From sequence record ON529852.1: a stretch of DNA of 64,000 nt. One strand, 5' to 3'. Both the position numbers and the translations under genes were made by a program. The notes beneath the pieces were generated by a model that did no database searches, was not told the DNA's origin, and was given only the letters and a program-made list of their open reading frames with translations. Of this stretch, positions 1 to 64,000 are shown piece by piece (positions within the stretch are counted from its first letter, which is position 1; each line of letters begins with the position of its first letter).

Positions 1-46
1 ACGTGGATGCGGCCCGCGTGCGCGTCGTTGCGAACCACGCCTACGC

Positions 47-298
47 ATGAGCGCCCAGGCCATTCATCTGCTGGCGTTGATCGTGCTGTTTCCGGCCACG
101 ATCGCGTCGTTCGTCTGGTTCCTCATGGCGTGGGGATTCCGGGGCGGCTTCGGCGTCACCTGGCGCTCGGTCGCCCTGTCCGGCGGCGTCTTCCTGACGC
201 TGTTCATCGCCCTGGGCGTGGTCCTCTACCATCCCTACGCCCTGCCGACCCTCCTGTCCGGCATCGTCCTGCCGCCCAACCCTTTCAAGGTGACCTAA
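47..298 (+). CDS. small membrane protein, hypothetical
   Basis: 83-aa ORF with two hydrophobic stretches; first of a tightly packed + strand gene run. Confidence 0.7.
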   Translation: MSAQAIHLLALIVLFPATIASFVWFLMAWGFRGGFGVTWRSVALSGGVFLTLFIALGVVLYHPYALPTLLSGIVLPPNPFKVT

Positions 299-299
299 T

Positions 300-641
300 A
301 TGTTGACCCAGGTCTACTGTGCTCAGAAGACAATCGACGAACGCGGGACGCGCGGCGCCGTCGTCGGTTACTATCGCTCCGAAATCGCCGCAAAGGTGGC
401 GGCGGAGAAACAAGGCTGGTACGGCGGCGACGGGCAAGTCTCGCGTTGTTGGGTCATTACCGTGGCTGGCCGCTTCTATCCGATTGAGCAGTATCAGGAA
501 AAGGGCGTGCCGGTCGACCTGCTCGACAAGAATATCCCATTGGAACTCAAACGGCGGCGCGAGGTGGCCTGGGTCAAGGTCACCGAGGCGCTCAGCCCCG
601 ATGAACGGGACCTCCTCGGCATTACGGAGCCGCAGGCATGA
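300..641 (+). CDS. hypothetical protein
   Basis: 113-aa ORF abutting its neighbours, phage-like codon usage. Confidence 0.75.
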   Translation: MLTQVYCAQKTIDERGTRGAVVGYYRSEIAAKVAAEKQGWYGGDGQVSRCWVITVAGRFYPIEQYQEKGVPVDLLDKNIPLELKRRREVAWVKVTEALSPDERDLLGITEPQA

Positions 642-1003
642 GCAATCCCGTCGTCCTGATCGTCGAGGAGACGATCCAGCGCGCCTATAAGCTGGACCTT
701 GACGATCCCGCCCACGTCGAATTGGTGGACCGGGTGCTGAACAACCCACTGGAACGCCCGGCGGTGTTCGCCTTCGAGCGCCACACCCCGCCGGCGCTGC
801 TGGACAAGCGCGCCCTCAAGGGCAACCGCACGCCCTGGATCAGCGCGACGAACACCAAGGGCCACCAGGTGCGTCTGGACCCTGTCGCCGAACACGCCGT
901 CAACTCGATGATGACGTTGCTGCACGTCGACGAGAAGGGCAAGGCCTATCACCAGGTCAAGGTGAAGCGCACCACGGTGGAACGCGGGCCGGTGAAGTCG
1001 TGA
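638..1003 (+). CDS. hypothetical protein
   Basis: 121-aa ORF, ATGA overlap with the previous gene. Confidence 0.75.
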   Translation: MSNPVVLIVEETIQRAYKLDLDDPAHVELVDRVLNNPLERPAVFAFERHTPPALLDKRALKGNRTPWISATNTKGHQVRLDPVAEHAVNSMMTLLHVDEKGKAYHQVKVKRTTVERGPVKS

Positions 1004-1317
1004 GTTCGGCGATGCTGTGTCCTGAAAACGCCATGACGGTGGTCGGCGCGCCGCGCGACAAGAGCGGCCCGATCATCCTGCGCCTGCACGCCAGTCACTA
1101 CGCCCAGGCGGTGCAGGCGCTCCTGGAAGAGACGGCCGCCGACCTGCGCGACGACCTGAGCCCCGAGGAGGAGGCGGACCCGCAGGCCCAGGCGGACGCG
1201 GACCACCAGGCCTGGAACGACGCCTGCGATCACTTCACCTCGGTGAAGGTCTATCGCGGACACCCGCTTGAAGGGTCGGACGTCGTGACGCCGCTCCAAC
1301 TGATCCACGAGGAATAG
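1000..1317 (+). CDS. hypothetical protein
   Basis: GTGA overlap, acidic 105-aa ORF. Confidence 0.7.
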   Translation: MSSAMLCPENAMTVVGAPRDKSGPIILRLHASHYAQAVQALLEETAADLRDDLSPEEEADPQAQADADHQAWNDACDHFTSVKVYRGHPLEGSDVVTPLQLIHEE

Positions 1318-1560
1318 ATGCACCCTGGATTCTATGTCGTGCGGATGCCGAAGAACGGCGCCGGCAGCCGCTTGATTGTGGAGAGCCGACCGTTCCGAAA
1401 GATCGCCTGGATCGAGGCGGAAGAGCCCGGCTACGCGCGCCGCCAGGCCGAAAGCTGGCGTGACTTCGTCCAGGACGAGCATCCCAAGGACGACGTCTTC
1501 GTCATCGAGCGTGAAGGCCCGATGGACGAATCCCCGCGTCCTCCTCGGCGGACGGACTGA
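1318..1560 (+). CDS. hypothetical protein
   Basis: 80-aa ORF directly after the upstream stop, GAGGA SD-like sequence. Confidence 0.7.
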   Translation: MHPGFYVVRMPKNGAGSRLIVESRPFRKIAWIEAEEPGYARRQAESWRDFVQDEHPKDDVFVIEREGPMDESPRPPRRTD

Positions 1561-2108
1561 TGAAACCGCCCTGCAAGAAACGCTTCCTGGCGAAGTCCAT
1601 CCAGGACTTGGGGGAGTTCACGCGCCATTACGGCCTGACGCCGCCCGAGGGCCATGACCTTAGCCTGAAGGCTCTGGAGCAGAAATCCTGGGCGTGGTTC
1701 GCCAAATCGCTTCACGACGTCAGTGGCGAGATTTACAGCGCCAGCATCGACGCCTACCTGCGCCCGATGGATCGTCAGTGGGGCACGGCCATGGCGATCG
1801 CCTACGAGCCTGTGCGCGTCGGCGGGCTGGTCTTCATTTGGGACGCGCGTCCCTGTGGAAATCTGGAGCGCTACTTGGACGCCGTCGGCGTCCTGGTGGA
1901 GATCGATCGGGAGAAGAACCCCAACCGCCTCTACGAGGATGACGGCGGACCCGCCCGTTGCGGTCAGCGCTACCACCTCCAGAAACTGGACGGGTCAACC
2001 GTCTCCTGGGGCAACTGCGCCCCGCGCAATGTGGTCTCACACCGGATCACCGAAATGAACCGACAGATCGTCAAGGACCTGACAAGAGACCGATGGCCGA
2101 ACCTCTGA
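1560..2108 (+). CDS. hypothetical protein
   Basis: 182-aa ORF, TGATG overlap. Confidence 0.75.
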   Translation: MKPPCKKRFLAKSIQDLGEFTRHYGLTPPEGHDLSLKALEQKSWAWFAKSLHDVSGEIYSASIDAYLRPMDRQWGTAMAIAYEPVRVGGLVFIWDARPCGNLERYLDAVGVLVEIDREKNPNRLYEDDGGPARCGQRYHLQKLDGSTVSWGNCAPRNVVSHRITEMNRQIVKDLTRDRWPNL

Positions 2109-2359
2109 CCCCCGCCGAGATCGATGAAGGCTGGATCGCCGAGCCCTGCGGCTGCGCCTACCATCCCGGCTCCAGCACCCCGCGCGACCTCGGCGGCGGC
2201 ATGGTCGTGGTCAACGAAGGGTTCCGCCGCCGGTGGTGCCAGACGCACACCGATGAACTCATGCGTGATCGTGCGGCGCTGCGCTATCGGTTGTTCGAAG
2301 CGCCAGATGCGCCGGCGCCTAGCCCGATGGAACACTGGCTCCGGCGCAACCGCGACTGA
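2093..2359 (+). CDS. hypothetical protein (Cys/His-containing)
   Basis: Start re-assigned to ATG 2093 (MAEPLTPAEID...); fills the gap in the operon. Confidence 0.65.
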   Translation: MAEPLTPAEIDEGWIAEPCGCAYHPGSSTPRDLGGGMVVVNEGFRRRWCQTHTDELMRDRAALRYRLFEAPDAPAPSPMEHWLRRNRD

Positions 2360-2360
2360 C

Positions 2361-2831
2361 ATGGCGGTTCTCGACATCGGCTCATGGAAGCCCTGGCCCT
2401 CGGGCGCCCTGTCCAACTTCCCACCCCACGCCTTCGTGTTCGAGGACGTCGAATGCGCCTCCATGGAGGGGCTGGTCCAGGCGTTCAAGTTCAACGAGCC
2501 CTACAAACAGGTCATCACCTGCAAGGCCGTGGGCGAGGCCGCCAAGAACATGGGACGGCGACGCAACCTGCACTGGCAGCGCGTCCAGACCCTATGGTGG
2601 AAGACGGACGCCTACGACCGCCACAGCCCCGAATACCAGGCGCTGCTGGATCGCGCCTACAACGCCCTGGCGACCAACCCAGACTTCCGCGACGCCTTGC
2701 TCGCGACGGGCGAAGACTTCCTGACCCATTCGATCGGCGGGCGCGATCCGCACGAGACCATCCTGACCGAAGCCGAGTTCTGCACCCGGCTGATGCGGCT
2801 GCGCCGCGAAATCCGCGAAGGCCTGAGATGA
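2361..2831 (+). CDS. NADAR family protein (T4 gp30.3/YbiA-like)
   Basis: Start re-assigned to ATG 2361; LSNF...F..E.VECASMEGLVQAFK and RDALLATG...L.HSIG pattern typical of phage NADAR proteins. Confidence 0.7.
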   Translation: MAVLDIGSWKPWPSGALSNFPPHAFVFEDVECASMEGLVQAFKFNEPYKQVITCKAVGEAAKNMGRRRNLHWQRVQTLWWKTDAYDRHSPEYQALLDRAYNALATNPDFRDALLATGEDFLTHSIGGRDPHETILTEAEFCTRLMRLRREIREGLR

Positions 2832-3082
2832 CCGCCCCTTGCATCTATCTGACGGCCCCGGCCGAACTGCATGAGGCCAAGCGCTTCGGCGACGGCTGGC
2901 GCCAGGTGGTGCAGCCGGAACGCTTCCTGTGTGCTTGGGCCACCTATCACGAGGACGCCGTCGCGGCGTTGTCGAAGGCGCCGCCCTGGCTGGTCACCAA
3001 CGCGCTCGCCGGGCACCTGGTGCGCGCCGACAAGGATTGCCCGCGCTGTCCCTACTACAAGGCCGGCGATCCGGTCGAATAG
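2828..3082 (+). CDS. hypothetical protein with C-terminal CxxC
   Basis: ATGA overlap at 2828, MTAPCIYL...CPRCPYY. Confidence 0.65.
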   Translation: MTAPCIYLTAPAELHEAKRFGDGWRQVVQPERFLCAWATYHEDAVAALSKAPPWLVTNALAGHLVRADKDCPRCPYYKAGDPVE

Positions 3083-3101
3083 CCGTAAATCCTGACATCT
3101 T

Positions 3102-3142
3102 CTGCCGTATTTCTTGACACCTACGGCGGCGTTAACCATAGT
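3102..3142 (+). promoter_or_regulatory. sigma70-type promoter with upstream CTGCCGT motif and TTAACCAT site
   Basis: TTGACA (3114-3119), 17 nt, CATAGT (3137-3142); CTGCCGT at 3102-3108; TTAACCAT at 3132-3139. Confidence 0.65.
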
Positions 3143-3175
3143 CCGAGGCTTGAACCCCCGACCTCAGGACTAGCC

Positions 3176-4414
3176 GTGAGCACCTTTGCTGTACCGATCC
3201 TCGCGATCGACGACGTCTACGATCACCCCAACGCTGATCGCCTCTCCATCATCCGCATTCGCGGCTACGAAGCCGTCGCCGGCAAGGCCGAGGACGGATC
3301 GCACCGCTTTGTCAAGGGGGAGCGCATCATCTACGTGCCCGAGGGCGCGGTGGTGCCGGCCGCGCACCTGAAGGAGCGCGGCTACTGGAACGAGGCCAAG
3401 GACATCGGCCTGCTGGCGGGAACCAAGGGCAACCGCGTCAAGGCGATCACCCTGCGTGGCGTGCTGAGCCAGGGCCTGGTGTGGAAGACCGAACCCCTCG
3501 TCGGTGCAAAGGTCAAGGATCGCGCGACCGGAGACATCGTCGCCCAGGTGAATCCGGAGAAGCCTGCGCTGGCGGTCGCCACGGCCGAAGACGGCTCGAA
3601 AACGGCGGTGATGGTTGATTTCGGCGACGACGTCGCCGACTTCTTCGGCATCACCAAATACGACCCGCCGATCCCTCCGGGCCTGGACGGCGACGTCTTT
3701 GGCCTGTTCGAGGCGATGTTCAACTACGACATCGAGAACGCCAAGGCCTTCCCGAACCTGTTCACCGAGGACGACGTCGTCACGGTGACGGAGAAGCTGC
3801 ACGGCACCTTCTGCCGGATGACCTACATGCCCGGCATCGAGCCGCGCGACGATTTGTTCGGCGACGGCCGCGTGGCGATCACCTCCAAGGGCCTGGGCGC
3901 CGACGGCCTGGTGTTCAAGAACACCGCCTTCAATCGTCAGAAGAACGTCTACGTGCGCAATATGCTGCCGCTGGTGGACCACTTCGTCTCGGCCTGCAAC
4001 CAGGACGCCAAGGGCCTGACCGTCCACCTGATGGGCGAGGTTTACGGCGCTGGCGTGCAGGACCTCAAGTACGGCCGAACCGAGGACCAGGGCTTCGCCG
4101 CCTTCGACGTCTGGATCGAGAAGTCGGGCTTCCTGGCCGAGGTCGAGAAGGATTACGCCTGCATCGCCTTCGGGGTGGAGCGAGTGCCGGTCTTGTTCGA
4201 GGGCTTCTACGACAAGGCGCTGATCGAGGACTTCGCCAAGGGCGACACCACGATCGACGGCGCCGAGAACATCCGCGAAGGCGTCGTCGTGACCCTGACC
4301 GGAGAGCAGGACAAACGCCCCGACGGCAACGGCCTGGGCGGCACCCTGCGCCCGATCTGCAAGGTCGTGTCGGAAGCCTACCTGACCCGCAAGGGCGGGA
4401 CCGAACTGCAATAG
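3176..4414 (+). CDS. RNA ligase (DRB0094/Rnl2-like family)
   Basis: N-terminal HPNADRL, YVPEGAVVP and RVKAITLRGVLSQG; nucleotidyltransferase motifs TEKLHG, GEVYG, FDV, REGVVV. Confidence 0.85.
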   Translation: MSTFAVPILAIDDVYDHPNADRLSIIRIRGYEAVAGKAEDGSHRFVKGERIIYVPEGAVVPAAHLKERGYWNEAKDIGLLAGTKGNRVKAITLRGVLSQGLVWKTEPLVGAKVKDRATGDIVAQVNPEKPALAVATAEDGSKTAVMVDFGDDVADFFGITKYDPPIPPGLDGDVFGLFEAMFNYDIENAKAFPNLFTEDDVVTVTEKLHGTFCRMTYMPGIEPRDDLFGDGRVAITSKGLGADGLVFKNTAFNRQKNVYVRNMLPLVDHFVSACNQDAKGLTVHLMGEVYGAGVQDLKYGRTEDQGFAAFDVWIEKSGFLAEVEKDYACIAFGVERVPVLFEGFYDKALIEDFAKGDTTIDGAENIREGVVVTLTGEQDKRPDGNGLGGTLRPICKVVSEAYLTRKGGTELQ

Positions 4415-4429
4415 GAGTCACGTTTTCCG

Positions 4430-4774
4430 ATGCAGTCGCTTCAGGACGGCCTGGTTGAATGGGCCACCTACGCCTTCGGGCGTGAAACGATCGACGACCA
4501 GCGCCAGCGCGCCATGCGCTGCCTGGAAGAGGCGGTCGAACTGGCCCAGGCCCTGGGTGTGGATGAGGCGGCCTGCCACCGGCAGGTCGTCCACACCTAT
4601 GGCCGCCCCGTCGGCGATCCCGCCCAGGAGGTCGCCGGCGTCATCAACGGCGCTCTGATGGCGGCCGAGAGCATCGGCGTCGACGGCCTGCTGGTCGCCG
4701 AGGCTGAACTGGAGCGGGTCTGGCTCTGCGTGGACGAAATCCGCATCAAGCAACTGGCGAAGGTTCAGCCCTAA
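4430..4774 (+). CDS. MazG-like NTP pyrophosphohydrolase
   Basis: LEEAVELAQA...QEVAGV helical acidic motif. Confidence 0.6.
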   Translation: MQSLQDGLVEWATYAFGRETIDDQRQRAMRCLEEAVELAQALGVDEAACHRQVVHTYGRPVGDPAQEVAGVINGALMAAESIGVDGLLVAEAELERVWLCVDEIRIKQLAKVQP

Positions 4775-4777
4775 GCC

Positions 4778-6712
4778 GTGGCCCACATCGACTATGAGAA
4801 CAACCTGTTTCTCGGACGCGGCACGTTCGAGGAGCGGGAAATCTTCCGTGATGTCCTGGGCAAGTTCCAGGGCTTCACCTTTTCCAAGGAATACGGCTGC
4901 TGGACGACCGGCGACGTCGTGATGGCCCAGGCGGTCAAGGGCGTGGTCTGGACCGACCGCGCCATGGCGCGTCTGCGCACCCTGCTGGAAGCCGCCAAGA
5001 TCAGCGAAGAACTGTCGTGGCGATCGGATACGACCTATGTGCCGCCGTCGCCGCCGGGGTTGAGTTACCTCCCCTACCAACGCGCCGGAATCGAATACGC
5101 ACTGATGCGCAAGGACACGCTGATCGCCGATCAGCCTGGTCTGGGCAAGACCATCCAGGCGATCGGCGTCTTGAACGCTGACGAGACCATCAACAGCGCC
5201 CTGTTCATCGTGCCGGCCTCGCTGAAGATCAACTGGCATCGCGAGATCGACAAGTGGATGCTGCCCAACCTGACCTTCGGCATCGCCGAGGCCAAGCGGA
5301 TCGACAAGGAGTTGATCGGTTACGCCAAGGCCTATGAATATGTCGAGGACGGGGTCTACAAGACCGGGGCCAAGGCGGGCCAGCCCAAGTTCAAGAAGGT
5401 CGAGGTCCAGGGCAAGCCCAAGTATCGCAACGTCGAGACGTCCGACTACTGGCCCGACACCGACGTCGTCATCATCAACTACGACATCCTGGAGCGCTTC
5501 GCGGTCCAGATCAAGGAACGCAACTGGGACTACCTGGTCTGCGACGAATGCCATGCGCTGAAGAGCGCCGCGACCGGGCGCACCCTGTTCGTGCTCGGCG
5601 GCAAGCAGGAGTTCAACAAGGCCCAGCGCGACAAGCGCAAGGCCGAGGGCCTGTCGTCGCGGCCGATCTGGCATCGCGCCATCGACGCCAACCGCCGCGT
5701 CTTCCTGTCCGGCACGCCGATGATGTCGCGGCCGGTGGAGTTGTGGCCCATCGCTCACGCCTTCAACCCCTCCGACCTGGGCCGCGACTATGTCGACTTC
5801 GCCTACCGCTACTGCGCCGCCTGGACGACCGCCTACGGTCTGGACGTTTCGGGCGCCTCGAACCTGGAGGAGTTGGGCCAGAAGGCCCGCGCCAGCTTCA
5901 TGGTGCGCCGGCTGAAACGCGAGGTGCTACCGGAACTGCCGCCCAAGCGCCGCATCGTCGTCACCCTGGACAGCCCTGAAATCCGCGAACTGGTCGCCCG
6001 TGAAGACGAACTGGCCCAGGCGTTGCGCCTCTACGAGAACGTCACCCTCAACAAGGGCGTGGTGGTCGACGAGATCAACCACGGCATCCAGATCGTCAAC
6101 CACATGACGCGGATGGGGATGACGGACGAGTTCGATCCCGACAATCCGAACTGGCGCTCGCTCGACCTCGACTACGCCGCCTCGGTCGCCGGTCTGGAGC
6201 CGCCGGCCGTCGCCATCCTGTTCGAGGAAATGGCGAAGGTGCGCCGCGATCTCGGCCTCGCCAAGCTGAGCGCGCTCAAGCCGTGGATGGATGATTTCCT
6301 GGAGGGTGGCGAGAAGCTGCTGATGTTCGCCTACCACTCCGACGTGGTCAAGGCGCTGGCCCTGGCGGCCGAGAAGTGGAACCCGGCGGTGATCTGGGGC
6401 GGCACGCCCCTGCACAAGCGCCAAGGCGAGGTCGACAAGCTGCAAGGCGACGAAAGCTGCCGCCTGTTTATCGGCAACATCCAGGCGGCCGGCGTCGGCT
6501 TCACCATGACGCGCGCCCATGACGTCGCCTTCGCCGAGGGCGACTGGGTGCCCAGCCAGATTGAGCAGTGTGAGGACCGCGCCTGCCGCATCGGCCAGAC
6601 GGCCGAGAAGATCAACAGCTACTTCCTGGTCGCCAACGGCTCGCTCGATTCCCGCATCGCCCAGGCCGCCAAGGCCAAGGAAGACAACATCAACCTGGCG
6701 ATGGGGGCGTGA
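4778..6712 (+). CDS. SNF2/HARP-like helicase
   Basis: ADQPGLGKT (Walker A), DECH, LSGTP, GVGFTMTRA, QCEDRACRIGQ. Confidence 0.9.
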   Translation: MAHIDYENNLFLGRGTFEEREIFRDVLGKFQGFTFSKEYGCWTTGDVVMAQAVKGVVWTDRAMARLRTLLEAAKISEELSWRSDTTYVPPSPPGLSYLPYQRAGIEYALMRKDTLIADQPGLGKTIQAIGVLNADETINSALFIVPASLKINWHREIDKWMLPNLTFGIAEAKRIDKELIGYAKAYEYVEDGVYKTGAKAGQPKFKKVEVQGKPKYRNVETSDYWPDTDVVIINYDILERFAVQIKERNWDYLVCDECHALKSAATGRTLFVLGGKQEFNKAQRDKRKAEGLSSRPIWHRAIDANRRVFLSGTPMMSRPVELWPIAHAFNPSDLGRDYVDFAYRYCAAWTTAYGLDVSGASNLEELGQKARASFMVRRLKREVLPELPPKRRIVVTLDSPEIRELVAREDELAQALRLYENVTLNKGVVVDEINHGIQIVNHMTRMGMTDEFDPDNPNWRSLDLDYAASVAGLEPPAVAILFEEMAKVRRDLGLAKLSALKPWMDDFLEGGEKLLMFAYHSDVVKALALAAEKWNPAVIWGGTPLHKRQGEVDKLQGDESCRLFIGNIQAAGVGFTMTRAHDVAFAEGDWVPSQIEQCEDRACRIGQTAEKINSYFLVANGSLDSRIAQAAKAKEDNINLAMGA

Positions 6713-7131
6713 CCTCCCGCACCGCGTGGCAGAAAGAGGTCGACGACCTGTTCTGGGGCGGCGAGCCGTTCGCCGACCGCCAGCGCCGGGTCGAGACTGA
6801 ACGCCGCGAGCGGTGGTCCCAGGAAGTGCGCATCAATCCGTCGGCCGAGGTCTTGGTCGGGCTGTGCCGTAAAGCGCGGTCGCAGGGTCTGCGCGGCATG
6901 TTGCACCAGGGCGACCTCTACTGGTGGCAGGCCTATTACGCCACGCACCACGACGTCCTTCACTGGATGGCGATCCCCGGCAACAAACTGGCGACCGGCG
7001 TGGAGTTGCACGTCTTCGATGACGGGGCCGTCGGCCTGACCGCGTTCGATCCTGCGGCCTTCGAGGCGTGTTTGATCCACCCGAGTCTGATCGGCCGGAT
7101 CGACGCTGAAGGCGTGCTGATCAGCCGCTGA
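6709..7131 (+). CDS. hypothetical protein
   Basis: 140-aa ORF, GTGA overlap with the helicase stop. Confidence 0.7.
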   Translation: MTSRTAWQKEVDDLFWGGEPFADRQRRVETERRERWSQEVRINPSAEVLVGLCRKARSQGLRGMLHQGDLYWWQAYYATHHDVLHWMAIPGNKLATGVELHVFDDGAVGLTAFDPAAFEACLIHPSLIGRIDAEGVLISR

Positions 7132-7212
7132 CAGGCGCCGGCGTTTTCGGCGCCGCAACAAAACTGTGATAGGGGCGTTGGTCAGGCTGTAGTTTTTGCC
7201 TTCAGGACCCCT

Positions 7213-7542
7213 ATGCATACCCGACAACCCGAAGAGTTCGCCCGCATTCTCGACGAGGCGGCCGAGCATATCGCACGCCAACCGATCCATCCCGGTCAAT
7301 CCCTGCCGGGGTTATGGAACCTGGACGACGATTCTCACGAGCCGGCGCGCCTGATCGGCGTCATCGTGGCCTCGGCCCTGGCCCAAGTCTGCAAGACCGG
7401 CGATTGCGACCTGCAAGAGGCGCTCGCCAGCTATGCGGCGGTCTCCCACAACATCCCCCTGGTCGCCAAGGGCGGTCCGGACGTGATCGCGGCGCAGAAC
7501 CTGCGCGACGCCGCCCGGACGCTGCGTGAAGCGCGTCACTGA
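7213..7542 (+). CDS. hypothetical protein
   Basis: 109-aa ORF, AGGA SD-like sequence, followed by a terminator. Confidence 0.7.
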   Translation: MHTRQPEEFARILDEAAEHIARQPIHPGQSLPGLWNLDDDSHEPARLIGVIVASALAQVCKTGDCDLQEALASYAAVSHNIPLVAKGGPDVIAAQNLRDAARTLREARH

Positions 7543-7545
7543 CAC

Positions 7546-7580
7546 AAAAAAGACCCGTCGCTGTCGAGCGCCGGGTCTTT
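7546..7580. terminator. bidirectional rho-independent terminator
   Basis: AAAAAAGACCCG...CGGGTCTTT between convergent units. Confidence 0.7.
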
Positions 7581-7585
7581 GATGT

Positions 7586-7672
7586 TGGAGGTGCGACCTG
7601 GACTCGAACCAGGATGAGGGTAATCCCTACGGCTTATGAGGCCGCTGCCTGTTCCAGCCGCGCCACCGCACC
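7586..7672 (-). tRNA. tRNA with CAT anticodon (Met or Ile2), long variable arm, encoded CCA
   Basis: GGTGCGG/TCGCACC acceptor, GCGGC-CTCATAA-GCCGT anticodon arm, variable hairpin AGGG-ATTA-CCCT, CCTGGTTCGAGTCCAGG T-arm, U73. Confidence 0.8.
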
Positions 7673-7684
7673 AAAAAGAAATCC

Positions 7685-7756
7685 AGGCGTGCTTCCGTTA
7701 CACTAAACCGGCGAGGGTCATGACCCTCGGACGCCGGCTGCGGGATCGAACCGCTC
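7685..7756 (-). ncRNA. circularly permuted tRNA-like module (T-arm, closed acceptor stem, D-arm)
   Basis: GCGGTTCGATCCCGC, then AGCCGGCG...CGCCGGTT, then AGTGTAACGGAAGCAC; closely similar to the tRNA-like domain at 12874-12930. Confidence 0.5.
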
Positions 7757-7903
7757 TACCTGTGTATCCGCTGTCCGCGCCACGCCAGCGTCCGCCGCTA
7801 AGCGGGCGCCTGGAGAGTCGAACTCCGACAACGAAGATTCGGACCAGCCCGTCGGCCGGTCCACGAACGCCGCGACGCCGAGGGAGGCGCCGGGGCGATC
7901 GAA

Positions 7904-7981
7904 TGGGAGCGGGGACACGATTCGAACGTGCGATCTCTTGGTTATGAGCCAAGAATGTTGACCGGGCTACACTACCCCGCG
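7904..7981 (-). tRNA. tRNA-Met(CAT), initiator-like
   Basis: CGCGGGG 5' end with C1:U72 mismatch, CTTGG-CTCATAA-CCAAG anticodon arm, TTCGAAT T-loop, CCA. Confidence 0.85.
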
Positions 7982-7991
7982 ACTCTTAGGC

Positions 7992-8293
7992 GCCAGTTCC
8001 GACGGCAGTGCGCCGGCTGGTACTCAACGGACTCCTCCGCCGACCCTGCGCCAGGAACCATGGCGGACGCAGGATCAAGACGAAGGCGTTGCTTTACACC
8101 CACTTCGGACGCCGGACCCGTCGGGCCGGCGAAACTTTGACCAGGGGTTGTGGGACGAGTAATCCCGCCCTCTGGCCCGGCGGACTACTAGGCCTGCCCT
8201 TGCCTGGGCTCCCCCAGGCGTCCGGCACGACTTTTGGTCAACCAACCTTTACTCACGAAGACGGACGTAGCACCCGGCGTGGATCGGAACTGG
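7992..8293 (-). ncRNA. candidate ~300-nt structured RNA of unknown family
   Basis: 10-bp closing helix CCAGTTCCGA/TCGGAACTGG plus nested helices; lies between tmRNA and tRNA-Met; no credible ORF. Confidence 0.5.
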
Positions 8294-8374
8294 TAGGCCC
8301 CTCTCCTGAACGGGCCGCCGTGCTCTGGCGGTGGTCCGTCGTCATCGCCGCCGGCGTCCGCCTGCGAGAGTAAA

Positions 8375-8711
8375 GTGGGGAACTTTCTGTTCCAAGGCCC
8401 GGCAAGCCGGGGTTCCCCATACCCGTGGACGCCCTTAGGCGGCCAGGAGGACTCGTTCGCCAGCGGCGAAGTTGTCGTTGTGTGCTTCGACAGTTGTCAA
8501 AGTTGGATCGTGAGCGGCCGAAACCGCCATGCAGACCCTAGCACTCGCCATTCAATCCCGTCACCAACGTCAATCGATACTGGTCGGCCCCTCAAACCGC
8601 GCCCGTCTCCCATCATAGGAGGGGGATTGGTGGAGCCGACGGGATTCGCACCCGTGTCTTGTCCGTCTGTTTCGTTCTCTCTGCTTCGGTCCGAAGACCT
8701 CCGCGCGACGA
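8375..8711 (-). ncRNA. ssrA: two-piece (circularly permuted) tmRNA, alphaproteobacterial type
   Basis: Acceptor piece ends ACGGGTGCGAATCCCGTCGGCTCCACCA (CCA end at 8628); 36-nt intervening segment; coding piece starts GGGGCCGA at 8591 (G3.U70 Ala identity); tag ORF 8491-8435 reads VEAHNDNFAAGERVLLAA*. The 8375 end is approximate. Confidence 0.9.
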
Positions 8712-8717
8712 AATGCC

Positions 8718-8758
8718 TGTATACAGAGTCCGTTTCTGAGTGTCAAGCATTCCGTCAA
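8718..8758 (-). promoter_or_regulatory. sigma70-type promoter of the tmRNA gene
   Basis: TTGACA (8746-8741), 17 nt, TATACA (8723-8718); upstream TTGACGG-N5 repeat. Confidence 0.75.
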
Positions 8759-8766
8759 AGATTTCT

Positions 8767-8853
8767 TGGAGGGACGGGTGAGAATCGAACTCACGCCAGG
8801 CTTTCGCCAGGAGGATTTGCAGTCCCCCGCCTTACCACTCGGTCCACCGTCCC
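8767..8853 (-). tRNA. tRNA-Cys(GCA) with long variable arm
   Basis: GGGACGG/CCGTCCC acceptor, CTGCAAA anticodon loop, variable hairpin GGC-GAAA-GCC, GTGAGTTCGATTCTCAC T-arm, U73, CCA. Confidence 0.85.
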
Positions 8854-8862
8854 CTGGTGTCG

Positions 8863-8999
8863 GTCTGGAAAGGGGAACCCGCCCGTGCCCGCCGCAGGTC
8901 CCGTGGTCGGTCCCGGCGGCGTCAGGGTTTCACGGCCCCAGGTCGACCCTCTCCCGTGATAGAGGGCGATACGCTGCGGACGGGCTCGCCTTTCCAGAC
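8863..8999. ncRNA. candidate ~137-nt long-hairpin RNA (6S-like architecture?)
   Basis: 11-bp terminal helix GTCTGGAAAGG/CCTTTCCAGAC, further stems and a central bubble with side hairpin CCCTCT/AGAGGG. Confidence 0.5.
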
Positions 9000-9058
9000 G
9001 AAAAGGACCGCCCTGTTGCACTCCCCGGAGGGATCGTGTGACGGCCCGTGACCCTCGC

Positions 9059-9087
9059 CTTATAGCGGAATCGGCCGGGGCCGGCAA
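9059..9087 (-). promoter_or_regulatory. sigma70-type promoter heading the tRNA/ncRNA cluster
   Basis: TTGCCG, 17 nt, TATAAG on the minus strand. Confidence 0.55.
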
Positions 9088-9232
9088 GGTCGAAAACGCG
9101 CGGATGTCAAAAATCTCGACACTTCGTCAGGATTCTGCCGCTAAAATGTCGATTGAACTTTATGTTAAGACGTGCTAAGGTCTTCATGTAGTCGTCAGCA
9201 ACAGACTGCGTCCTGCCAACGGAGACATACAG

Positions 9233-9970
9233 ATGCTGCACAGTGTTCACGGCACGGTTCCGAAGCTTAAACGATGGTGCGGGCCTTCCGCCATCTCCAT
9301 CATTACCGGCCAGCCCTATCACCACGCTCTGGCGTTGCTTAAGGACGTCAAGGCCGCCAGACGCACCTACCGTGTCACGAAGGCGCCGATCGTCAAAGGC
9401 GCGTCATCGCCTAGCGTGCGTACCGTTCTGAAGAGCCTGGGTTATCTGACGACGCAGCGGGTGACGCCGGCAGGGATCACCGTCGCGGCCTGGCTGGCGG
9501 CGCGGCGCCCCGCCGACCAGTTCACCACCTTCCTGATCGTGGCGGCCAACCACTGGATAGTGGTGCGCGGCGAAGAGGCGTGCTGCGGCATTCTCGGGAC
9601 GCCGACGCCGATCGGTCAGATGAAGTTTCGACGCGGCGTCGTCACGGAATGCTGGGTCGTCACGCCGTCCGCGCAGGGCGTGGCCCCGATCGTGACCGAG
9701 GCGCGCAAGCCGCCCGCGCGGGCGTCGTCCTCCTGGGACCGCAGCGAGGCCCGCGACCGCCGCGCCTTCGTCAAGCTGGCGCGCCAGCACGCCTTCACCT
9801 ACGACATCGTCCGGGATTGCGACACGATCCGCTACATGGAGATCGCGCCCTGCGCCATCTTCCCCAAGGGGCTGGACACCCTGCACCATGACTGGGCGGA
9901 AACCCTGGACCGGGTCCGGCATTGCCTCGATCACCCCGAGGACGCCGCCTCGGGCAGCTACGGCCGCTGA
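9233..9970 (+). CDS. hypothetical protein, N-terminal C39/papain-like Cys-His motif
   Basis: WCGPSAISIITG and NHWIVV segments; followed by a terminator. Confidence 0.6.
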   Translation: MLHSVHGTVPKLKRWCGPSAISIITGQPYHHALALLKDVKAARRTYRVTKAPIVKGASSPSVRTVLKSLGYLTTQRVTPAGITVAAWLAARRPADQFTTFLIVAANHWIVVRGEEACCGILGTPTPIGQMKFRRGVVTECWVVTPSAQGVAPIVTEARKPPARASSSWDRSEARDRRAFVKLARQHAFTYDIVRDCDTIRYMEIAPCAIFPKGLDTLHHDWAETLDRVRHCLDHPEDAASGSYGR

Positions 9971-9977
9971 ACGCAAG

Positions 9978-10010
9978 AGCCCCGACCGAGCGATCGGTCG
10001 GGGCTTTTTC
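9978..10010 (+). terminator. rho-independent terminator (possibly bidirectional)
   Basis: GCCCCGACCGA-GCGA-TCGGTCGGGGC followed by TTTTT. Confidence 0.8.
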
Positions 10011-10035
10011 TCGCGCCATCGTTTGTATCTCGGCC

Positions 10036-10952
10036 GGCGCAGCGTCAGAAGGGTGTGTCGCTAGACCTCCGTCGCGGCGCCAGGGCACTGGGGCTCCCTA
10101 GCACAATCCTCACCTGAACGTGGCTTTCCTCCCCAAGGGGCTGAAGGTGGCGGTGTCCAGGCGACCCTGCGGGGCTCACACGACAAGGCCTCTTCTCAAT
10201 GCCAGGCATAGAAGTAGGCAGAGAGCATAGGTTCTTCCTACCCTCGTCATTGTCGTGGTCCGATTTCCGTCTATCACAGCCTCTGGCTGCCGTCACGCCT
10301 GGTTCCCATTTCTAGGACGGCGTTCCCCTCAGAAGACGGGTCCTGGTGGACCGCGTGCGGCTCTTCAGCGCCTGACGGAACTCGACGACGTGGTAGCCGG
10401 CCGTCTGAACAAGCGTCCCCAAGCGCTCCCAGGGACATGCCGTAGGAGTGTGGCAGGGTCCGCCCCACGCTGTGTCAGGATATACGACAATGAAGAGGAG
10501 GGGTCAATACCGCCTCTGGCGGCCGTCACGCCTAATCGTTCGTCTCGGGCGGCGTTCCCGTCAGGCCTGATTGTCCCCGGCCGAGGTTTGTTCGGGGGAG
10601 CGGTGCGGTCAATCACCCCGACTCACGTTCTCTCGTAACCCGACAGTACGGGCTTAAGCGCGCACGAGCGCTGCAAGGCAGTCACGCGGTGGTCGACTTG
10701 GTGAGGTCATCAAGCCCAGTCGCGCAATCCCACCCTGTATGACGGGATTCACGGCTATCGTCAAGGGGAAACGGGCGCTCTCTCCCGGTCACGCCTCGTC
10801 CTGATGTCTCAGCCGGCGTTCGCTTCAGACAGTGCGGCAGTCTCGGGGCCGTCCCACTCTCCCGCTGTCGTCGGGCCTGTTCCCAGAGGAAGGTCTACCC
10901 CAGGGCAGTCTGCTCCAGAGGCCAGGTCAGGGCGAACCCTGTGTGCTGCGCC
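10036..10952 (-). ncRNA. candidate ~917-nt large structured ncRNA (GOLLD/ROOL-class size and context)
   Basis: Interval between two terminators with no convincing gene; 8-bp end-to-end helix GGCGCAGC/GCTGCGCC; second long-range helix 10889-10897 with 10062-10070; three copies of an internal motif. Confidence 0.65.
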
Positions 10953-11003
10953 TAAGGACCTTCAGCAAGATTGAAGCCTACCAGAACAAACCGAAGCGGG
11001 CAA

Positions 11004-11036
11004 AGAAAAACGGCCCCGATCCGAAGATCGGGGCCG
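11004..11036 (-). terminator. rho-independent terminator of the TROVE gene
   Basis: CGGCCCCGATC-TTCG-GATCGGGGCCG followed by TTTTTCTTT on the minus strand. Confidence 0.8.
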
Positions 11037-11094
11037 CATCGTTCTTTACGCGGCAGCGTAATTCCGCGAACGGATTACGAATACCCGTATTGGA

Positions 11095-12483
11095 TCAGCC
11101 GCCGACGAGGCCGTCGTCGAACTCCATCGCCTCGACCTCACGGATATAGCGCAGGACGCTCTCCGAGAAGCCGTCGATGTGGACCCATCCGTTGCCGTAG
11201 CCGATGCCGTTTTCATAGCTGGCGACGTTGATCATGTAGGCCTTGCCGGCCTTGGGCGCCGGCAGTCGCCCGCCACCCATCCCGCTGCTCAGCGTTCCCG
11301 ACGCCTGTTCGTCGGTGATGACGATCAGGCGGTCGCAGGCGAACTGACGGTTCACCACGTCCACGGCCTGGGCCAGGGCGGTGCCGTTGTGCGGCTGCGA
11401 ACGGATCACCGCATCGACCCCCGCCATGCCCTTGCGGGCCGGGACCTCGACCAGACCGTTGGAGAAGGTCACGACGCGCACGTCGCCCGGCAGGATCGCC
11501 GCCAGCGTCGCCGCCGCATCCATCCGGGTCAGGTCCGACTTTCCGGACAGTTTTTGCCGCATGGAGTAGGAGACGTCGACCATGACCACGGTCGAACCCT
11601 TCAAGGGTTCGGCCTGATCAATCGTCGCCACGAGGGCGTCGTCCAGCGCCCGCTCGAACGAGGGCGCATAACGCGCCGCCGCCGTGAAGCGGAAGGGCAG
11701 GACGCGGTCCGCGCCCTTGCGCGCGCGGATCGCAGCATTGACCAGATCGCGGTCGACGCCGGCCTGCTCCATGTTGCGCAGGTTGCGCAGCAGGGCGAGG
11801 TAGCCCAGTTTGCCGTCGGCCAGCAGACGCGTGAACGTCGCCTTCTTGTCGGCGCCGCCCGACAGGGCGACTTCCCAGGTGTCGGGCGCCGTCAGTTCAT
11901 TGTCGACCAGCTTCTTGTAGAGGACCTCGCGGTCGTCGTTCGCCGGCTTGGCGTGCGCCAGAAACAGAACGTCGCGCAGGCGCACGGACTTGGCCCGGTC
12001 GTACTTGGCGATCTGATAGGCGTCGAAGTTGCCGAAGGCCAGCGACAGCCCCTTCTTCACCTGAGCGGACAGCGGCGCCTTCTTGCCGTCGGCGCGCACC
12101 GGGTTGAGCGCCCAGTAGAGAGCCAGGAACTCGCTCAGTTCATCGGCGCGCTGGATGACGCGGGCGATGGTCAGCGACACCAGGGCCGAGCCGGACCCGC
12201 GTTGGGCCAGAACGACGAGCAGCAGAAGGGGGACGTGACGCAGCTTGGCGTCCTCACGCGCTTCAATCGCGATCTGGGCGAGGGTCTCGACCGGAACTTC
12301 CTTGGCGAGGCTCTGGATACGGTCGGCGATCGACACGCCGCTCTCGTAGAAATTGTCTTCCCACAGCAGGCAGGACATGACCGACCGGCGCAGGGCCTGG
12401 GTCTTGGTCATCCGATCGGCCGGTGCGCCTTCATGGGTGCGCGCGGTGGTCGTCTTGGGCTTTGCGTTGATCGACGCCATAAT
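11095..12483 (-). CDS. rsr: Ro60/TROVE-domain RNA-binding protein with C-terminal vWA domain
   Basis: Start probably ATG 12483 (MASINAKP, GGAGG SD). THEGAPA, LRRSVMSCLLWEDNFYE, KYDR, TWE, YLALLRNLRN, RVLPFRF; vWA MIDAS DVSYSM...T...VITDEQ. Confidence 0.92.
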   Translation of the reverse strand: MMASINAKPKTTTARTHEGAPADRMTKTQALRRSVMSCLLWEDNFYESGVSIADRIQSLAKEVPVETLAQIAIEAREDAKLRHVPLLLLVVLAQRGSGSALVSLTIARVIQRADELSEFLALYWALNPVRADGKKAPLSAQVKKGLSLAFGNFDAYQIAKYDRAKSVRLRDVLFLAHAKPANDDREVLYKKLVDNELTAPDTWEVALSGGADKKATFTRLLADGKLGYLALLRNLRNMEQAGVDRDLVNAAIRARKGADRVLPFRFTAAARYAPSFERALDDALVATIDQAEPLKGSTVVMVDVSYSMRQKLSGKSDLTRMDAAATLAAILPGDVRVVTFSNGLVEVPARKGMAGVDAVIRSQPHNGTALAQAVDVVNRQFACDRLIVITDEQASGTLSSGMGGGRLPAPKAGKAYMINVASYENGIGYGNGWVHIDGFSESVLRYIREVEAMEFDDGLVGG

Positions 12484-12508
12484 GGGTCCCCTCCTCGTCT
12501 GGTCAAGC

Positions 12509-12675
12509 GACCAAGAGGTCGGGGAGGAACAAGCACGAGCCCGGTTCATCCGGTGCGTCTACCACTTCCGCCACCTGCACCAGAGATGCAGGCCAGGACT
12601 TGAACCTGGATACCCTTGACGGGCGCCGGCTCCAGCGAAGTATAGGCTCGTTACGCCATCCCCGACCTCTTGGTC
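12509..12675 (-). ncRNA. Y RNA, YrlA-like unit 1
   Basis: 17-bp terminal helix; TGGCGT/GTTCC internal motif; permuted tRNA domain: CCAGGTTCAAGTCCTGG T-arm, loop-closed TGCA acceptor-like stem, GTGGCGGAAGTGGTAGACGCAC D-arm. Confidence 0.8.
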
Positions 12676-12682
12676 AGTGAAC

Positions 12683-12825
12683 TCCGGCGCTCTGGTAGGA
12701 AGGCGGGGGAACATGCGCGACCGGATGCGGGATCGAACCGCGAGACCGGGGGTTTGAATCCCGGCTTATCAACCAGCGATGTAACCGACCGCTCTCACCA
12801 CCCGCCCACCAACCAGGGCGCCGGA
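12683..12825 (-). ncRNA. Y RNA-like unit 2 (non-permuted tRNA-like insert)
   Basis: 14-bp terminal helix; TGGTGA/GTTCC motif; inner hairpin with AUUCAAA loop followed by GCGGTTCGATCCCGC T-arm. Confidence 0.7.
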
Positions 12826-12833
12826 AAAGCAGA

Positions 12834-12987
12834 AACATGAAGGCGGCGGGGGAATAAGCGACCCCACTCTTTTTAGGCGTGCTACCGTTACACCAAACGC
12901 CGCTAGGCGACGTTGCGGAATCGAACCGCTCATCCCGCTCCACATGCGATGAAAGTGACGTCTATCGCCACCCACCGCCTTCATGTT
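12834..12987 (-). ncRNA. Y RNA, YrlA-like unit 3
   Basis: AACATGAAGGCGG terminal helix; TGGCGA/ATTCC motif; GCGGTTCGATTCCGC T-arm, AACGTCGC-CTAG-CGGCGTT closed acceptor-like stem, GGTGTAACGGTAGCAC D-arm. Confidence 0.8.
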
Positions 12988-12995
12988 GTTGGCTC

Positions 12996-13170
12996 AGAAG
13001 CGTGTGGTGGATCGACAGGGGAACCGGCGGAAAGGCGCCGTTTGGACTATCGTTCTACCAACTGAACTACCGCCGCGCCCGAAGGTGCGCCGAGTGGGAT
13101 TCGAACCCACGACCTACAGTTTGCGAAGAAGGCCTCTCCCTCACCACCTGTCGATCCGCCACACGCTTCT
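12996..13170 (-). ncRNA. Y RNA, YrlA-like unit 4
   Basis: ~23-bp terminal helix; TGGTGA/GTTCC motif; GTGGGTTCGAATCCCAC T-arm, TTCG-capped acceptor-like stem, GTAGTTCAGTTGGTAGAAC D-arm. Confidence 0.8.
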
Positions 13171-13240
13171 CAACCCTGTCCTAGACAGACCCGAGGACCC
13201 AACCCCGGACGAGGAACCGAAGTTCCCCGGCGGGATCAGG

Positions 13241-13328
13241 ATCGTCCGGGAATAGGCGGAACCGAGAGCGGGGCCAAGGCCCCCACGTACCAAAAACGAA
13301 GAACTCGGTCCCTGTCGCCACGGACAAT
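13241..13328 (-). ncRNA. short Y RNA-like unit 5 (no tRNA domain)
   Basis: ATTGTCCG/CGGACGAT helix; TGGCGA/ATTCC motif; ACCGAG/CTCGGT stem; pyrimidine-rich loop TTCTTCGTTTTT; GGGGCC/GGCCCC hairpin. Confidence 0.6.
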
Positions 13329-13354
13329 GACTGTGTGCCCGATCCCGGTTCAGG

Positions 13355-13372
13355 TGTCAACAACAACGGCAG
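13355..13372 (-). promoter_or_regulatory. CTGCCGT-N5-TTGACA element upstream of the Y-RNA/Ro60 operon
   Basis: Exact match to the recurrent motif; the -10 box is weak (CACACA/CACAGT). Confidence 0.5.
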
Positions 13373-13392
13373 AAAAAGTTGAGATTACCGGC

Positions 13393-13427
13393 AAAAAGAA
13401 AACCCCCGGCCGAAGCCAGGGGTTTCC
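13393..13427 (-). terminator. rho-independent terminator after the repressor-like gene
   Basis: AAACCCCTGGC-TTCG-GCCGGGGGTTTT-CTTTTT on the minus strand. Confidence 0.75.
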
Positions 13428-13458
13428 ACGACATCTGACGTCGGCGGGGGTTCCAGGG

Positions 13459-14238
13459 TCAGACGCCGATCTTGCCCACCACCTTGCCCAGCAGGGTGAG
13501 GCTCTTGGCCGGAACGTCGCGGTGGCTGCGACGGTCCTGATCGAAAATGCGGTAGGGGCCGTTGGCGCTGGGGCGGGTCAGGTGGTCGACGCGGACCTCG
13601 CCGTCCAGGGCGTAGACAAAGGTGGCGCCGGTGGGGGTGGGGGTCGCCTCGCGTTGGACGAAGGCCATTTCACCCGGTTGCAGGTTCTCGGCGAAATCGT
13701 CGATTCGGATCAGGGCGAGAGATTCAGTCGGCACGTCGAACTGGGTTTGCAGCCAATCGGCGAACATGGGCCAGGCGCGGGCGGCGGTGAATCCCTTGCG
13801 GACGCCGAAGTATTCCACCTCTTGCAGGGTGACGAGGTCGTCGATCCCGTCGGCCAGCCACTGCGGCGCGGTTTGCAGCGCCTCGGCCAGGATGTCCTCT
13901 TTCTGGGTGCCGAACGCCAGCCATTCTGGCGAACATTGCAGCGCCTCGGCCAGGGTCACGATCTTGTCGATGTCCGGCAAGACGTCGCCGGTCTCATACA
14001 TGCAGTAGGCCGAGCGGGACAGCACCTTCCACTCGCCCTGGCGTTTATTGAAGAACCTGATCTTGGCCGCCACTTCGGCCTGGGACATGTCCAGTTCCAT
14101 GCGGCGCGACGTCATGCGCTCCTGCATGGTGGTGGGATTATCGATCATCCCTTTGAGCGAACCCTTGCGATGCATGGGTCCCTTCTCCTTGACAACGGCA
14201 GACTTGGTCGTGCGGGTCGCTTCCAGCGTGCTCGGCAT
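13459..14238 (-). CDS. XRE-family HTH regulator with S24-like C-terminal domain (CI/LexA-like)
   Basis: RRMELDMSQAEVA...SRSAYCMYETG...IVTLAEALQCSPEWLAFG; C-terminal beta domain ending LLGKVVG. Confidence 0.8.
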   Translation of the reverse strand: MPSTLEATRTTKSAVVKEKGPMHRKGSLKGMIDNPTTMQERMTSRRMELDMSQAEVAAKIRFFNKRQGEWKVLSRSAYCMYETGDVLPDIDKIVTLAEALQCSPEWLAFGTQKEDILAEALQTAPQWLADGIDDLVTLQEVEYFGVRKGFTAARAWPMFADWLQTQFDVPTESLALIRIDDFAENLQPGEMAFVQREATPTPTGATFVYALDGEVRVDHLTRPSANGPYRIFDQDRRSHRDVPAKSLTLLGKVVGKIGV

Positions 14239-14371
14239 TTCGTATAGTCCTCTTCTCAGGCGACCGGTCTCCCGGCCTGCGGCGCCATGTCAACAGCGGT
14301 AACCGCGACTGACAGGAATGGTTGCAGAGGCTTGTAACGATTGTCTGGCAACGAATCAACGCCAGACAACG

Positions 14372-14418
14372 AAAAAACCCCGGCGACACGCAAAATCAGC
14401 GCGGCCACCGGGGCTTCA
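14372..14418 (-). terminator. rho-independent terminator of the nrd-dut operon
   Basis: GCCCCGGTGG...CGCCGGGGTTTTTT on the minus strand. Confidence 0.6.
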
Positions 14419-14574
14419 ACCATCAGTATGAGGCGATCTTGTGACGAACTTGCGGACGTTAAATGCCCGCCCGAACACGGATATTGGTGTTTTTCCTGAC
14501 GGAAGCCGCCAAACATCCTCACAGGTTTGGGGTGCGACAACCTGCCGCACCCTAATCCACGCAACTTTACGCGA

Positions 14575-15219
14575 TCAGGCTTGACCGGTGGAACCGAATC
14601 CGCCTTCGCCCCGCGCCGTGGGGCTCAAGGCCGCCACCTCCACCCAGCGCGCCTGGACGACCGGCGCCACCACGGCCTGGGCGATTCGATCGCCGCGTGC
14701 GATGTGGAACGTCTCCTCGCCGGCATTGAACAGGATGACCTTGATCTCGCCGCGATAGTCGGCGTCGATCGTGCCTGGCGCATTCAGGACGAAGACGCCG
14801 TGTTTGGCCGCCAGGCCCGATCGCGACCGGACCTGGAGTTCATACCCGGCGGGGACGGCGACATTGAACCCCGTGGGCACCATGGCCCGCGCGCCCGGCT
14901 TGAGATAGATGCTGGAGCGCTCCTGGATCGCCGCGCGCAGGTCCATGCCGGCGGCCTGGGCCGTCTCATAGGCCGGCATGGGCAGATCGACGCCATAGGG
15001 CAGGGCGACGAACTCGATCGGCACGGCCTTGTCGAGCCCATGCAGGTAGAGCGCGGCGTCGTGCCAGGTCATCCGCGTGCCCGAGGGCAGGACGACGACG
15101 TCCTGCTCGCCGTAGCCGACGTGGATGTTGTCGAAGCCGGCGGCGACGAACTGCCGACGCAGGGCCTCGGCCGCCTCATGGCGACCGGACCGCACGTACT
15201 GGATCAGGACTTCGCTCAC
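14575..15219 (-). CDS. dut: trimeric dUTPase with N-terminal extension
   Basis: AAGMDL, RSRSGLA, GTIDADYRGE, RIAQ and RGEGGFGSTG motifs. Confidence 0.95.
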   Translation of the reverse strand: MSEVLIQYVRSGRHEAAEALRRQFVAAGFDNIHVGYGEQDVVVLPSGTRMTWHDAALYLHGLDKAVPIEFVALPYGVDLPMPAYETAQAAGMDLRAAIQERSSIYLKPGARAMVPTGFNVAVPAGYELQVRSRSGLAAKHGVFVLNAPGTIDADYRGEIKVILFNAGEETFHIARGDRIAQAVVAPVVQARWVEVAALSPTARGEGGFGSTGQA

Positions 15220-16550
15220 GCGGTCAGGACCTTTTCGAGTTCGGCCGCGCCGCCGAGGAAATCGGCCTCGTGGAAGAACGCGTCCGTGCCAACGCCGACC
15301 CCGGCGTGGACGTCGCTGACGTCGAACACCAGCGGGAAGGTGCGCCAGCCGGGCTTGGCCGCTTCCTTGAGGCGCTTACGCTCTTCGGCGTCCTCGACCA
15401 GGATGAACTCGACCCGATGATCCGAACCCAGCAGCAGGGCCTTGGCCTTGTCGCAGTAGGGGCAGTTCGGCATGGTGTAGACGACGAACGCCTTGGGCAG
15501 GGCCGTGATCAGCGTCTTGGCGATCTTGCCGGCGCCGCCCTCGACCAGCAGCGGACCGCGCTTCAGGAAGCTGAAGGCGTTGTCCCAGCCCTGGGTTTCG
15601 CCCTTACCGTATTCCGTCGAGCGCTGCTCGAAGAAGTTGGTGTGGGTCGGGGCGTTCATGATCCAGTCAAGCCAGTCGAACGGGTTTTCCTTGACGCCGT
15701 AGTTGGCCTTCAGGCCCAGTTGCAGCAGGCGGCGGTCGGCGATGTAGCGGATATAGGCCTTGGCCTCGGCGGGCGTGACGCCCTCCACGCCGCCCAGGGA
15801 GAAGGCCTGGTCGATGAAGGCGTCTTCCAGGTCCACCATGTCGCGGCAGGCCTGATAGATGCGCTGCTTGGTCTCGTCGTTCCAGATACGCGGATGCTCC
15901 TTGATCAGTTCGTGGAGCAGCTTGATCATCGATTCGACGTGGTGGCTCTCGTCGCGGATCGACCATTCGACGATCGTCGTCATGCCCTTCATCAGGCCGC
16001 GACGTTGGAACGACATCAGCAGGGCGAACGACGAGAACAACTGCATGCCTTCGCCGAAGGCCGAGAAGACGGCGATGTCGACGGCCAGATCGGAGATGCC
16101 CTTGCCGGTGTTGCGCTCGAACATGTATTCGTGCTTGGAGCGCATCGCGGCGTAGTCCTGGAACGCCTTGAACTCGATTTCAGGCAGACCCAGCGTGTCG
16201 ATCAAAGTCGCGTAGGCGTCGATATGGTTCGCCTCGGCAGCAATGAACGACCCGATCATCATCCGCAGTTCAGGATGCTGGAAGCGCAGGGCGTACTTTT
16301 CGAAGTATCCGCGCGCGACATCGACATCGGCTTGAGTGAAGAATCGAAAAAGCTGGGTGAGGAGCGACTTTTCATTGTCGTTCAGCTTCTTCTGCCAGTC
16401 CTTGACGTCTTCCGCCATCGGGGCTTCGTGCGGCAGCCAGTGCATGGACTGCATCGTCTTGTAGGCCTGGTAGGCCCAGGGGTAGGCGAAGGGTTTGTAG
16501 TAGTCGCGCGGCTCAAGGAGCGAGGGCTGGACGTGGGGAGCGGTGGTCAT
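15216..16550 (-). CDS. nrdB: class Ia ribonucleotide reductase beta subunit fused to C-terminal glutaredoxin
   Basis: FFTQAD, EANH, EGMQLFSSF, RDESHH, NFFEQR; C-terminal YTMPNCPYCDKAK...TFPLVF. Confidence 0.93.
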   Translation of the reverse strand: MTTAPHVQPSLLEPRDYYKPFAYPWAYQAYKTMQSMHWLPHEAPMAEDVKDWQKKLNDNEKSLLTQLFRFFTQADVDVARGYFEKYALRFQHPELRMMIGSFIAAEANHIDAYATLIDTLGLPEIEFKAFQDYAAMRSKHEYMFERNTGKGISDLAVDIAVFSAFGEGMQLFSSFALLMSFQRRGLMKGMTTIVEWSIRDESHHVESMIKLLHELIKEHPRIWNDETKQRIYQACRDMVDLEDAFIDQAFSLGGVEGVTPAEAKAYIRYIADRRLLQLGLKANYGVKENPFDWLDWIMNAPTHTNFFEQRSTEYGKGETQGWDNAFSFLKRGPLLVEGGAGKIAKTLITALPKAFVVYTMPNCPYCDKAKALLLGSDHRVEFILVEDAEERKRLKEAAKPGWRTFPLVFDVSDVHAGVGVGTDAFFHEADFLGGAAELEKVLTA

Positions 16551-16557
16551 GTCTATC

Positions 16558-17127
16558 TCAGATGTGGATGGGGTCGGGGGCTTGGTTGCCCCACAGAGCC
16601 CAGCCGGGGCGGGCGCGGCGGGCGAAAAGTTCGATCTTGGTCGCCTCGGGGTAGAGGGCCTCGATCCGTTCGTGGACGTCGTCCGGTTTGCGGGAATGTT
16701 CGGCGCGCGGCGCGAAGACGGTCTGGACCACCTTCTCGCTCGCCAGCTTCATCGGGCGACCCTTGGCGACCGGAGAGGCCGCCAGGACGTATTCGGTCAG
16801 CGGCTTCACGATGGAGGGGCGCACCCCCTGGGCGCCGATGGGCGTGCCGTCCATCTTGGTCTTGATCCAGACGAACGCCACGCCGCGATAGTGCAGCTTC
16901 CAGGCGCGCAGGCAGTCGATCGCGAAGTCGAGGCGCGGCGCCGTCACCCACATGAACAGGACGCCGTTGTCGGACAGAAGCTGGCGCATGGGAAACGCCA
17001 GCAGGTCCGCGTCGGGCATCGTGGGGTAGTGGTTAGCCGCCGCGCCCATCTTGTCCTGCTGGCCGTGGTATTCCCACGGCGGGTCGGCCAGCACGACATC
17101 GAAGGTCCCCTGAGGGAGGGCGATCAC
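16558..17127 (-). CDS. MT-A70 family adenine methyltransferase
   Basis: VVLADPPW, LFMWVT, WIKT, HSRKP, ELFARR. Confidence 0.88.
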   Translation of the reverse strand: MIALPQGTFDVVLADPPWEYHGQQDKMGAAANHYPTMPDADLLAFPMRQLLSDNGVLFMWVTAPRLDFAIDCLRAWKLHYRGVAFVWIKTKMDGTPIGAQGVRPSIVKPLTEYVLAASPVAKGRPMKLASEKVVQTVFAPRAEHSRKPDDVHERIEALYPEATKIELFARRARPGWALWGNQAPDPIHI

Positions 17128-17131
17128 GCCC

Positions 17132-19957
17132 TTACCCTTCGCACGCGATGCAGGTGCTGTCGTCGAGCGGGTTGGCGCTGAGGCCGTTCGACGGCGGCGC
17201 CTCGTAGGCCTCGATCACCTTGCGCTCCACCTTGGAGTTGGTGTTCTCGGCGCGACGCGGCGTCGTCGAGCGGTAATAGTAGAGGCTCTTCAGCGGCGCG
17301 CCCTCGCCGTCCGGGTCCCAGGCCATGTAGTGGACCTCGGTCGCATAGCCGGCGTCGGCGTCGTGCGGGAAGGCCAGGTTGATCGACTGCGCCTGGTCGA
17401 TTTCACCCTGACGATCACGGGCGTGCTGGACGACCCAGCGCATATCCAGTTCCGTGAAGGTCTTGAACACGGCGCGGACGTGATCCCAGTCGTCGGCGTC
17501 CACGAAGGTGCCGAAGATGTCGTAGACCGCCGGCTCGCCCAGCTTCTCGATACGCACGCCCAGGTTCTGGATCGACCCCTCGTCCGCGACGATGGCCTTC
17601 CAGACCTCGGCCGTATCCAGGTTCCGCTTGCGCAGTTCACGGATCAGGAAGGGGTTCTTGACCGCGAAGGAGCCTGACAGGGTCTTCTGGAGGTAGGCGT
17701 TGGCGCGCCAGGGCTCGACCGACGGCGAGGTGTTGCCGCACAGGATCGAGGAGGAGGCGTTCGGCGCGATCGCCAGCTTGTGGGCGAAGCGTTCGCCGGT
17801 GCCGGCCATGTCCGGAGCCTCGCCGCGCTCAGCGCCGAGGACCAGCGACGCCTGGTCGGCGTCCGCCCGGATGTGGCGGAAGATCAGCTTGTTGATCTCA
17901 CGCGCCGCATTCGATTCGAACGCGATCATCTTGCGCTGGAGCAGGGCGTGGAAGCCGAGCAGGCCCAGACCCACCGACCGCTCCTGGGTCGCCGAATAGA
18001 CCGCATAGGCCAGTTCCGGCGGGGCGTCGTTGATGAAGACCTCCAGGCAGTTGTCGAGCATCCGCATCAGGTCGGGGATGAACTCCGGCACGGCGCTCCA
18101 CTCGGGATACTTCTCGCCGTTCACCGACGACAGGCAGCAGACGGCGGTGCGCTTGGCGCCCGTGTCGTCACGGCCGGTCGCCAGGGTGATCTCGGTGCAG
18201 TTGCCGGTCAGCAGGCCGTTGAAGACGCCGCGCGACCGCTGGGATTCGGTGAAGCAGAAGGTGTCCGACTTCCAGGCCAGGGGCTGGACATCAACGACGA
18301 CCGGCAGAGGGGTCAGCTTGCCGATGTGATCTTCCGGCAAACGTGACTCCTGCTTGACCAGCAGGCCCTTGTTCGCCAGGCGATGCACGTCATAGACGTT
18401 CAGCATGAAGCCGGCGCCGGTATCGGTGATACGCACGCGCGGGGTCAGACCGGCTTCCAGAGCCGCCAGTCGCATCTCACGCACCAGATCGGCGTCGGTC
18501 GTGGCGACCGACAGGTAATCCCGGAACCCGGTGGCGTCCGCCTGGTCCAGTTCGATCCACTCGCCCGCCGCATCCATGACGCCGGCGAACCAGGCCAGAC
18601 GCGCCTCTTGCGACCAGCGCAGGGGAGCGCGGCCCGACGGGATCGTCTGGGGTTCGAAGCGGATGTAGAGACCTTCCGCGACCGTGTCGGCCTGGGAGTC
18701 CACCGACACCGACAACAGCCGCTTCAGGACGCCCACGTCGGTCTCCCGCGCGAACACCGACAGTCGGTTCTTGTCCTCGAAACCGGTGAAGGTCGCATAG
18801 CCCGCCGTGTAGGCGGTGTCGATCGAATGGGCGGCGTCGTTCGGGTTGACGACGGTCGGATGGTTGGCCGGCTCCAGGCGCAGGCCCGGCGTCAGTTCGC
18901 CGGCGCGTTTCAGGCCTTCGGTGGTGTAGAACTTGTGGTGGGGCGTGCAGTCCAGATGCGAACCGTCTTCAAACCAGACGCGCACCAGTTCCTGGGCCGT
19001 GCCGGTCTGCTCGACGGTGGTGACGCTCCAGTCCTCGCCGTTCCAGACCTCGACCTGCTGGCCCTTGAGGGCGCCGATCGGCGCATAACCGTCGCGGGTC
19101 AGGATTTCCGTCTGCGGCGTGACGCACAGGTTGGACTGATTGACGCGCAGGCCCTTGGCCTTCTGCGTTTCCGGCAGAGCGGCGTTGGCATGATCGACGA
19201 AGAACAGATAGGGCTCGCCCGTCTGCTTGCGGGTCTCGATGATCAGGCGCCACAGAGCGCGGGCGTCCACCGTCTCGGTGACCGCCTTGGTCTTCGGGTC
19301 GACCAGATCGAACGTGCCTTCATCGCCGACGGCCCGCATGAACTCGTCGGTGATGCAGACGGCGTTGTGCAGGTTGGTGAACTTGCGGTTCTCGTCGCCG
19401 CCCGTCGGCTTGCGACCGGTGATGAACTCGACCACCTCGGGGTGGCTGATGTCCAGGTAGGCCGCGTAGGAGCCGCGACGGGTGCCGCCCTGGCTGACCG
19501 ACAGGATCAGGCGGTCAACGGTGGCGATGAAGGGGACGACGCCGGTCGAGGCCGAGCCCTTGGAGGTCTTGGCGCCGTTCGAGCGCAGGCCGCCCCAGTA
19601 GCCGCCGACGCCGCCGCCGACCGACGACAGCCAACCCGTCTCGGCCCAGTGATCGAAGATGCCGGCGCGGCTGTCTTCGGCGGTGGTCAAGAAGCAGGAG
19701 ATCGGCAGGCCGCGATCGGTGCCGCCGTTCGACAGCAGCGGCGTGGCGAACATGAACCAGCCCTGGGACACGTAGTCGTACAGGCGCTGGGCATGGGCTT
19801 CATCGTCGGCGAAGGCGGCCGAGGCGCGCGCGAAGGCCTCCTGAGGCGAGGTCTCGCCAGGGATCAGGTAGCGGTCCCGGAACGTCTGAAGGGTGAATTC
19901 ATCGAACACCTCGTCGCGCGTGAGATTAAGACGAAGAGACGAGCGATCGACAGACAT
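17132..19957 (-). CDS. nrdA: class Ia ribonucleotide reductase alpha subunit with intein
   Basis: ATPLLSNGG, PISCFL, SNL[intein]CTEI, LGLLG, IAPNASSS, SLYYY, C-terminal CIAC. Confidence 0.95.
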   Translation of the reverse strand: MSVDRSSLRLNLTRDEVFDEFTLQTFRDRYLIPGETSPQEAFARASAAFADDEAHAQRLYDYVSQGWFMFATPLLSNGGTDRGLPISCFLTTAEDSRAGIFDHWAETGWLSSVGGGVGGYWGGLRSNGAKTSKGSASTGVVPFIATVDRLILSVSQGGTRRGSYAAYLDISHPEVVEFITGRKPTGGDENRKFTNLHNAVCITDEFMRAVGDEGTFDLVDPKTKAVTETVDARALWRLIIETRKQTGEPYLFFVDHANAALPETQKAKGLRVNQSNLCVTPQTEILTRDGYAPIGALKGQQVEVWNGEDWSVTTVEQTGTAQELVRVWFEDGSHLDCTPHHKFYTTEGLKRAGELTPGLRLEPANHPTVVNPNDAAHSIDTAYTAGYATFTGFEDKNRLSVFARETDVGVLKRLLSVSVDSQADTVAEGLYIRFEPQTIPSGRAPLRWSQEARLAWFAGVMDAAGEWIELDQADATGFRDYLSVATTDADLVREMRLAALEAGLTPRVRITDTGAGFMLNVYDVHRLANKGLLVKQESRLPEDHIGKLTPLPVVVDVQPLAWKSDTFCFTESQRSRGVFNGLLTGNCTEITLATGRDDTGAKRTAVCCLSSVNGEKYPEWSAVPEFIPDLMRMLDNCLEVFINDAPPELAYAVYSATQERSVGLGLLGFHALLQRKMIAFESNAAREINKLIFRHIRADADQASLVLGAERGEAPDMAGTGERFAHKLAIAPNASSSILCGNTSPSVEPWRANAYLQKTLSGSFAVKNPFLIRELRKRNLDTAEVWKAIVADEGSIQNLGVRIEKLGEPAVYDIFGTFVDADDWDHVRAVFKTFTELDMRWVVQHARDRQGEIDQAQSINLAFPHDADAGYATEVHYMAWDPDGEGAPLKSLYYYRSTTPRRAENTNSKVERKVIEAYEAPPSNGLSANPLDDSTCIACEG
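18200..19126 (-). mobile_element. intein (309 aa) in NrdA with degenerate LAGLIDADG region
   Basis: Begins CVTPQTEILTRDG, ends GVFNGLLTGN before the catalytic C of CTEI; block B L.CTPHHKF; LAWFAGVMDAAG. Confidence 0.9.
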
Positions 19958-20037
19958 AGGCGTTTCCGAAGAAAAAGGCTCTGCCCAGCAAAAAGTGCTG
20001 TCTAAACAGAGCCTTAGAGATTTAGTGAAAGGTGGTC

Positions 20038-20078
20038 ACTCTATCGAGAAACCGGTTGATTGTCAATTATTACGGCAG
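20038..20078 (-). promoter_or_regulatory. sigma70-type promoter of nrdA with CTGCCGT-N5 element
   Basis: CTGCCGT-AATAA-TTGACA, 17 nt, TAGAGT. Confidence 0.7.
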
Positions 20079-20129
20079 TCAGTTGGGGAGATTGATTCCT
20101 TGACAGGCACTCATCCCGAAACGTGACTC

Positions 20130-20351
20130 CTACTCGTCCGCGTACTTCAGATTGGCCGCGCGCAGGATGTCCCTGACATTGCACAGCTTTCCATCCAGGG
20201 TGTAGCCCAGCTTGGTCTCCTTCATACGGGGACCGAGAATCGTCTGGGCGATCTCCATCAGAGGCGGCGGGTCGTTGAAAGGCACGACGGGGTGGTTGTC
20301 CTCGCGCGGCAGGCGCTTGGACAGTTTCTCGTTGACGGGTTTGCGAGCCAT
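20130..20351 (-). CDS. hypothetical protein
   Basis: 73-aa ORF in the minus-strand operon. Confidence 0.65.
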   Translation of the reverse strand: MARKPVNEKLSKRLPREDNHPVVPFNDPPPLMEIAQTILGPRMKETKLGYTLDGKLCNVRDILRAANLKYADE

Positions 20352-20354
20352 AGG

Positions 20355-20636
20355 CTAGGCGGCCCCTTTACAGGTCTTGGGATGGGCGTTGTCCGGGACG
20401 ACGCAGGTGCGCTCGGTGCGGACGCAGATTTGGCGCGGATGATCGACGTCGATCCACTGTCCCTGGACCAGGCGACGGACCTGGCCCAGTTCGGTGCGGT
20501 AGGCGGCGCAGGTCGTCTCCCAGTACGGCCGGGGCTTGATCACCCCGACCGCTTTGGAGACCTCGTAGGCGCCCCCGGCCGCGCCGGCGAGCGCCACGAA
20601 CCAGAACGCGACGCGTAGCTGAGTGACGATGCGCAT
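20355..20636 (-). CDS. hypothetical membrane-anchored protein with 4 Cys
   Basis: N-terminal hydrophobic helix, 93 aa. Confidence 0.65.
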   Translation of the reverse strand: MRIVTQLRVAFWFVALAGAAGGAYEVSKAVGVIKPRPYWETTCAAYRTELGQVRRLVQGQWIDVDHPRQICVRTERTCVVPDNAHPKTCKGAA

Positions 20637-21067
20637 CAGGCGCCGCGCACCCGGTCGGGATAGGCGGTGTGGATCGGACTCGGGGCCGTGATCTTGACCT
20701 TGGTGATCCGATGCGGCGGATAGTGGACCAGCACATGCGGCTGGTTCGTCTGGACCGAGCGATAGCCCGTCGCGATGATGGCCGAGACGTGCTCGCGCGC
20801 CGCCGGCATCGACGGCAGGTCGTATTCGTAGACGAGGCCGTCGTCGATATAGACCGAGACGACCCAGTTCTGCGGAATTGTCCCACCGCCGGCCGCAGCG
20901 GCGTCGCCAGGGCCTCCCCGATAAACGTCGCGGGGCACGGCGCTGCCGCCGCCGAGGGTCGAGACCGCCGCCTCGCCGCCGCCCACGACGACGGGAACGT
21001 CAGCGGCGGAGGCGTAGGGACGTCCGGACGCGTCTTCGCGCCCCATGCCGAGGAAACCGGGGCTCAC
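20636..21067 (-). CDS. hypothetical protein
   Basis: 143-aa ORF, TGATG coupling to the next gene. Confidence 0.65.
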   Translation of the reverse strand: MSPGFLGMGREDASGRPYASAADVPVVVGGGEAAVSTLGGGSAVPRDVYRGGPGDAAAAGGGTIPQNWVVSVYIDDGLVYEYDLPSMPAAREHVSAIIATGYRSVQTNQPHVLVHYPPHRITKVKITAPSPIHTAYPDRVRGA

Positions 21068-21070
21068 GCC

Positions 21071-21445
21071 CTAGCCCTCGACGGTCGAGACGGCCCCGGC
21101 CAGGGCTTCGTCGGCGGCGTCGGCGATCGCGTCTTCCGCCTCGCCGGCTTCAAGCTGCTGCGTGACGCTGCGCAGGGTCTCATTGACCAGGTTGACGGCG
21201 CTGCGGAAGTCTTCCGGCTGCGTCTGGATGATGTTCGACACCGCCAGGGCGATCACGTCGACGATCGACACCGGGAACGACTTGTCCGGGTAGAGTTCGT
21301 TCATCTTGGCGCCGTGCAGGCCCAGGCCGACGGTGAAACCGCCGCCGGGGGCTTCGGTCAGGGTGATGATGGCCTTGGGGGCTTCGGTCATGGCGGACTT
21401 CTTGGCTTGACGGCGCTGGAGGCGCGACTTGGAGGAGGTGGTCAT
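21071..21445 (-). CDS. hypothetical protein
   Basis: 124-aa ORF. Confidence 0.7.
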   Translation of the reverse strand: MTTSSKSRLQRRQAKKSAMTEAPKAIITLTEAPGGGFTVGLGLHGAKMNELYPDKSFPVSIVDVIALAVSNIIQTQPEDFRSAVNLVNETLRSVTQQLEAGEAEDAIADAADEALAGAVSTVEG

Positions 21446-21457
21446 GAGACTCTTGGG

Positions 21458-21783
21458 TTAGGCGCCGAGCGGTTCGTCTTCTCGGCGCAGCAGGTGTTGA
21501 ATGCGGTTGGCGGCGTCGACCTCGTTGATCGAGCCCGACGCCAGCAGTTCATCCATGCGGTCGGCGATCAGGCCCTCTTCGTCGAGGGTCAGGACCGCGA
21601 GGAGGTAGAGACCCGCCAGCGAGACGTGCTTGCGGATGTCCGGCCGTTCAGGGAAGTTGACGATCAGTTCCACGTCGGCTTCTTCGTCGTCGCCGACGTC
21701 AAAGAGGTCCAGCGTGTATTGCCGCAGCGCGAACAGATCGTCGGTGGGGGTAGAGGACATGACCGGCGGTCTCCAGAACGTCA
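21458..21783 (-). CDS. hypothetical acidic protein
   Basis: ORF 21458-21802; true start uncertain, near 21783-21762. Confidence 0.6.
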
Positions 21784-21842
21784 TTGCCGTGATTGTTGTC
21801 AATCATTGTCATGATGGCTGGCGCCGGTCAACGGTGTTTCCC

Positions 21843-22112
21843 CTAAGAAACCCTGTCGGTTGAGGGAGTTGACCCGAAGCGCGCAGGAGGGTGCGGCAGC
21901 GGAGTCCACCATTCGTGATAGCCCGGCCAACCGCCCAGATTGACCACGGCGGTGAAGTCGCCGATCGACAGTTCGTAGCCCCGGCCCAGGCACAGGGGCG
22001 AACCGACATAGGGCGCCTCGGTGACCGGGTTGGTCCACCACAGAACGTCGCCCATGTCCTCGTGCCACTCGTCGATATGTCGGGCGTCAGGGGACGGCGG
22101 GCGCGCGGTCAT
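21843..22112 (-). CDS. hypothetical protein (Trp-rich)
   Basis: Start re-assigned to ATG 22112 (MTARPPSPDARHIDEWHED...). Confidence 0.6.
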   Translation of the reverse strand: MTARPPSPDARHIDEWHEDMGDVLWWTNPVTEAPYVGSPLCLGRGYELSIGDFTAVVNLGGWPGYHEWWTPLPHPPARFGSTPSTDRVS

Positions 22113-22330
22113 GCCCATTCTCCCTGATGCAGGCGGCTGTCGCCGTATTGGCGCTCCAGCGGGGCCTTGAAAACGACGTCCTGGGGGCCGGCGACCTTCT
22201 TGGCGTAGGGCGGGATGAAGAGCCCGGACATGCCGGGCTCGTCGATCCAATCCTGCCACTCCGACCGCGCCGCCTGCTCGACCAGATACCACTGATCGCG
22301 CACCTGGGAGAGGAAGTAGTAGCCTCGCAT
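22109..22330 (-). CDS. hypothetical protein
   Basis: MRGYYFLSQVRDQWY...; coupled to the thyX stop. Confidence 0.6.
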   Translation of the reverse strand: MRGYYFLSQVRDQWYLVEQAARSEWQDWIDEPGMSGLFIPPYAKKVAGPQDVVFKAPLERQYGDSRLHQGEWA

Positions 22331-23265
22331 CACAGGCACTCGTTCGGCACGAACTTGCGGAACTGGGCGAAGCCCTTGAGATTGCCCTGCACCCAGTCAG
22401 GCTCGACGTCGAAGGCGATGCGGGCCTGGTGCTCCAGCGGCGAGGCGTGCAACGGCGTGGCGCCGGCCAGGCGCAGATAGAGGTTGAGATCAGTGTCGAT
22501 CTCGGGACGGGCGCCGTCGTGCTTGGAATAGCTGACGCGGCAGCAGCGGGCGGTGGAGATCGCCAGCAGCAGAGCATCGACCGGCGACACGCGTTCGAAC
22601 GGTCCGCCCAGGTTCTTGACGCCGCACAGGGTGTCGATGATCTGGTAGGCGAGCGGATGACGATTGAGTTCGAGGACCACCCGCTTGGCGTCGGCGATGT
22701 CGTCTTCGGTGACATAGGGCAGATGCCAGTCGCCTTCGCGCAGCAGGCGCGGTTCGGCGTCCTGGCGCGCCTGCTTGATCGCCTGGGCCAGATGCATGAT
22801 CTCGTCCTGGGCGTCGGTGTGGTCGCGCAGGGCGTCGAAGTTCGACCAGGTGGTCGAGGTGGCGACCACCTCGATATAGCCGAACCATTCCAGCGGCCGG
22901 TTGACCCACTGCTTGTGCACGTTCAGGCCGTCCTTGGCCGCCAGCAGACGGGTCTTCTCCAGGACGAAGTCCGCCATCTCTCGCCAGATCGCCTCGGCCT
23001 CGGCCTGCTTGTCCGGCGACAGGAAGTCCCCCGGCTGCATGCCGGGCTGATTGACGCGGAACTGCGGGACGTAGATGTCGGCGTCGCGGATCGTCAGCGA
23101 GGCGTGAGGAATGGCGCGGCTCGACGAAGCGTTGCGGCTGAAGACGCGGTGCGTCATGAAGTCGGCGTGCACCATGCGCGGGTAGCGCAGTTGCAGGGTG
23201 TCGATGCGCTCGCCGTCCTCGGTGATCGAGGAGGCGATGGATTTAGCGGTGATTTGAGGAATCAT
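22330..23265 (-). CDS. thyX: FAD-dependent thymidylate synthase
   Basis: Start re-assigned to 23265 (MIPQITAK); QLRYPR, THRVFSRNASSSRAIP, HASPLEH. Confidence 0.9.
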   Translation of the reverse strand: MIPQITAKSIASSITEDGERIDTLQLRYPRMVHADFMTHRVFSRNASSSRAIPHASLTIRDADIYVPQFRVNQPGMQPGDFLSPDKQAEAEAIWREMADFVLEKTRLLAAKDGLNVHKQWVNRPLEWFGYIEVVATSTTWSNFDALRDHTDAQDEIMHLAQAIKQARQDAEPRLLREGDWHLPYVTEDDIADAKRVVLELNRHPLAYQIIDTLCGVKNLGGPFERVSPVDALLLAISTARCCRVSYSKHDGARPEIDTDLNLYLRLAGATPLHASPLEHQARIAFDVEPDWVQGNLKGFAQFRKFVPNECL

Positions 23266-23504
23266 TCGGAAGGCTTCCAGTCCTTGGACCAGCTTTGCTT
23301 GATCGCGGCGGTGAAGAGTTGAACGGGGCGGCTGTAGAAGTCGGCGAAGGCCTCCCAGGCGTCGCCCAGGGCGCTGGGAAGGACCCAAAGGACGGTCGGG
23401 GCCATGCCGACCACCATCACCGGCACGGCGATGAAGATCACCGCCAGGCGTCGCAGGAAGGTGGAGCGGATGCCGCCGATCAGGCCGTTGGGTCCGGGAG
23501 CCAT
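23262..23504 (-). CDS. small membrane protein
   Basis: 80 aa, long hydrophobic segment. Confidence 0.65.
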   Translation of the reverse strand: MAPGPNGLIGGIRSTFLRRLAVIFIAVPVMVVGMAPTVLWVLPSALGDAWEAFADFYSRPVQLFTAAIKQSWSKDWKPSE

Positions 23505-24124
23505 CAGACGATGGCCGGGCCGGTGGTGAAGGTCGCCAGCGGCACGGCGTGCGCCGGCGCCAGCAGCAGGGCGGTGTCACGCAGTTCGCGAACCGTGCGA
23601 TCGTTGACGATCGTCAGGTCGACCCGCAGCAAGGGGATTTCGCGTTCCGAGGCGTGGGCGCCGTAGACGTCCATGATCTTCTGATCGTCGCCGTGGTTGT
23701 TCATCTTGCGCGGGTCGGTGATCTTGACCAGAGACGCGCCCATGGAGCGCAGCATGGCCGCCTCGTTCAGGAACCGGCAGTCGGAACAGATCACGCCTTC
23801 GGCCCCATCACGCAGCAGGTCAGAGACCGTGCGTTCGAACGCCTTGACCCAGGTGTCGTCGAGGTAGCCCCGGAACATCTCGGTGCCGATCCGCTGAAGC
23901 AGTTCGCGCGGCGATTTGAACGGATAGCGATCCAGCGGCGTCTCTTTCAGCACCGGGTCCAGCATCTCGATGTAGGAGACGCCGTAGACGCGATGGCAGA
24001 CGTCCCGCACCGGGTCGGCGAAGTTGACGTGGGCGTAGCCGTAGGTTTCGGTCAGGGCTTCGGCGGCGGTGGTCTTGCCATGGCCGCGCAGTCCGGTGAA
24101 CGCGATGATGGGGCGGGCGCTCAT
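23504..24124 (-). CDS. deoxynucleoside monophosphate kinase
   Basis: IAFTGLRGHGKTT, FADP, PRELLQRIGTE, SDCRFLNE, HASE. Confidence 0.9.
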   Translation of the reverse strand: MSARPIIAFTGLRGHGKTTAAEALTETYGYAHVNFADPVRDVCHRVYGVSYIEMLDPVLKETPLDRYPFKSPRELLQRIGTEMFRGYLDDTWVKAFERTVSDLLRDGAEGVICSDCRFLNEAAMLRSMGASLVKITDPRKMNNHGDDQKIMDVYGAHASEREIPLLRVDLTIVNDRTVRELRDTALLLAPAHAVPLATFTTGPAIV

Positions 24125-24148
24125 GGGCGCAGTCCTTTCAGGCAAGGG

Positions 24149-25496
24149 TCAAACGAGGATTTTGAGGGTTTCAGCCGCACGGGTGATGCCGGTGTAGAGG
24201 TGCTTGTCCGCGTCCTCCCGGAAGCAGCCCGACTCGTCGATGAGCACGACATGGTCCGACTGCGAGCCCTGGAAGTTGTGCACCGTCAGCGCATAGGCCC
24301 AGTCGAGTTGGATCAGACGCTGCTTGGCCCGGTAGGCCGAGCGGCTGTCGGTCGAGAAGGAGTTCTTCTTGGTCGTGTAGTGCTCTTCGAACAGGCCCTG
24401 GAAGACGGCCTTGTCCATGTATTGCGCGCCGTCCTCGTCCTCGAACGACATGCGGCAGGCGTTCTGACCCGGCGAGAGATGGACCTGTTCCGACAGGCAG
24501 GTCGCCAGGGCGCCGTTGACCAGAGCCGGGTGCTCCTTGGAGTTCTTGCGCACGATCAGCGGCTCGCCGCCGACCGGACCGGAGGCCAGGCCTTCGCGGT
24601 ACATGCGCGTGATGCGCCAACGCGTCCGGTTGGTGCCGCACAGCACCTGGGGCACCTCGACGTCGAGACCTTGGCGGCGATCCGCCGACGCCTGGATCGC
24701 GCTCTCGGGATCATAGTCGCGTCGGCTCAAGACCTCGGCGCGGACGACGCCGGAGGAATCCTTGAACTGCCCCATCGGCAGGTCCTTGCCCTGGCGGGCC
24801 AGGGTGGCAAGCTGGATGATCGGGTTGTCGGCCGCCTGGCGGTGGATTTCCGTCAGGAAGAAATCGGGATCGCCCGCCGTCAGGCCCGGCTTGTCGCCGA
24901 CCGGAGGAAGCTGACCCGGATCGCCCATGGCGATGATCGGCACCTTGAACGACATCAGGTCGCGCGTCATCTGGAGGCCCACCATGGAGGCCTCGTCGAC
25001 GACGATCACCTTCTTGTTGGCGATCGCGCTGTCGCCGTTAAGCTGGAAGTTGATGCGGTCCTCGACGTAGCAGTTCTCCAGGTCGGCTTCGAGGCGGCGG
25101 ATCGTGGCCTGGACCTTGACGATCTCGGCATGAGCGCCGCCCGACTTCAGCAGGGCGTCGCGCGCGACCTGGGCGGCGTACAGTTCGTTTTCCAATTGCC
25201 CCACCGGCGCCGGCTTGGCGCGGTAGATGGCCGAATGGATCGTCGAGGCGAACGGCAGGGCGAACTTCTGCGCCTTCAGCTTGGCGCTCATGATCTTGGC
25301 GGCCTTGCCGGTCGGCGCACAGAAGCCGATCTCTTCCGGCTTGAAGCCCAGATCATCCAGAATGAACGGCAGGATGGTCGACTTACCGGTGCCCGCGTAG
25401 CCGCCGATATAGGTGACGTCCTCCGGATACTCGCCTTTCAGGCGGGCCGTGACGACGCGCACGGCGTCGCCCTGGTGTTCGGTAAGGGTGGTCATA
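24149..25496 (-). CDS. RecD/Dda-like SF1B helicase
   Basis: GYAGTGKS, APTGKAA, VDEASM, GDPGQLPP, YALTVHNFQGSQ, LYTGITRA. Confidence 0.9.
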
Positions 25497-25666
25497 TCCG
25501 AAAGGTGCGCCAAGGGGTCTTGGACGGGATCACACTGAAGGAGGTCGGCGGCCGTTCAGGCGCACGCACGCTCCCCCAGTCGAACCGACTGAGAGCGATG
25601 AAGAGGAAACGGGTGAGAAGGAAGCGCCCCGCCCGGTGAACCGGGCGGGGCCTTCAGCCACGTCGC

Positions 25667-26500
25667 TTAGAAGCGACGGCCACGGCCGGCGGGGGCCGCC
25701 GCAGCGGGAGCGGCTTGCTCCTGGGTTTCCGCCGGAGCGGCGTTGGCCGAGCGGGGGGTGCCCGCCGAGGCCGGGGCGTCGCGACGTCCGCCACGCTTCG
25801 GGGCTTCAGCGGCCGGTTCCGGGGTGGGTTCCGGCGCCGGCAGGGCGGCTTGCTGGCTCACTTCGTCGGCGACGTAGTCGTCGGCGTTCGAGCCTTCACC
25901 TTCCTTGTAGCCGGCGAACTCGTCCTGGGTGATCCAGCCCTTGATCGTGAACTTCGGCGCATGCTTCTTGACCTTGCGGCCGCCGTCGCGGGGCTTGGCT
26001 TCGAACTCGTTGGCGCTGAGTTCGATGACCGGGACCATGCCGGGGTTGCTCTTGAACTGACGCGCGAAGTCTTTCATGACCGCTTCCAGAGCGTTCATCT
26101 TCGAGCGGTTGTTCGCCTGGAACAGCAGGGCCGGGGCGTCGCCCTCGATCGGGACGAACTCGATCGTCTTCTGCTCCGACCAGCCGTCGTCCTGGCCGTA
26201 GGGGCCGTAGTCGGGCAGCAGGTGCTTCTGCGGCGGGACGCCCTCTTCGAGGGTCATCATGATCTCTTCCTGGACCTTGCCGTCCTTCCAGCAAATCCAG
26301 CCGCGCTTCAGCGTGCGCGGGTCCATCGCCGCCTGGGTGCCGATCTCCAGATCGGTGTCATCGGCGCCGTAGCTGTAATAGCCGTCATTGCCGTTGAACT
26401 TCAGGAAGGCCGATCCGCCGCCACCGCCACGGTAGCTTTGGGCTTCGGCCGCGAGGGCGGCGTAATAGTCGTCCGTGGACGTAACGAGAGCGTTGCTCAT
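25667..26500 (-). CDS. putative ssDNA-binding protein
   Basis: Between helicase and nuclease; aromatic-rich beta core (FLKFNG, RGWICWKDG, PKFTIKGW); disordered Ala/Pro/Glu tail. Confidence 0.55.
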   Translation of the reverse strand: MSNALVTSTDDYYAALAAEAQSYRGGGGGSAFLKFNGNDGYYSYGADDTDLEIGTQAAMDPRTLKRGWICWKDGKVQEEIMMTLEEGVPPQKHLLPDYGPYGQDDGWSEQKTIEFVPIEGDAPALLFQANNRSKMNALEAVMKDFARQFKSNPGMVPVIELSANEFEAKPRDGGRKVKKHAPKFTIKGWITQDEFAGYKEGEGSNADDYVADEVSQQAALPAPEPTPEPAAEAPKRGGRRDAPASAGTPRSANAAPAETQEQAAPAAAAPAGRGRRF

Positions 26501-26552
26501 CTTCTTCTACTTCTAAATCTAAGACTAAGTCTAAGGGGTTGGGGGTTTCCCG

Positions 26553-26599
26553 CCCGACTACGCGCCGGGCGGGAGTTGTCCTCCCGACTACGCGCCGGG
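26553..26599. repeat. 17-bp perfect direct repeat CCCGACTACGCGCCGGG x2
   Basis: Copies at 26553-26569 and 26583-26599 in the intergenic region upstream of the ssb-like gene. Confidence 0.85.
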
Positions 26600-26706
26600 T
26601 GAACGGGGTCTTTCGTCAGACCATTTTGCGTTTTGTTGTTATTGTCGAGAGGTGGCTTCGACGAATATAGTCTTAGCACAAATCTCATCTTGTCGGAAGT
26701 AAAACG

Positions 26707-27804
26707 CTACTCCTCGTCAGAGATTTTTGGACCCTTTTCCTTAATGGTGAGGCGATCGTGACCTTCCGACGTCTTGGTGAAATCATCCACCGGAAGCCCT
26801 GCGGCCCGCATGGCTTCAACGTCGTAGGTCTTCCTGCCCTTCATCCAGGAGAGGGAAACCTTCGCCAGACCGGGCACCTCGGCCCGACGAACTCCAACGT
26901 CGCGGAACCAGGCCTTAAGTCTCTCTGAGGCTGACCTGTATGCCGCTTCCGAGGCCTTGCGCGCTGCGGACGCCGCCCGCTCTTCGCGCAAGATGTCCTC
27001 GAATTCCTTCATGATCGGCATCGCCATATTGCTGGCGTTGGCTTCACCCTGGGTCGGCGTGGAAAGCCGCGACGCCTTGGCGCAAGCCTGGGTGAACTTG
27101 CAGTAGGTGCAGCCGCCGTCGACCTTGCCCTCGGGATAGACCTGGCCGACATCCTTGATGGTGTAGACCGATCGGGCGCGCTCCTTGGCGATGTCGTAGG
27201 TGTGCTGATCGAACGGGATCACGAACACTTCGATGTCGTCGAAGAAGGAGGCGTCGATGTAGACGATCACCGCATAGTTCGGCCGATAGTCGGTCGTCTC
27301 GCGGATCGTGCCCATCTGCACCTGGGTCTGGCCCCGGTGAATCCCCTTCTCCTCCTTCAGATTGACGCGGGGATCGATCGACTTGATCTCAAAGTTGAAG
27401 CATCCCGTGCCGCCCAGGCTGGGAATGCCGTAGACGGCGAGGGCGTCGTCGTCGGCGTCGATGACCAGACCGTCCGGCGTGGCGGTGAGAGGCGCGTCGG
27501 CGGCTCGGAACGTCTGCTGGTCGTCGCCGCCCCAGATCAGGCGGGTGTCCCAGAAGTAGTTCTCCAGAAACCACTTGACCGCCGGCTCGGCGAAGTGCTG
27601 CTCGATCAGGTCGCCGCGTTGCAGGGCGCCCCAGCTTTCGACATAGTCCTTGTCGACCTCGCCGCCGTGCTTGGCGAACCACGTCTTGCGCAGACAGCCG
27701 AACGCCTCCGAGGCGCCGACCGTCTTGGAGCGGTCATGCGCCCAGACTTTCTGGTGGCCCTTGACGTAGGTGTCGTAGGCTTCCTTGAAGTCGATTTCAG
27801 CCAT
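26707..27804 (-). CDS. Cas4-like PD-(D/E)XK exonuclease with 4-Cys cluster motif
   Basis: GASEAFGCLRK, ATPDG, FEIKS, QTQVQM, CTYCKFTQAC. Confidence 0.8.
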   Translation of the reverse strand: MAEIDFKEAYDTYVKGHQKVWAHDRSKTVGASEAFGCLRKTWFAKHGGEVDKDYVESWGALQRGDLIEQHFAEPAVKWFLENYFWDTRLIWGGDDQQTFRAADAPLTATPDGLVIDADDDALAVYGIPSLGGTGCFNFEIKSIDPRVNLKEEKGIHRGQTQVQMGTIRETTDYRPNYAVIVYIDASFFDDIEVFVIPFDQHTYDIAKERARSVYTIKDVGQVYPEGKVDGGCTYCKFTQACAKASRLSTPTQGEANASNMAMPIMKEFEDILREERAASAARKASEAAYRSASERLKAWFRDVGVRRAEVPGLAKVSLSWMKGRKTYDVEAMRAAGLPVDDFTKTSEGHDRLTIKEKGPKISDEE

Positions 27805-27947
27805 TACGGATTTCGTGACTCATTCAGACCGGCGCGGCGCCGGACATGTTGGGCGGGTCGCCGGGCATGAAGAGCGCGACGAGCAAAAGCAGGAGGGCGA
27901 GGGCTTCCATCACAACAACAGGATGAAGCGCGGCAGGAGCGTCTCGG

Positions 27948-28562
27948 TCACGTCGCCGCCTCGGCCTTGGCGGCGCGCTCGGCCGCCAGGTGGTCCTGGA
28001 TGAACCAGAAGAGGTCACGGCAGTCGATCACGTCGCCGATCGCCTGGTGAGCCGAGGTCGGTTCACGCCCCAGCAGCTTGCGCACCGCGTCTTCCAGCTT
28101 GGGCCAGGCGTAGCCCTGATAGCCGTTCTTGTTGGGGAACTTGCAGATCGGAATGCCGGTCTGCATGGTGCAGAACTGCTGCTTGCCCTGGAAGACGTCG
28201 AGGGCCGGATTGCCCGACAGCAGACGCGCCGCGTTGTTGACGATGTTGACGTCGAACTCGATGTTGTGCGCCACCAGAACATCGGCGACCGCGACCATGT
28301 CGCAGAACACATCCAGAACCGGTCCTTCCGTCAGGCCGATCGCCTGAGACACCGCCGTGGTGGTGCCGTGGACGTTGGACGAGGCCAGCGGAATGGGCTG
28401 GTCGCGGTAGACGATCAGGTCCATGCGCATGAGTTCGGCGCGCGTGTCGCTGTCCTGAAGGATCGCGGCGATCTGGACGATGCGCGGTTGAGCCTCGTGG
28501 CCGCACGGCGAACGCTTGTCCCAGAGGCCGGTGGTTTCGGTGTCGAAGAAGAGCAGGTTCAC
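27948..28562 (-). CDS. DnaQ-like DEDDh 3'-5' exonuclease
   Basis: FFDTETTG, AHNIEFD, AHQAIGD. Confidence 0.88.
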   Translation of the reverse strand: MNLLFFDTETTGLWDKRSPCGHEAQPRIVQIAAILQDSDTRAELMRMDLIVYRDQPIPLASSNVHGTTTAVSQAIGLTEGPVLDVFCDMVAVADVLVAHNIEFDVNIVNNAARLLSGNPALDVFQGKQQFCTMQTGIPICKFPNKNGYQGYAWPKLEDAVRKLLGREPTSAHQAIGDVIDCRDLFWFIQDHLAAERAAKAEAAT

Positions 28563-28563
28563 G

Positions 28564-29070
28564 TCACGCGTCTCCCGACGGAGTCGGATTCTTCAAGGCG
28601 TCAAGACGCTCCTTGAGGAAGTCGGTCATGTAGGCGACGGTCCCCTCGGGCGCGGGGCGTTCCGACGCCTCCGTCGCACGGACCATGGCGTGGATTTGAT
28701 CCTGAGCCGCGCAGGCGGCGTTGGCCTGCGCCTGGGCGTAGGCCGCCATGGTCGTCAGGATGTGGGCCGCCACCAGGGTGTAGCCCTCGAACATTCCCCG
28801 CGTCCGGACGGCGGCCGCGTGATTGATCAACGCCCAGGCGGCGTTGAAGACGAACCAGCCGATCGCCGCCAGCATGGTGACGCGAAGCAGGCCGGCGGAT
28901 GGCGCGCCGATGAGGCCGGGCGCCAGGGCGTGCCCGATCGTGAAGAACAGCGTCAGGCCGCTGGTGACCAACAACAGCAGCGAGGTCAGGGCGCGAAAGC
29001 CCGCCGCGTCCGCCGCAGGCTGATGCGGCGTTGGTTTCACCGGCTTGTTGAGGGGAGTGTCGGAGGACAT
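28564..29070 (-). CDS. membrane protein, hypothetical
   Basis: Start re-assigned to ATG 29070 (MSSDTP); about three hydrophobic helices. Confidence 0.65.
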   Translation of the reverse strand: MSSDTPLNKPVKPTPHQPAADAAGFRALTSLLLLVTSGLTLFFTIGHALAPGLIGAPSAGLLRVTMLAAIGWFVFNAAWALINHAAAVRTRGMFEGYTLVAAHILTTMAAYAQAQANAACAAQDQIHAMVRATEASERPAPEGTVAYMTDFLKERLDALKNPTPSGDA

Positions 29071-29161
29071 CGGGGCGTCTCGTTCTTGAGGGTCTTTGTT
29101 AACCATATTGGCGATGAATGTCAACATTCCCGGCAATGAAATGCCGGAAAATGTGACTCCA

Positions 29162-31645
29162 TCAGTGCGTTTCAGACCAGCGACGGCCGAACTTGGTGTC
29201 CACGTCGACGGGCAGGCGGAAGCCGAAGCCGGCGCCGGCGTCGTAGGCCGCGTCCCTGATGTTTTTCTCGCAGATCGCCATGATCCGGGCGTCGTCGCGA
29301 ACGGCGACCTGGAGTTCGTCGTGAATCCAGGCGACGATGGCGAAATCGCCGTCCCAGCCATGTTTCAGGCCGTCTTCCAGGCAGTATTCGTGGAAGTTCA
29401 CGCACCACTGCTTGGCGATGGTGGCGCCGGCGCCCTGAAGCAGGGTGTTCAAGGCGGCGTGCTGCGCCCGCACGAACAGTCGACGCCCATCCATCGCGTC
29501 CAGCATGCCGGACTTGGCCTGCTTCTGGATATTCTTGACCACCATGCCCAGGGCGGGAATGCGGGTCATCAGGCGACGGCGCATTTCGGCGCCGACCTTC
29601 TTGGCCTCGGTCGGCCGCAGCGCCAGCGCCGGGTCGATGACCGTGCCCAGCTTGAAGTCCTGGGCGCCGTAGATCAGGGCGTAGATGAAGGTCTTGGCCG
29701 TGTCGCGGTTGTTCAGTTCCAGCGCGGCGGTGTGCAGGTCGTGAGGATCGGATTCGACCACCAGGCGGCCGTAGACGCCGTCGTCGAACTCCGCCATGAA
29801 GTGACCGAGGGCGCGCAGTTCGATGCCCTTCTGGTCGGAACCCATCAGAATCCAGCCCTTGGGCACGATGAACAGGTCGCGGCAGTTCCAGCCGTGATCG
29901 CCGGGGCGGCCCTTGAGCATCTGCTTCTTGGTCAGAATCTTCTGACCCTCGTCCAGCAGATACCAGCCGTCACGGCCGTCGATCGCCTCGACCCGGACGA
30001 ACTCGCCCGCCTCGTTGAGATAGCCGTTCAGGCCGTCGCGCACGATGACGTCCAGCGCCGAGCCGTCCTTCATCTTGGCCTTGGCGGGGTTTCCTTCAAG
30101 CTGCTTGCCGGTCAACGGATCGAGCAGCGGCGTCAGATCGGCGCGGTGCTCGAAGACCTGCTTGTCGTCAGGGCCGTCGACCCAGTAGCCGTAGATGATC
30201 TTGCCCTGCTGGAAGTCGATGCCGACGCCCGGCTCCAGCCACTGCTTCAGCTTCTTGAAGACGACGCGAGGGACCTGGGCGATGTTCGGGTTGGCGTGCG
30301 AGGCGCGGTTGGTCACCGTCCCGCCGACGTTGAACGTCGGGTGGATGCGTCCGTCGCCGCGCTCCAGGGCCTTGCCGATCCAGCCGTTCTTGCCGTCGAC
30401 AAGCTGGCCGAGCCGCTTGTTGTAGTAGAAGAGTTCGGCCAGTTCGTCGCAGATCGGAATCGTCTGGGCGAGGTCGCGCAGGATTTCGTCGTTGACGGCG
30501 ATGCCGCCGGCTTCCGTCTTGTCGCGGTCGTCGTGATCCCAGCCGTAGACCTTTTCCAGTCGCTCGATGATCTGCGGGCGCGAGCCGGGGTTGAACTCCT
30601 TCAGTTCCACCGGGCAGTAGGCGCAGCCTTCCATCCGGTCCGGCTTGCCCGAGCCCGGCTTGAACTTCATCGTCTTCTTGGGAACCGTGATGTCGCCCCA
30701 GTTGGAGCGGCCCAGGTCTTCGCCGTGCTCGGTGCGCGGCTTGTAGGCGATCTTGGTCTTCTTGATCTTCCCGTCATCGTCCAGCAGGGGCTTGCCGGTC
30801 TCGGGATCAAGCATCTCGACCGTGTATTCCTTGCCGACGGTCTTCCACTTCGACGGCACCCACCACTCGCCGAAGTGCGCGATCGCCTTGCGCTGCTTCT
30901 CGTCGACGACTTCGCGCAGTTCGGCCTCAAGGGCGCGCGCGGCCTCCATGTCGAAGGGGAAGCCGTTGTTGGTGACCTCCTCCATCAGGGCGTGGACGCG
31001 GTGCTCCAGCGTGATCGACTGTTCGGAGTGCCGGCGCGGGTCGGCCTCCATCAACCGCCACAGGGCCTCGTTGACGTTCAAGTCCTGAACGCAGTAGTCC
31101 TCCATCTCCTGGTTCCATTCGGACCAGACGAGACGGATCAGTTCTTCCTTCGGGTAGTCCGGGTAGAGGGACTTGTAGTAGGCCTGCTGGGTCTTGGCGT
31201 AGTCGCCCTTGGGGAAGCCCAGGCGCTGGCCCCAGGCCTCAAGGCCGTGACGGCCGATCTGGGCGCCCTCGATCTCGTCGCGCTTGAAGCGGCGGAAGTC
31301 GCGTTCCTTCTCGTCCGCATAGAAGATGCGGCTCAGCACCATGGTGTCGCGCACCAGGGCGTTGCACTGGAACTGCGGGTAGAGCAGTTCGATCGCGGGA
31401 ATATCGAAGCCCACGATGTTGTGCCCGACCAGCAGGTCGGCCTCGGCCAGCATCGCCACGCCGCGCGCGATCTGGTCCGTCCGCTTGTTCTTGCGGAAGA
31501 CGTGCGTCTGACGCGTGGTCAGATCGCGGATCGCGAGGATGTGGATACGGCTCTTGACGTCGTCGCCCTTGTGGGCGGTCAGATAGGGCAGCAGGCCCGT
31601 CGTTTCGATGTCGAAGAGGTACTGCTTACCGGGGGGCAGTTGCAT
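29162..31645 (-). CDS. polA: family A DNA polymerase, T7-like, with 3'-5' exonuclease
   Basis: FDIETTG, GHNIVGFD, GTVTNRASHANPNIAQVP, SDQKGIELR, AKTFIYALIYG, AWIHDE. Confidence 0.95.
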   Translation of the reverse strand: MQLPPGKQYLFDIETTGLLPYLTAHKGDDVKSRIHILAIRDLTTRQTHVFRKNKRTDQIARGVAMLAEADLLVGHNIVGFDIPAIELLYPQFQCNALVRDTMVLSRIFYADEKERDFRRFKRDEIEGAQIGRHGLEAWGQRLGFPKGDYAKTQQAYYKSLYPDYPKEELIRLVWSEWNQEMEDYCVQDLNVNEALWRLMEADPRRHSEQSITLEHRVHALMEEVTNNGFPFDMEAARALEAELREVVDEKQRKAIAHFGEWWVPSKWKTVGKEYTVEMLDPETGKPLLDDDGKIKKTKIAYKPRTEHGEDLGRSNWGDITVPKKTMKFKPGSGKPDRMEGCAYCPVELKEFNPGSRPQIIERLEKVYGWDHDDRDKTEAGGIAVNDEILRDLAQTIPICDELAELFYYNKRLGQLVDGKNGWIGKALERGDGRIHPTFNVGGTVTNRASHANPNIAQVPRVVFKKLKQWLEPGVGIDFQQGKIIYGYWVDGPDDKQVFEHRADLTPLLDPLTGKQLEGNPAKAKMKDGSALDVIVRDGLNGYLNEAGEFVRVEAIDGRDGWYLLDEGQKILTKKQMLKGRPGDHGWNCRDLFIVPKGWILMGSDQKGIELRALGHFMAEFDDGVYGRLVVESDPHDLHTAALELNNRDTAKTFIYALIYGAQDFKLGTVIDPALALRPTEAKKVGAEMRRRLMTRIPALGMVVKNIQKQAKSGMLDAMDGRRLFVRAQHAALNTLLQGAGATIAKQWCVNFHEYCLEDGLKHGWDGDFAIVAWIHDELQVAVRDDARIMAICEKNIRDAAYDAGAGFGFRLPVDVDTKFGRRWSETH

Positions 31646-31780
31646 CAGAAGTGACCAGTTGGCGCAGGTCCCCGGCCGTGATCGGGCCGGGGCTGAGCAG
31701 TTGTTGGATCAGGGCGGCGGGCACGCCAGCCGCCCTAAGCATCGTCGCGGGGTCGCGAGACATCAGCAGCGGCGGAGGAG

Positions 31781-32788
31781 TCACGCTGCTTCGCGTTTCA
31801 TGACTCTATCCAGACGTTCGCCGAGCCAGCGGACGACCGGAACAGCCAGGGAGTTGCCGATGGCGGTGCGGCGCGCCGTGACCGAGGCGCCGGGGATGTC
31901 GGTGTAGCCGTCCGGCATCCCTTGCAGTCGCTCGTATTCCACCGGGGTCAGGGCGCGCACGACCCAGCGCCCTTCATGCTGGGTCAGGACCTGGGCGACG
32001 GACCCGCCGCCGGCGGCCGTGCGCAGGCAGTTGGAAACCTCGTCGCCCTGCTCGATCTGCTGGGCCTTGACGCCCTTCAGGAGGCGTCCACGGATGGCGA
32101 TGCGATAGGCAGGGGCGATAGCGCCTCCAGCAGTTCCGGCGACAGGGTCCGTCCCGCCGCCCGCGCGTTCGCCAGCAGCGTCGCCTTGCGATCCTCGCTC
32201 AAAAAGAACGTCGCGGGGATCGATTCCGCCCCGAGGACACGCGACAACGTAGACGCGCTCGCGTTGTTGGGGCAGGCCGAAGTGTTGTGCGTCCAGGACT
32301 CGCCAAGCAATGGCCCGTTTGGGGCCAAGCACATAACCAGCGTTCGTCCACCGATCCCCTGACGGGACGAGGTTCCCAAACTCTCCGGCCAGGGCTCCGA
32401 GGAATTGTCCAAAGGCGTTGCAGTCATCGGTGAGCAGTCCGGGCACGTTTTCGAAGAAGAAGACATCAGGATCGATTTCGTCGATCAGCTTGATGCCGGC
32501 GAGGGTGAGGAAGCCACGGCCGCCGTCGACACCGGCCTTCTTGCCGGCCTCGGAAAAATCCTGACAGGGGAAGGAGGCCCACAGGATGTTGACGGCCTTG
32601 CGGAAGGCTTCGCCGTCGATCGTCAGCAGGTTGCCCAGGTTGGGCGTTTCGCCGTAGCGGTGATGCAGAAATCGGGTCGGGAAGGCGGCGTTGTCGGCAA
32701 AGAATACCGGCTTCAGCTTGAGGTCCTTCCACGCCAGAGACACGGCTTCAATGCCGGAGCAGAGGGTGGCGAAGGTGCGTTGGGTCAT
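31781..32788 (-). CDS. C5-cytosine DNA methyltransferase
   Basis: Start re-assigned to ATG 32788; CSGIE (I), FPCQDFS (IV), ENVPG (VI), QQRERVY (VIII), LTPVEYERLQG, GNSLAVPVV (X). Confidence 0.92.
   Translation of the reverse strand: MTQRTFATLCSGIEAVSLAWKDLKLKPVFFADNAAFPTRFLHHRYGETPNLGNLLTIDGEAFRKAVNILWASFPCQDFSEAGKKAGVDGGRGFLTLAGIKLIDEIDPDVFFFENVPGLLTDDCNAFGQFLGALAGEFGNLVPSGDRWTNAGYVLGPKRAIAWRVLDAQHFGLPQQRERVYVVACPRGGIDPRDVLFERGSQGDAAGERAGGGTDPVAGTAGGAIAPAYRIAIRGRLLKGVKAQQIEQGDEVSNCLRTAAGGGSVAQVLTQHEGRWVVRALTPVEYERLQGMPDGYTDIPGASVTARRTAIGNSLAVPVVRWLGERLDRVMKREAA
32077..32428 (-). CDS. overprinted alternate-frame ORF inside the C5-MTase (M.EcoHK31I beta-polypeptide-like)
   Basis: Open frame 32077-32466; GESWTHNT...STLSRVL...FFLSEDRKATLLANARAAGRTLSPELLEAL; host-gene codon usage is atypical exactly here; start codon uncertain. 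Confidence 0.6.
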
Positions 32789-32849
32789 GGGTCCGGTATG
32801 GTTAACGAATGCCGTAGATGGAGTCAAGGATTGACGGGAAAACTGACAA

Positions 32850-33626
32850 TCACTCCACCTGACCCGGCCAGACACGGTCCGCCAGCCGCAGCAGGGCGCC
32901 GATGACCAGCTTCTTGTCCTTACCGTTGACGAAGGGGCTCATCGTCTCAGGCCAGCGCGGCGGCAGGCCCAGGAAGGGCAGGGTGCGCTCGGCCGCCTCG
33001 AACTCCGAGGCGGCGAAGGCGGCGACCTGCTGAAGACCGACGGCGTAGGAATGCAGGCCGTACTGCTTCGCGTTGCCGCCGTCGTGGTAGCCCATGCCCA
33101 GGCGGATTTTCTCGATCTCGCTGTCGTAGGCCATCCAGCAGAACCGGCCGTCGGGCAGGTCGAGGTGCTGGGTGTCCCAGTCCAGCGGATGGCCGAAGGC
33201 GTCGATGCGGCAGCGGTCGACGGCCTGGGAGAAGGGCTCCAGGCGGCCGATCGCCTTGATGGTGGAGACCAGAGGCATGAAGCGGCCCGCCGCCAGTTCC
33301 AGGCACGGGGTCTGGTCCAGCAGGGCGCGGTATTCCGCCACGGTTTGCCCGGCGCTCGACAGCGGATGGCGCTTGCCCTCGATCTGTTCGCGCAGCAGCA
33401 GGCCGTCGATCGGATCACGCGCCGCCAGCCATTCCACAAAGGCCGAGACGTGATACTCGTGCACCTGAGGCCCCAGAATGTGGGCGCGCTGGAGTTCGTT
33501 GACCGATTCCATGCCAAAGCCGATGTGCAGGCTGTTGTTCTCGTCCTGGTGCAGGGCGTAGAGGAACAGCCGACTGGCGCCGGTGGCCTTCAGCGGCGTG
33601 CGTTCATAGGCGTTGAGGAGGCTCAC
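32850..33626 (-). CDS. hypothetical protein
   Basis: GTG start at 33626 overlapping the upstream TGA; 258 aa. Confidence 0.7.
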   Translation of the reverse strand: MSLLNAYERTPLKATGASRLFLYALHQDENNSLHIGFGMESVNELQRAHILGPQVHEYHVSAFVEWLAARDPIDGLLLREQIEGKRHPLSSAGQTVAEYRALLDQTPCLELAAGRFMPLVSTIKAIGRLEPFSQAVDRCRIDAFGHPLDWDTQHLDLPDGRFCWMAYDSEIEKIRLGMGYHDGGNAKQYGLHSYAVGLQQVAAFAASEFEAAERTLPFLGLPPRWPETMSPFVNGKDKKLVIGALLRLADRVWPGQVE

Positions 33627-35335
33627 AGGCGCCACTTCGCTCCCTGCATGGTGATGATCTGGCGCTGGCCGTTGTGCAGGGTCACGACGTGGCTGTGCGA
33701 CCACGACGAGAGGCCCTTGTTGTAGCCCATGTCCAGCTTGGAGGTGGTGCCGGAGACGAAGGCCCCGTCGATGATCTGACACGAATGGGTGTGCCCGGTG
33801 GTCGACTTGGCGCCGGCGCGGGTGAACTGCCGGGGATTGCCGCGCGCGCCATTGGCGCCCAGGTGCCCGTGCATGCCCTTTTCGATGTCCATCACCTGGA
33901 AGGACTCGTCCTCGCGCAGGAAGCGCACGCCTTCGCAGGCGATGTCGTCGAAATAGTCCGTCAGGACATATTCGAACACCGAGAAGTCGCCGTCATGTTC
34001 GCGGATCGCCTGGTAGGCGCGCCGCTGGCAGGCCAGGAAGAACTCGGCGTTGCGCGGATCGTGGCGATAGTCGGCTTCCTTGAGCCAGCGCTTCAGCGCC
34101 AGGTCATGATTGGACTCCACCACGACCGTCTTGCAGAAATCCCGTCGCGTGGATTCGATGAAGGACGCCACCTCGCGCAGTTCCGTCTCGACGGAGTCGG
34201 CGCCGGCCACGAACAGGGCGAACATGTGGTGGGGATCGCGCAGATTGTGGTGGTTGCGCGCCTGGAAGTCGCAGACGTCGTGATAGAACTGGTACGACGG
34301 CCGCAGCGCGTCCAGGATCGGCATCGGATCGCTCTCGCCCGAGGTCGCCCAGCGCCGGCCGGACCCGCGCCCCTTGGCGTCAAGCGGGTAGAAGCCGAAG
34401 CAGGACTTCGCCACGATCGGGTCGATCTGGGCGACATGGAGGTCGCCCCAGTTGATCGCCGCCACGCGGTGACGGTGGGTGATCAGGGGCGTGTTGCCGC
34501 GCGCGGACTTGTCCGCGCGCGTCTGCACCCGGATGTCCAGGTCCATGAAGGAGCCGTCCGGCTCGGCGATCAGGTGGCGGCAGAAGAACTCGCCCTGGTC
34601 GTTCATCTCGACCAGCAAGGCCGCGACTTCGTGGTGGAAGGCCGCCTTGATGCCGGCCTTCTTCTTGACGTAGTTGGGCAGGGTGATCGAGCCGGTCGTC
34701 ATGTTCTGCTTGGCCGGGGCGTGCTTCATCGTCGGGACCGACTGAAGCTGAACCTTGGCGTGCGGGAAGATGCCCCAACGATGCTTGGTGTAGGTTTCGA
34801 ACCCGCTGAGCGGCGTGACCGCCGTCGGCAGGGTGTTCATCTCGCCGCAGTAGTCGATCTTGTCGCCCAGGCGGATGCGCTCGTTCGAGATGTAGGGCTC
34901 GATGCGGAAGTGGTAGTAGGGCTTCTGCTCGTTTCGACCCTTGTCATCGCCGTCTTTGGCGTGGCCCCGATACATCTTCTTGTTGTAGGTGTAGCCCGAG
35001 ATCATGATCTGGCACGGGCCGTCCTTGGACAGATGATCGCGATAGGCTTCCAGGTTGGTCAGGAAGTCCTCATGGATCGACGTCTCGGACTGGGCCGAAG
35101 TCAGGATGAAGCGCTGCACGGTGCCGGGCGCGACCACGATCTTCTTCGGCTCGACCGGCGGGATGTAGCTGAACGGGTCGCGGTGCACCTTGTGCAGGCG
35201 CAGTTGCAAGGTCGAGCGCGCCACGCCGTAGTGACGGCTGAACTGACGCTGGCCGCCCATCTCGGTGACGATGCGGTCGAGTTCCTCGGGCGAGACGGAG
35301 TCGAGGTCGAAGGACCCCTTGGCTTCAGCCGGCAA
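33623..35335 (-). CDS. HTH plus calcineurin-like metallophosphoesterase protein
   Basis: N-terminal FSRHYGVARSTLQ HTH; WGDLH, HD, SNHD, MHGH, GHTH metal motifs. Confidence 0.75.
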   Translation of the reverse strand: MPAEAKGSFDLDSVSPEELDRIVTEMGGQRQFSRHYGVARSTLQLRLHKVHRDPFSYIPPVEPKKIVVAPGTVQRFILTSAQSETSIHEDFLTNLEAYRDHLSKDGPCQIMISGYTYNKKMYRGHAKDGDDKGRNEQKPYYHFRIEPYISNERIRLGDKIDYCGEMNTLPTAVTPLSGFETYTKHRWGIFPHAKVQLQSVPTMKHAPAKQNMTTGSITLPNYVKKKAGIKAAFHHEVAALLVEMNDQGEFFCRHLIAEPDGSFMDLDIRVQTRADKSARGNTPLITHRHRVAAINWGDLHVAQIDPIVAKSCFGFYPLDAKGRGSGRRWATSGESDPMPILDALRPSYQFYHDVCDFQARNHHNLRDPHHMFALFVAGADSVETELREVASFIESTRRDFCKTVVVESNHDLALKRWLKEADYRHDPRNAEFFLACQRRAYQAIREHDGDFSVFEYVLTDYFDDIACEGVRFLREDESFQVMDIEKGMHGHLGANGARGNPRQFTRAGAKSTTGHTHSCQIIDGAFVSGTTSKLDMGYNKGLSSWSHSHVVTLHNGQRQIITMQGAKWRL

Positions 35336-36059
35336 AATACATCTCCGCCTTGGCGTGGGGGGCGGTCAGGGCCTTGCGCCAGTCCCAGACGTACCAGGCG
35401 TAGGAGAAGCGCGGGCTCTTGGACTCCTCGCCCTCCTTCTTCTCGACCCAGACCGGGCGGAAGCGCAGGGTGATCTTGGCGATGAAGGCGGGGTGATCGA
35501 TCAGGTGGGCGCGGCCCTTGGCCGTGTCCCACTCATGGCGCATCAGCATGGCGACATAGCCCTGCTCCGCCTCCATCAACTCCAGCGCCTTCTCGACCGC
35601 CAGAACGGCTTCCTTGCCGTAGGGTGGGTTGGTGATGATGCAGTCCGGACGGAAGCCCAGGGCCGCCTCGACCTCGGTCATGGAGATCGGACGGGGCGCT
35701 TCGTTTTTCGTGACTCCACCGTCCAGCGTCGCCTTGTCGATCGTGCGCTCCCAAGCCGCCACGGCGATCTCGTGGGCGTCGCCGTCGGCGTAGATGTTGA
35801 AGAAGTCCAGCATCGCCGTCGGGTCGAGGCCCTCGTAGCGATGGATGTCGCTGGTGGCTTCCAGCCGGCACAGCGGGCCGATCAATCGGGAAATGGCGCC
35901 GTTGCCCGCGAAGGGCTCCCAGAAGGCCATCTGCTCCAGGTCGTCCTCGACCACGGAGATGAAGGCTTCGGTCGCGCGGGCCGGGGTCGGGTAGAAGTCC
36001 AGGGCGTTGCGGGGATAGTTCGTACCCCCCAGCATGGAGGGGTCTTGACGCGTGGTCAT
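35325..36059 (-). CDS. amino (N6-A/N4-C) DNA methyltransferase-like protein
   Basis: DFYPTP, WEPFAGNG, SD, IITNPPY, RF...YAWYVW. Confidence 0.8.
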   Translation of the reverse strand: MTTRQDPSMLGGTNYPRNALDFYPTPARATEAFISVVEDDLEQMAFWEPFAGNGAISRLIGPLCRLEATSDIHRYEGLDPTAMLDFFNIYADGDAHEIAVAAWERTIDKATLDGGVTKNEAPRPISMTEVEAALGFRPDCIITNPPYGKEAVLAVEKALELMEAEQGYVAMLMRHEWDTAKGRAHLIDHPAFIAKITLRFRPVWVEKKEGEESKSPRFSYAWYVWDWRKALTAPHAKAEMYFAG

Positions 36060-36209
36060 TCAGCAGGCCGTTTTGATGGAGGGGATGCGCGGTCGGAGCG
36101 CTTGCGGCCTTCTTGGTCTCACGATTAACCACGAACGTCAAGATTTACGTCAATGGGAGTCAGGTGCGTTGACACACTTGCATCCGGATCGACCTTGGAT
36201 TATCGGTGA

Positions 36210-36615
36210 TGCTTCGAGAAGACGACGAGGATCGTCGAGCGTCTCCTGGCCGCGCACGGGTCAGGATCAACGCCGTCGTCTCAGGGAGACGCGGACCTAA
36301 GGCGATAGGGCTCCGCGTCAATGGGTGAAGTGAGGAACGGACGGCGCATCCGTGTTGGAGCCATAGTCCAGGTGGGCGATTCACTGCCTTACCCGGACCG
36401 AGTCGCGGTAATCGAATGCTGCCGCGTGACGTGACGCCGACCGACAGTAGAGGATGGCGTGACCTAAGGGGAGAGGCCCATGCAGGGCGGACCGCGTCGG
36501 ACGCGGCCGCCGACTAGCCGGAGGGGCTGCACACCCGATGGACAGGATCGCCCCGCCCGCGAAGAAGCGAATGGGGGATGACGCCGGCGCAGCCGAGACA
36601 GACGATGCGCACGAA
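36210..36615 (+). ncRNA. candidate ~400-nt structured RNA
   Basis: Helix-dense, no credible gene; helices GCGTCTCC/GGAGACGC and AGACGACG/CGTCGTCT; shares the ACGCCG...GGCGTGAC motif and 3' tail with the 10-kb RNA; ends are approximate. Confidence 0.5.
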
Positions 36616-36645
36616 AAAGGCCCCGATCGCAAGATCGGGGCCTTT
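36614..36645. terminator. bidirectional terminator between two convergent ncRNA candidates
   Basis: AAAAA-GGCCCCGATC-GCAA-GATCGGGGCC-TTT; same 10-bp stem as the terminator at 11011-11034. Confidence 0.8.
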
Positions 36646-37233
36646 GACGTCGTGGCGGGGTCCTCGGTTTTCATCGTCGCGGCCGGCGTGCCTTTCGCTA
36701 AACGATCCCGCATCTCTTCGCACCGGGCGGACCCGGACTACTTTACCGCCGGCCCCCATACGGTGAACCTCGAAGGCAGAGCCTCTAGCGCATCCTACCG
36801 GCGCCATAGCGGTGTGTGAGGAAGGGGTTCTCACCTCACGATCAGGGAAGTGGACGACCGGGGAAACGTCCCGCCGGCCCGATCGTCCGGGCATTGCGCC
36901 CTTGAAAGCGAAACGGCAGGAGGGGACTGGCCCGTCCTGCCGCTCTATGACCTGGGGAGTGGCGTACCTGTCCCGGCGGTCGGTGCGGTGGCGCATGGTC
37001 CGAAAGACCAGAGGAGCCGCGTGATCCGGGGTAACTCGAAGGTCCCGCGCCTCACCCGCTGCTGTTTATTCGCCCCGACATGCTGATCCGGGACTACTAG
37101 AACTGGTTGCCCCGTCGTTCCAGCCGGGGACTGCGTGTGGCCGTCGCCAATACCGCCTTGGTCCGTTCCAGGAGCCACCCTGCCTGAGCAGTCGCCAGCG
37201 AAGCCGATACTGAAAGCGCCTCACTGAGAAGAG
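36646..37233 (-). ncRNA. candidate ~590-nt structured RNA (ROOL-like size)
   Basis: Strong promoter upstream and terminator downstream; no credible gene; two AGUA/GAA loop-E hairpins; long-range helix 37195-37202 with 36694-36701. Confidence 0.6.
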
Positions 37234-37238
37234 GGCGC

Positions 37239-37279
37239 ACTATAAGCAGGGTTTCGACTTTTGTCAATAACTACGGCAG
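37239..37279 (-). promoter_or_regulatory. sigma70-type promoter with CTGCCGT-N5 element
   Basis: CTGCCGT-AGTTA-TTGACA, 17 nt, TATAGT. Confidence 0.75.
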
Positions 37280-37285
37280 AAAAAT

Positions 37286-37645
37286 CTAACGCCCGAAGCG
37301 GAAAAAGCGGCGCAGGGGGGATTCCGTCTCGCGCTTGTATTGCTCGGCGTAGTCGGCCTTGCGCTTCTTGGTCTCTCCGACCGTGTCATGGCAATCCGCC
37401 CAGGCGCCGTGAAGATCACGGTCGTAGGCGGCCTTGTCTTCGTCCAGGCGCGGCTGACCCGGCGCGGGGCGCGCGGGCACGACCGGCTCGTCCCGGCACT
37501 CGGTGATCGAGTCCGGGTAGAGGCTGTCAGGGGACAACAACACCGTCGGGCTGCTTGCGCAGGCCGTCAGCAGCAGGCTGGTCGCCAGCAGGAGCGCCGC
37601 CAGTCGGGCGGGCTTGCGCTTCCGCGCGTCGGTCGAGGGCTTCAT
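37286..37645 (-). CDS. o-spanin (Rz1-like lipoprotein)
   Basis: Start re-assigned to ATG 37645; lipobox LLLTAC; Pro-rich; overlaps the 3' end of the i-spanin. Confidence 0.75.
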   Translation of the reverse strand: MKPSTDARKRKPARLAALLLATSLLLTACASSPTVLLSPDSLYPDSITECRDEPVVPARPAPGQPRLDEDKAAYDRDLHGAWADCHDTVGETKKRKADYAEQYKRETESPLRRFFRFGR

Positions 37646-38060
37646 CTTGGGCTCCGTGATAATCGGGACGTTCGGCGGCGATGCCGTCGAGCGCGGCGTC
37701 GTGCTTGCGGCCCTGGGGGGCCTGTTCAATCCGCTCGGTGATGCGGTCGTTCTGGGAGCGGCGGACGTCGCGTTGCGCGGCGCGACGCGCTTGCGACTTC
37801 TGGGCGTCCTGATCCGCCTGGGCCTGGCGGGCGGCGCCGGCGATCTGCGCCTCAAGGGCGTCCGCGCGCTTCTCCGAGTGTGCGAAGGCCAGGACCGCCA
37901 GCACCAGACCGAGAATGAACCAGGTCCGGATGTCGGAGGCGATCTTGATGACGAAGGCGGGTCCGACCGTGAACCACAATGCGACCACGGCGGCGCAGAC
38001 CGCCGCGATCGTCCACAGGGTGGCGGGGTTCAGCAGAAGGGCCAGAAGGATGGAGAACAT
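37527..38060 (-). CDS. i-spanin (Rz-like)
   Basis: N-terminal transmembrane segments, Ala/Gln/Arg coiled coil, lysis context. Confidence 0.7.
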   Translation of the reverse strand: MFSILLALLLNPATLWTIAAVCAAVVALWFTVGPAFVIKIASDIRTWFILGLVLAVLAFAHSEKRADALEAQIAGAARQAQADQDAQKSQARRAAQRDVRRSQNDRITERIEQAPQGRKHDAALDGIAAERPDYHGAQDEALDRRAEAQARPTGGAPAGDQPAADGLRKQPDGVVVP

Positions 38061-38521
38061 CAGCGCTTGAACGTCACAGGATGGATGCCCTGACGATACC
38101 CCGAGCCGTTATAGGTCAGGTTCTGGCGACGCATCCGGGGATTGAAGGAGATGTGGACCCACCAGGAGCCGTTGGGCTTGCGCTCGTGGATCAACTGGTC
38201 GTAGTCCAGTTCCGAGGCGGCGATCTCGCGACAGATCGCCAGTGGATCGCCAAAGCCGGGGCAGGTGAAGTCGACCGCCCAGCCCAGGGCGTGGTCGGAG
38301 TTGGGCACGCCGCCGACGGCGCGGTTGACGGCCGGATTGCGGTAGGCCGAGTTGACCCGGATGGCGTTGTCGCCCAGCACCCAGCGCACCTGCTCCATCC
38401 GCTGAGCGGTCTGGCGCATGTTCTCCAGGTGGGCTGGGGTCGGCATGTTGTCGTTGCGCAGACGAGCGGCGGTGTCTGACCGCACAAACTCTGCAAGCGT
38501 GAAATGGTCAGACAGACGCAT
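38060..38521 (-). CDS. peptidase M15A (Zn D,D/L,D-peptidase-type endolysin)
   Basis: NSAYR, VGG..NSDH..G.AVD, WVHIS. Confidence 0.85.
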   Translation of the reverse strand: MRLSDHFTLAEFVRSDTAARLRNDNMPTPAHLENMRQTAQRMEQVRWVLGDNAIRVNSAYRNPAVNRAVGGVPNSDHALGWAVDFTCPGFGDPLAICREIAASELDYDQLIHERKPNGSWWVHISFNPRMRRQNLTYNGSGYRQGIHPVTFKR

Positions 38522-39042
38522 CAGTCCGTCACCCCCGTGTCCGAGGCCTTGTCGTCATCGACAGAGGGCATGGGGCGTCCGCCCCGGAAATCATTGCGGC
38601 CGCCGAACCCGCCGTAGCCGCCCCCGAAGCCGCCGCCGCTGTAATCGTCGTCCTTCTTGCCGCCGCCGAAGCCGTAGTCGACGTTGCGCGAGGTGGACGG
38701 ATCGACGTCCGGGTCATCGGCGGTGGTGACCAGGGTCAGACCGGCGCCGCCCGGCCCCTTCAGCGACAGGCCCTTGATCGTGCCCAGCATCGAGATGATG
38801 ACCAGGGCGAACAGGCCCAGGAAGATGTAGCCGTAGTTGATCAGGCCGGTGATGATCTGGGTCTGGAGGCCGTTGTATTCGGCCGTGTAGGTGACGGCGA
38901 ACCAGACCAGCACGATGATCATGCCGACGAAGAGCGGGAACAGCGACATGCCCGACAGGATGATCGACACACGCTGGAGATGGTCCGGGCGATCGCACAG
39001 GACGTCCATGGTGTCGCGCATCCAACGGAAGAAGCGGCTCAT
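38521..39042 (-). CDS. putative holin (2 TM, Gly-rich C-terminal tail)
   Basis: Start re-assigned to ATG 39042 (MSRFFRW); two hydrophobic helices; between two muralytic enzymes. Confidence 0.55.
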   Translation of the reverse strand: MSRFFRWMRDTMDVLCDRPDHLQRVSIILSGMSLFPLFVGMIIVLVWFAVTYTAEYNGLQTQIITGLINYGYIFLGLFALVIISMLGTIKGLSLKGPGGAGLTLVTTADDPDVDPSTSRNVDYGFGGGKKDDDYSGGGFGGGYGGFGGRNDFRGGRPMPSVDDDKASDTGVTD

Positions 39043-39089
39043 GTTGTGTCGCAACCGAAGCGGCGACGGGGTCGTCGGCCAGCCGGGCA

Positions 39090-39698
39090 TTAGCGGTAGG
39101 ACCAGGCGGTCTGGAGCGACTGGGCGGCGGGGTGGCCGCCGTAAACCATCAGTTCGGCCAGGCGGCGGCGATAGAGCCCCAGCGCCCACTTGCCGTTGGC
39201 GTTGGACCAGCGGGCGAAGGCGATCTGGATGTTGACAGGTTCGGCCTTGGCCTTGGACTGCGCCGCCAGGCCCGACATGGAGATGTTGCCGACCTTGCGC
39301 GCGCCCTGGGCGTGCAGTCGCGCCACGGCCGACGAGCGGAAGCCGGCGGTGCCGATGTTGAAGCACATGGAGACCATGGCGTCGAACTCGCCCTGGTAGG
39401 TGCGGGCGTCCGCGATCCGATTGACCTCGGCGACGTAGCGCTTGAGGTCGTCGGTCAGCAGGGCGTCGGCCTCGGCGACCGTGATTCGCTGCTTGCCGAA
39501 CATCCGCTGCATGGCTTCGCGGGTCAGTTGGTCGGCGCGGGCGCGGCCGAAGATGTCGTAGTCGATGATCTGGCCCGACGGGGTCGTCAGGGCGTGGCCC
39601 CAGCCGATCGTGGAGACGTGGGCCGAGCAGTAGTAAGGCTCGGCCTCGAACTGCTCGGTGGACTGAATCAGCTTCAGCCCTTCCGAGGAAATTTGCAT
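39090..39698 (-). CDS. GH24 lysozyme (endolysin)
   Basis: Start probably MQISSEGLKLI; E-X8-C-X5-T triad, TIGWGH, FDAMVSMCFNIG, RRLAE. Confidence 0.88.
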   Translation of the reverse strand: MQISSEGLKLIQSTEQFEAEPYYCSAHVSTIGWGHALTTPSGQIIDYDIFGRARADQLTREAMQRMFGKQRITVAEADALLTDDLKRYVAEVNRIADARTYQGEFDAMVSMCFNIGTAGFRSSAVARLHAQGARKVGNISMSGLAAQSKAKAEPVNIQIAFARWSNANGKWALGLYRRRLAELMVYGGHPAAQSLQTAWSYR

Positions 39699-39716
39699 TG
39701 TAGTGGAGACACGGGC

Positions 39717-39755
39717 TGTCAAAAAGTCTGGCAGATTGTGCCAGACTTATTGACA
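39717..39755. promoter_or_regulatory. near-perfect inverted repeat built from two TGCCAG-N5-TTGACA elements
   Basis: TGTCAAAAAGTCTGGCA-GATTG-TGCCAGACTTATTGACA. Confidence 0.6.
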
Positions 39756-39797
39756 TTCGTCAAGAATCCGCTAGGGTTCGCGCCCTTTGCGCCTCAC

Positions 39798-40919
39798 TCA
39801 GACGTCGGGCGGCATCAAAACGATGCCCGAAGGGACCGGCGAGAGGGGATTGAACCCCGCTTGAGACCATGCCCGATGCGGGATTTTGACGCCTTCCTCC
39901 TCCCGCGCGCGATCCAGCGCCTGGGTGAAGCGCGGCAGGGCCAGGCCGGTGCCGTAGGACCAGATGTGATCCCCGTGCCGTCGCAGGCCGTATGAGCCGA
40001 TCTCAATGCCCGCCAACAGCAGGTCGCGGCCCTCGTCGGTCTTCTCCTGGGACAGGGCGGCCTTGGGCGCGCCAAGCCGCAGCGCCAGTTCATAGGCGTC
40101 AGCCAGCATCGCCTTCCAGCCCGTGTCGTCGGCGTAGGTGTTGTCGTAGAGTTCCACCTTCATGAAGGTCGGGAAATGCAGGTCGTCCTCGGCGTCGCCC
40201 AGGCGGAAACAGGGCGTGCAGGCGACCATGCGGCCGTGGCCGATGGCGCCGTCTTTGTCCAGATGAAGGAAGGATTGCTCAGACGATCCGACCAGGTAGC
40301 CCAAGCCGTCCACGCGCGCCGCGAACGCCGGGTTGGGGCAGGTGATGTCGATGGTGTCCTTGGACACCGCCCAAGGCGTCTCGACGTAGCGGTAGCCCTC
40401 CCTTTCGTAGAAGGCCACGGCGGCGCCCAGCAGGGCGTAGTCGATGCGCGGCATCGGGGGCAGGTCCTTGTGGACCGGCGCGACCGGGTAGCGCGCTTTC
40501 ATCTGGCTGATCGCGTCGCGAATCGCGCCCACCCAACGCGACTGCTTGGGCGATCCCGTCTCGGCGTGGTCGATCGCCTCCAGCGGCTGGTCGTTCAGAT
40601 GCGCCAGAGGCACGCTCAGGCCGTAGCGGGTATGAATTTGCGTGCGGACATGGTCCGCCCACTCCACGTCGCTCGCCCGATAGAAACGCCAGTCGGGCGG
40701 CGGCGGCGGGGTCGGCCGACGGGCTTGTTCGGCCGCGATCAGGACGCGCAGCCGCGCCTCCAGGGACGGCCCGGAAGACGACCCGAACCACGGCGAAGGC
40801 CGCGCCATCATGTCTCCCAGCGACACCGTGGGGTGGTACTCCGAGGTGAAGACCGCCTCCTCGAACCGCTCCAGGTCCAGATCGATCACATAGGTCGAGC
40901 GCCAGTCAGCGTCGTCCAT
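39798..40919 (-). CDS. class II aminoacyl-tRNA synthetase-like catalytic domain with unrelated N-terminal region
   Basis: Motif 1 GYRYVETPW, GSSEQSF, motif 2 PCFR.G...HFPTFMKVEL, IEIGSYG, motif 3 GTGLALPRF; no anticodon-binding domain. Confidence 0.7.
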   Translation of the reverse strand: MDDADWRSTYVIDLDLERFEEAVFTSEYHPTVSLGDMMARPSPWFGSSSGPSLEARLRVLIAAEQARRPTPPPPPDWRFYRASDVEWADHVRTQIHTRYGLSVPLAHLNDQPLEAIDHAETGSPKQSRWVGAIRDAISQMKARYPVAPVHKDLPPMPRIDYALLGAAVAFYEREGYRYVETPWAVSKDTIDITCPNPAFAARVDGLGYLVGSSEQSFLHLDKDGAIGHGRMVACTPCFRLGDAEDDLHFPTFMKVELYDNTYADDTGWKAMLADAYELALRLGAPKAALSQEKTDEGRDLLLAGIEIGSYGLRRHGDHIWSYGTGLALPRFTQALDRAREEEGVKIPHRAWSQAGFNPLSPVPSGIVLMPPDV

Positions 40920-41382
40920 TGAGGAAGGCCCTTTCGGTGATGGCGGACATGGTCTCCAGGTCGGCCAGAGTCAGATTATGCTTATGCAGGTAGGCCTTGA
41001 CCGCGCCCATGAGGTCCGCCAGTTCGACCAGGCCCATGATGACCGAGCCCTGCTGGACCGCGTCGGCGAACTCGGCCGCCTCTTCGATGATCTTGGAGGG
41101 CTCGCCGAGCACGCCCTTGGCGATCGGGGTCAGGTGGTAGCCCGGTTTAACTTCCTCAGGCGCCTCGAATGGCCTCATCACCTGGGCGAACTCGTGGGCG
41201 GTCATTCCTCCGTAGTTCAGGCCGTCAAGGGCTGCGCTGGCATAGCGATCATATTGGTCTTTGTTCGGCCCTTCACGCGACGTATCGCCGAACTCGCGCA
41301 GGCTCTCGTAGTCATGGCCGTCCCGGCGCGCGAGATGCGTCACGATGGCTGTGAACTGGCGTTGGTAGAGGTCGTCGAGCAT
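40906..41382 (-). CDS. MazG/HisE-like NTP pyrophosphohydrolase
   Basis: KIIEEAAEFADA...VELADLMGAV. Confidence 0.65.
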   Translation of the reverse strand: MLDDLYQRQFTAIVTHLARRDGHDYESLREFGDTSREGPNKDQYDRYASAALDGLNYGGMTAHEFAQVMRPFEAPEEVKPGYHLTPIAKGVLGEPSKIIEEAAEFADAVQQGSVIMGLVELADLMGAVKAYLHKHNLTLADLETMSAITERAFLNGRR

Positions 41383-41413
41383 CCGCCACGGTTACGCCAG
41401 CGACCCGCAGGTG

Positions 41414-42043
41414 TCAAGCAACCTGACGATGATCGTCGTGAATCCTGTCATCCGCCAGCAGGTCCGCCAAGGGGCGCTCCGGGATATAGGTCAGCGACGA
41501 GGGCGTCGCCCGCACGATCTCGATTCCCCTGGTCTGGAGCGCGGCGATCAGGGGCGGATAGAGGGGACCAAAGGCCTTGGTGTAGTTGGACTCCTTGGTC
41601 GGCACGGGATGACCGGCGTGCCAGTGCGACGCCGTCCCGCCCTGGAACCCCATGTCGTAGCCCAGGAGGACGATCCGGGCGACGCCCAGGTGCAGGCACA
41701 GGTTCAGCGCCATATAGCCGCTGTCGTGTCCGGCGACATGGTCGGGATTGGTCGAAAGCGCCGGGCCGCCGGCCTCGAAGCGCATGTCGCGGTAGAGGCG
41801 TTCGACGCGCTGGTCCACGGTCGGGGACGGGGTGATAATGCGCCCGGAGAAATGCGCCGGCACGCGATCGCGATGCCAGTCCCACCAGCGGGCGTCGGCG
41901 AAGAACAGGATGTCGGGCTCGGGGACGATCTGATAGGCGTTGTTGAGCGCGATCGTGCGCCGGTCGCGCAGGCCGCTCAGGTCCATGCCCTTCAACGAAG
42001 GGCCGCCGCCAATGATGTATGCCGTCTCGCCGCGCCAGTGCAT
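41414..42043 (-). CDS. MptE/DUF115-like (Maf/sialyltransferase-like fold) protein
   Basis: IIGGGPSL, IALNNA, ILFFAD, SGYMALNL..HLG..RIVLLGYD. Confidence 0.65.
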   Translation of the reverse strand: MHWRGETAYIIGGGPSLKGMDLSGLRDRRTIALNNAYQIVPEPDILFFADARWWDWHRDRVPAHFSGRIITPSPTVDQRVERLYRDMRFEAGGPALSTNPDHVAGHDSGYMALNLCLHLGVARIVLLGYDMGFQGGTASHWHAGHPVPTKESNYTKAFGPLYPPLIAALQTRGIEIVRATPSSLTYIPERPLADLLADDRIHDDHRQVA

Positions 42044-42125
42044 GGGTCCCCTCTGTCAACGATCGCCGTCCCGACCCGTTTAGAGGTCTGGACGGCGATG
42101 TCAATGGGGACGGCAGTGAACGCCG

Positions 42126-43220
42126 TTACTGGGTGACCTTCCAGCCGAACTCGGCGGCGTCGACGTCGGCACGGGTCCAAGCCCCGCCGCCGGGTTTGGT
42201 GGCGAACGTATCCTGACTGAAACGGTAGTTCGCCGTCAGATCAAGAAGGACGTTCTGGGCAAGGCCTTCCTCCTCCACCCCGGCAAGCCGTGACAGGGTC
42301 TTGAACTGACGCGGGGACATGCCCTGCGACTGGGCCGCCGTCGTCACCACGACACCGTGAATCGTCGTGGGGGTCGTCGTCATATTGCTGTAGGCGTAGG
42401 TGTCCTTGTTCCCGACAGTGTCGATCGCCGTATAGGTGGTTTGTCCGTCGGACGCGATGTCATCCACCGCCTGCCACGCCGTGCCGGTATTCGGCGTCGA
42501 CTGGGTGGTGGCGCCGGGGCCATTCGGCCGCTGGGTGTCGATGATGAGATCACCCAGAAAGCCGTTCATCGTCGATCCTCCGGACGACAGCACAAGGATG
42601 TCATCGCCGCGATGGGTATTGGTGAAGTGGTAGGCAATCGCCTCGATCTGTCGCGACCCCGCTGCAAAGAGGTCGCCGGTGAACGAGATTTCGGTCACGC
42701 CATTCACGCGAACCTCGGCGGTCGCGCCGGCATCGTCGATGTTGGCGACGCGAATCTCGATCCGCTTCCACTCACCCGCCACCATGGGGTTCGTGCCGGT
42801 CGCCAACAGCGTGCCGTTCAGCAACAGTTCCAGGCGACCGCTGGTGTTATAGGACACCGTGATCCAGGTTGACGTCGACGTCGTCGACGACCAGGGCGTC
42901 TGGGTGTTCTGTGAGACCGGCGGCAGGAAGTTGACCAGGGTCAGCAGAAGGCGTCGTGCGATAGGCGCGGAGATGTAATAGATCGAGGCCGAATAGATCA
43001 CAGCATCCTGCCCCAGCGCCGCCAGGGGTCGCGGCAACTGTTTGGCGCAGAGGGTGGTGACGTTACCGCCGCCGCCATTGGTGAGGGCCGTGCCGCCCGC
43101 TCGGCCCAGGGTCGTGCTGACATTGGCGTAGGTGGTGGACGTATCCACGGTGTCCCACCGTTGATTGAGGTGAGTGATCGTGGTGATCGTGTCGAGGCCG
43201 TCGCAGAATTCAACAGACAT
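42126..43220 (-). CDS. virion/tail protein with LamG-like beta-sandwich
   Basis: Thr-rich beta protein, WKRIEIRV, DDILVL; tail-cluster position. Confidence 0.7.
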   Translation of the reverse strand: MSVEFCDGLDTITTITHLNQRWDTVDTSTTYANVSTTLGRAGGTALTNGGGGNVTTLCAKQLPRPLAALGQDAVIYSASIYYISAPIARRLLLTLVNFLPPVSQNTQTPWSSTTSTSTWITVSYNTSGRLELLLNGTLLATGTNPMVAGEWKRIEIRVANIDDAGATAEVRVNGVTEISFTGDLFAAGSRQIEAIAYHFTNTHRGDDILVLSSGGSTMNGFLGDLIIDTQRPNGPGATTQSTPNTGTAWQAVDDIASDGQTTYTAIDTVGNKDTYAYSNMTTTPTTIHGVVVTTAAQSQGMSPRQFKTLSRLAGVEEEGLAQNVLLDLTANYRFSQDTFATKPGGGAWTRADVDAAEFGWKVTQ

Positions 43221-43222
43221 GA

Positions 43223-44323
43223 TTAGGCGACCGACCGGATGATTTCGAGAGTTTGCATGGTAGTCCGCACGGGGGCTGAGGGGAGTACGAGGAGGGTTTC
43301 AAGGGTCTGCATGGTGGTCCGCACGGGGGCTGCGCCACGGTGGTTGACCACTTCCACCGTCTGCATGGTGTTTCGCACGGGTTTGCGATCCGAAGGATAG
43401 GCATGGACGATCACATAGCCTGGGCCGCCGCGCGCGCCGTTGCCGTTGCTGCCGCCGGCGCCGCCTCCGCCTACCGCGCCGGGATAGTCCGTGTCGCTGG
43501 TCCCCGACGGCGAAGCGCCTGTGCCACCGCCGGCCGTGCCGTCCGCAAGCCGAAGCGATTCCCAGCGCGGGAAATAGGCCGATCCGCCGCCGCCTAGCAC
43601 GATCTGGGTATTGGTGGTGAAGTTGGCCGCGCCGCCGCCATAGTAGCCCCCACCGCCGCCGCCGCCGCCCCTTGTGAACGTCTCCGACTGCACCGTGAAG
43701 CGATTGCCCGTTTTCCAGGCGCGGCCGCCGCGCAGGTAGCCGCCTTGAGATTCCGGGTTATTAGGGACCGAGGCGAGATCGCCCCGTCCACCCGTCGTCT
43801 GAGACCCACCGAGCGCGTTGTAGACCGTCAAATACTCAGAGCCGGCCACCAGTCCACCGCCGCGACCGGTCGCGCCCAGACCGCTGTATCCGCCGCCGCC
43901 GCCACCACCCGCCACGGCCCGCAACACACCATTGATGTAGACGCGCGACGAACCGCCGCCGCCGCCGCCGGCGTAAACGTTGGTGCCGGCGGCGCCGTCG
44001 CCCCCGTCCGGCCAGCCTCCGGCTCCGCCTTCACGCGGCGTCTGCAAACCGGGTCCGCCTGAACCGCCGACCTGGATGAGGACCACGTCACCCGGAACGA
44101 CTGGAAGGCTGATGGCGGTGAAGCCGCAGCCGCCGCCAGCGTTGAAGGACCCGCCGCCGCCGCCGCCGCCCCATAGCTTCAACCCCAACAGGTCGCATCC
44201 CGCCGGAACGACGCGGGTGAGGTTGATCCCCGTGTAGGGATAGGCGTTGAGCCCCAGGGTCAGAGGCTCGCCCGCAGAGGCGCCGGACCGACGTGCGGCG
44301 GCGTAAAAACCGGGGATGATCAT
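43223..44323 (-). CDS. glycine-rich tail fibre-associated protein
   Basis: Repeated GGGGG runs, LWGGGGGGG, GGSG.V type motifs. Confidence 0.75.
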   Translation of the reverse strand: MIIPGFYAAARRSGASAGEPLTLGLNAYPYTGINLTRVVPAGCDLLGLKLWGGGGGGGSFNAGGGCGFTAISLPVVPGDVVLIQVGGSGGPGLQTPREGGAGGWPDGGDGAAGTNVYAGGGGGGSSRVYINGVLRAVAGGGGGGGYSGLGATGRGGGLVAGSEYLTVYNALGGSQTTGGRGDLASVPNNPESQGGYLRGGRAWKTGNRFTVQSETFTRGGGGGGGGYYGGGAANFTTNTQIVLGGGGSAYFPRWESLRLADGTAGGGTGASPSGTSDTDYPGAVGGGGAGGSNGNGARGGPGYVIVHAYPSDRKPVRNTMQTVEVVNHRGAAPVRTTMQTLETLLVLPSAPVRTTMQTLEIIRSVA

Positions 44324-47300
44324 CAGACCGACCCCAGGTCGCCGAACAGGGTCCAGACATCGGTATCGGTCTTCAACAGAGACGCGACAGAATGCTTCTT
44401 GCGCAGGTCGGTCGTCACATCGTCAGGATACTCCAGCGTCACCCCGGAGCCAGCCAGGACGGTCACCGTGCCGTCGCCCGCACGTTGCAGGGACACAGAG
44501 GCTCCGATCGGGAAGGCCACGGCGCTGTTGGGCGGCACCGTCACGACGCTCGGCGAGGCCGAGTCGATCTTGCGGTGACCTTGACGATCCGCCAAGGTCA
44601 GGGTGTAGCTGGTGGTTGCGCTGACCGCGATCGTCAGCAAGTCCTGCCGCTGCGGCGCCTGGGACTCCCACATGCCGTTCTTGAACGTCAGCAGGTGGCC
44701 GTCGGCGGGCGTCATCCCCGTCTTGACGTTCGTCAACTCGGACAGCGCCAGGCCAGGATTGTAACGCGCCCAGTCCCCGGCGCCCGCCGCGCTCAGCATG
44801 ATCGCGGCGTAGCCCGCATGAGTCGGCGAGGTGAACGTGGCGTCCGGAGAGATCGCCGTGTTCGGCGCGACCACGGCGCTGGCGGTCGCATAGCTGCGGT
44901 TGGCGCTGGCCGAGGGCAGGCTGCCTTGAGCCAACTGGGTCCAGGGGGCGTCAGCCGTCGCCGCCGTGGTGGACTCTCGGCCGACGTACAGGGACAAGGC
45001 CAGGGCCGAAGCGGCGCCGCTGGTCATGGCGGCGCCCGTCCAGGACGGCGCGCTGGTGTAGGTGGGATCGCTGGCCCACGACACCGCGACAATACCGTCG
45101 ATGCCGCTCGTCAATCCCGCGATCTCATAGACGGCAAGGGCGCCGGCGGCGATCACCGAGGGGGACGAAGCCGTCACGAACGGCGACAACGAAGCCGTGT
45201 CGCCCGACACCTGTCGATAGGCGATGGCGGGGCGGATGCGATCCCCGGTAGCGGGCGCGCCCGGCAGCATGGTCCAGCCCGTGTTGGCCGTCGGGGTCGT
45301 CTGGTCGCTCATCAAGGCGATCAGCCAGTTCCCTGCTTGAGGCGTGGCCGGCAGGGTGACGGACGGCACGAAGGCGGTCGCCGTGGAGTAGACCCCGATC
45401 AAGGCCTGCTGGACGATCTCCGGCGCGGCGAGCGGGACACCCTGTTGATAGATTTTCCCCGTGCTCTCGTCGACATAGAGAGAGGAGGCCGGCTTGGCCG
45501 CCGTCGGGACCCCGGACCCCGAGCCGATTTGCGCCTGGTCCAGGAACAGACGTGCGTCACGCGACGGTTCGGACGTCCATTCGCCGTCCCGGTAGGTCAG
45601 CACCTCGCCTTGAGCCGGCGCGCCCAGGTTGACGTCCGTCAGTTCGCCCAGGGCCGGCACGCCGCCCGACGAGGCGGGCAGGTTATGGGCGCCCCAGACC
45701 CCATCCTTATAGGTCAGGACCTGATCGGCGAGCGGCGCCGAGGCGAAGTCGACGTCGGTCAATTCATCCAGAACGACGGGCAGGGCGCGCCATTCATCGC
45801 CCGTTCCCGGCGTTTCAGTCGTCCCCTCCAGCAGGCAGAGGTAGAGCACGCCATCGTGATAGACGGTGTCTCCCGACAGGTAGGGACGGGTCGAAAAGAC
45901 GGTGTTGCAGCGAATATAACTGATCCGCACGTCGTCCGAACCGCCGACGAAGTTGCCGTCTTTCGAGTAGCGCAGCCGGATGGCGTGCGTGCCCGGCGAC
46001 AACGTCGTCGTGAAGGTCTTGAACGGGTTCGCCGGTCCGCCGTCAGACAGCACCTGAGTGCCGTCAACGAAGACACGGAAGACGTCGGACGCCGTGCTCT
46101 CGCTTTGCACCCGATAGCGGATCACGAGATCGGGATGCGCGGCATCCGCCTCGACCGTGAAGGTGAACTCCGTCGCCCCATTGTGCGGAATGACCGGAGA
46201 CTTCAGGACCTTGGTGTAGGGCGCGTCCTCCTGAGCGACGACCGCCCAGCCTGCCGAGTAGGCGTTGGCGAACAACGCCGGGGGCGTGGCCTCGAAATCG
46301 TAGGTTACATAGTCGGAGGCGACGCCGAACTCGCCGCGATGCTGCGGCACCGAAGTGCCGCCGAAGGGCAGGAACTCCAGCCCTTGACCATCTTCGCGCA
46401 CGCCGACGACCTTGCCGCCGTGCCCCGTATAGGTGTCCGGGGTGTCGATCAGGCGGTTGAACGCAATACGGTCGGTCGATCCGATGTTGAAGGTGGTGAC
46501 GGCCGCCCAGCCGTTCGCCGTTCCGCCTGAGTAGGCGGTGGTCCAGGTCGTCCCGTCGTCGGAATACTGCACATCCCACGAAATCGCCCCCGTCCGCGTG
46601 CTCGACGTCGTCATGGCGACGTAGCCGATCTCGACCGGCTCGACGAAGTCATAGCGCAGCCATGATCCCTCGCTGGCGTTGAAGGTCGACTGCCAGGCGG
46701 TCGCGGGGTCGGCGTCGAAAGCCTTGTCGGCGGACCACGTACTGCCTCGGGACGAACTGGCGGACGCCGTTCCGCCCGTCGCCAACTGCGGGCCGCCCGC
46801 GACCTTGGTCATCACCACATCGCGCACGGTGATGTAGTCCGCCACCGCCGTGTGATAGAGGATGCGCCAGCGCGCGTGTGCGCCGAAAGACAGCATGGGC
46901 TTGATGCCGACCGGGGCCGCCTTCCAGGCGCCGCCTTGATAGGTCAGGACGTGTTCCGGCGGGGTGCCCGTGACGGTCAAATCGACGTCGGTAAGATCGT
47001 CCAGTTGCTGCACCGGAGACACATATTCCAAGGCCGTGCCGGTGGCGTTGACCCGAACGGCCTTGCCCGGCTGAGCGCTCATAGGGCCAGGGCCGTCGCC
47101 CAGTCGAGCGAACAGTTCCGTCGACAGAGACGGCGCGAGTTCAAGAACCGCGCCGGCGGTCCACGGCGGTTGCACCGTCGTCCAGGCGGTCGTCCAGGTC
47201 GTGCCGTTGTCGTCCGAATACTGGACGGCGATCGTCGTCGGGGTCGTTCTCGCCGTATGCGGGGTCAGTGTCACATGACCCACGGCCACTGGCGCGGCGA

Positions 47301-50300
47301 AGGCGTAGCGCAGCCAGGAGCCTTCGTTCGCGCCCGAACCGTTCTGCCAGTAGGTCGCCGGATTGTTGTCGAAGGCGTTGGCCGCGTTGTTGCTCAGCCA
47401 CGTCGTGGACGCAGTCGCCGTTCCGCCGACCGCCAACTGCGGACCCCCGATCGCGGCGCACATCACGACTTCGCGGGCCGTGATGAACTGACCGGCGGTC
47501 GTGGCGTAATAGACCAGGCGCCAGTCCTTGTGCGCGCCGTAGGTGGGCTTGGACGATTCGGAGGTCCAGGCCCCCCCGCGATACGTCAACCGGTCGCCCG
47601 CTTGCGGGGCTCCAGCAGAGAAATCGACGTCGTCCAGTTGCGCGAGGTTCTGTGCGCCGCCTTCCCCCTCAGTGAGGAAGCGTTTCCAGGTCGGCTCCAG
47701 GTTTTCACCGTAGAGATGCTCGGCGTCGAAGTAGATCACCGCATAGGCCCACAACGGAGACCCTGCGCCCAGGGACGCCGTCAGGGTGGCGTCGCTGCTC
47801 GGCGTGAACGCGCCCGCCCCCGCGACCGCCATCGCTTGAGCGGCGTCGCTGTCCGTGACCGTCGTCAGCCCGTATTCTCCCGAAAGGGAGCCGGCGGTCG
47901 TCCCGCCCTTCTCGAACATGGCGCCGATGGCGAAGGTATAGGGGCTCGTCGCGGGGGCCGTATAGGCGGCGGCGGAGAAGGCGCCCGAGGCGGACCCTGC
48001 CATGAAGGCCGTCTGATAGAAGTCCCCCCAGGCGGCGCCCAGGCCGGACACCTCATGCACCGCGAAGGCGTCTTCGGGGCTGGCGGCGGCCGTGATCGGC
48101 AGCGGATGGGCCTCCGATCCGTCGATCTTCCGATAGGCGACCGTAACGTTGATGTCGGTCCCCGGCGCCGAATCAACGACCGTCCAGATCGAATCCAGCG
48201 TCACCGGACCAGCGGTGCCCGCCGCATAGAACAGGACCAGCCAGTTGTCGGTCTGGATTTGTTCGTAGTTCCAGGTCAACGGTCCCGCGTTGGGCGAGAC
48301 AAAGCCCCAGGACTGTTCGAACTTGGGGGCCAGGCGCGGCGTGGCGCGCGACACGTAAAGGTCGCCGGGGTCGTGACGCATGTAGAGCGAACCGGAGGCT
48401 TCGCCCCAGTCCGGCGCCCCGGAGCCCGATTCAATCCGACGGCCATCATAGATATAGATGGGGTATTCGCCGCCGGGACCCGTGCCGCCGTCCGGCGTGC
48501 GGGCCTCCCAGTAACCGCTGCCCTCAACCCCGGTGTCGATCCAGGTCAAGACCTGGCCGTTGGAGGGATAGGGCGGCTGGCGCACGTCATCCAGCATGCT
48601 CAGGCGCATCCGGCGCGAGCGCCACACGCCACCGACGTCGGGAACGTTGACGTAGGTCAGCACCTCGCCGAACACCGGCGAAGGCTCCGTCAGATCGACA
48701 TCGTCGAGGTCGTTCAGGGTCAGCGGGACCGCCGTGGGATTCTCCGCCTGCCAGACGCCGTCCTTGAAGGTCAGCAGTTGTCCCGCCGTCGGCGGCGTGT
48801 CGAACTCGACGTCCGTCAGGTCATTGAGGACCTGCGGCACCGTCGGCGGCGTGACGAACTCCAGTCCGCTGGCGTCGGCCTTGACCTGAACCTGCTTGCC
48901 GCCCTGGCCCACATAGGTGTCGGGGGTGTCGGCATCGTCAAGGAAGCTGGTGGTCAGTCCGGGCCGCGTATAGACTCGGGTCTGCGACGCCGTCCAGCCG
49001 GTCTGATTCGTCGCACCCCAGGCCTCGAACCACGACGCACCGTCGTCGGAATACTGGACCCGGAAGACTTCAGGCGAGTAGTTGGGCGCCCAGCCGGCGA
49101 CGGACGAGGCGGTGAGGGTGATTTCCTGAAGCGAGACCGGAGCCGCGAAGTGATAACCGATCCAGGCGTCCGGCAGATAGGCGGTCCAGATGTCGCCGGT
49201 CGTGCCGTCGAAGGCGCCGTTGGTGTTGCCGCCCGTGCCGATCGCCGTCCCGCCGGTCGCCATCTGAGGCCCGCCCGGCACGCCGCGCATCACCACTTCG
49301 GCCACGACGACGGTGGTCGTGCCGGGGTAGGCGGCGGTGTCGTCCACCACCACGCGCCAGTAGGCGTGTCGACCGTAATCGCCCGGCGACGCCAGTGGCA
49401 CCCATTTGCCGGCCCGACGGCCCAAGAGGTCTCCGTCTTGCTGTCCGGTGGTGTCGGCGTCCGTCAGGTCGTTCAGCGCCAGTTCGGTGTCGCCCGTCGC
49501 ATCCTTGGCCGACCACTCCCCGTCGGTGTAGGTCAACACCTGGCCGTTGACCGGAGCCGGGTTCATGTTGACGTCGGAGAGTTCGCCCAGGGTCGAGGCC
49601 GGCGGCGTGAAGGGGACGTATTCCAGCTTGGTGCCGTCTTCGTTGACGCGCACGATCTTGCCGGCGTGGCTCGTCATGGCCCCCGGCGAATCCGAAAGCT
49701 GGGCGAACGAAAGCTTCGCCCGCGTCGGCACGGTCTCCATCACCTCCGCCGCCGTCCAGCCGAAGGAGCGTTCTTCGCTCCAGGCGGTGATCCAGGTCAC
49801 CCCGGCGTCATCCGAGAACTGGACGTCCCAGGAGACCGGCAGTTGGCGCAGGGACGCCGGCGTCAGCGTGATCGCGTTGACTTCGACAGGATCAATGAAG
49901 GTGTATCGCAGCCAGGCCTTGTCGGCGGCGACAGCGGGCGCGCGCCAGTAGGTGGCGGGGTCGGCGTCGAAGGCCTTGTCAGCCGCCCAGTCGGGCATGG
50001 TCTCGGCGTTGGAGGTCGGAATGCCGCCTTCCGCCAGTTGCGGCAGGCCCGCGCCCGCGCGCATGACCACTTCAGTGATTTCCATCACCTGGTCGGTCGA
50101 GGTCCGGAAGTAGAGCCGCCAGTCGCGGTGCTCGCCGAAGCGGAGGCCCTCGCCCGCGATGGGCTGGGCCGGGGCGTAAATCCAGGAGCCGTCCCAGTAG
50201 GTCAGCAGATCGCCGTTCAGCGGCGTTCCGGCCGAGAAGTCGACGTCGGTCAGATCATCCAGGGATTGCGGGATCGCGGCGGCCACCGAGGGCTGCGGCG

Positions 50301-51987
50301 TCCAGAACCCACCCTTGTAGGTCAGGACATAGTCCTCGGTCGGCGCCGGGGTCTCGTAGAGGACGTCCGTCAACTCTTCGAGGCGAGTCGCACCGCCGCC
50401 GGTCGCCGGCACAGGCTCCGAGCCCCAGACGCCGTCCCGATAGGTCAGCACCTCGCCCGGTGCCGGATCGACGATGGTGACGTCGGTCAGTTGGTCGAGG
50501 GTGGTCGCGCCGCCGCCGCCGCCCGAGGGGGCGGGCACGAAGATCAGTCCCGTGCCCGCCGGGTTGACGGCGACGAACTTGTTCTGGGCGTTCTGGTAAT
50601 TGGCGGGAGTGTCGGTCAGACCGATAAAGGCGACGTCCACCGCGTTGAGGACGTATTCGAAGCCATCCTCGTTGCCGTTGACGCGAACGAAGCGTCCTCC
50701 GGCGCCGGCCATGGAGGCGACGCCGACCATTTCGGTGATCGAGGGCCGCACATACTCCAGCGCCGTGCCGTTGGCGTTGACGCGCAGATAGCGCAGGGCG
50801 GACGCCGCCGCCATGGCGCCGGGACCGTCCGAGAGGTCCGCCAACTTCAGGCGACCGAAAACCATGCCGCTCTGGGCCGAGTTGACCCGCAGCACCATGC
50901 CCGCCGCGTCCGTGTAGACGTTGGGGGTGTCCGAGAGTTCAGTCAGACGCAGGGAGCCGAAGATCAGTCGGTCTTCATCCGGACCGACGCGCGCCATTCT
51001 GCCGGCCTGGCCCGTGAAGCTGTTCGGCGTATCCAACAGTTCGGTGAAATTGACGGGGCCGCCGGTCCCCGGCGCATACTCCCAGCCCGTGCCGGCGGCG
51101 TTGACGCGCAGATAGGTGAGGGCGTCGCCGAAGTCGGGGGCGCCGGGTCCGTCCGTCAGATCAGCGACCTTCGGCATGCCGAACTGGACGCCGTTGTTGG
51201 TCGCATTGACCAGGAGGTATTTGCCGGCCTGGCCGGCGTAGGAGTTCGGGAAGTCCGAGTTCTCGCGCAGGTAGGGCGTGGCGTAGGTCAGGCCCGTGCC
51301 GTTGGCGTTGACCACGACGTGCCGGTTCGCGGCGCCAGTGTAGCTGTTGGGAGTGTCGTCCAGATCAACGAAAGAATTGACGTTGGCGGCCGAGGAGACG
51401 AACTCCAGGCGCGTGCCGGCGGCGTTGACCGCCACCAGGCTGCCCGCGTTGCCCGCGAGCGTGCTCGGCGTGTCCGTCAACTGGGCGAACGACATCGCCA
51501 GCGTCCACGGATTCCAGGTATTGGTAGCGGCGCTGTAGCGCAGCAGTTGGCCGTCGGTCGGCAGGCCCGACACGTCGGACAGATCGCGCAGCAGTCCCAT
51601 GCCCGAAATCGGGTCCGGCACCACGAAACGCACATCGTTTCCGTCCGACACCACCAGGCCGATCCGGTTGGCGGGCAGTTCCGCCGACAGACCCGTGCCA
51701 GCGACCTTGACCACGACCGAGGCCGTGCCCTGGTTTTCGATGGCGAACCAACGGGGCGTCGCCGGGACCGTCACCGTCCGCGCCGCCGTATGTCCGGCGA
51801 ACTGAAGCAGGAAATACTTGGTGAACTGATCGGTGTTGAGGGTGACGTCGCCCGCCGCCAGCGACACCGACAGCGTATCGTTCATCGCCGCTTCGAGAAT
51901 GGCGATCGCGGTGTTGATCGTCGCCTCCTTCTGCTCCTGGTTGGCGGCGACCTGGGGCAGGTGGAGAATCGGGGTGTAGTCGGTCAT
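44323..51987 (-). CDS. giant tail fibre / receptor-binding protein (2554 aa)
   Basis: DUF2793-like N-terminus; many L..L.DV and F..L.DTP repeats; four discoidin/F5-8 type C-like domains (AFD...T.W, WL.Y.F, VQYSDD..TW). Confidence 0.85.
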   Translation of the reverse strand: MTDYTPILHLPQVAANQEQKEATINTAIAILEAAMNDTLSVSLAAGDVTLNTDQFTKYFLLQFAGHTAARTVTVPATPRWFAIENQGTASVVVKVAGTGLSAELPANRIGLVVSDGNDVRFVVPDPISGMGLLRDLSDVSGLPTDGQLLRYSAATNTWNPWTLAMSFAQLTDTPSTLAGNAGSLVAVNAAGTRLEFVSSAANVNSFVDLDDTPNSYTGAANRHVVVNANGTGLTYATPYLRENSDFPNSYAGQAGKYLLVNATNNGVQFGMPKVADLTDGPGAPDFGDALTYLRVNAAGTGWEYAPGTGGPVNFTELLDTPNSFTGQAGRMARVGPDEDRLIFGSLRLTELSDTPNVYTDAAGMVLRVNSAQSGMVFGRLKLADLSDGPGAMAAASALRYLRVNANGTALEYVRPSITEMVGVASMAGAGGRFVRVNGNEDGFEYVLNAVDVAFIGLTDTPANYQNAQNKFVAVNPAGTGLIFVPAPSGGGGGATTLDQLTDVTIVDPAPGEVLTYRDGVWGSEPVPATGGGATRLEELTDVLYETPAPTEDYVLTYKGGFWTPQPSVAAAIPQSLDDLTDVDFSAGTPLNGDLLTYWDGSWIYAPAQPIAGEGLRFGEHRDWRLYFRTSTDQVMEITEVVMRAGAGLPQLAEGGIPTSNAETMPDWAADKAFDADPATYWRAPAVAADKAWLRYTFIDPVEVNAITLTPASLRQLPVSWDVQFSDDAGVTWITAWSEERSFGWTAAEVMETVPTRAKLSFAQLSDSPGAMTSHAGKIVRVNEDGTKLEYVPFTPPASTLGELSDVNMNPAPVNGQVLTYTDGEWSAKDATGDTELALNDLTDADTTGQQDGDLLGRRAGKWVPLASPGDYGRHAYWRVVVDDTAAYPGTTTVVVAEVVMRGVPGGPQMATGGTAIGTGGNTNGAFDGTTGDIWTAYLPDAWIGYHFAAPVSLQEITLTASSVAGWAPNYSPEVFRVQYSDDGASWFEAWGATNQTGWTASQTRVYTRPGLTTSFLDDADTPDTYVGQGGKQVQVKADASGLEFVTPPTVPQVLNDLTDVEFDTPPTAGQLLTFKDGVWQAENPTAVPLTLNDLDDVDLTEPSPVFGEVLTYVNVPDVGGVWRSRRMRLSMLDDVRQPPYPSNGQVLTWIDTGVEGSGYWEARTPDGGTGPGGEYPIYIYDGRRIESGSGAPDWGEASGSLYMRHDPGDLYVSRATPRLAPKFEQSWGFVSPNAGPLTWNYEQIQTDNWLVLFYAAGTAGPVTLDSIWTVVDSAPGTDINVTVAYRKIDGSEAHPLPITAAASPEDAFAVHEVSGLGAAWGDFYQTAFMAGSASGAFSAAAYTAPATSPYTFAIGAMFEKGGTTAGSLSGEYGLTTVTDSDAAQAMAVAGAGAFTPSSDATLTASLGAGSPLWAYAVIYFDAEHLYGENLEPTWKRFLTEGEGGAQNLAQLDDVDFSAGAPQAGDRLTYRGGAWTSESSKPTYGAHKDWRLVYYATTAGQFITAREVVMCAAIGGPQLAVGGTATASTTWLSNNAANAFDNNPATYWQNGSGANEGSWLRYAFAAPVAVGHVTLTPHTARTTPTTIAVQYSDDNGTTWTTAWTTVQPPWTAGAVLELAPSLSTELFARLGDGPGPMSAQPGKAVRVNATGTALEYVSPVQQLDDLTDVDLTVTGTPPEHVLTYQGGAWKAAPVGIKPMLSFGAHARWRILYHTAVADYITVRDVVMTKVAGGPQLATGGTASASSSRGSTWSADKAFDADPATAWQSTFNASEGSWLRYDFVEPVEIGYVAMTTSSTRTGAISWDVQYSDDGTTWTTAYSGGTANGWAAVTTFNIGSTDRIAFNRLIDTPDTYTGHGGKVVGVREDGQGLEFLPFGGTSVPQHRGEFGVASDYVTYDFEATPPALFANAYSAGWAVVAQEDAPYTKVLKSPVIPHNGATEFTFTVEADAAHPDLVIRYRVQSESTASDVFRVFVDGTQVLSDGGPANPFKTFTTTLSPGTHAIRLRYSKDGNFVGGSDDVRISYIRCNTVFSTRPYLSGDTVYHDGVLYLCLLEGTTETPGTGDEWRALPVVLDELTDVDFASAPLADQVLTYKDGVWGAHNLPASSGGVPALGELTDVNLGAPAQGEVLTYRDGEWTSEPSRDARLFLDQAQIGSGSGVPTAAKPASSLYVDESTGKIYQQGVPLAAPEIVQQALIGVYSTATAFVPSVTLPATPQAGNWLIALMSDQTTPTANTGWTMLPGAPATGDRIRPAIAYRQVSGDTASLSPFVTASSPSVIAAGALAVYEIAGLTSGIDGIVAVSWASDPTYTSAPSWTGAAMTSGAASALALSLYVGRESTTAATADAPWTQLAQGSLPSASANRSYATASAVVAPNTAISPDATFTSPTHAGYAAIMLSAAGAGDWARYNPGLALSELTNVKTGMTPADGHLLTFKNGMWESQAPQRQDLLTIAVSATTSYTLTLADRQGHRKIDSASPSVVTVPPNSAVAFPIGASVSLQRAGDGTVTVLAGSGVTLEYPDDVTTDLRKKHSVASLLKTDTDVWTLFGDLGSV

Positions 51988-52021
51988 TGAGGCGTCGCCG
52001 GTGAGCAGGCTGGAAGAGGGG

Positions 52022-52393
52022 TCAGGCGGTCAGCAGGAAGACGTCGACGCCGTCCGAGACCACGAGACGGCGTGCGCCGGCCGGGAGAGCGACCGACGCG
52101 CCCGTCGGCGAGCATTGCAGGGTCAGCGCCCCCGTTCCCTCGTTGGAGGCGGCGAAAAAGCGGGGCGTCGCCGGAAGGGTGACGACGAGCGGGACGGCGT
52201 GACCGCTGAAGCGCAGATGGAAGGCGCGCGTGAACTCCGCCTTGGTGAGGGTCTTGGGAACCGTCGTCAGGGCGATGACGCGCTGCGCGTTGGCGGCCTG
52301 CTCCAACACCGCCACCGCCGTGTTGATCGTCGTCTCTTTTTGGTTCTGGTTGGGGCTGACCTGGATGATGTCCAGGATCGGGGAGTTCGCCAT
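52022..52393 (-). CDS. short paralogue of the tail fibre N-terminal domain (DUF2793-like)
   Basis: SPILDIIQVSPNQNQKETTINTAVAVLE vs TPILHLPQVAANQEQKEATINTAIAILE. Confidence 0.8.
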   Translation of the reverse strand: MANSPILDIIQVSPNQNQKETTINTAVAVLEQAANAQRVIALTTVPKTLTKAEFTRAFHLRFSGHAVPLVVTLPATPRFFAASNEGTGALTLQCSPTGASVALPAGARRLVVSDGVDVFLLTA

Positions 52394-52474
52394 CTATCGT
52401 CCATGCCGAATCCGGCCGTCGTGACTGGACAGCGCGGGGCGCCGGTCAATCCCGGCGCGATTACAGAAGGGGTC

Positions 52475-55400
52475 TTAAAAGTCCTGCCAGGGCTCGATCG
52501 AACGAACACCGGGGAATCCACGGCCAACCGCAGTAGACAGTTGATAGATCAGAACGTGGATCGAGTCAAGATTTACGTCAAAGGGCGCCGTAAATCCTGA
52601 CACATCGACGGTCAGTTCGGGACTGTCCGTTTCGACCCGGTAGAGGACCTGGGCCTCGGCCGGGACTTCGTCGCTGCGCGACAGATCACCCGTGAACCCT
52701 GCCTTGAGGATGAAGACCTCATAGCGCTCACGCCCTTCATTGAGCGGCACCGATCCCGTCAGGTCTTGCATGTTTCCGCCCATGCGGGTCCGACGTTTCC
52801 ACGTCAGGGTCACCGTCGTGCCAAGCACAGTCCGTCGAATGTCCTTGGGCGCATAGGGCATCAGGTCGCGCGGCTCGTAGCGCGTGATGGTGGAGGGCGA
52901 CAACTCAGGCTTGACGCCGTCGCCGACGGCCCGGTGCCAGCGGGTCTTGGCCCGTTGGTCGAGCAGTTCCGCTCCCGGTTCGAGCGTGCTGGGGGAGAGG
53001 ACGACGAACATCTCGCCCAGGGCATGCGACGCGCAGGCGTATTCGGTGCCCCGGCGTCCGCGCAGGAGGTTCCAGATGGTCCACGAGCCGTCCGCGTTCT
53101 CGACGCAATCGCGGAACTGGATCAGTTCAGCCCCGAGCGCGCACATGTTGGCCCCGGACCACAGTTCGTCATCCGTGATCGATTCCAGTTCGAACCAGTC
53201 GATCGTCGGCCACAGGGTGATCCGCGTCTCCCAGTCAAGGCCGTGCGCGCCGTGACGCGGCGGCGGGACGACGCCGGACACCTGCGCCCACTCCGTGTCC
53301 TGATCCGTCAGGTAGACCAGGTCATAGTTGACGCCGTCTTCAGAACGCCACATGCCGGCGCCGTCGAACGGGGTTTGTCCGCCATGCGCCACACCGAGGT
53401 AGTGCAAGGAGTAGGCGCCGCCCGTGTCGTCCGCGTCGCGCATCAGCGGCGTGTTCAGCACGATGGCCTTGGCGGCGCGCGGCGGGATGAAGGGTAGAGG
53501 ATCGATGACGCCGGAGCCGCCGTCGGCCACGGCGTCGCTCTCATAGGCCATGGAGTCCTGGCTGAAGGTCTCCAGGGCGTAGGTCCAGTTGGCGCCGAAC
53601 TCGGTCTGATGCAGGCGCTCACGGTAGCGGCGGCCGTCAGGGAAGCGAACGTCGACGATGTCCGCCGGATCGAGATCGATGTAGGCCCAGGGCAGGCTGG
53701 TCTCATGCTGGGTGCGCTCAGCCCATTGCGCCCAGAGCATGCGATTGACCTGATCCTTGGCCTCTTTGGCCGTCATGACGACGCCCATCTCCATCGAGAC
53801 CTGCTGATAGGAGAACATCGCCGGGATCGGGTTGGAGATGCGGCGCGTCTGGGCGGTCGAGGTCTCGAAGTCCTGATCCCAGTTCATGTAGGACAGGTGG
53901 ACGCGGCGCGGCAGATCGGCGTCCTGGAGACGGCTTTCCTTCCAGAAATCGACGCCCTCGCCGTCGCCGGTCGTCCCCAGAAGCTTGGACGTGATCCGAC
54001 GCACGGGTTTCCCGGTCTGGGATTCGTTCGATCCGGCGCCGCGCATGACGCCGACCATGACGCCGTTCCGCTCGACCAGATCGAACAGATAGAGCATGCG
54101 CAACTGGGCCAGGACGGATCGCAGGTCCGACAGGGAAGCCCAGCCGTAGCCTCGCACGGGCTGCGATTGCAAGGCCGTCAGATCGTACTGCGCCGGGGTC
54201 AGTCCTGCGCGGTTCAACAGGGTCGCCACAAGCCCCGCCAGCGTGGTGGACTCCGGCTTCACGGTGAGGCCCTTGCGAATGACCTGGATGCCCTGAGAGC
54301 CATAGGTCACGATCTGCCCATTGCCCGGATCAGCGTACTGCGAGACGCTGGAAGGGAAGGTGACGGTGTTCCCGGTCGGGCCATAGAGGGGCTGCCCCCG
54401 ATAGAGCAGATTGGACGTCGACTCGTTCACGGCGGCCTGGGACATCCAGTCCGGGTCGAGCGCCGCGTAAGGATCGTGAATCTCGACGATGTAGTCGCCG
54501 GTCGCCGCGTTCATCTTGTAGAGGCGCGAGCCGGAGACCCACCAGAACTCGCCGGTGGTCAGCACGGAGGATTGCACGCCGGCCACGCCGGCGTTGAGCG
54601 CCGTCTTGCGCCAGGCCCAGCGGGACTGTTCCGGGAGGTATTTGCCGATATAGTGCCGTTGGGCGTTGCGCCAAACCAGCAGAACGCCCTTATCGGCCGG
54701 GTCATAGTGGCAGCCGAGCGTCTGGAAGTTGCTGATCGCGCCTTCATTCTCGATGGCGACGACCTCGGACTTCGCCCAGCCTCCGGCCTGGGACACGCGA
54801 TACAGATGCAGGTTCGTCACCGCGCTTCCCGAGCGGTCTCCGCCTTCGAAGATGTAGAAGGTCGCGCTGGGTTCGCCCGACACGCCGACATAGAAGCTGT
54901 CGCCGTAGACGCCGCGACTTTGAGACCCGAGATCAGCCAGGCCTCCCAAACCAAACGCCGAGGTGCACAGGGCGCGCTGGTAGCCCAGCACGCTGGTATA
55001 CATGCACCACTCACGGCCTTCCCGATCCACGCTGAAAGCGCCAGCCCGGTTGCCGACGGGGAACTCGGAGGTGGAGTTGGAGGAGGTCCCGAAGCGCCCG
55101 ATGGTTTCGAACGTCACCGGATCATAGAGGATGAAGGGCTCGGAATTGGAGAAGCCGCCGTCGCCCTGGGTGACCAGAGCGCCAGTGGTGGGCGATACCC
55201 CCAGCAGGGCGGCGAGGCCCGGCGTGGCGCCACGCCCCTCTTCCCGGCTGCTGGACGGACGCAAGGCCGCGATGCCGCCGTTCGTCAGGCCGACGGCGAT
55301 CAGGTCCATGTCGCCGTTGTAGGCGACTTCGGTCGTCTGATAGCTGGTGATGCGCGAGAAGGTGACCGGCGTGGCGCGGCCGATGATCTCGCCCTCGCCG

Positions 55401-55942
55401 TCGCCCTGGGCGAACACCTCGACGCTGATCTGAGGGATCGAGTTGCCGAAGTCCTCCAGAGGCATGTCCTGGAACAGGATATAGGCCAGGCCGCGATAGG
55501 CCGGCGTATTGCCCTCGCCCACGATCTTCTCGATGGTCGGGTCCGGCATCTGGTTCTCGCCGCCATCGTAGACCTTGAACTTGAAGGTCTTCTTGATGGC
55601 GAGTTTTCCGGTTCCCGTGGCGTCGTAGATCAGCTTGTGGTTGGCCCAGATTTTCCGGACGTTGGTGATCGGTCCTCGGCAGATCGCCATCGCGAACGTA
55701 CCCGTGTAGAGGTAATATTTGTAACGCTTGAGCGCGACGGTCTTCTTCTTCTTGATCTCCTTGATCTTGTCCGTCCAAATCATGTTGCCGGCCACCCGCA
55801 CGATCCCGTAAGCATTCGGGATCGCCGCGCCATAGGTGGAGGCGGAGATTTTCAGGTCCTTCAGGCGGGGGCCTTCGGCCGGGAACAGGAAACCGATCCC
55901 GATCTGGGCCACCGCCATGACGGCGAACGAAAACGGGTCCAT
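52475..55942 (-). CDS. tail/baseplate hub protein (phage tail_3, GTA host-specificity-like), copy B
   Basis: STYGAAIP, G...Q.PDPTIE...G.GNTPAYRGLAY, LRGRRGTE, W.RRTRMGG. Confidence 0.85.
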   Translation of the reverse strand: MDPFSFAVMAVAQIGIGFLFPAEGPRLKDLKISASTYGAAIPNAYGIVRVAGNMIWTDKIKEIKKKKTVALKRYKYYLYTGTFAMAICRGPITNVRKIWANHKLIYDATGTGKLAIKKTFKFKVYDGGENQMPDPTIEKIVGEGNTPAYRGLAYILFQDMPLEDFGNSIPQISVEVFAQGDGEGEIIGRATPVTFSRITSYQTTEVAYNGDMDLIAVGLTNGGIAALRPSSSREEGRGATPGLAALLGVSPTTGALVTQGDGGFSNSEPFILYDPVTFETIGRFGTSSNSTSEFPVGNRAGAFSVDREGREWCMYTSVLGYQRALCTSAFGLGGLADLGSQSRGVYGDSFYVGVSGEPSATFYIFEGGDRSGSAVTNLHLYRVSQAGGWAKSEVVAIENEGAISNFQTLGCHYDPADKGVLLVWRNAQRHYIGKYLPEQSRWAWRKTALNAGVAGVQSSVLTTGEFWWVSGSRLYKMNAATGDYIVEIHDPYAALDPDWMSQAAVNESTSNLLYRGQPLYGPTGNTVTFPSSVSQYADPGNGQIVTYGSQGIQVIRKGLTVKPESTTLAGLVATLLNRAGLTPAQYDLTALQSQPVRGYGWASLSDLRSVLAQLRMLYLFDLVERNGVMVGVMRGAGSNESQTGKPVRRITSKLLGTTGDGEGVDFWKESRLQDADLPRRVHLSYMNWDQDFETSTAQTRRISNPIPAMFSYQQVSMEMGVVMTAKEAKDQVNRMLWAQWAERTQHETSLPWAYIDLDPADIVDVRFPDGRRYRERLHQTEFGANWTYALETFSQDSMAYESDAVADGGSGVIDPLPFIPPRAAKAIVLNTPLMRDADDTGGAYSLHYLGVAHGGQTPFDGAGMWRSEDGVNYDLVYLTDQDTEWAQVSGVVPPPRHGAHGLDWETRITLWPTIDWFELESITDDELWSGANMCALGAELIQFRDCVENADGSWTIWNLLRGRRGTEYACASHALGEMFVVLSPSTLEPGAELLDQRAKTRWHRAVGDGVKPELSPSTITRYEPRDLMPYAPKDIRRTVLGTTVTLTWKRRTRMGGNMQDLTGSVPLNEGRERYEVFILKAGFTGDLSRSDEVPAEAQVLYRVETDSPELTVDVSGFTAPFDVNLDSIHVLIYQLSTAVGRGFPGVRSIEPWQDF

Positions 55943-58900
55943 CAGAAGGCCTCGTCGGGTGCGACGGAGCGCAGCGCCGGGAAGCCCCGGCCCACGGCGT
56001 CGGAAAGCTGGTAAATCACCAGATGCAGCGTGTCGGTGTTCGGGGCGAAGCCGTCTTCAGCCTGGGCGGCGGCGTCGTAGACGAACTGCGGCGTCGCGCT
56101 CTCGAAGCGCCGGCGGTACGCTTCCGGCCCGCGCCCGCGCGAGCGGTCGCCGTCAAAGGGCGCATCCAGGATGAAGGCTTCATAGCGCTCGATGCGCTCC
56201 GCCAGCGGCACTTCTCCGGTGCCGTCCTGCATGTTGCCGCCGAAGCGGGTGCATCGGCTCCAGGACACGGTGAAGTCGCTCGACGTTTCGGCCTTGACCC
56301 GCCGCACATCCGCAGGGGCGTAGGGCATGAGGTCTCGCGGCTCATAGGCGAGGCTCAACACGCCCTGGGTCGCCAGAGAGCCGCCGGACGCGACCGCCTT
56401 GAAGAAGCGCGCCTGGCCGCGCGCGCTGGTCTGCTCCACAGCAAAGCCGACCGTATCGGACGAGAGGAAGACGAACCGCTCCCCCGCGCCATGACGGTCG
56501 CAGCCATATTCCGTGCCGCGCCGCGCGCGCAGGAGGTTCCAGATGCTCCAGGTGCCGTCTTCATTCTCGACGCAATCCCGGAACTGAATGATCTCGTCGC
56601 CTACAAGGGCAAGGTTGGCGCCCGCCCAGAGTTCGTCGTCCGTGACGGATTCGATCGCGAACCAGTCCACCGCCGGGCGGATCGTCAGTCGGCTGGTCCA
56701 GTCCAGAGCAAAGGCCCCGAACGGCGGAGGCGGCAAGACGTCGCCGATCACCGTCCCCCACTCCAGATCAGAATCCGGAGAGGGGATGATCTCGTAATCC
56801 AGATTGTTGACCGAGCGCAGCATGGCTCCGCCGGTCCAGGCCTGTTCCATGCCGTTGCCGAGCCCGACATAATAGATGCTGGCCGAACCGCCCTGATCGT
56901 CCATGTCGCGCATCAGAGGCGTGTTGAACACGAACGGCAGGGCCAGGCCCGGAGGCAGGATTCCGGACGATCCGCCCGACCCCGCGCCGCCATCCGCTTC
57001 CAGTTCGTCCCAGCCGTCATAGGCCCCGGAATCCTGGGCGTAGCATTCGGTGCCCATGATGAAGTCGGCGCCGATCTCGGTGCGGTCGATACGGTCTTCG
57101 TAAAGGCGGCCGTCGTCCATCTTGACGTTGATGGTGTCGCCAGGATCAAGCATCAGATAGGCCCACGGCAGATAGGTCTGGTGACGCACGCGCTCCGCCC
57201 ACTGGGCGTAGAGCATCTTGTGGACCTGAGCCTTGGCCTCTTTCGCCGCCATGACGATGTTGATCTCCATCGAGACCTGCTGGCGCGAGAACATGGTCGG
57301 GACAGGCGAGGCGATACGCACGGAATGGGCGGTCGACGTCTCGAAGTCGCGGTCGACGTTCATGTAGGACACGGTGACGCGCGACGGCAGGTCCGCTTCC
57401 TGCATGCGGGTCTCGCTCCAGAAGTCCGAGGCTTCCGGAGAAGACGATCCAAGGGCCGCCTGAGGGATGATCTCAACCGGAACGCCCATGCCGTTGGTGT
57501 CGTCGGCGCGCATGGTCGCCACCAGCAGACCTTCCCGCTCGACCAGGTCAAACAGGAACAGACGGCGCAGTTCGTCAAGCACGCCCTTGATGTCGGTGGC
57601 CGAGGCCCAGCCGTAACCCCGGATCGGAATCGCATAGAGCGCCGACAGGTCGGTGCGCATCAGCGGCATGCCGCCTTCTTCGAGAAGGCGGGCGACGATG
57701 GTGCCGACGCTGACTCCGGTGGCGATGTTGGTGGCCTTGACGACGCCGTCGACGCCGTCCAGAGCGATCAGCAGGCCGCGCTGGGCGTCGATCGCCTGAA
57801 GCGCCGCCACGCCGCCCTCGTAAGGGGCTTTGAGCGGAATGCCCGACCCTTGGGTGCTCACGATCATGTTGACCGTGCGTCCCGCCGCCTGCCCGCCCGA
57901 CATGTAGTCGTGCTGGGCGTAGGATTCGGGACTGTCGGCGTAGGCCCACCCGAACTCGTAATAGTCCGCCAACACCTGCGGGTAACGCGCCAGGTAATCC
58001 GCCCAGTCGGGCGTGCCGGTGGCTTCTCCGGCGTCTTCACCGTCGATGGGCGTGCCCGTGGCGGTATCCAGCAGATAGACGCGCCCGCCGACGAGCCAGG
58101 CGATCTGGGATTCCAGCGTGCGGCTCTCAGGCGCGATTTCCGGCGGATACCCAGGGATGGCGCGGGTCCAGGCGACCGCGCCCGTATCCTCGTTCCACTT
58201 GGTCAGGTAGGCCTGGCCGGCGCGCTTCATGAAAATCAGCACGCCCGGCATGCCGGCGTCCCACAGGATGGGTCCGATCTCGGTCCCGTCGACCTCGGCG
58301 AGGTCCTCAATCCCGTCGACGGTCACCCGCGACAGGCGCAAGGTCGCGCCGTTCGGGCGGACGACATAGAAGATCGCCGACGCGGCGATGTCGGTGGGGT
58401 CGCGACCCACCACGCGAGCGCCCGCGCCGAGCGTGCCGGACCACAGCACGTCCAGGGTCGACGCGTCATGCAGGCAGGCGGAACCCGAGGCGTCCACCGC
58501 CAGCACCCGCATGGCCCCGTTGCTGGCCGATGCGGGAGCCGCGCGGACATACTGGAGCGACGGGGCGTGCGTGGCGACCCGTTGCAGCGAGAAGGGATCG
58601 AGCCGCCCCAGGGCGTTCGGCCCCGCCTCAGGTCCGAAAAGGGTGAACAGCGAACCGTCGACGCCTCCGCACAACAGGCGATTGAGCCGCTCTCCCTCGG
58701 GGTAGCCCAGGGTGTCCGCCGGGTAGAGGACGCGGGCCTTGCCGTCACGAAGGCTGACGGATTTGATGGCGTCGTCATAACGCAGGTAGAAGACTGCACG
58801 GGGGAAGTCGAAGACGGCTTCTCCGGGCGCGCGGTCGCGATCGAGGTCCGTCAGGCCATCCTGTTCGGTCAGCGGGGTCACCGTCACCGTCGTGGACTGT

Positions 58901-59499
58901 TCCCCAACCATCACCTCGGCGGTGATCTGGGGAATGCGGTTCCCGAAGTCCTCCAGAGGCATGTCGTCGAACAGGATGTAGGCCAGGCCCCGGAAGGCCG
59001 GCGCATTACCCTCGCCCAGATTGGTCTCGATGGCGGAATCCGGCAACTGGTCCTCATCGCCGCGATAGAAGCGCATGCGATATTTGGAGACGCCCTGACC
59101 CGTGATGCGCTGGGTGATCGCTTCCTTGACCGAGTTGGGTTGGGTCGCCTGGGTCGGGCTGATCCCGCCCGTGGCGTCGTAGATCAGCTTGTTGTCCGCC
59201 CAGATGCGACGGATTTCCCGAACGGGACCCTGGCACAGGCCCATGGCGAAGGTGCAGAAGTAGGTATACTGGTTGTAGGCGCCGCCCTTGCCCGACTTCT
59301 TCTTCTTGTTTTCGCGGATCGGCATCGACCAGATCATGTTGCCGGGCACGCGCGTCAGGCCGAACACCCAGGGGATGGCCGCGCCATAGGTCGAGGCGCT
59401 GATCTTGAGGTCTTTCAGGCGCGGGCCTTCCGACGGGAACAGATAGCTGATCCCGACCTGGGCCACCGCCATCATCGCCATGCTGAACGGATCAGCCAT
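55942..59499 (-). CDS. tail/baseplate hub protein (phage tail_3, GTA host-specificity-like), copy A
   Basis: Same motifs as copy B; nearly identical N-terminus (FP.EGPRLKDLKISASTYGAAIP). Confidence 0.85.
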   Translation of the reverse strand: MADPFSMAMMAVAQVGISYLFPSEGPRLKDLKISASTYGAAIPWVFGLTRVPGNMIWSMPIRENKKKKSGKGGAYNQYTYFCTFAMGLCQGPVREIRRIWADNKLIYDATGGISPTQATQPNSVKEAITQRITGQGVSKYRMRFYRGDEDQLPDSAIETNLGEGNAPAFRGLAYILFDDMPLEDFGNRIPQITAEVMVGEQSTTVTVTPLTEQDGLTDLDRDRAPGEAVFDFPRAVFYLRYDDAIKSVSLRDGKARVLYPADTLGYPEGERLNRLLCGGVDGSLFTLFGPEAGPNALGRLDPFSLQRVATHAPSLQYVRAAPASASNGAMRVLAVDASGSACLHDASTLDVLWSGTLGAGARVVGRDPTDIAASAIFYVVRPNGATLRLSRVTVDGIEDLAEVDGTEIGPILWDAGMPGVLIFMKRAGQAYLTKWNEDTGAVAWTRAIPGYPPEIAPESRTLESQIAWLVGGRVYLLDTATGTPIDGEDAGEATGTPDWADYLARYPQVLADYYEFGWAYADSPESYAQHDYMSGGQAAGRTVNMIVSTQGSGIPLKAPYEGGVAALQAIDAQRGLLIALDGVDGVVKATNIATGVSVGTIVARLLEEGGMPLMRTDLSALYAIPIRGYGWASATDIKGVLDELRRLFLFDLVEREGLLVATMRADDTNGMGVPVEIIPQAALGSSSPEASDFWSETRMQEADLPSRVTVSYMNVDRDFETSTAHSVRIASPVPTMFSRQQVSMEINIVMAAKEAKAQVHKMLYAQWAERVRHQTYLPWAYLMLDPGDTINVKMDDGRLYEDRIDRTEIGADFIMGTECYAQDSGAYDGWDELEADGGAGSGGSSGILPPGLALPFVFNTPLMRDMDDQGGSASIYYVGLGNGMEQAWTGGAMLRSVNNLDYEIIPSPDSDLEWGTVIGDVLPPPPFGAFALDWTSRLTIRPAVDWFAIESVTDDELWAGANLALVGDEIIQFRDCVENEDGTWSIWNLLRARRGTEYGCDRHGAGERFVFLSSDTVGFAVEQTSARGQARFFKAVASGGSLATQGVLSLAYEPRDLMPYAPADVRRVKAETSSDFTVSWSRCTRFGGNMQDGTGEVPLAERIERYEAFILDAPFDGDRSRGRGPEAYRRRFESATPQFVYDAAAQAEDGFAPNTDTLHLVIYQLSDAVGRGFPALRSVAPDEAF

Positions 59500-59503
59500 T
59501 TCG

Positions 59504-59920
59504 TTAGTCCTCCACGCCGGGGAAATCGAGCACGCAGCGCAGGCGGGTCGACCAGTAACCGTCCCACTCCTCTTCGATCACGCTGCGCTTGGAGAGCGAG
59601 GCGTGCAGGAGGTAGGGACGGTCGTATTTTTCAGTGATGATGCCGATGTGGCAGGGCTGGTGCTGATCCCGCAGGATCACCGCCGTTCCGGGGGCGATGA
59701 CCTGGGGATCGCGATAGATCATGAAGCGTTTGACATGATCGACGAAGCGGCCGTCGGGATTGCGGGAATAGCCGTCGATGTCCTCGTAAGGCACGTCAAA
59801 GGCCGCACCCACGACGCAGACGAGCCCGATGCAGTCGACACCGGTCGAGGTGCGCCCGCGATGCCGCCAGGGCACGCCGAGCAAACGGCGGCCTTCGTTG
59901 ATGATGTCTTGACGCAGCAT
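59504..59920 (-). CDS. NlpC/P60 tail-associated peptidase
   Basis: GVPWRHRGR..GVDCIGLV, HIGI, LLHA. Confidence 0.88.
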   Translation of the reverse strand: MLRQDIINEGRRLLGVPWRHRGRTSTGVDCIGLVCVVGAAFDVPYEDIDGYSRNPDGRFVDHVKRFMIYRDPQVIAPGTAVILRDQHQPCHIGIITEKYDRPYLLHASLSKRSVIEEEWDGYWSTRLRCVLDFPGVED

Positions 59921-59924
59921 GGAG

Positions 59925-61598
59925 TTACATCGCCGGGGCGTTGGGGGTCTGGTAGTATTTGTCCTGCCCAGGCACGTCCGGTTCGCCCCGGAAGTTCAGG
60001 ATATTGGCGAACTTGTCCTTGCAGGAGGCGCGGGTCTTGTCGCAGCCCGGATGGATGACGAAACGATCGCCGGCGCGGGGGATGTGATAGGGGCGTTGGA
60101 ACAGCGTCACCGAGGCGGCGGCGGACACCTTGATCTCCTGGGCGCGGCCGGCGTTCGGCCCCGTCTCCCAGATCATGAGGCCGCCGTCGTAATAGCCGAC
60201 CGCATCGCCCAGCGCCGAGGTCACAACCGTGCGGCCGCCGTCCGAGGTGCCGATGACGGTCATCGACTTCTTGTAGGACTTGACGGCCTTCCAGGTGACG
60301 GCGCCGTCCTGGATGGTGTCGCCCAGCAGGTTCGACCAGGCCGGTTCTTCGGCGCCGGAGGTGCCGGCAGTGATGCACTGGAAGGCGACGTCGCCATACT
60401 GGGAGGAAGAGCCCAGGGTGCCGTCTGGGAAGTTGACAGCGAGCGTGACCGTATCGAAGGCGGCGCCTTCCGAATAACGGCTGCGCTTGTGGGCGAACAG
60501 GTCGACACGCAGGCGACGGGTGCCCGCCGGGATCAGGATGTCGCGCACGATCTCCTGGAACCAGCGATCTTCCGCCGTCTTCTTCAGGCCCGTGTCATAG
60601 ATCGCCGAGGCGCCGATCTGCACCCCCGCGCCGTCAAGGGCGAAGACGCGGAACCGGGCGCCGGCCTCTTTCGGGTTGATGCAGGCGTACCAGACCGTGG
60701 CGAACAGGCGGCACAGGCCCGTATCGAGTTGCACGGCGTCCCCGCCCTGGGCGATCAGGTCCACGTCCTGATACATGCCGATGTCCGCGACCGTGTGTCC
60801 GTCGCCGTCGTTGTTGGTCACGTCGGAGAGCGTCCAGCCGTCGTCCGTGCCGAAGGCGGCGTAGGAGTCCTTGCCGCCCAGGCCGAAGAACGGCGTCTGC
60901 CGCACCGTCCAGCGCCCGCGAGGGTCGCCGTAGCTGGTCCAGCCTTCGATGTCGCGCACCGTCACCGGCAGGGTTGCGGCGTCGTTGTCGAACGAGGGGT
61001 TTTGCAGCGACAGGTTCAGGTAGCCGGTCGCCACATTGATGATGCCCCGCACGACGTCTCCCCGCCGGTAGTAGCCGCCCGGTCGCCAGTCCGCTGGGCT
61101 GATCGCCACGCGGCAGCGCCGGTCGCCGAGGTCGGCGCGGCACTCCGGCGCATAGCCCTCGCCGATGCGATAGGTATAGACCTGGGTCAGCCCGCGCAGT
61201 TCGGCGATGAAGGTCGAATCTTCGTTCATCGTCACTTCGCCGAGCCAGCCGGTGCGCAGCGTCGTGGAGCCGGAGTCGGGCTCCATCCAGTTGACGATGA
61301 AGACGCGGACTTCAGCGAAGTCGAACAGGCCGCTCGCCACGTCGGCGCGCGCAATGTGCTTGGAGTTCAAGATGCCGCGCACTTCCATCTGGTCGACTTC
61401 AAGATCGAGGCCGGTGGTGATGGAGGTGCGGGCGAACGAGGAATAGGGCACGTATTCCGACGAGCCGATCCGCAGGACCTGGTCATGATCGGTGAACCGG
61501 AACGACCGACCATCCTTGCGGATGATCTCCAGGCAGGTGCACAGCGTGGTGACGCCTTGGCGGATGTGGCTCTTCAGGGCGGGAGTGAGGTCTTTCAT
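59925..61598 (-). CDS. DUF2163 baseplate protein (GTA-type) with inserted beta domain
   Basis: TTLCTCLEI.RKDG..F.FTDHD, CRADLGD.RC, GCDKT...C..KF.N..NFRGEP. Confidence 0.85.
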   Translation of the reverse strand: MKDLTPALKSHIRQGVTTLCTCLEIIRKDGRSFRFTDHDQVLRIGSSEYVPYSSFARTSITTGLDLEVDQMEVRGILNSKHIARADVASGLFDFAEVRVFIVNWMEPDSGSTTLRTGWLGEVTMNEDSTFIAELRGLTQVYTYRIGEGYAPECRADLGDRRCRVAISPADWRPGGYYRRGDVVRGIINVATGYLNLSLQNPSFDNDAATLPVTVRDIEGWTSYGDPRGRWTVRQTPFFGLGGKDSYAAFGTDDGWTLSDVTNNDGDGHTVADIGMYQDVDLIAQGGDAVQLDTGLCRLFATVWYACINPKEAGARFRVFALDGAGVQIGASAIYDTGLKKTAEDRWFQEIVRDILIPAGTRRLRVDLFAHKRSRYSEGAAFDTVTLAVNFPDGTLGSSSQYGDVAFQCITAGTSGAEEPAWSNLLGDTIQDGAVTWKAVKSYKKSMTVIGTSDGGRTVVTSALGDAVGYYDGGLMIWETGPNAGRAQEIKVSAAASVTLFQRPYHIPRAGDRFVIHPGCDKTRASCKDKFANILNFRGEPDVPGQDKYYQTPNAPAM

Positions 61599-61601
61599 GG
61601 A

Positions 61602-62252
61602 TCAGCCCTGGAACAGGTCGTTCCAGTCGCGGACTTCGACCAGAGGGATCGAGGCCCAGGACTGGGTCAGCCAGAACTCGTGCGTGGCGTCGAGGTGATC
61701 GGTGTCGAAGCGGACGGGAACATGGAACTCGGCCGCACCGATCATGATCGGCGCGGTGTTGAGCGGCGGGACGGCGAAGATGATCTTGCCGGTGTCGTGG
61801 TCGATCGTGTAGTCGACGCCCTGGACCTGCACCGCCGCGCCCATCTTGACGCCGGCCACCGTGTCCCAGGCGATTTTGTAAAGCTTGCGCTGATAGACGT
61901 AGTTCTGCGCGGTCGCCGGGTTCTGATCGTTGTAGGTCTTGATGATCTGGAACTCGGTCTGAACGCCGTCGCCGAGCGCGATCACTTGCTGCTTCAGGCG
62001 GAAATCGTTGTAGTCCTTGAAGCGGAACCCGAAGGCGCGGCCGCGCCGGGCGTAGAAGAACGCCGTCAGTTCATCCATCTGGACCTGGCTCTTGATCCCG
62101 TGGCTGACGTCATACTCGGCGCGCGTCATCGACCAGTCGATGTTGCGCTGCTCGTAGCCGGAATCGGCCGTGAAGATCGTGGTCTTGAATTTCGGGCCGC
62201 CCGACGAGCCGTAGGAAATCTCCGTCGGGAAAAGCACCTCGTGAAAGGCCAT
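61602..62252 (-). CDS. DUF2460 distal tail protein
   Basis: FHEVLFP.EISYGSSGGP.F.T, FF.AR.GRA.GFRFKD..D, EFHVPVRFDTD. Confidence 0.88.
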   Translation of the reverse strand: MAFHEVLFPTEISYGSSGGPKFKTTIFTADSGYEQRNIDWSMTRAEYDVSHGIKSQVQMDELTAFFYARRGRAFGFRFKDYNDFRLKQQVIALGDGVQTEFQIIKTYNDQNPATAQNYVYQRKLYKIAWDTVAGVKMGAAVQVQGVDYTIDHDTGKIIFAVPPLNTAPIMIGAAEFHVPVRFDTDHLDATHEFWLTQSWASIPLVEVRDWNDLFQG

Positions 62253-62254
62253 GG

Positions 62255-64000
62255 TTAGTCCAACTCCAGTTCGGACCAATCCCGCACTTCAACGAGGGGG
62301 ATGGAGTCCCAGGACCGATAGGTCCAAAAATCATGCTTCATGTTGAGGTGATCGGTGTCGAAGCGGACCCCGATGTGGAACTCGGCGCTGTCCATCGTCA
62401 GCACTTCCGGCGGGGTGAACGCCACGCCGTCGAAGTCCGTGGAATAGACGGAGGACGGGTCGATGACGGCGATGCCGCCAAAGGCGCCGACGTATTTCCG
62501 GTCAGGGTCGTAAACCTGGTATTCGCCGCCGGATTCAGGGGTCCGCCGGGAGACCAGGACGCCGGACTCGGTATTGATGCTCCACATCCGGTCGCCGAAC
62601 GGCGTGCCGGTGCCGCGCACCCAGCACAGTTCGCCGTTCAGCACCGTCTGGCCGTTGGTCAGGGCGTGGAAGGGCGTCAGGGACGGCGGCATACGCCGCG
62701 TCCAAGCCCATTTCCCTTCCTCGGGCAGAAACAGGCCGCACCAGTAGTCGTAGCTGTAGGACGAATTGTTGATCCCCTCCTCGCCATTCCAGAAGATCAG
62801 GAGCCCTTCGGTCTTCTTGTCGTAGAAGACGGCGTCGGGGCGGGCCGTGCTCGCCCCCCATTCGATCGCCGTCCACATCGTGCCGCCGAACCAGATCGAC
62901 AGGGCGCATCCGTGACCCGGAGAGGAGTCGGGGAGGAAGTGCACGAAGGCGAAACCGTTCAGCTTGTAAGGGCACGCGCCACGATACCGCTGCGAGATCA
63001 GGCTGCCGCCGAACCGCCCCAGATCGGCGACCATGGTCAAGGTCTCCGTCGAGTAGATGCGCACATAGCCGAAGCTGTCGCCGTTGAGCAGGTACTGCTC
63101 ATTGGAGGACACGCATCCCGGTACGATCGGTTCCTGGATGGCGGGGTTCCAAATGGTCGCCGGAGGACCCTTGGCGACGTATTGCATCGTCCGCCCGTCC
63201 ACCTTCACCAGGGTGTTCGCCATTGTCAGGTAGACCATGCCGGCCGGGCTGACGCCGACGATGTGGTCGAAGGCCTCGCCGCCAGGCACCTGCATCGTCA
63301 GGTGGGTGGCCTGGGCGTCTTCCTTGGCTGTCGGCAGGTGGAACCGACGCAGAACGAAATAGCCCAGACCCGTGCCCGCCCAGCCTCGGACGAAAGCATG
63401 CCCGGACTCCGAGGCGTAGAACAGGACCGGTCGGGTCACCGAGCCGCTGGCGTAGCTGTTGCCGAGCAGGGCGCCGGGATCGAACGGAGGCAGGAAGGTC
63501 ACGCGCTGATAAGGCGTCGTCGCCGCGTAACGACCGCCCCACATCGGCGTGTTCAGGGTCAGCTTGCCGGTGTTGTAGTCCAGCTTGTAGTTGCGGGACG
63601 CCGAGATCGACTTCGTCAAGGTCGATCCATCGATCTGAACGCCCTTTTCGGAGTTCCACTCCACCTTCTCGATCCGGCGCGTCGTCAGGAACTCCTGACC
63701 GGTCGCCGACGTGTTCCGATATTCCTTGTGAAGCTGGTAGACGTGCGTGGCGTAGTCGCCCTGACCGAGGGTGACGTTCTCCAGCCTATAGTCGTTGAAG
63801 TCCTTGAACCGAAACCCGTAGGCCCGGCCGCACCGGTTCATGAAGAAGGTCGTCAGGGCTTCGGCCTGGGCCTGCGACTTGACGCCGTGACTGACGTCGT
63901 ATTCCGCACGGGTTTCGGGCCAGTGGTCGACCCGCGCCTCGAAGCCGGAGTCCGCTTCCCAGACCGAGGTCTTGAACTTCGGTCCGCCCGACGATCCATA
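62255..64000 (-). CDS. second DUF2460-family protein with ~350-aa insertion (5' end outside the window)
   Basis: Frame stays open to the window edge (YGSSGGPKFKTSVWEADSG...); GRAYGFRFKDFND; C-terminal EFHIGVRFDTD. Confidence 0.82.
   Translation of the reverse strand, partial: YGSSGGPKFKTSVWEADSGFEARVDHWPETRAEYDVSHGVKSQAQAEALTTFFMNRCGRAYGFRFKDFNDYRLENVTLGQGDYATHVYQLHKEYRNTSATGQEFLTTRRIEKVEWNSEKGVQIDGSTLTKSISASRNYKLDYNTGKLTLNTPMWGGRYAATTPYQRVTFLPPFDPGALLGNSYASGSVTRPVLFYASESGHAFVRGWAGTGLGYFVLRRFHLPTAKEDAQATHLTMQVPGGEAFDHIVGVSPAGMVYLTMANTLVKVDGRTMQYVAKGPPATIWNPAIQEPIVPGCVSSNEQYLLNGDSFGYVRIYSTETLTMVADLGRFGGSLISQRYRGACPYKLNGFAFVHFLPDSSPGHGCALSIWFGGTMWTAIEWGASTARPDAVFYDKKTEGLLIFWNGEEGINNSSYSYDYWCGLFLPEEGKWAWTRRMPPSLTPFHALTNGQTVLNGELCWVRGTGTPFGDRMWSINTESGVLVSRRTPESGGEYQVYDPDRKYVGAFGGIAVIDPSSVYSTDFDGVAFTPPEVLTMDSAEFHIGVRFDTDHLNMKHDFWTYRSWDSIPLVEVRDWSELELD

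What the first reader, a model, noticed from the sequence alone, without database searches (positions are those of the whole stretch)
2361..13328. Possible integrated phage RNA-protection and translation-rescue system
Seen within 11 kb: NADAR, a DRB0094-type RNA ligase, a MazG-like protein, three tRNAs, tRNA-like decoy modules, tmRNA, several large structured RNAs, and Ro60 with five Y-like RNAs. Established: in bacteria Ro60/Y RNA loci are often linked to RNA ligation (RtcB) and tRNA-damage responses, and phages use RNA ligases and extra tRNAs against anticodon-nuclease defences. Inference: these parts work together against host abortive-infection systems that cleave or modify RNA, with Ro60 and tRNA-mimic Y RNAs recruiting the ligase to broken tRNAs or absorbing toxins. 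No RtcB is visible in this window, so a non-RtcB ligase partner would be new.
Basis: inference. Interest (0 to 1): 0.75.

Follow-up and report, generated by a model that had tools for sequence, protein, structure and literature searches.

The report
Phage Ro60, Y RNAs, tmRNA island
A giant Brevundimonas phage carries side by side a Ro60 protein with five Y RNAs (four of them tRNA mimics), a two-piece tmRNA with three tRNAs, and an RNA-ligase repair gene string; each part is a known kind, and relatives show they are separate modules, not one machine.

Summary
The window is Brevundimonas jumbo phage vB_BpoS-Kabachok (100% identity). Most listed parts are real. They are a DRB0094/Rnl5 RNA ligase, a T4 gp30.3-family (NADAR-like) protein, three tRNAs, a permuted tmRNA that the GenBank record does not annotate, and Ro60 preceded on its strand by five tandem Y-like RNAs. 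Four of the five contain tRNA-like domains with strong covariation. Not confirmed: the 'MazG-like' protein, and 'several large structured RNAs' downstream of Ro60, which is three copies of a 58-nt spacer element in unstructured DNA.

Comparative evidence splits the region into three modules. (A) RlaP, gp30.3, ligase and SNF2 helicase on the + strand. (B) tRNA-Cys, tmRNA and tRNA-Met on the - strand. (C) the Y array with Ro60 on the - strand. A and B stay together in relatives, including some with no Ro60 nearby. Block B also occurs in phiCbK-like phages that lack Ro60. In CcrColossus and CcrPW, module C lies 23-25 kb from A+B. Other Ro60 phages show Y arrays and tRNA genes nearby, but no ligase.

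Ro60 with YrlA-like RNAs was already reported for CcrColossus. This is a new member of known kinds. The proposed Ro60-ligase partnership is not supported.

The parts
2361..2831 (+). T4 gp30.3-family protein (NADAR-superfamily-like), 156 aa
   Evidence: PF08010 Phage_30_3 at 183.4 bits. NADAR PF08719 reaches only 19.9 bits (cut-off 35.1). Weak TIGR02464 hit. The same gene sits next to the ligase in L024, L025 and Gurke.
2828..3082 (+). 84-aa hypothetical protein
   Evidence: Annotated CDS. No family hit.
3176..4414 (+). ATP-dependent RNA ligase of the DRB0094/Rnl5 type (N-terminal OB domain plus nucleotidyltransferase domain)
   Evidence: TIGR02306 at 166.2 bits, above the 151.15 cut-off. PF21189 plus PF09414. 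Best PDB relative is Naegleria gruberi RNA ligase, E 1.4e-7, with KLHG aligned to its KLDG motif.
4430..4774 (+). 114-aa helical protein of unknown function (the probable 'MazG-like' candidate; not verified)
   Evidence: No Pfam, NCBIfam or PDB hit. Nine homologues share an invariant EE..E stretch. AlphaFold pLDDT 65.5, all-helical. No Foldseek match. A protein of 113-124 aa occupies the same position between ligase and helicase in L024 and L025.
4778..6712 (+). SNF2-family helicase
   Evidence: PF00176 plus PF00271. It adjoins the ligase in CcrColossus, CcrPW, L024 and L025.
6709..7542 (+). Two small hypothetical proteins (6709-7131 and 7213-7542)
   Evidence: Annotated CDSs. The only hit is PHROG 12371, of unknown function, for the second.
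7544..7585 (.). Hairpin terminator shared by the converging + strand genes and - strand RNA genes
   Evidence: Inverted repeat I12. Terminator-like site.
7586..7672 (-). 87-nt tRNA with anticodon CAU and a long variable arm
   Evidence: ARAGORN. Rfam tRNA 38.5 bits. Conserved in relatives.
7687..7756 (-). Permuted tRNA-like module (T arm, closed acceptor-like hairpin, D arm) between the two CAU tRNAs; it has no long closing stem
   Evidence: Model R1 non-seed hit, 24.2 bits, E 1e-5. It shares repeats D2 and D7 with Y RNA YB. Conserved in Gurke.
7904..7981 (-). tRNA-Met (CAU), 78 nt
   Evidence: ARAGORN. Rfam tRNA 53.2 bits.
8100..8746 (-). Two-piece (permuted) tmRNA gene. Promoter-like TTGACA-17-TATACA at 8746-8718; Rfam match at 8690-8435; conserved 3' continuation to about 8100
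   Evidence: RF04321 at 57.1 bits (gathering score 47). Tag AHNDNFAAGERVLLAA* at 8485-8435. The acceptor piece ends GGCUCCACCA and the coding piece begins GGGGCC, giving a G3-U pair (alignment). The spacer between the two pieces varies in Gurke. The block is 90% identical to Gurke where the flanks diverge.
8767..8853 (-). 87-nt tRNA-Cys (GCA) with a long variable arm
   Evidence: ARAGORN. Rfam tRNA 46.8 bits. Conserved next to the tmRNA across the subfamily.
8863..8999 (-). 137-nt structured RNA with a 23-bp closing stem, directly upstream of tRNA-Cys; function unknown
   Evidence: Inverted repeat I4. z = -5.2. The stem is kept through paired changes in Gurke.
9233..9970 (+). 245-aa hypothetical protein
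   Evidence: Annotated CDS. Eleven homologues, none with a Pfam domain.
10272..10832 (-). Three copies of a roughly 58-nt conserved element (10832-10775, 10568-10508, 10336-10272), each followed by promoter-like hexamers
   Evidence: Repeat families D1, D3 and D6. Pattern counts of 3 against 0.05 expected. The hairpin stem covaries between copies and phages. The units between copies are not unusually stable and carry no conserved ORF.
11010..11037 (-). Intrinsic terminator after Ro60
   Evidence: 12-bp GC-rich hairpin followed by a T run.
11095..12480 (-). Ro60 orthologue (TROVE ring plus vWA domain), 461 aa
   Evidence: PF05731 at 45.5 bits, PF13519 at 27.1 bits. PHROG 850 'RNA-binding protein'. 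PDB 9KOP/9L5Y Thermus phage Ro60, E 1.2e-20 over residues 11-451. Homologues in 96 phage records.
12509..12675 (-). Y RNA 'YD': 17-bp closing stem, variable-arm hairpin, T arm, closed acceptor-like hairpin, D arm (permuted tRNA mimic)
   Evidence: Inverted repeat I10. z = -5.3. R1 58.6 bits. 14 of 50 pairs compensatory in orthologues.
12683..12825 (-). Y RNA 'YC': long stem enclosing a non-permuted tRNA-like domain that has an anticodon-arm-like hairpin
   Evidence: z = -4.6. Weak tRNA-Sec model match, 21.8 bits. 17 of 48 pairs compensatory.
12834..12987 (-). Y RNA 'YB': permuted tRNA mimic
   Evidence: Inverted repeat I16. z = -5.2. R1 38.2 bits. 17 of 50 pairs compensatory.
12991..13175 (-). 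Y RNA 'YA': 29-bp closing stem plus permuted tRNA mimic
   Evidence: Inverted repeat I2. z = -5.2. Rfam YrlA 27.1 bits over the T, acceptor-like and D core. R1 59.5 bits. 20 of 58 pairs compensatory.
13243..13326 (-). Y RNA 'YE': short, with no tRNA-like domain. Invariant UGUCCG/CGGACG stem flanks UGGCGACAG and AUUCC
   Evidence: Conserved in six phages, with paired changes in the inner stem. z = -3.0 for 13176-13329.
13355..13427 (-). Terminator of the upstream HTH gene (13427-13398), then a TTGACA hexamer (13360-13355) that probably starts the Y array and Ro60 transcript
   Evidence: Terminator. The hexamer is read from the sequence; its promoter role is inferred.

Best explanation
The 11-kb stretch is a junction of three separately inherited RNA-metabolism modules of a jumbo phage. 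It is not one integrated system.

Module C (13360-11095, - strand) is a phage version of the bacterial Ro60/Y RNA ribonucleoprotein. One promoter probably drives five tandem Y RNAs followed by the Ro60 mRNA. Each Y RNA has a closing stem with a conserved asymmetric loop (5' GGYGNNAG, 3' UUCC), which is the likely Ro60 docking site. Four of the five carry a tRNA-shaped effector domain. By analogy with the Deinococcus, Salmonella and Thermus-phage systems, the Y RNAs gate the Ro60 ring and tether it to tRNA-recognising or RNA-degrading host proteins such as PNPase. That would redirect structured-RNA turnover during infection.

Module B (8999-7586, - strand) supplies a two-piece tmRNA and three tRNAs for translation and ribosome rescue.

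Module A (+ strand, starting just left of the window) is an RNA-repair string: RlaP nucleotidyltransferase, gp30.3/NADAR-like protein, Rnl5 nick-sealing ligase and an SNF2 helicase.

Shown: the identities, structures and gene order. Inferred: Ro60 binding, PNPase tethering, co-transcription and all in vivo roles.
For: Identities.

Y RNA structure:
- z-scores of -4.6 to -5.3 for the four long modules.
- 14-20 compensatory pairs per module.
- For the tRNA-like core, 91.9% of cells are paired against 59% in shuffles, and the covariation score is 0.751 against 0.182.

Same architecture elsewhere, upstream of Ro60 on its strand: Gurke, Kikimora, CcrColossus, CcrPW and Xanthomonas phage MET23-P3, plus the unrelated Rhizobium and Streptomyces phages as non-seed hits of up to 46 bits.

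Literature: YrlA-like RNAs lie within 4 kb of Ro60 on the same strand in bacteria and 22 phages (PMC4201824), CcrColossus among them (PMC12135203). The Thermus phage Ro60 binds two phage Y RNAs and forms a complex with host PNPase (PMC12135203).

Modularity:
- The gene strings in L024 and L025 have no TROVE gene.
- Block B occurs in Ro60-less phiCbK-like phages.
- In Colossus-type phages C and A+B are 23-25 kb apart.
- Transcription converges at 7544-7585.
Against: - There are no expression, binding or activity data for this phage.
- The Y RNAs score only 27 bits against Rfam YrlA (gathering score 69), and the published GNCGAAN0-1G motif appears only as a variant.
- Within Dolichocephalovirinae, every Ro60-bearing genome also has the ligase or a shortened remnant of it. 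In all seven Brevundimonas phages the three modules abut. A lineage-specific functional link therefore cannot be excluded.
- The PNPase tether is an analogy, not a test.
Confidence: 0.62

Rival explanations
1. Ro60 and its tRNA-mimic Y RNAs recruit the Rnl5 ligase (with NADAR-like protein, tmRNA and extra tRNAs) to broken tRNAs. Together they form one counter-defence system against host RNA-cleaving abortive-infection toxins.
For: - All parts lie within 11 kb in seven Brevundimonas phages.
- Within the subfamily, Ro60 and the ligase occur in the same genomes.
- In Salmonella, rsr and the Y RNA genes share an operon with the RtcB ligase, and that operon is induced by cleaved tRNAs (PMC7790460).
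- Jumbo-phage surveys place Ro/TROVE proteins among RNA-repair functions (PMC7824862).
Against: - The ligase is on the opposite strand, in a converging transcription unit.
- Ro60 lies 23-25 kb from the ligase in CcrColossus and CcrPW.
- The ligase string with the tmRNA block occurs without TROVE within 10 kb in L024 and L025.
- Four other Ro60 phages have no ligase within 6 kb.
- The ligase's conserved neighbours are RlaP and gp30.3, not Ro60.
- Gurke and Kikimora keep Ro60 and the Y array but have only a 178-aa ligase-like ORF.
Confidence: 0.12
2. The Y RNA array acts mainly as a set of tRNA decoys. It competes for host tRNA-directed nucleases or modification enzymes, and Ro60 only stabilises the RNAs. 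The ligase and PNPase play no part.
For: - Four different tRNA-like domains with canonical T and D arms.
- Hughes et al. raise competitive inhibition of an anticodon nuclease by YrlA as a possibility (PMC7790460).
- YrlA is recognised by tRNA-modifying enzymes (PMC4201824).
- Similar modules occur inside tRNA clusters, including in a Ro60-less phage (L018:5127-5184, 47.8 bits).
Against: - Three of the four mimics have the Ro60-docking stem where the anticodon arm would be. They therefore lack the loop that anticodon nucleases cut or recognise (read).
- No defence gene or nuclease target is known for this host.
- The strict linkage of the arrays to Ro60 in many phages suggests that the protein is central.
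Confidence: 0.18
3. The modules are decayed tRNA genes or mere processing scaffolds of a polycistronic transcript, with no function of their own.
For: - Annotators called parts of them tRNA-Ser (Gurke, Kikimora) and tRNA-Gln (CcrColossus).
- They lie near true tRNA genes.
Against: - The order T arm, closed acceptor hairpin, D arm cannot arise by simple decay of a tRNA gene.
- Each module type is conserved from Caulobacter to Brevundimonas phages, with compensatory changes and invariant loop motifs.
Confidence: 0.04

Closest known systems
Ro60 with YrlA-like Y RNAs of Caulobacter phage CcrColossus and other phages (Chen et al. 2014, PMC4201824; cited for CcrColossus in PMC12135203)
   Same: Ro60 is orthologous (69% amino-acid identity). 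The Y modules are orthologous type by type, lie upstream on the same strand, and follow the same HTH, dUTPase and ribonucleotide reductase genes.
   Different: Kabachok has five modules against seven or eight in CcrColossus. In Kabachok the locus abuts the tRNA/tmRNA block; in CcrColossus it abuts the lysis genes. I could not read how many RNAs the 2014 paper listed, because its supplement is not held.
Salmonella Typhimurium rsr-yrlBA-rtcBA operon (YrlA, Rfam RF02553)
   Same: A Ro60 orthologue with Y RNAs nearby on the same strand. The Y RNAs have paired 5' and 3' ends and a domain ordered V, T arm, closed acceptor-like stem, D arm (PMC4201824).
   Different: There is no RtcB, RtcA or RtcR here. 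The Y RNAs precede Ro60 rather than follow it. The score against RF02553 is 27 bits (gathering score 69). The 5' motif is GGYGNNAG rather than GNCGAAN0-1G. One module has the other orientation, with its tRNA-like domain not permuted.
Thermus phage phiLo Ro60 with Yrl1 and Yrl2 (PDB 9KOP, 9L5Y; PMC12135203)
   Same: It is the closest solved structure (E 1.2e-20, full length). It is phage-encoded, with Y-like RNAs upstream of the gene. It was shown to bind them and to form a complex with host PNPase.
   Different: It has two Y RNAs, not described as tRNA mimics. The host and phage lineage are different.
Rnl5 RNA ligases (Deinococcus DraRnl/DRB0094, Naegleria NgrRnl) with the RlaP nucleotidyltransferase
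   Same: TIGR02306 equivalog above its cut-off. An N-terminal OB domain plus a nucleotidyltransferase domain. RlaP is encoded in the same gene string. The RlaP-ligase association in jumbo phages is described in PMC7824862.
   Different: The string also holds a gp30.3-family protein and an SNF2 helicase. Activity has not been tested.
Two-piece (circularly permuted) tmRNA of Alphaproteobacteria (RF04321, RF01849)
   Same: The acceptor piece precedes the coding piece. There is a G3-U pair and an ACCA end. The tag ends in LAA.
   Different: It is phage-encoded. It has a long conserved 3' region. ARAGORN missed it, and the genome paper reported that no tmRNA was detected (PMC10070969).
T4 gp30.3 / NADAR superfamily
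   Same: Strong PF08010 match.
   Different: It matches the NADAR profile only below threshold. Any role in reversing ADP-ribosylation is an idea from my own knowledge, not a result.

Membership tests
YrlA-type Y RNA (RF02553; Chen et al. 2014) | Encoded within 4 kb of a Ro60 orthologue, on the same strand | tested here: met
   All five modules lie 29-846 nt upstream of Ro60 on the - strand.
YrlA-type Y RNA (RF02553; Chen et al. 2014) | 5' and 3' ends pair into a long stem that closes the RNA | tested here: met
   Stems of 17-29 bp in YA-YD and 6 bp in YE. They are kept through compensatory changes.
YrlA-type Y RNA (RF02553; Chen et al. 2014) | tRNA-like domain in the order (V), T arm, closed acceptor-like stem, D arm | tested here: met
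   Met in YA, YB and YD. YC has a non-permuted tRNA-like domain. YE has none.
YrlA-type Y RNA (RF02553; Chen et al. 2014) | GNCGAAN0-1G motif near the 5' end | tested here: inconclusive
   At that position the clade has GGUGGCGUAG. The Kabachok variants are GGUGGUGAG, GGUGGCGAUAG, GAUGGCGUAAC and GUGGCGACAG. These are similar to the published motif but not identical.
YrlA-type Y RNA (RF02553; Chen et al. 2014) | Reaches the Rfam gathering score | tested here: not met
   Best score is 27.1 bits against 69. Relatives reach 30-52 bits.
YrlA-type Y RNA (RF02553; Chen et al. 2014) | Bound by Ro60 and carrying tRNA-type modifications | not testable with these tools
   This needs binding and modification assays.
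Ro60 / TROVE protein | TROVE (HEAT-repeat ring) domain followed by a vWA domain | tested here: met
   PF05731 at 45.5 bits (cut-off 23). PF13519 at 27.1 bits (cut-off 27). Full-length alignment to 9KOP.
Rnl5 / DRB0094 RNA ligase | Matches the family equivalog above its cut-off; N-terminal OB domain plus C-terminal nucleotidyltransferase with a motif I lysine | tested here: met
   TIGR02306 at 166.2 bits, above 151.15. PF21189 plus PF09414. KLHG aligned to the KLDG of NgrRnl.
Rnl5 / DRB0094 RNA ligase | Seals 3'-OH/5'-phosphate nicks in duplex RNA | not testable with these tools
   This is a biochemical assay.
Permuted tmRNA (RF04321) | Reaches the gathering score; acceptor piece upstream of the coding piece; tag reading frame with a stop codon; alanine identity pair and CCA end | tested here: met
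   57.1 bits against 47. Tag of 16 residues ending LAA*. GGCUCC-ACCA pairs with GGGGCC to give G3-U (alignment). The inter-piece spacer is variable.
NADAR domain (PF08719) | Reaches the Pfam gathering score | tested here: not met
   19.9 bits against 35.1. The protein is a PF08010 gp30.3-family member.
MazG-like NTP pyrophosphohydrolase | Profile or fold match to MazG or a related all-alpha NTP pyrophosphatase | tested here: not met
   No hit for any ORF of the region. The Foldseek search of a low-confidence model gave nothing.
rsr-Y RNA-rtcBA type RNA repair operon | Ro60, Y RNAs and the ligase co-transcribed in one operon | tested here: not met
   No RtcB is annotated in the window. The only ligase is on the opposite strand in a converging unit.

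The most novel reading that the evidence does not exclude
The Y array is a multi-specific tRNA-mimic battery. Each module imitates a different class of tRNA, and Ro60 uses them to capture, shield from, or report on different tRNA-directed host nucleases. In the Brevundimonas phages this has become functionally coupled to the adjoining tmRNA and the RlaP/Rnl5 repair string. That would make an Rnl5-type ligase, rather than RtcB, the repair partner of a Ro60 RNP.
Probability: 0.1. Interest if true: 0.7.

Novelty: new member of a known kind. Interest (0 to 1): 0.35.

Why it matters
Ro60/Y RNA particles are conserved from bacteria to humans, yet their function in bacteria and phages is still poorly understood. 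This phage lineage offers unusually rich natural material. It has arrays of five to eight Y RNAs with clear orthology classes, invariant loop motifs that mark the probable Ro60 docking site, and both orientations of tRNA mimicry in one transcript.

The analysis also corrects the public annotation:
- The tmRNA is not annotated.
- Y modules are mis-called as tRNAs in related phages.
- The RlaP gene is unlabelled.

It shows that physical clustering in one genome is weak evidence for a shared mechanism. It does not reveal a new kind of system.

Tried and rejected
- MazG-like protein. I tested the 114-aa ORF and all the other small ORFs against Pfam (also at E up to 10), NCBIfam, PHROGs and PDB. 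I also predicted a structure and ran Foldseek. Nothing supports the call. Only an invariant acidic EE..E motif in an all-helical protein remains as a hint.\n- Large structured RNAs in 9971-11094. Folding z-scores are about 0 on both strands. There is no conserved peptide against Gurke, Colossus or PW and no Rfam family.\n- GOLLD. A GOLLD RNA turned up in a related phiCbK-like contig, but not in this window.\n- A crude motif-plus-stem scan for Y RNAs was too unspecific, giving about 2.6 chance hits per shuffled window. I replaced it with covariance model R1.\n- The first MFE run with a large maximum span over the tRNA gap gave uninformative long-range pairings. Alignment to relatives was used instead.\n- Literature. 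Burroughs & Aravind 2016 and the Sim et al. 2020 review are not held, and the supplement of Chen et al. 2014 is not held. What these sources say about Ro-ligase linkage and about the number of CcrColossus Y RNAs could not be checked.\n- ORF 9233-9970 has homologues but no domain.

Full report
**Source and layout.** The region is 100% identical to Brevundimonas phage vB_BpoS-Kabachok (ON529852.1). This is a 356-kb siphovirus of the Dolichocephalovirinae, and window position equals record position minus 186,000. Four close relatives are 91-98% identical, and Gurke and Kikimora are about 80% identical. The Caulobacter phages CcrColossus and CcrPW share parts of the region. G+C is about 65%, so mechanical ORFs fill all frames. 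I relied on the record's genes and on profile hits.
- The + strand genes run to 7542.
- Everything from 13427 down to 7586 is on the - strand, except ORF 9233-9970.
- The two sets converge on a hairpin terminator at 7544-7585.

**Proteins.**
- 3176-4414 is a DRB0094/Rnl5 RNA ligase. TIGR02306 scores 166 bits against a cut-off of 151. It has an N-terminal OB domain plus PF09414. Its best solved relative is the Naegleria Rnl5 ligase, with the motif I lysine aligned.
- 2361-2831 is a T4 gp30.3-family protein. It resembles NADAR only below threshold.
- 4778-6712 is an SNF2 helicase.
- 11095-12480 is Ro60. It has TROVE plus vWA domains and aligns over its full length to the Thermus phage Ro60 structures.
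- No ORF could be shown to be MazG-like.

**Y RNAs.** Between the terminator of the upstream HTH gene (13427-13398) and the Ro60 start codon lie five abutting modules on the Ro60 strand.
- Four have 17-29-bp closing stems and fold far better than shuffled sequence, with z from -4.6 to -5.3. Coding controls give z from -0.3 to -1.6.
- YA, YB and YD contain, in this order, a T arm with a UUCRANY loop, a closed acceptor-like hairpin, and a D arm with the GG dinucleotide. That is a circularly permuted tRNA, the layout Chen et al. defined for YrlA (PMC4201824).
- YC encloses a tRNA-like domain in normal order, with an anticodon-arm-like hairpin.
- YE (13326-13243) is short and has no tRNA-like domain.
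- A shared motif follows the 5' strand of each stem: GGUGGCGUAG in the clade, with variants in Kabachok. UUCC precedes the 3' strand. This resembles the published GNCGAAN0-1G motif but does not equal it.
- Each module type has orthologues in Marchewka, Gurke, Kikimora, CcrColossus and CcrPW. Between 14 and 20 base pairs per module are kept through changes on both sides.

**Covariance model R1 of the tRNA-like core**.
- It scores 38-60 bits on the Kabachok modules.
- It finds one extra copy in the window, inside the tRNA cluster at 7687-7756 (24 bits).
- On the 24 aligned matches, 91.9% of cells are paired against 59% in shuffles. The covariation score is 0.751 against 0.182 in shuffles and at most 0.14 for slid partners.
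- The model also hits, as non-seed matches of up to 46 bits, just upstream of Ro60 in an unrelated Rhizobium phage and a Streptomyces phage.
- Arrays of such RNAs are therefore a general feature of phage Ro60 loci. Chen et al. reported YrlA-like RNAs next to Ro60 in 22 phages, and a later paper names CcrColossus among them (PMC4201824, PMC12135203).
- Rfam's own YrlA model reaches only 27 bits here and 30-52 bits in relatives, below its gathering score of 69.

**tRNA and tmRNA block.** Three tRNAs are present.
- ARAGORN misses the tmRNA, and the genome paper states that none was detected (PMC10070969).
- Rfam's permuted-tmRNA model matches 8690-8435 above threshold.
- The acceptor piece ends in GGCUCCACCA and pairs with GGGGCC at the start of the coding piece, which gives the G3-U alanine identity pair.
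- The tag reads AHNDNFAAGERVLLAA.
- The spacer between the two pieces differs in length in Gurke. The gene, with a TTGACA-17-TATACA promoter-like site and a 330-nt conserved 3' region, is 90% identical to Gurke while its flanks diverge.
- This accounts for most of the 'structured RNA' between 7982 and 8434.
- A separate 137-nt RNA with a 23-bp stem precedes tRNA-Cys (8863-8999, z = -5.2).

**The gap downstream of Ro60.** The 1.1 kb from 11094 to 9971 is not unusually structured (z about 0) and holds no conserved ORF.
- It contains three copies of a roughly 58-nt element: CUGAnGnGAACGCCG..AGA, about 10 nt, AGGCGUGAC, then a hairpin.
- The hairpin stem covaries between copies and between phages.
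- Each copy is followed by promoter-like hexamers.
- An exact-pattern scan finds the element only in genomes of this phage subfamily. There it sits directly beside tRNA genes in the tRNA/tmRNA cluster, including in phages without Ro60.
- I regard it as a spacer or processing element of non-coding RNA clusters. Its function is unexplained.

**Are the parts one system?** Gene order in relatives says no.
- The ligase's conserved neighbours are RlaP (PF10127, 244 bits; encoded about 2.5 kb left of gp30.3, just outside the window), gp30.3, a protein of about 114 aa, and the SNF2 helicase.
- The same string occurs in two metagenomic contigs whose ligases are 52-56% identical. It is followed there, on the opposite strand, by tRNA-Met x2 and a permuted tmRNA (plus tRNA-Cys in one contig). 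No TROVE gene lies within 10 kb.
- In CcrPW and CcrColossus, the tRNA/tmRNA block, the helicase and the ligase are adjacent (140.5-146 kb and 131.9-137.6 kb). Ro60 with its Y array lies 23-25 kb away, next to the lysis genes.
- phiCbK-like phages have the tRNA-Cys/tmRNA/tRNA-Met block but no Ro60.
- Gurke and Kikimora keep Ro60, the Y array, gp30.3 and the tmRNA block. In place of the ligase they have only a 178-aa ligase-like ORF with no Pfam hit.
- The 43-kb Xanthomonas phages carry a 60%-identical Ro60 with three Y RNAs. They are absent from the list of ligase hits.
- Rhizobium, crAss-like, Streptomyces and Vibrio Ro60 phages have no ligase or RtcB annotated within 6 kb. All four have tRNA genes nearby.
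- The recurrent partner of phage Ro60 is therefore a Y RNA array near tRNA genes, not a ligase.

**Caveat.** Within the subfamily, Ro60 and the ligase (or its remnant) occur in the same genomes. This may be a single ancestral event, so it cannot count as independent evidence.

**Mechanism.**
- Most likely, the Y array and Ro60 are made from one transcript and form Ro60/Y RNA particles like those of bacteria and of Thermus phage phiLo. In those systems the Y RNA docks on the ring and tethers it to host PNPase (PMC4201824, PMC12135203).
- The tRNA-shaped domains are the effector ends.
- Three of the four mimics lack an anticodon loop, because the docking stem takes its place. That fits tethering or competition for enzymes that read the tRNA elbow and acceptor end. 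It fits less well a role as decoys for anticodon nucleases. This is inference.
- The tmRNA and tRNAs support translation.
- RlaP, gp30.3 and the Rnl5 ligase form a separate end-healing and nick-sealing set, as described for jumbo phages (PMC7824862).

**Verdict.** The region is a well-preserved new member of known kinds, with some annotation corrections and one unexplained repeated element.

Noticed in passing
window 10272-10832 (-); also L012:47-80, L013:2243-2275 and 3487-3600, L018:2698-2731 and 4835-4960: A roughly 58-nt element (GAACGCCG..AGA, about 10 nt, AGGCGUGAC, then a covarying hairpin). It is repeated three times downstream of Ro60. Elsewhere it is found only in genomes of this phage subfamily, directly beside tRNA genes and often in tandem, including in phages that lack Ro60. 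It is not in Rfam and its function is unknown.
   Followed up: partly
window 8100-8746 (-): The permuted tmRNA gene is not annotated in any of the seven Brevundimonas phage records, and the genome paper reports that no tmRNA was detected (PMC10070969). ARAGORN does call the orthologous tmRNA in CcrPW-like and metagenomic relatives.
   Followed up: yes
window 7586-7672 (-) and 8767-8853 (-): Two of the three tRNAs are 87 nt long with a long variable arm, although their anticodons (CAU and GCA) normally belong to short-arm tRNAs. The tRNA-Cys has U73 followed by an encoded CCA. Both are conserved next to the tmRNA across the subfamily. The 78-nt tRNA-Met appears to have a C1-U72 mismatch.
   Followed up: no
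L018:3261-3747 (-): A GOLLD RNA (RF02032, 171 bits, gathering score 150) with an embedded tRNA-Lys lies in a 221,828-bp phiCbK-like genome, between tRNA-Cys and the tmRNA. There is no GOLLD match in this window.
   Followed up: no
L003:9811-9885, L007:4811-4885, L004:9173-9240: Features annotated as tRNA-Ser (Gurke, Kikimora) and tRNA-Gln (CcrColossus) lie inside Y RNA modules. They are probably mis-called tRNA-like domains.
   Followed up: partly
L001:618-1475 (record 184,978-185,835; just left of window position 1): The gene annotated 'hypothetical protein' (and 'DNA polymerase' in Papperlapapp) is an RlaP RNA-repair nucleotidyltransferase (PF10127, 244 bits). It belongs to the ligase gene string.
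   Followed up: yes
L018:5127-5184; L024:13050-13107 (-): Permuted tRNA-like modules (R1 scores of 47.8 and 39.2 bits) also occur where no Ro60 gene is nearby. One is in a phage genome with no Ro60 at all.
   Followed up: partly
window 11303-12368 (-): The Ro60 gene is about 73% identical in DNA and 60% in protein to that of 43-kb Xanthomonas/Xylella phages, which are otherwise unrelated. Those phages also carry Y RNAs upstream. This suggests transfer of the whole Ro60 and Y RNA cassette between phage lineages.
   Followed up: partly
window 4778-6712 (+) versus L002:5382-8360: The helicase gene is 1,935 nt in Kabachok but 2,979 nt in Papperlapapp and Domovoi. The roughly 1-kb in-frame insertion (an intein or an inserted domain?) was not examined.
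   Followed up: no
window 8863-8999 (-): A 137-nt RNA with a 23-bp closing stem lies directly upstream of tRNA-Cys. It is conserved, with paired changes, in Gurke. It has no tRNA-like domain and no Rfam match.
   Followed up: partly

Follow-up and report, generated by a model that had tools for sequence, protein, structure and literature searches.

A circularly permuted tmRNA gene of alphaproteobacterial type in the giant Brevundimonas phage Kabachok and its relatives

A permuted tmRNA gene in a conserved tRNA slot

The window that we analyzed is a stretch of 64,000 nucleotides from record ON529852.1, and its positions 8375-8758 are 100% identical to positions 194375-194758 of that record, the genome of Brevundimonas phage vB_BpoS-Kabachok, a siphovirus (Dolichocephalovirinae) with a genome of 356 kb and B. 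pondensis LVF1 as its host. Positions 8746-8374, on the minus strand, hold a complete circularly permuted tmRNA gene, and the GenBank record has no feature under this match. The gene follows an annotated tRNA-Cys and precedes two annotated tRNA-Met genes, beside which an SNF2-type helicase is annotated. The island around it holds about 24 tRNAs, the number given for the Kabachok genome (PMC10070969), together with an RNA ligase and a Ro60 protein with Y-like RNAs; an Rfam scan of 5500-11500 at E-value level returned only the tmRNA and three tRNAs. The neighboring genes are the following:

2361-2831: T4 gp30.3-like protein (PF08010)
3176-4414: RNA ligase (PF09414 with a PHA02142 OB domain)
7672-7586, minus strand: tRNA-Met, annotated neighbor of the tmRNA
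7981-7904, minus strand: tRNA-Met, annotated neighbor of the tmRNA
8853-8767, minus strand: tRNA-Cys, annotated neighbor just upstream of the tmRNA
11095-12480: TROVE/Ro60 protein with a vWA domain (labelled in GenBank as hypothetical, ‘gp540’)

The order tRNA-Cys, tmRNA, tRNA-Met, tRNA-Met, helicase is shared by seven Brevundimonas phages and by phiCbK, Rogue, Colossus and Bajun, with six giant Brevundimonas phages besides Kabachok carrying a tmRNA gene in the same tRNA-Cys/tRNA-Met slot. The Kabachok tmRNA thus lies where its orthologue group does, next to the two tRNA-Met genes and the SNF2-type helicase. With the phiCbK and Colossus genes as queries, blastn matched about 40 more records of the Dolichocephalovirinae, almost none of which has a feature annotated at that place; the gene is present in about 45 records of this subfamily.

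Several observations concern the neighboring RNAs themselves. The 87-nt tRNA-Cys (8767-8853, minus strand, anticodon GCA) has an extra arm of 13 nt, as in class II tRNAs, as well as U73 and an encoded CCA, and a long-arm counterpart adjoins the tmRNA in phiCbK, Rogue and Colossus too. The CAU-anticodon tRNA at 7586-7672 (minus strand) is likewise 87 nt long with a long extra arm (85-89 nt in sister phages), and weak, sub-threshold matches to Y-RNA-like (YrlA) sequences lie at or beside its counterparts in phiCbK and Colossus. The stretch 7680-7900 (minus strand), which separates the two tRNA-Met genes, folds strongly and includes two T-arm-like hairpins (7826-7812 and 7754-7740); it drew no call from ARAGORN or Rfam and may be a degenerate or unusual tRNA-like RNA. 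A GOLLD RNA (RF02032), annotated in neither record, adjoins the tmRNA in phiCbK (L130:506-992, 165.3 bits against a cut-off of 150, with a tRNA-Gly inside) and in Bajun (L138:295-713, 104 bits), and searches of Kabachok, Gurke and Colossus for this RNA found none.

Organization of the gene

An initial annotation made from the sequence had described a permuted gene in which a CCA-ended acceptor piece is followed by a 36-nt spacer and a coding piece starting GGGGCCGA, with a G3.U70 pair, and all of these elements are found on the minus strand where it had placed them. The GGGGCCGA start lies at 8591, and G3 (8589) pairs with U (8634) to form G3.U70. In the order of transcription, the parts are:

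8741..8746, minus strand: −35-like hexamer TTGACA, recognized by sequence, with a putative promoter function
8718..8723, minus strand: −10-like hexamer TATACA, recognized by sequence, 17 nt after the −35
8628..8714, minus strand: acceptor piece, from the RF04321 alignment and pair counts, with a putative 5′ end set by the promoter
8699-8688, minus strand: 5′ hairpin of the acceptor piece
8655-8639, minus strand: T arm
8638-8632, minus strand: 3′ acceptor strand CGGCUCC
8631, minus strand: discriminator A73
8630-8628, minus strand: encoded CCA, with its terminal A at 8628
8592..8627, minus strand: intervening spacer of 36 nt, presumed removed
8374..8591, minus strand: coding piece of about 218 nt, with its 3′ end placed by homology to the host ...AACAGAA...CCACU end
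8591-8585, minus strand: 5′ acceptor strand GGGGCCG, pairing with 8638-8632
8435..8491, minus strand: tag frame, with probable resume codon GUC at 8491-8489, 18 codons and UAA at 8437-8435, translated by eye
8430..8441, minus strand: small hairpin CGCC-UAAG-GGCG with the stop codon in its loop (helix-5-like), found by inspection only
8246..8375, minus strand: conserved long stem domain, in which 8375-8358 pairs with 8263-8247, abutting the 3′ end of the coding piece

A hairpin with the stop codon in its loop, built of other stem letters, also occurs in hosts, phiCbK and Colossus. The putative promoter, another element of the initial annotation, holds up as a promoter-like sequence conserved in ten phage lineages: TTGAC is kept at equal distance in seven of seven Brevundimonas phages and in phiCbK, Rogue and Colossus, and the −10-like hexamer, which reads GCTATACA in Gurke and Kikimora, lines up with a box, CCUAUAUU, that is conserved in the ssrA genes of hosts. 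A promoter and terminator consensus scan listed no promoter here and no terminator directly after the tmRNA gene; the promoter went unlisted because the scanner demands T at the last −10 position (T6 rule).

Conservation extends beyond the coding piece: when the Kabachok and Gurke groups are compared, the approximately 240 nt directly 3′ of it (8135-8375) equal the tmRNA in their degree of conservation, and this block has no match in Rfam. The stem domain at 8246-8375 shows compensatory changes by RNAalifold on seven and on eight phages, Caulobacter phages included; in phiCbK, Rogue and Colossus, such changes preserve the base of the stem, CGCAGGCGG/CCGUCUUCG. The domain could be a 3′ processing element or a separate RNA, and its inclusion in the tmRNA gene is uncertain.

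Family identity

Against RF04321 (tmRNA_permuted), the gene scores 57.1 bits, above the gathering score of 47, with E = 1.8e-08 for the whole 64-kb window and 4227 families. The match runs from 8690 to 8435 on the minus strand, covers the full model (1-213) and is the sole one in the 356-kb phage record. It has the permuted order, in which the 3′ half of the tRNA-like domain, with the encoded CCA, precedes both the 5′ half and the tag frame, and it has the AlaRS identity elements G3.U70 and A73 as well as a T arm; an A (8495) stands at −4 of the probable resume codon GUC 8491, and the frame ends LLAA-UAA. Searching 41 Brevundimonas genomes with the same model, we found a tmRNA in 39, of which 38 scored 115-131 bits, and the phiCbK, Rogue and Colossus genes scored 71-88 bits. 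On RF01849, the phage gene reaches 46.8 bits against a gathering score of 50 and aligns only to model positions 73-180 of 355, the portion that corresponds to the tRNA-like domain; a Brevundimonas host gene scores 229.9 bits over 1-355. Judged by these alignments, three parts of the Kabachok tmRNA are alpha-derived, namely the tRNA-like domain, the 5′ hairpin and the 3′ end, and the rest has diverged. The phage sequence does not pair where the Rfam model places its outer inter-piece helices (NC marks). Free-energy folding, applied to both pieces and to the precursor, failed to predict the T arm and yielded nothing usable for the inter-piece helices or for pseudoknot 1.

The check put forward in the initial annotation, an ARAGORN and Rfam search, was thus borne out by RF04321 but not by RF01849, nor by ARAGORN, which called three tRNAs in the window and no tmRNA. 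ARAGORN calls the tmRNA in phiCbK, Bajun and Caulobacter, and it also misses the genes of Rogue, Colossus, Bambus and Gurke and one Brevundimonas host gene, so its silence on Kabachok means little. The chromosomal ssrA at 1411-1778 of one Brevundimonas genome (L105) scores 230 bits on RF01849 and has no ARAGORN call. Pipelines that use ARAGORN only may therefore under-call two-piece tmRNAs in Brevundimonas and its phages.

Conservation and covariation of the mature pieces

We aligned 15 phage and host sequences and counted the 18 pairs of the tRNA-like domain (7 + 5 + 6) in the 14 distinct sequences among them. All 18 pairs are standard in 100% of cells. Six show compensatory change on both sides, and the U:G pair (G3.U70) is invariant. 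None of 500 shuffles reached the observed paired share or the covariation score, and in slid controls, with the partner shifted by 1-3 columns, pairing fell to 36-48%. The 5′ hairpin adds a double compensatory change among the phages (GGUC/GACC vs GGAC/GUCC). Together with the RF04321 score, the covariation of the tRNA-like domain supports the claim of the initial annotation that the phage bears a complete permuted tmRNA of the alphaproteobacterial type.

Conservation between Kabachok and Gurke differs by part, as follows:

Acceptor piece: 93% identity
Coding piece before the tag: 95% identity
Tag frame: 95% identity
Coding piece after the tag: 98% identity
Spacer: 44% identity, with 126 nt in Gurke vs 36 in Kabachok (90-nt difference)
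Letters between the promoter hexamers: 66% identity

Across the seven phages, the acceptor piece is 93-100% identical and the coding piece 94-99%, whereas the spacer is not conserved, as expected if the mature RNA consists of the two flanks and the spacer is lost. Spacers are 126 nt long in Gurke and Kikimora, 81-118 nt in Colossus, phiCbK, Rogue and Bajun, and 27-36 nt in hosts.

As a separate observation, the spacers of Gurke, Kikimora and Bajun (L007:1632-1757, L008:1632-1757 and L138:1310-1427) fold into a conserved four-way junction of 118-126 nt, in which the junction letters are kept, the hairpins vary and the closing stem has three compensatory pairs; Rfam has no match for it.

For phages, ssrA is a frequent integration site, and they often carry fragments of the gene (PMC9004378); the tRNA-like domain of the Kabachok gene is host-like, so one could read the locus as a decaying relic, or attachment-site remnant, of host ssrA that came from an integrating ancestor and no longer functions. 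We regard this as extremely improbable: nothing is missing from either piece, from the promoter or from the tag frame, conservation is 93-98% in the mature parts and not shared by the spacer, helices are kept by compensatory changes, and the gene stays at one site throughout a phage subfamily. The completeness of the gene and the covariation lead us to reject both the attachment-site remnant and a chance tRNA-like resemblance. On these comparisons, the Kabachok tmRNA gene is a real, selected RNA.

The tag and its resume codon

Read from GUC 8491 to 8438, the tag is VEAHNDNFAAGERVLLAA, 18 residues long and followed by UAA at 8437-8435. Host tags have 13 residues, the commonest being ANDNFAGEVALAA in Brevundimonas and ANDNFAEEFAVAA in Caulobacter, and a scan for the Caulobacter tag found Caulobacter loci and one Brevundimonas locus. 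The initial annotation had used the Caulobacter tag for comparison and placed about five additional residues at the N-terminus; the proper comparator is the Brevundimonas tag ANDNFAGEVALAA, against which the difference of five residues stands but is divided into three N-terminal and two internal residues. The NDNF core and the LAA-type end are retained. In Domovoi, Papperlapapp, Gurke and Kikimora the tag starts VEAS..., codons 3-4 being the ones that vary among the phages (GCA CAC vs GCU UCC) and the rest being invariant, and in every lineage the phage tag has an NDN core and ends AA-stop.

Three in-frame codons of Kabachok are candidates for resumption: GUC 8491, GAA 8488 and GCA 8485. The base at −4 separates them. 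All 32 host sequences have UA-N-N-U before the resume codon, which puts U at −5 and A at −4, and in E. coli the equivalent of the −4 A, A86, is the main frame determinant, with pyrimidines at this position abolishing activity (PMC2481249). Among the three candidates only GUC has A at −4, and this holds in all phage lineages: phiCbK has UAAAU before GUC, and the −4 A also precedes GUC in Rogue, Bajun and Colossus. The AACU before the Kabachok GUC has the same bases as in most Brevundimonas hosts, although −5 is C vs U in the host. In CcrColossus, GUC stands directly before AAC GAC AAC, at the position of the GCN codon of the hosts. ARAGORN, where it calls the orthologues, starts the tag at the equivalent GUC, giving VAANDNDVVAFASAREAIAA in phiCbK and VAANDNAPFAVREAIAA in Bajun.

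Resumption at a later codon of the same gene, either GCA 8485, which would give the 16-residue AHNDNFAAGERVLLAA, or GAA 8488, which would apply if GUC were the −1 triplet as in E. coli, is a possibility to which we give clearly less credence. In the Rfam alignment, GCA 8485 falls on the GCA with which the consensus resumes, Ala is the first residue of nearly all alphaproteobacterial tags, which makes a Val resume codon unusual, GUC directly precedes the resume codon in E. coli (PMC2481249), and the GCA to GCU difference among the phages is synonymous. However, a later start would put C (for GCA) or U (for GAA) at −4, which are the pyrimidines that abolish activity at A86, in Colossus no Ala codon separates GUC from AAC GAC AAC, and ARAGORN picks GUC in two orthologues. 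On balance, and by these alignments, we take GUC 8491 to be the probable resume codon, as the initial annotation had read it.

A proposed route to ribosome rescue

From the identity, structure, conservation, synteny and tag frame of the gene, we infer how it would be transcribed, processed and charged, where translation would resume and how the phage might benefit. The Kabachok locus is probably a functional, phage-carried ssrA gene of the circularly permuted alphaproteobacterial type. Transcription would start at a sigma-70-like promoter of the gene itself or read through from the upstream tRNA-Cys, both being equally possible, and the precursor would fold by pairing 8591-8585 with 8638-8632. 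Host tRNA-processing enzymes would excise the 36-nt spacer, with a cut by RNase P at the 5′ G (8591) and trimming of the 3′ side back to the CCA at 8628, to leave an acceptor piece of about 86 nt paired to a coding piece of about 218 nt. Host AlaRS would charge this product via G3.U70 and A73, and host SmpB and EF-Tu would bring it to ribosomes stalled on broken mRNAs, where translation would resume at GUC 8491 and append (A)VEAHNDNFAAGERVLLAA. The tagged peptides would end ...NDNFAAGERVLLAA, and the LAA-type tag end would direct the product to host ClpXP. A search for SmpB (PF01668) across the whole phage record gave no match, so that SmpB, AlaRS, EF-Tu and the processing enzymes would all have to be those of the host. 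The likely benefit would be an extra ribosome-rescue capacity, independent of that of the host, while infection breaks many mRNAs. The RNA genes and RNA-maintenance proteins around the tmRNA may be read in the same way, as a phage toolkit that sustains translation in the infected cell, and the fact that one genomic slot is kept through large sequence divergence argues that the RNA is useful to the phage.

RNA-labelled public virome and wastewater runs contain the locus as contigs only. One contig of 395 nt (8302-8696) crosses the spacer, and coverage also includes flanks that code for protein; because of both features, these contigs may be DNA.

ClpX recognizes C-terminal residues of ssrA tags. 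Since the Kabachok tag keeps the NDNF core and the LAA-type end, normal degradation is predicted, and for the same reason the suggestion that the longer tag alters SspB use or evades host nucleases stays a speculation.

Phage tmRNAs have also been given anti-host roles. A phage tmRNA reduced to the tRNA-like domain was reported as a tmRNA inhibitor (PMC4131195), and the authors who described Lacusarx proposed a counter-role for the tmRNA of that phage (PMC5648845). The Kabachok RNA might act mainly against the host system, competing with host tmRNA for SmpB or adding a tag that host adaptors handle differently, which would alter what becomes of tagged proteins in the infected cell. Its three extra N-terminal and two extra internal tag residues beside the NDNF core would fit such a role, as would its distance from the host outside the tRNA-like domain (57 vs 115-131 bits on RF04321). 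Nevertheless, the gene is complete, its frame is intact with a ClpX-type AA end, and the NDN core is kept in every lineage, and we see an anti-host role as a slim prospect.

It is also rather improbable, in our estimate, that the Dolichocephalovirinae tmRNAs form a phage-specific, re-engineered lineage rather than a mere copy, with phage-controlled processing or a different fate for tagged proteins. The changes that may bear on this are the Val (GUC) resume codon and tags that are 2-7 residues longer than those of the host, and further candidates may be the conserved 120-nt four-way-junction spacer of some members and the structured domain fused 3′. Were the lineage re-engineered, the consequences could include, for example, an altered SspB hand-off or resistance to the cell-cycle-timed tmRNA turnover of the host. 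Extra rescue capacity from a functional ssrA gene remains our preferred account.

Relation to earlier work

In the paper that describes Kabachok, ARAGORN was run for tRNAs and tmRNAs, and of the latter “none could be detected” (PMC10070969). Contrary to that statement, the record of Brevundimonas phage Bajun from the same laboratory (ON529858.1) has a tmRNA feature at the orthologous site, 192406-192838. Gill et al. 2012 listed no RNA besides tRNAs in phiCbK-like phages (PMC3556154). A survey from 2022 found tmRNA in 402 of 18,146 phage genomes, with 133 unique structures of which 53 are two-piece, and the “Permuted” part of its supplementary file 2 lists the Caulobacter phages CcrSC, CcrBL9, CcrPW, Karma, Magneto and phiCbK and no Brevundimonas phage (PMC9004378). 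The supplements of the 2025 tmRNA database paper contain no phage names (PMC11915505). The novelty implied by the initial annotation was therefore overstated, the gene being annotated in Bajun and catalogued for Caulobacter phages: the Kabachok gene is a missed annotation in an already catalogued phage tmRNA lineage and not a new kind of element.

Knowledge of phage tmRNAs is unchanged in kind. What is added is a correction of the record: the gene occurs in seven giant Brevundimonas phages and, over the whole subfamily, in about 45 genomes, most of which go uncalled when annotation is based on ARAGORN. A second host genus, Brevundimonas, is also added for this phage tmRNA lineage. The tags, spacers and 3′ domains compared here offer ready variants with which to address the choice of resume codon and the role of the tag N-terminus, and both Brevundimonas and Caulobacter are tractable hosts for such tests.

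Comparison with known tmRNAs

The closest known relatives are the genes of the phiCbK-like Caulobacter phages and Bajun, which occupy the same slot (tRNA-Cys or GOLLD, tmRNA, tRNA-Met, tRNA-Met, helicase) in the same permuted order and share the −4 A before GUC, the NDN core, the AA tag end and the 3′ CGCAGGCGG/CCGUCUUCG stem. Their DNA similarity to Kabachok is too low for blastn to join them. The acceptor stem reads GGGGCCG in Kabachok vs GGGGGCG in phiCbK-like phages and Bajun, the spacer is 36 nt vs 81-118 nt, and the tag is VEAH-NDNF...LLAA vs VAANDN...AIAA or VNDND...LLAA; on RF04321, Kabachok scores 57 bits, whereas the phiCbK-like genes score 71-88.

With the host two-piece tmRNA of the Caulobacteraceae (RF01849; Keiler et al. 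2000, as cited in PMC9004378), the Kabachok gene has in common the permuted order, the 5′ hairpin, nearly identical T-loop and acceptor-stem letters, a spacer of about 30 nt, the NDNF core, the stop codon in a hairpin loop, the ...AACAGAA...CCACU end and the position of the −10 box. It differs in matching RF01849 through the tRNA-like domain only (46.8 bits vs 230 bits for the full-length host RNA), in having 100 nt vs 81 before the resume codon and a shorter stretch after the stop, and in a tag of 18 vs 13 residues that starts with Val vs Ala. The host coding piece is 214 nt long by ARAGORN.

The two-piece tmRNAs of marine phages (OM43 phage Melnitz, pelagiphages and cyanophages) are also phage-borne permuted ssrA genes that work with host SmpB, and were proposed to keep the hijacked translation machinery running (PMC9004378). 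The Melnitz gene, which belongs to another phage lineage and host, lies behind a glutamine riboswitch, whereas we found no riboswitch or other Rfam element beside the Kabachok gene. The tmRNAs of mycobacteriophages (Bxz1 group) and Bacillus phage G are phage-encoded too, but are one-piece RNAs of the standard, unpermuted form, and DS6A carries a form with the tRNA-like domain only and no tag frame (PMC4131195), whereas the frame of Kabachok is complete.

Follow-up and report, generated by a model that had tools for sequence, protein, structure and literature searches.

A kilobase of unannotated DNA in Brevundimonas jumbo phage Kabachok is a tandem array of a small structured RNA motif, a candidate boundary element of phage transcripts

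We analyzed a window of 64,000 nucleotides from the Brevundimonas jumbo phage Kabachok (ON529852.1). It is well supported that positions 9998 to 10969 of this window, read on the minus strand, form an array in which one small structured RNA motif is repeated in tandem. The array contains three intact copies of the motif, one relic that is fused to a terminator, and possibly one further decayed copy. An earlier, sequence-only reading had taken most of the same DNA for a single giant RNA and had listed the repeats as a side feature; the repeats are the actual finding. On the strength of sequence and position, we propose with somewhat less than even confidence that the motif is a cis-acting RNA boundary element, not catalogued before, which is present here as an array.

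RESULTS

Location and coding status of the array

The region between 10011 and 10969 was described as lacking a credible gene, and this held up: it is unannotated in Kabachok and in four close relatives, and none of its open reading frames matched a family in a PHROG search. Relatives that are 90 to 96% identical carry scattered indels of 1 to 2 nt, which would break any reading frame. In phiCbK, a gene (gp290) has been annotated across the motif, and its sole PHROG match is family 13461, of unknown function. The noncoding status of the stretch is supported. As had also been claimed, the stretch is flanked by two terminators. On one side is the GC-rich hairpin terminator (9975 to 10010, hairpin at 9975 to 10008) of the open reading frame at 9233 to 9970, with a 15-nt inverted repeat that is 93% complementary and terminator-like partial Rfam alignments. 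On the other side, the minus-strand intrinsic terminator of a TROVE gene (11004 to 11037, hairpin from 11010) consists of a 12-bp stem followed by TTTTTCTTT. The TROVE gene itself (11095 to 12549, minus strand) encodes a Ro60-like RNA-binding protein (Pfam TROVE, 8e-12, plus vWA).

The placement of the stretch in the phage's tRNA-linked cluster of RNA genes is likewise supported. Using ARAGORN and Rfam, we found two tRNA-Met genes, a permuted tmRNA, and a tRNA-Cys at 7586 to 8853 on the minus strand, 1.2 to 2.4 kb from the region. Bodies and motifs of the array are 88 to 96% identical to those of phage Marchewka, compared with 70 to 80% for neighboring third codon positions and 56% for the hypervariable spacer that separates the array from the TROVE terminator (10970 to 11003). 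A sigma54-like promoter candidate overlaps this spacer, which is the least conserved stretch of the locus.

Sequence, structure, and strand of the motif

The motif is about 70 nt long and places two adjacent hairpins within 60 to 70 nt. On the minus strand, which is also the strand of the tRNAs, the tmRNA, and the TROVE gene, it reads 5'-(CUGACG)CGA-[ACGCC - loop - GGCGU]-GAC-R-[hairpin 1]-AC. The bracketed stem is that of hairpin 2, whose variable loop of 9 to 40 nt begins with GG. Hairpin 1 has a covarying stem of 4 to 6 bp and a loop of GAGAGA or C-AGA-G. Unpaired bases around the two covarying helices are conserved as well (CGA, GAC-R, the GAGAGA loop, and the 3' AC). The claim that the region holds three copies was borne out by a regular expression for the motif, which gave three matches and none in 100 shuffles. 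The three copies also score 59 to 75 bits (E = 1e-14 to 1e-19, minus strand) with a covariance model, R1, that was built from 26 copies of phiCbK-like phages, these three among them.

Evidence for a structured RNA in the stretch, which the earlier reading had asserted, comes from covariation. Across the 26 copies, 91.6% of cells in hairpins 1 and 2 pair, compared with 79% in shuffles, and the covariation observed in both hairpins was reached by none of 500 shuffles. One base pair of hairpin 1 varies: 11 copies have G-C, 9 have G-U, and 1 has A-U. In hairpin 2, there are two compensatory changes, independent of each other, and a single G-U. Hairpin 1 covaries in other phages, too (39 members; 0 of 500 shuffles). 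RNAalifold, run on four close relatives and on both strands, gave similar counts on each and so was unable to assign the strand. We used the G-U pairs instead; those of hairpin 1 are compatible with the minus strand only, which supports the earlier choice of functional strand. A further conserved hairpin upstream of the motif (P0) was unsupported in a crude test, with fewer hairpins than in the control window.

No family in Rfam 15 covers the motif. We searched the region with Rfam models at the gathering score and again at E ≤ 10, and seven diverse members at E ≤ 1; the only matches (64-kb window, 9900 to 11150, and the seven members) were tRNA, tmRNA, and terminator-like partial alignments. 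Hairpin 1 is followed by AC and mixed sequence with no U-run, and it was not among the terminators listed by a terminator scan. A promoter within the motif was considered and rejected: a -35 box at CTGACG needs a -10 box in the loop of hairpin 2, which is 9 to 40 nt long and has no conserved hexamer. A likeness to the SP6 promoter (GTGACAC-N-GAGAG) was also dropped; positions -5 to -1 covary with downstream bases, and most loci are single copy. Finally, the cumulative GC-skew minimum at 11 to 13 kb prompted us to consider a replication origin with iterons, a reading that we abandoned because the stems covary and the repeats are about 230 to 260 nt apart.

Organization of the Kabachok array

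The copies are separated by noncoding bodies of 160 to 215 nt that are under purifying selection. Following the minus strand, the 5'-most part of the array is a conserved segment (segment X, 10833 to 10969) that is 93% identical to Marchewka, as against 56% in the adjoining spacer, and the conserved block ends sharply at 10969. A further decayed copy is possible within this segment at about 10850 to 10905. The third copy of a repeat family (D1) lies at 10854 to 10878 with 68% identity, and R1 found no match in segment X. Copy c3 (10762 to 10832, minus strand; R1 59.5 bits, E = 1e-14) has the long-loop form of hairpin 1, CGGG-AGAGAGCG-CCCG. Directly after this hairpin is a promoter-like site (10736 to 10764, minus strand) with TTGACG, 17 nt, and CATACA. 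It is a consensus match only, and its Marchewka counterpart reads TTGACC-N17-CATATA. Body 3 (10569 to 10761, minus strand) is 88% identical to Marchewka and has net frame-shifting indels in relatives. It is orthologous to body 1 of phage Gurke, which lies next to the terminator there (local alignment z = 9).

Copy c2 (10499 to 10568, minus strand) scores 74.6 bits with R1 (E = 8e-19). A second promoter-like site (10479 to 10507, minus strand; TTGACC, 17 nt, TATATC) directly follows its hairpin 1. This site, too, is a consensus match only and falls below the promoter-scan threshold; it is kept in Marchewka as TTGACT-N18-TATATC. Body 2 (10337 to 10498, minus strand) is the most conserved segment of the locus (95.7% identity to Marchewka), with a compensatory change in a hairpin at about 10423 to 10451 and a minus-strand folding z-score of -1.1. 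In copy c1 (10266 to 10336, minus strand; R1 72.5 bits, E = 3e-18), which shows covariation, hairpin 2 is ACGCC...GGCGU and hairpin 1 is GCAGCC-AGA-GGCUGU with a G-U pair. Body 1 (10053 to 10265, minus strand) is the least conserved body, with 83.5% identity to Marchewka over 10011 to 10265, the c0 relic included. It has 1-nt indels among relatives and a local hairpin at about 10188 to 10219 with two compensatory double changes, CG to UA and UA to GC.

The last copy, c0 (9998 to 10052, minus strand), is decayed (R1 15.2 bits, E = 0.015). Its 5' half (CUGACGCUGCGCCGGCCGAGAU) is kept, and on the minus strand the terminator hairpin at 9975 to 10010 substitutes for its hairpin 1. The relic aligns to the full c0 copy of phage Colossus, and the same half-motif precedes the terminator in phiCbK-like phages. 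In phiCbK, Magneto, Rogue, BL10, and Gurke, the array is likewise followed by a homologous terminator, and the Kabachok hairpin probably ends the minus-strand array.

Arrays in related phages

The motif was present in all phiCbK-like phages examined, in arrays of one to seven copies. The slots between copies hold tRNAs, small open reading frames, or noncoding bodies, and the bodies are not homologous to one another and have been exchanged between phages. Between genera, conservation is confined to the repeated ~70-nt motif, while bodies are gained, lost, or replaced by tRNAs or open reading frames. The tRNA/tmRNA cluster adjoins motif copies directly in Colossus, PW, and L025. In these three phages and L012, co-oriented copies lie 2 to 9 nt before tRNA-Cys and tRNA-Met and 10 to 45 nt before open reading frames that begin with a Shine-Dalgarno sequence and ATG. 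PW differs from Colossus by one cassette (gp415), with junctions inside the motif at GGCGUGAC. A body hairpin of the Caulobacter phages has GNRA loops (GAAA, GCGA) on the minus strand only.

In about ten copies, a TTGAC box lies 2 to 12 nt after hairpin 1, accompanied by weak -10 hexamers; in Kabachok c2 and L025, TATATC or CATATC occurs 17 nt beyond the box. No TTGAC box follows hairpin 1 in copies that adjoin tRNAs or open reading frames, and a promoter scan of 7400 to 11200 in Kabachok returned no sites.

The motif in other phages and viral contigs

The covariance model and pattern scans also detected the motif in several isolated phages and in many unrelated viral contigs, where a locus of 10 to 15 kb usually holds a single copy. 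Independent members from other phages matched R1 with E values down to 1e-16. The search pattern behind the IMG/VR members prescribes part of the consensus, and the conserved hairpin 2 stem in that collection is therefore no independent evidence. Placements include positions just before tRNAs or open reading frames, occasionally just after a tRNA, after major capsid genes, and in a late-operon leader. In seven IMG/VR cases, the AGAG loop is 10 to 15 nt from the 5' end of the next tRNA; in three, the motif begins 1 to 8 nt after a tRNA 3' end. Same-strand tRNAs occur in 13 IMG/VR loci and opposite-strand tRNAs in 3. Family members with tRNAs nearby are a minority (13 of 88 contexts). The motif also lies 14 to 86 nt after major capsid genes of two Pfam families, as in phiSHP3 and IMG/VR loci. 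In Morganella phage IME1369_02 it sits between late-regulator open reading frames and a terminator plus holin gene, and in Itty13 at the start of the late operon.

A host origin of the motif was considered and rejected: among 185,579 genomes, one exact-pattern scan recovered only a few convincing copies, on MAG contigs, and E. coli genomes gave no match. A BLAST search with the commonest IMG/VR variant matched no isolated phage. The element is not mentioned in literature on phiCbK genomics, CtrA control, or phiCbK RNA-seq, and bulk catalogues of candidate viral structured RNAs (PMC10690425) may already include the motif without a name.

A single giant RNA

The sequence-only reading had proposed that 10036 to 10952 encodes a single giant structured RNA on the minus strand, closed by pairing of its ends and either similar to GOLLD and ROOL or of a new class. 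We now consider this very improbable and already largely refuted. The locus does resemble GOLLD and ROOL in being phage encoded, noncoding, constrained, several hundred nucleotides long, and adjacent to tRNAs, and a few local hairpins show compensatory changes. However, the GOLLD and ROOL models had no match at the gathering score in the 64-kb window or at E ≤ 10 on either strand of 9900 to 11150, and the assignment to a GOLLD class fell with them. A single fold of ~0.9 kb found no thermodynamic support either. For the whole region, the folding z-scores against dinucleotide shuffles were +0.89 (plus strand) and -0.45 (minus strand). Of 11 sub-segments tested in this way on both strands, signal was confined to those that included the terminator, and the bodies ranged from -1.2 to +1.6. 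In place of a conserved multihelix architecture, the locus is modular, with conservation between genera limited to the repeated unit, bodies that are mutually nonhomologous and swapped between phages, and homologous arrays in relatives that are interrupted by tRNAs and open reading frames.

The long-range pairings fared unevenly. The ends are exact 8-bp complements as described (GGCGCAGC at 10036 to 10043 and GCTGCGCC at 10945 to 10952), and the extended end-to-end duplex (-60 kcal/mol) is somewhat stronger than average: some 1,500 segment pairs of equal spacing drawn from the window give -45 ± 8 on the plus strand and -43 ± 8.5 on the minus strand. Nevertheless, the duplex is marginal, since 3 to 4% of random pairs do equally well. 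In other genera, the corresponding ends do not clearly exceed the background of -45 ± 8: phiCbK and Rogue (-52 to -58) are only 1 to 1.5 SD better, and neither Gurke (-31) nor Colossus (-45/-30) surpasses it. The two crossing helices are also present and do cross, one with 8 of 9 pairs (10062 to 10070 with 10889 to 10897) and one of 6 bp (10088 to 10093 with 10898 to 10903). The 6-bp helix is not kept in close relatives: Marchewka and Bambus carry a 1-nt deletion in it, and in Domovoi a C-to-T change leaves a mismatch on the minus strand.

DISCUSSION

The boundary element that we tentatively propose would be cotranscribed with its neighbors and would act in cis to punctuate polycistronic phage RNA. 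The motif would fold at the junction of two units (a tRNA, a tmRNA, a small open reading frame, a capsid mRNA, or a noncoding body) and would set a cut site in the transcript, protected ends, or both, through a conserved host nuclease or its own chemistry. We infer such cutting or end protection purely from the position of the motif. The Kabachok array would then yield three or four minus-strand RNAs of about 200 to 270 nt, each bounded by motifs, and two of them may have their own sigma70-type promoter just after the motif. Several observations sit uneasily with this proposal. A plain stabilizing hairpin would not need such strong conservation across phages of very different hosts, tRNAs are near few family members, and the bodies lack a folding signal. 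Moreover, for the ten or so copies with a TTGAC box after hairpin 1, a terminator/promoter cassette fits at least equally well.

Three known systems offer other explanations. The put RNA of phage HK022 binds the beta' zinc-binding domain of RNA polymerase and suppresses termination. By analogy with putL and putR, the motif could act in the nascent RNA by binding host RNA polymerase during elongation and making it less prone to pause or terminate, which would allow read-through of the structured RNA-gene cluster and of terminators after capsid genes or in late leaders. We regard this as rather unlikely. It would account for conservation across hosts through a conserved polymerase surface as the binding target, and two placements suit it: the late leader of IME1369_02, where the motif lies between a promoter and the first terminators, immediately ahead of a tR'-like terminator and the holin gene, and the start of the late operon in Itty13, where a position between promoter and terminator is plausible. 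The two elements are about alike in size and architecture: put RNA is a cis-acting element of ~70 nt with two neighboring stem-loops that occurs in operon leaders close to terminators (PMC9378689). This is a likeness of form only. The motif also differs from put in being multicopy in phiCbK-like phages, in flanking tRNAs, sometimes within a few nucleotides of their 5' ends, and in following capsid genes rather than a promoter in phiSHP3 and IMG/VR loci. A placement between promoter and first terminator is not apparent for copies that follow capsid genes or for those of the Kabachok array, and as many as seven copies in one short operon would be needless for processive modification.

It is less probable still that the ~70 bp act mainly as DNA, as a terminator-like stem-loop plus adjacent promoter that insulates small cassettes and supplies homology for their shuffling in a hyperplastic region, in the manner of the PeSL (promoter-early stem-loop) cassettes documented in T4-like phages (PMC2839356, PMC4122927). 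Like a PeSL, the motif is a short composite stem-loop element whose copies border small variable cassettes in a plastic region, and the crossover behind the cassette gain of PW relative to Colossus falls inside it. The TTGAC boxes past hairpin 1 would suit a promoter. PeSLs, in contrast, combine AT-rich sigma70 promoters with true terminators and occur in many copies in one phage lineage (PMC2839356, PMC4122927), whereas the motif has two covarying hairpins and conserved unpaired bases and is mostly single copy in unrelated phages. Shuffling cannot explain conservation of a motif that most other phages carry once per 10- to 15-kb locus. Hairpin 1 lacks a U-tract, the motif contains no canonical promoter and the scan found none, copies abutting tRNAs or open reading frames leave no space for one, and the G-U pairs and variable loop length suggest structure at the RNA level. 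A third analogy is with Y RNAs, of which bacterial YrlA and YrlB are encoded beside rsr. That the array units are noncoding RNAs bound by the phage Ro orthologue is suggested by the position of the array immediately downstream of a same-strand TROVE gene in seven Brevundimonas phages, which resembles a bacterial Y RNA locus, but we find it highly improbable. The Y_RNA and YrlA models, which describe a Ro-binding stem plus a tRNA-like domain, were unmatched at E ≤ 10. Gene and array are neighbors in Brevundimonas phages alone: Colossus and PW carry them ~24 kb apart, and in phiCbK, Rogue, Magneto, and BL10 no TROVE gene accompanies the array. Most other motif-bearing phages have capsid, terminase, or tRNA neighbors.

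There is also a modest chance, judged from the sequences, that the motif is a new functional RNA class that needs no phage-specific proteins, either a self-cleaving ribozyme or an RNA that rides RNA polymerase. Conserved unpaired bases around covarying helices, together with sequence conservation that is independent of the host, are how such an RNA would look. As a ribozyme, it would be a new small self-cleaving RNA and would punctuate transcripts on the 5' side of tRNAs, at the 3' ends of capsid mRNAs, and in late leaders. In either form it would have spread over phages of several bacterial phyla and been amplified into arrays in phiCbK-like jumbo phages. Known ribozymes do not match. Theta ribozymes, which are minimal HDV-like ribozymes, adjoin the 3' ends of phage tRNAs and are widespread in viral metagenomes (PMC10879173), and the motif resembles them as a small conserved structured RNA that abuts phage tRNA genes and is common in such data. 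Theta ribozymes, however, have the nested double pseudoknot of HDV, with a catalytic C in J4/2, and hairpin 2 loops of 10 to 12 nt are too short for P2/P3. An HDV-like or theta ribozyme was rejected: no HDV model matched the window copies or seven diverse members, and only 2 of the 88 contexts lie within 5 nt of a tRNA 3' end (3 within 8 nt). Unlike in theta ribozymes, tight spacing is mostly to the tRNA 5' end. By-eye mappings to hammerhead, hairpin, and HDV ribozymes failed in core sequences and helix order.

If the boundary-element proposal is true, it would explain a kilobase that has been left blank in jumbo-phage annotations, and it would reveal a compact, strongly covarying motif that many phages carry at their most heavily used gene boundaries, namely, capsid gene ends, tRNA flanks, and late-operon leaders. 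At about 70 nt, the motif would be a cheap test object for the cutting, protection, or read-through of polycistronic phage RNA, and the phiCbK/Caulobacter crescentus system would make it genetically tractable. The motif would also serve as a marker for annotating the borders of phage transcription units.

An unannotated gap beside an RNA-gene cluster

The gap at 10011-11003 carries no annotation in the Brevundimonas phage vB_BpoS-Kabachok of the Dolichocephalovirinae (356 kb; window 9980 is record position 195980) or in Domovoi, Papperlapapp, Marchewka, and Bambus, which are 90 to 96% identical over the stretch. To its left are a plus-strand ORF (9233-9970) and a minus-strand cluster of two tRNA-Met genes, a permuted tmRNA, and tRNA-Cys; to its right, a TROVE/Ro60-like gene on the minus strand ends in a strong terminator. 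The region is non-coding, as had been supposed: ORFs inside it have no PHROG match, and close relatives differ by scattered 1- to 2-nt indels.

The cluster (7586-9232) includes the tmRNA at 8435-8690, an 87-nt tRNA-Cys with a long extra arm, and long unannotated spacers (7673-7903, 7982-8434, and 8854-9232). The ORF encodes 245 aa, is inserted between tRNA-Cys and the repeats described below, and matches neither Pfam nor PHROG families; it evolves like a gene, with mismatch rates of 0.10, 0.09, and 0.30 by codon position against Marchewka. Cumulative GC skew (window 1-64000) is lowest at ~11 to 13 kb, adjoining the array, and climbs steadily from 15 kb onward; this could reflect a replication origin or no more than a switch in gene orientation.

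A repeat, rather than a giant RNA, is conserved

The sequence-only reading had proposed 10036-10952 as a candidate giant structured RNA, GOLLD-class or new, closed by long-range pairing. The 8-bp terminal complement and two further helices are present as described but are unconvincing as structure. The best end-to-end duplex (-60 kcal/mol) is equaled by 3 to 4% of ~1,500 equally spaced segment pairs in this GC-rich window, where the mean is -45 ± 8 on the plus strand and -43 ± 8.5 on the minus strand; equivalent ends give -31 in Gurke, -45/-30 in CcrColossus, and -52 to -58 in phiCbK and Rogue. A deletion in Marchewka and Bambus breaks the 6-bp helix 10088-10093/10898-10903, which in Domovoi acquires a minus-strand mismatch through a substitution. 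Neither the whole region (z = +0.89, plus; -0.45, minus) nor its sub-segments fold more stably than dinucleotide shuffles, and GOLLD, ROOL, Y RNA, ribozymes, and all other Rfam 15 families gave no match even at E ≤ 10. We consider a single giant RNA highly improbable. The same holds for an array of Y RNAs serving as partners of the neighboring TROVE protein, since the TROVE gene is absent from phiCbK, Rogue, and Magneto and lies 24 kb away in CcrColossus and CcrPW.

The three-fold internal repeat is the sole part of the earlier observation far beyond chance (three pattern matches versus none in 100 shuffles). When relatives were compared by BLAST, only ~55-nt matches were found outside the Kabachok group, all to the repeat. 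They occurred in Gurke, Kikimora, CcrColossus, CcrPW, phiCbK, Karma, Magneto, Swift, Rogue, BL10, and others, always within an ~800-nt gap adjoining the tRNA-Met/tRNA-Met/tmRNA/tRNA-Cys cluster. Conservation in an across-genera multiple alignment was likewise confined to the repeat.

The repeat is a two-hairpin RNA motif

The motif, with three intact copies in the window (10266-10336, 10499-10568, and 10762-10832, minus strand), reads (CUGACG)CGA, hairpin 2 (ACGCC-loop-GGCGU), GAC-G, and hairpin 1, a 5- to 6-bp stem with an AGA or AGAGAGYG loop. Across 26 distinct copies, hairpin 1 stems include GGGAC/GUCCC, GCGGCC/GGCCGC, CAGCC/GGCUG, AUGGG/CCCAU, and GCCCG/CGGGC, among others. Pairing cells made up 91.6% in these copies versus 79% in shuffles, and none of 500 shuffles reached the observed covariation score. 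Hairpin 2 shows two independent compensatory changes (Gurke copy 2 and L025_1109, from a metagenomic relative) and one G-U. The motif is a small RNA structure conserved in both sequence and pairing. A conserved helix upstream of the motif was looked for and not confirmed.

Hairpin 1 pair 48-62 is G-C in 11 copies, G-U in nine, and A-U in one; all are legal on the minus strand, and nine become A-C mismatches on the plus strand. Body 1 of the Caulobacter phages, a non-coding stretch between repeats, contains a conserved hairpin with GNRA loops (GAAA and GCGA) on the motif strand only. The RNA strand is therefore that of the tRNAs, tmRNA, and TROVE gene, confirming the minus strand assumed earlier.

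The locus is a modular array

Loci carry one to seven copies (nhmmer), with seven in the metagenomic relative L025 (IMGVR_UViG_3300033068_001629). In these relatives the motif lies directly upstream of genes on the tRNA/tmRNA strand: 2 to 9 nt before tRNA-Cys (CcrColossus, CcrPW, and L025), 9 nt before tRNA-Met (L025), ~60 nt before an uncalled tRNA-like gene (L025), and 10 to 45 nt before ORFs with a Shine-Dalgarno sequence and ATG (two cases in L025, one in locus L012, and CcrPW gp415). The last unit in phiCbK-like phages and Kabachok ends with a half-motif fused to an intrinsic terminator (covariance-model E = 0.015; relic at 9998-10052 in Kabachok). Kabachok body 3 (10569-10761) is orthologous to the terminator-adjacent body of Gurke (z = 9), while the bodies of any one phage are mutually unrelated. 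A gp415 cassette is inserted in CcrPW relative to CcrColossus, and its two junctions both fall within the motif, at GGCGUGAC. Together, cassette exchange, body orthology, the terminator-fused half-motif, and the neighbors in relatives identify the locus as a modular array whose slots are filled by tRNAs, small ORFs, or non-coding bodies.

The extra CcrPW cassette (2109-3050 of its locus versus 3990-4062 in CcrColossus) encodes a 198-aa protein of unknown function and is flanked by two chimeric motif copies with junctions in an 8- to 9-nt core, GGCGUGAC(G), which looks like recombination between motif copies. The Kabachok ORF 9233-9970 occupies the same slot as the unrelated gp415, which has the opposite orientation. 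In phiCbK, Magneto, Rogue, and BL10, tRNA-Cys is flipped with respect to the array and the shared terminator follows it; its orientation is the opposite in CcrColossus, CcrPW, and the Brevundimonas phages (2719-2807 of locus L008 versus 3905-3991 in CcrColossus and 8767-8853 in the window). The first nucleotides after the window tRNA-Cys resemble another decayed motif copy, and weak partial matches abut tRNA-fMet in phiCbK, Magneto, and BL10. The uncalled L025 gene (~2912-2997, plus strand) has a T-arm GTGGGTTCGATCCCCAC, a 3' CCA, and a possible ACG anticodon, and was not called by ARAGORN.

Between Kabachok and Marchewka, identity is 95.7% in body 2 (10337-10498), 93% in segment X (10833-10969), 91 to 94% in the motifs, 88% in body 3, and 83.5% over 10011-10265 (the relic and body 1), compared with 56% in the spacer 10970-11003 and 70 to 80% at third codon positions of two flanking genes. 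A few local hairpins within bodies carry compensatory changes. This marks the bodies as functional sequence, with small RNAs the simplest interpretation; their folds are not unusually stable.

A covariance model built from the 26 phiCbK-like copies alone recovered the three window copies (E = 1e-14 to 1e-19) and an unsuspected diverged copy at 36422-36488 (plus strand; E = 3e-4). The latter ends directly at an ATG, inside an ~1.2-kb stretch (36060-37285) that has no credible ORF and is divergent from minus-strand DNA-methylase-like (35325-36059) and T5 A1-like (33623-35335) ORFs. Because Caulobacter phages have a motif array in the same divergent position, adjoining methylase and A1 genes, this copy may belong to a locus whose two halves were separated by rearrangement. 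A conserved promoter-like TTGAC...GTTAACCAT precedes the methylase/A1 operon in Caulobacter phages (L008 ~3515-3545; CcrColossus locus ~4800-4830); TTAACCAT resembles a CtrA half-site.

The motif extends beyond phiCbK-like phages

Scanning IMG/VR with CGAACGCC N10-40 GGCGTGAC N5-9 AGAG yielded at least 120 loci; the pattern fixes the hairpin 2 stem, so the stem's apparent invariance in this set is circular. Among the matches listed, ~40 distinct versions had a 4- to 6-bp hairpin 1 and GAGAGA loop after coding-region chance matches were removed, and 10- to 15-kb loci held one copy in 77 cases and two in 18. Some contigs carry two tandem copies 50 to 270 nt apart (L041 7449-7611, L220 11150-11305, L261 747-866, and L160 8555-8826). 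The covariance model recognizes at least 39 members among viral, metagenomic, MAG, and isolate loci, and hairpin 1 covaries in these 39 too (0/500 shuffles). Isolated phages with the motif include Morganella IME1369_02, Providencia PSTRCR_117lys, Stenotrophomonas phiSHP3, Pseudomonas Itty13, and a Bradyrhizobium phage. When one genome per bacterial species was scanned for the exact pattern, the few convincing copies were on MAG contigs of Myxococcales and Terriglobales; E. coli genomes had no motif match, and seven diverse members matched no Rfam family. Bulk predictions of viral structured RNAs (PMC10690425) might already contain the motif without a name.

The motif is co-oriented with its neighbors: among the matches listed, tRNAs were on the same strand in 13 loci and the opposite strand in three, seven motifs had a tRNA 5' end 10 to 15 nt after the loop, and three had a tRNA 3' end 1 to 8 nt before the motif. 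The upstream gene was repeatedly major capsid protein (SU10_MCP or Phage_cap_E; 14 to 86 nt away) and once large terminase. The HK97-like Morganella phage carries it with late-regulator ORFs on one side and, on the other, a tR'-like terminator and then holin. The late operon of Itty13 begins with the motif, which is ~55 nt ahead of a tRNA-like gene (L273 ~2570-2680) containing a long insertion. Hairpin 1 in this wider family is usually followed by A and then C (24/40 and 23/40).

Possible functions

The motif sits at gene junctions, is read on its neighbors' strand, and has multiplied into an array in phiCbK-like phages; we infer a cis-acting role on the transcript. Our tentative preference is for a boundary or punctuation element that would direct RNA processing and end protection, because no other reading accounts at once for tRNA flanks, the 3' ends of capsid genes, leaders of ORFs, and the multi-copy array. 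The late-leader cases would fit a put-like RNA that acts by modifying RNA polymerase, a reading we consider unlikely. We regard as distinctly less probable a PeSL-like terminator/promoter and recombination cassette, which would fit cassette exchange and the TTGAC boxes after hairpin 1 in ~10 copies. Two minus-strand boxes in the window, TTGACC-N17-TATATC (10507-10479) and TTGACG-N17-CATACA (10764-10736), are consensus matches only, below the promoter-scan threshold.

That the sequence is so strongly conserved among phages whose hosts are unrelated points to either a universal host factor or self-cleavage; we consider self-cleavage unlikely.
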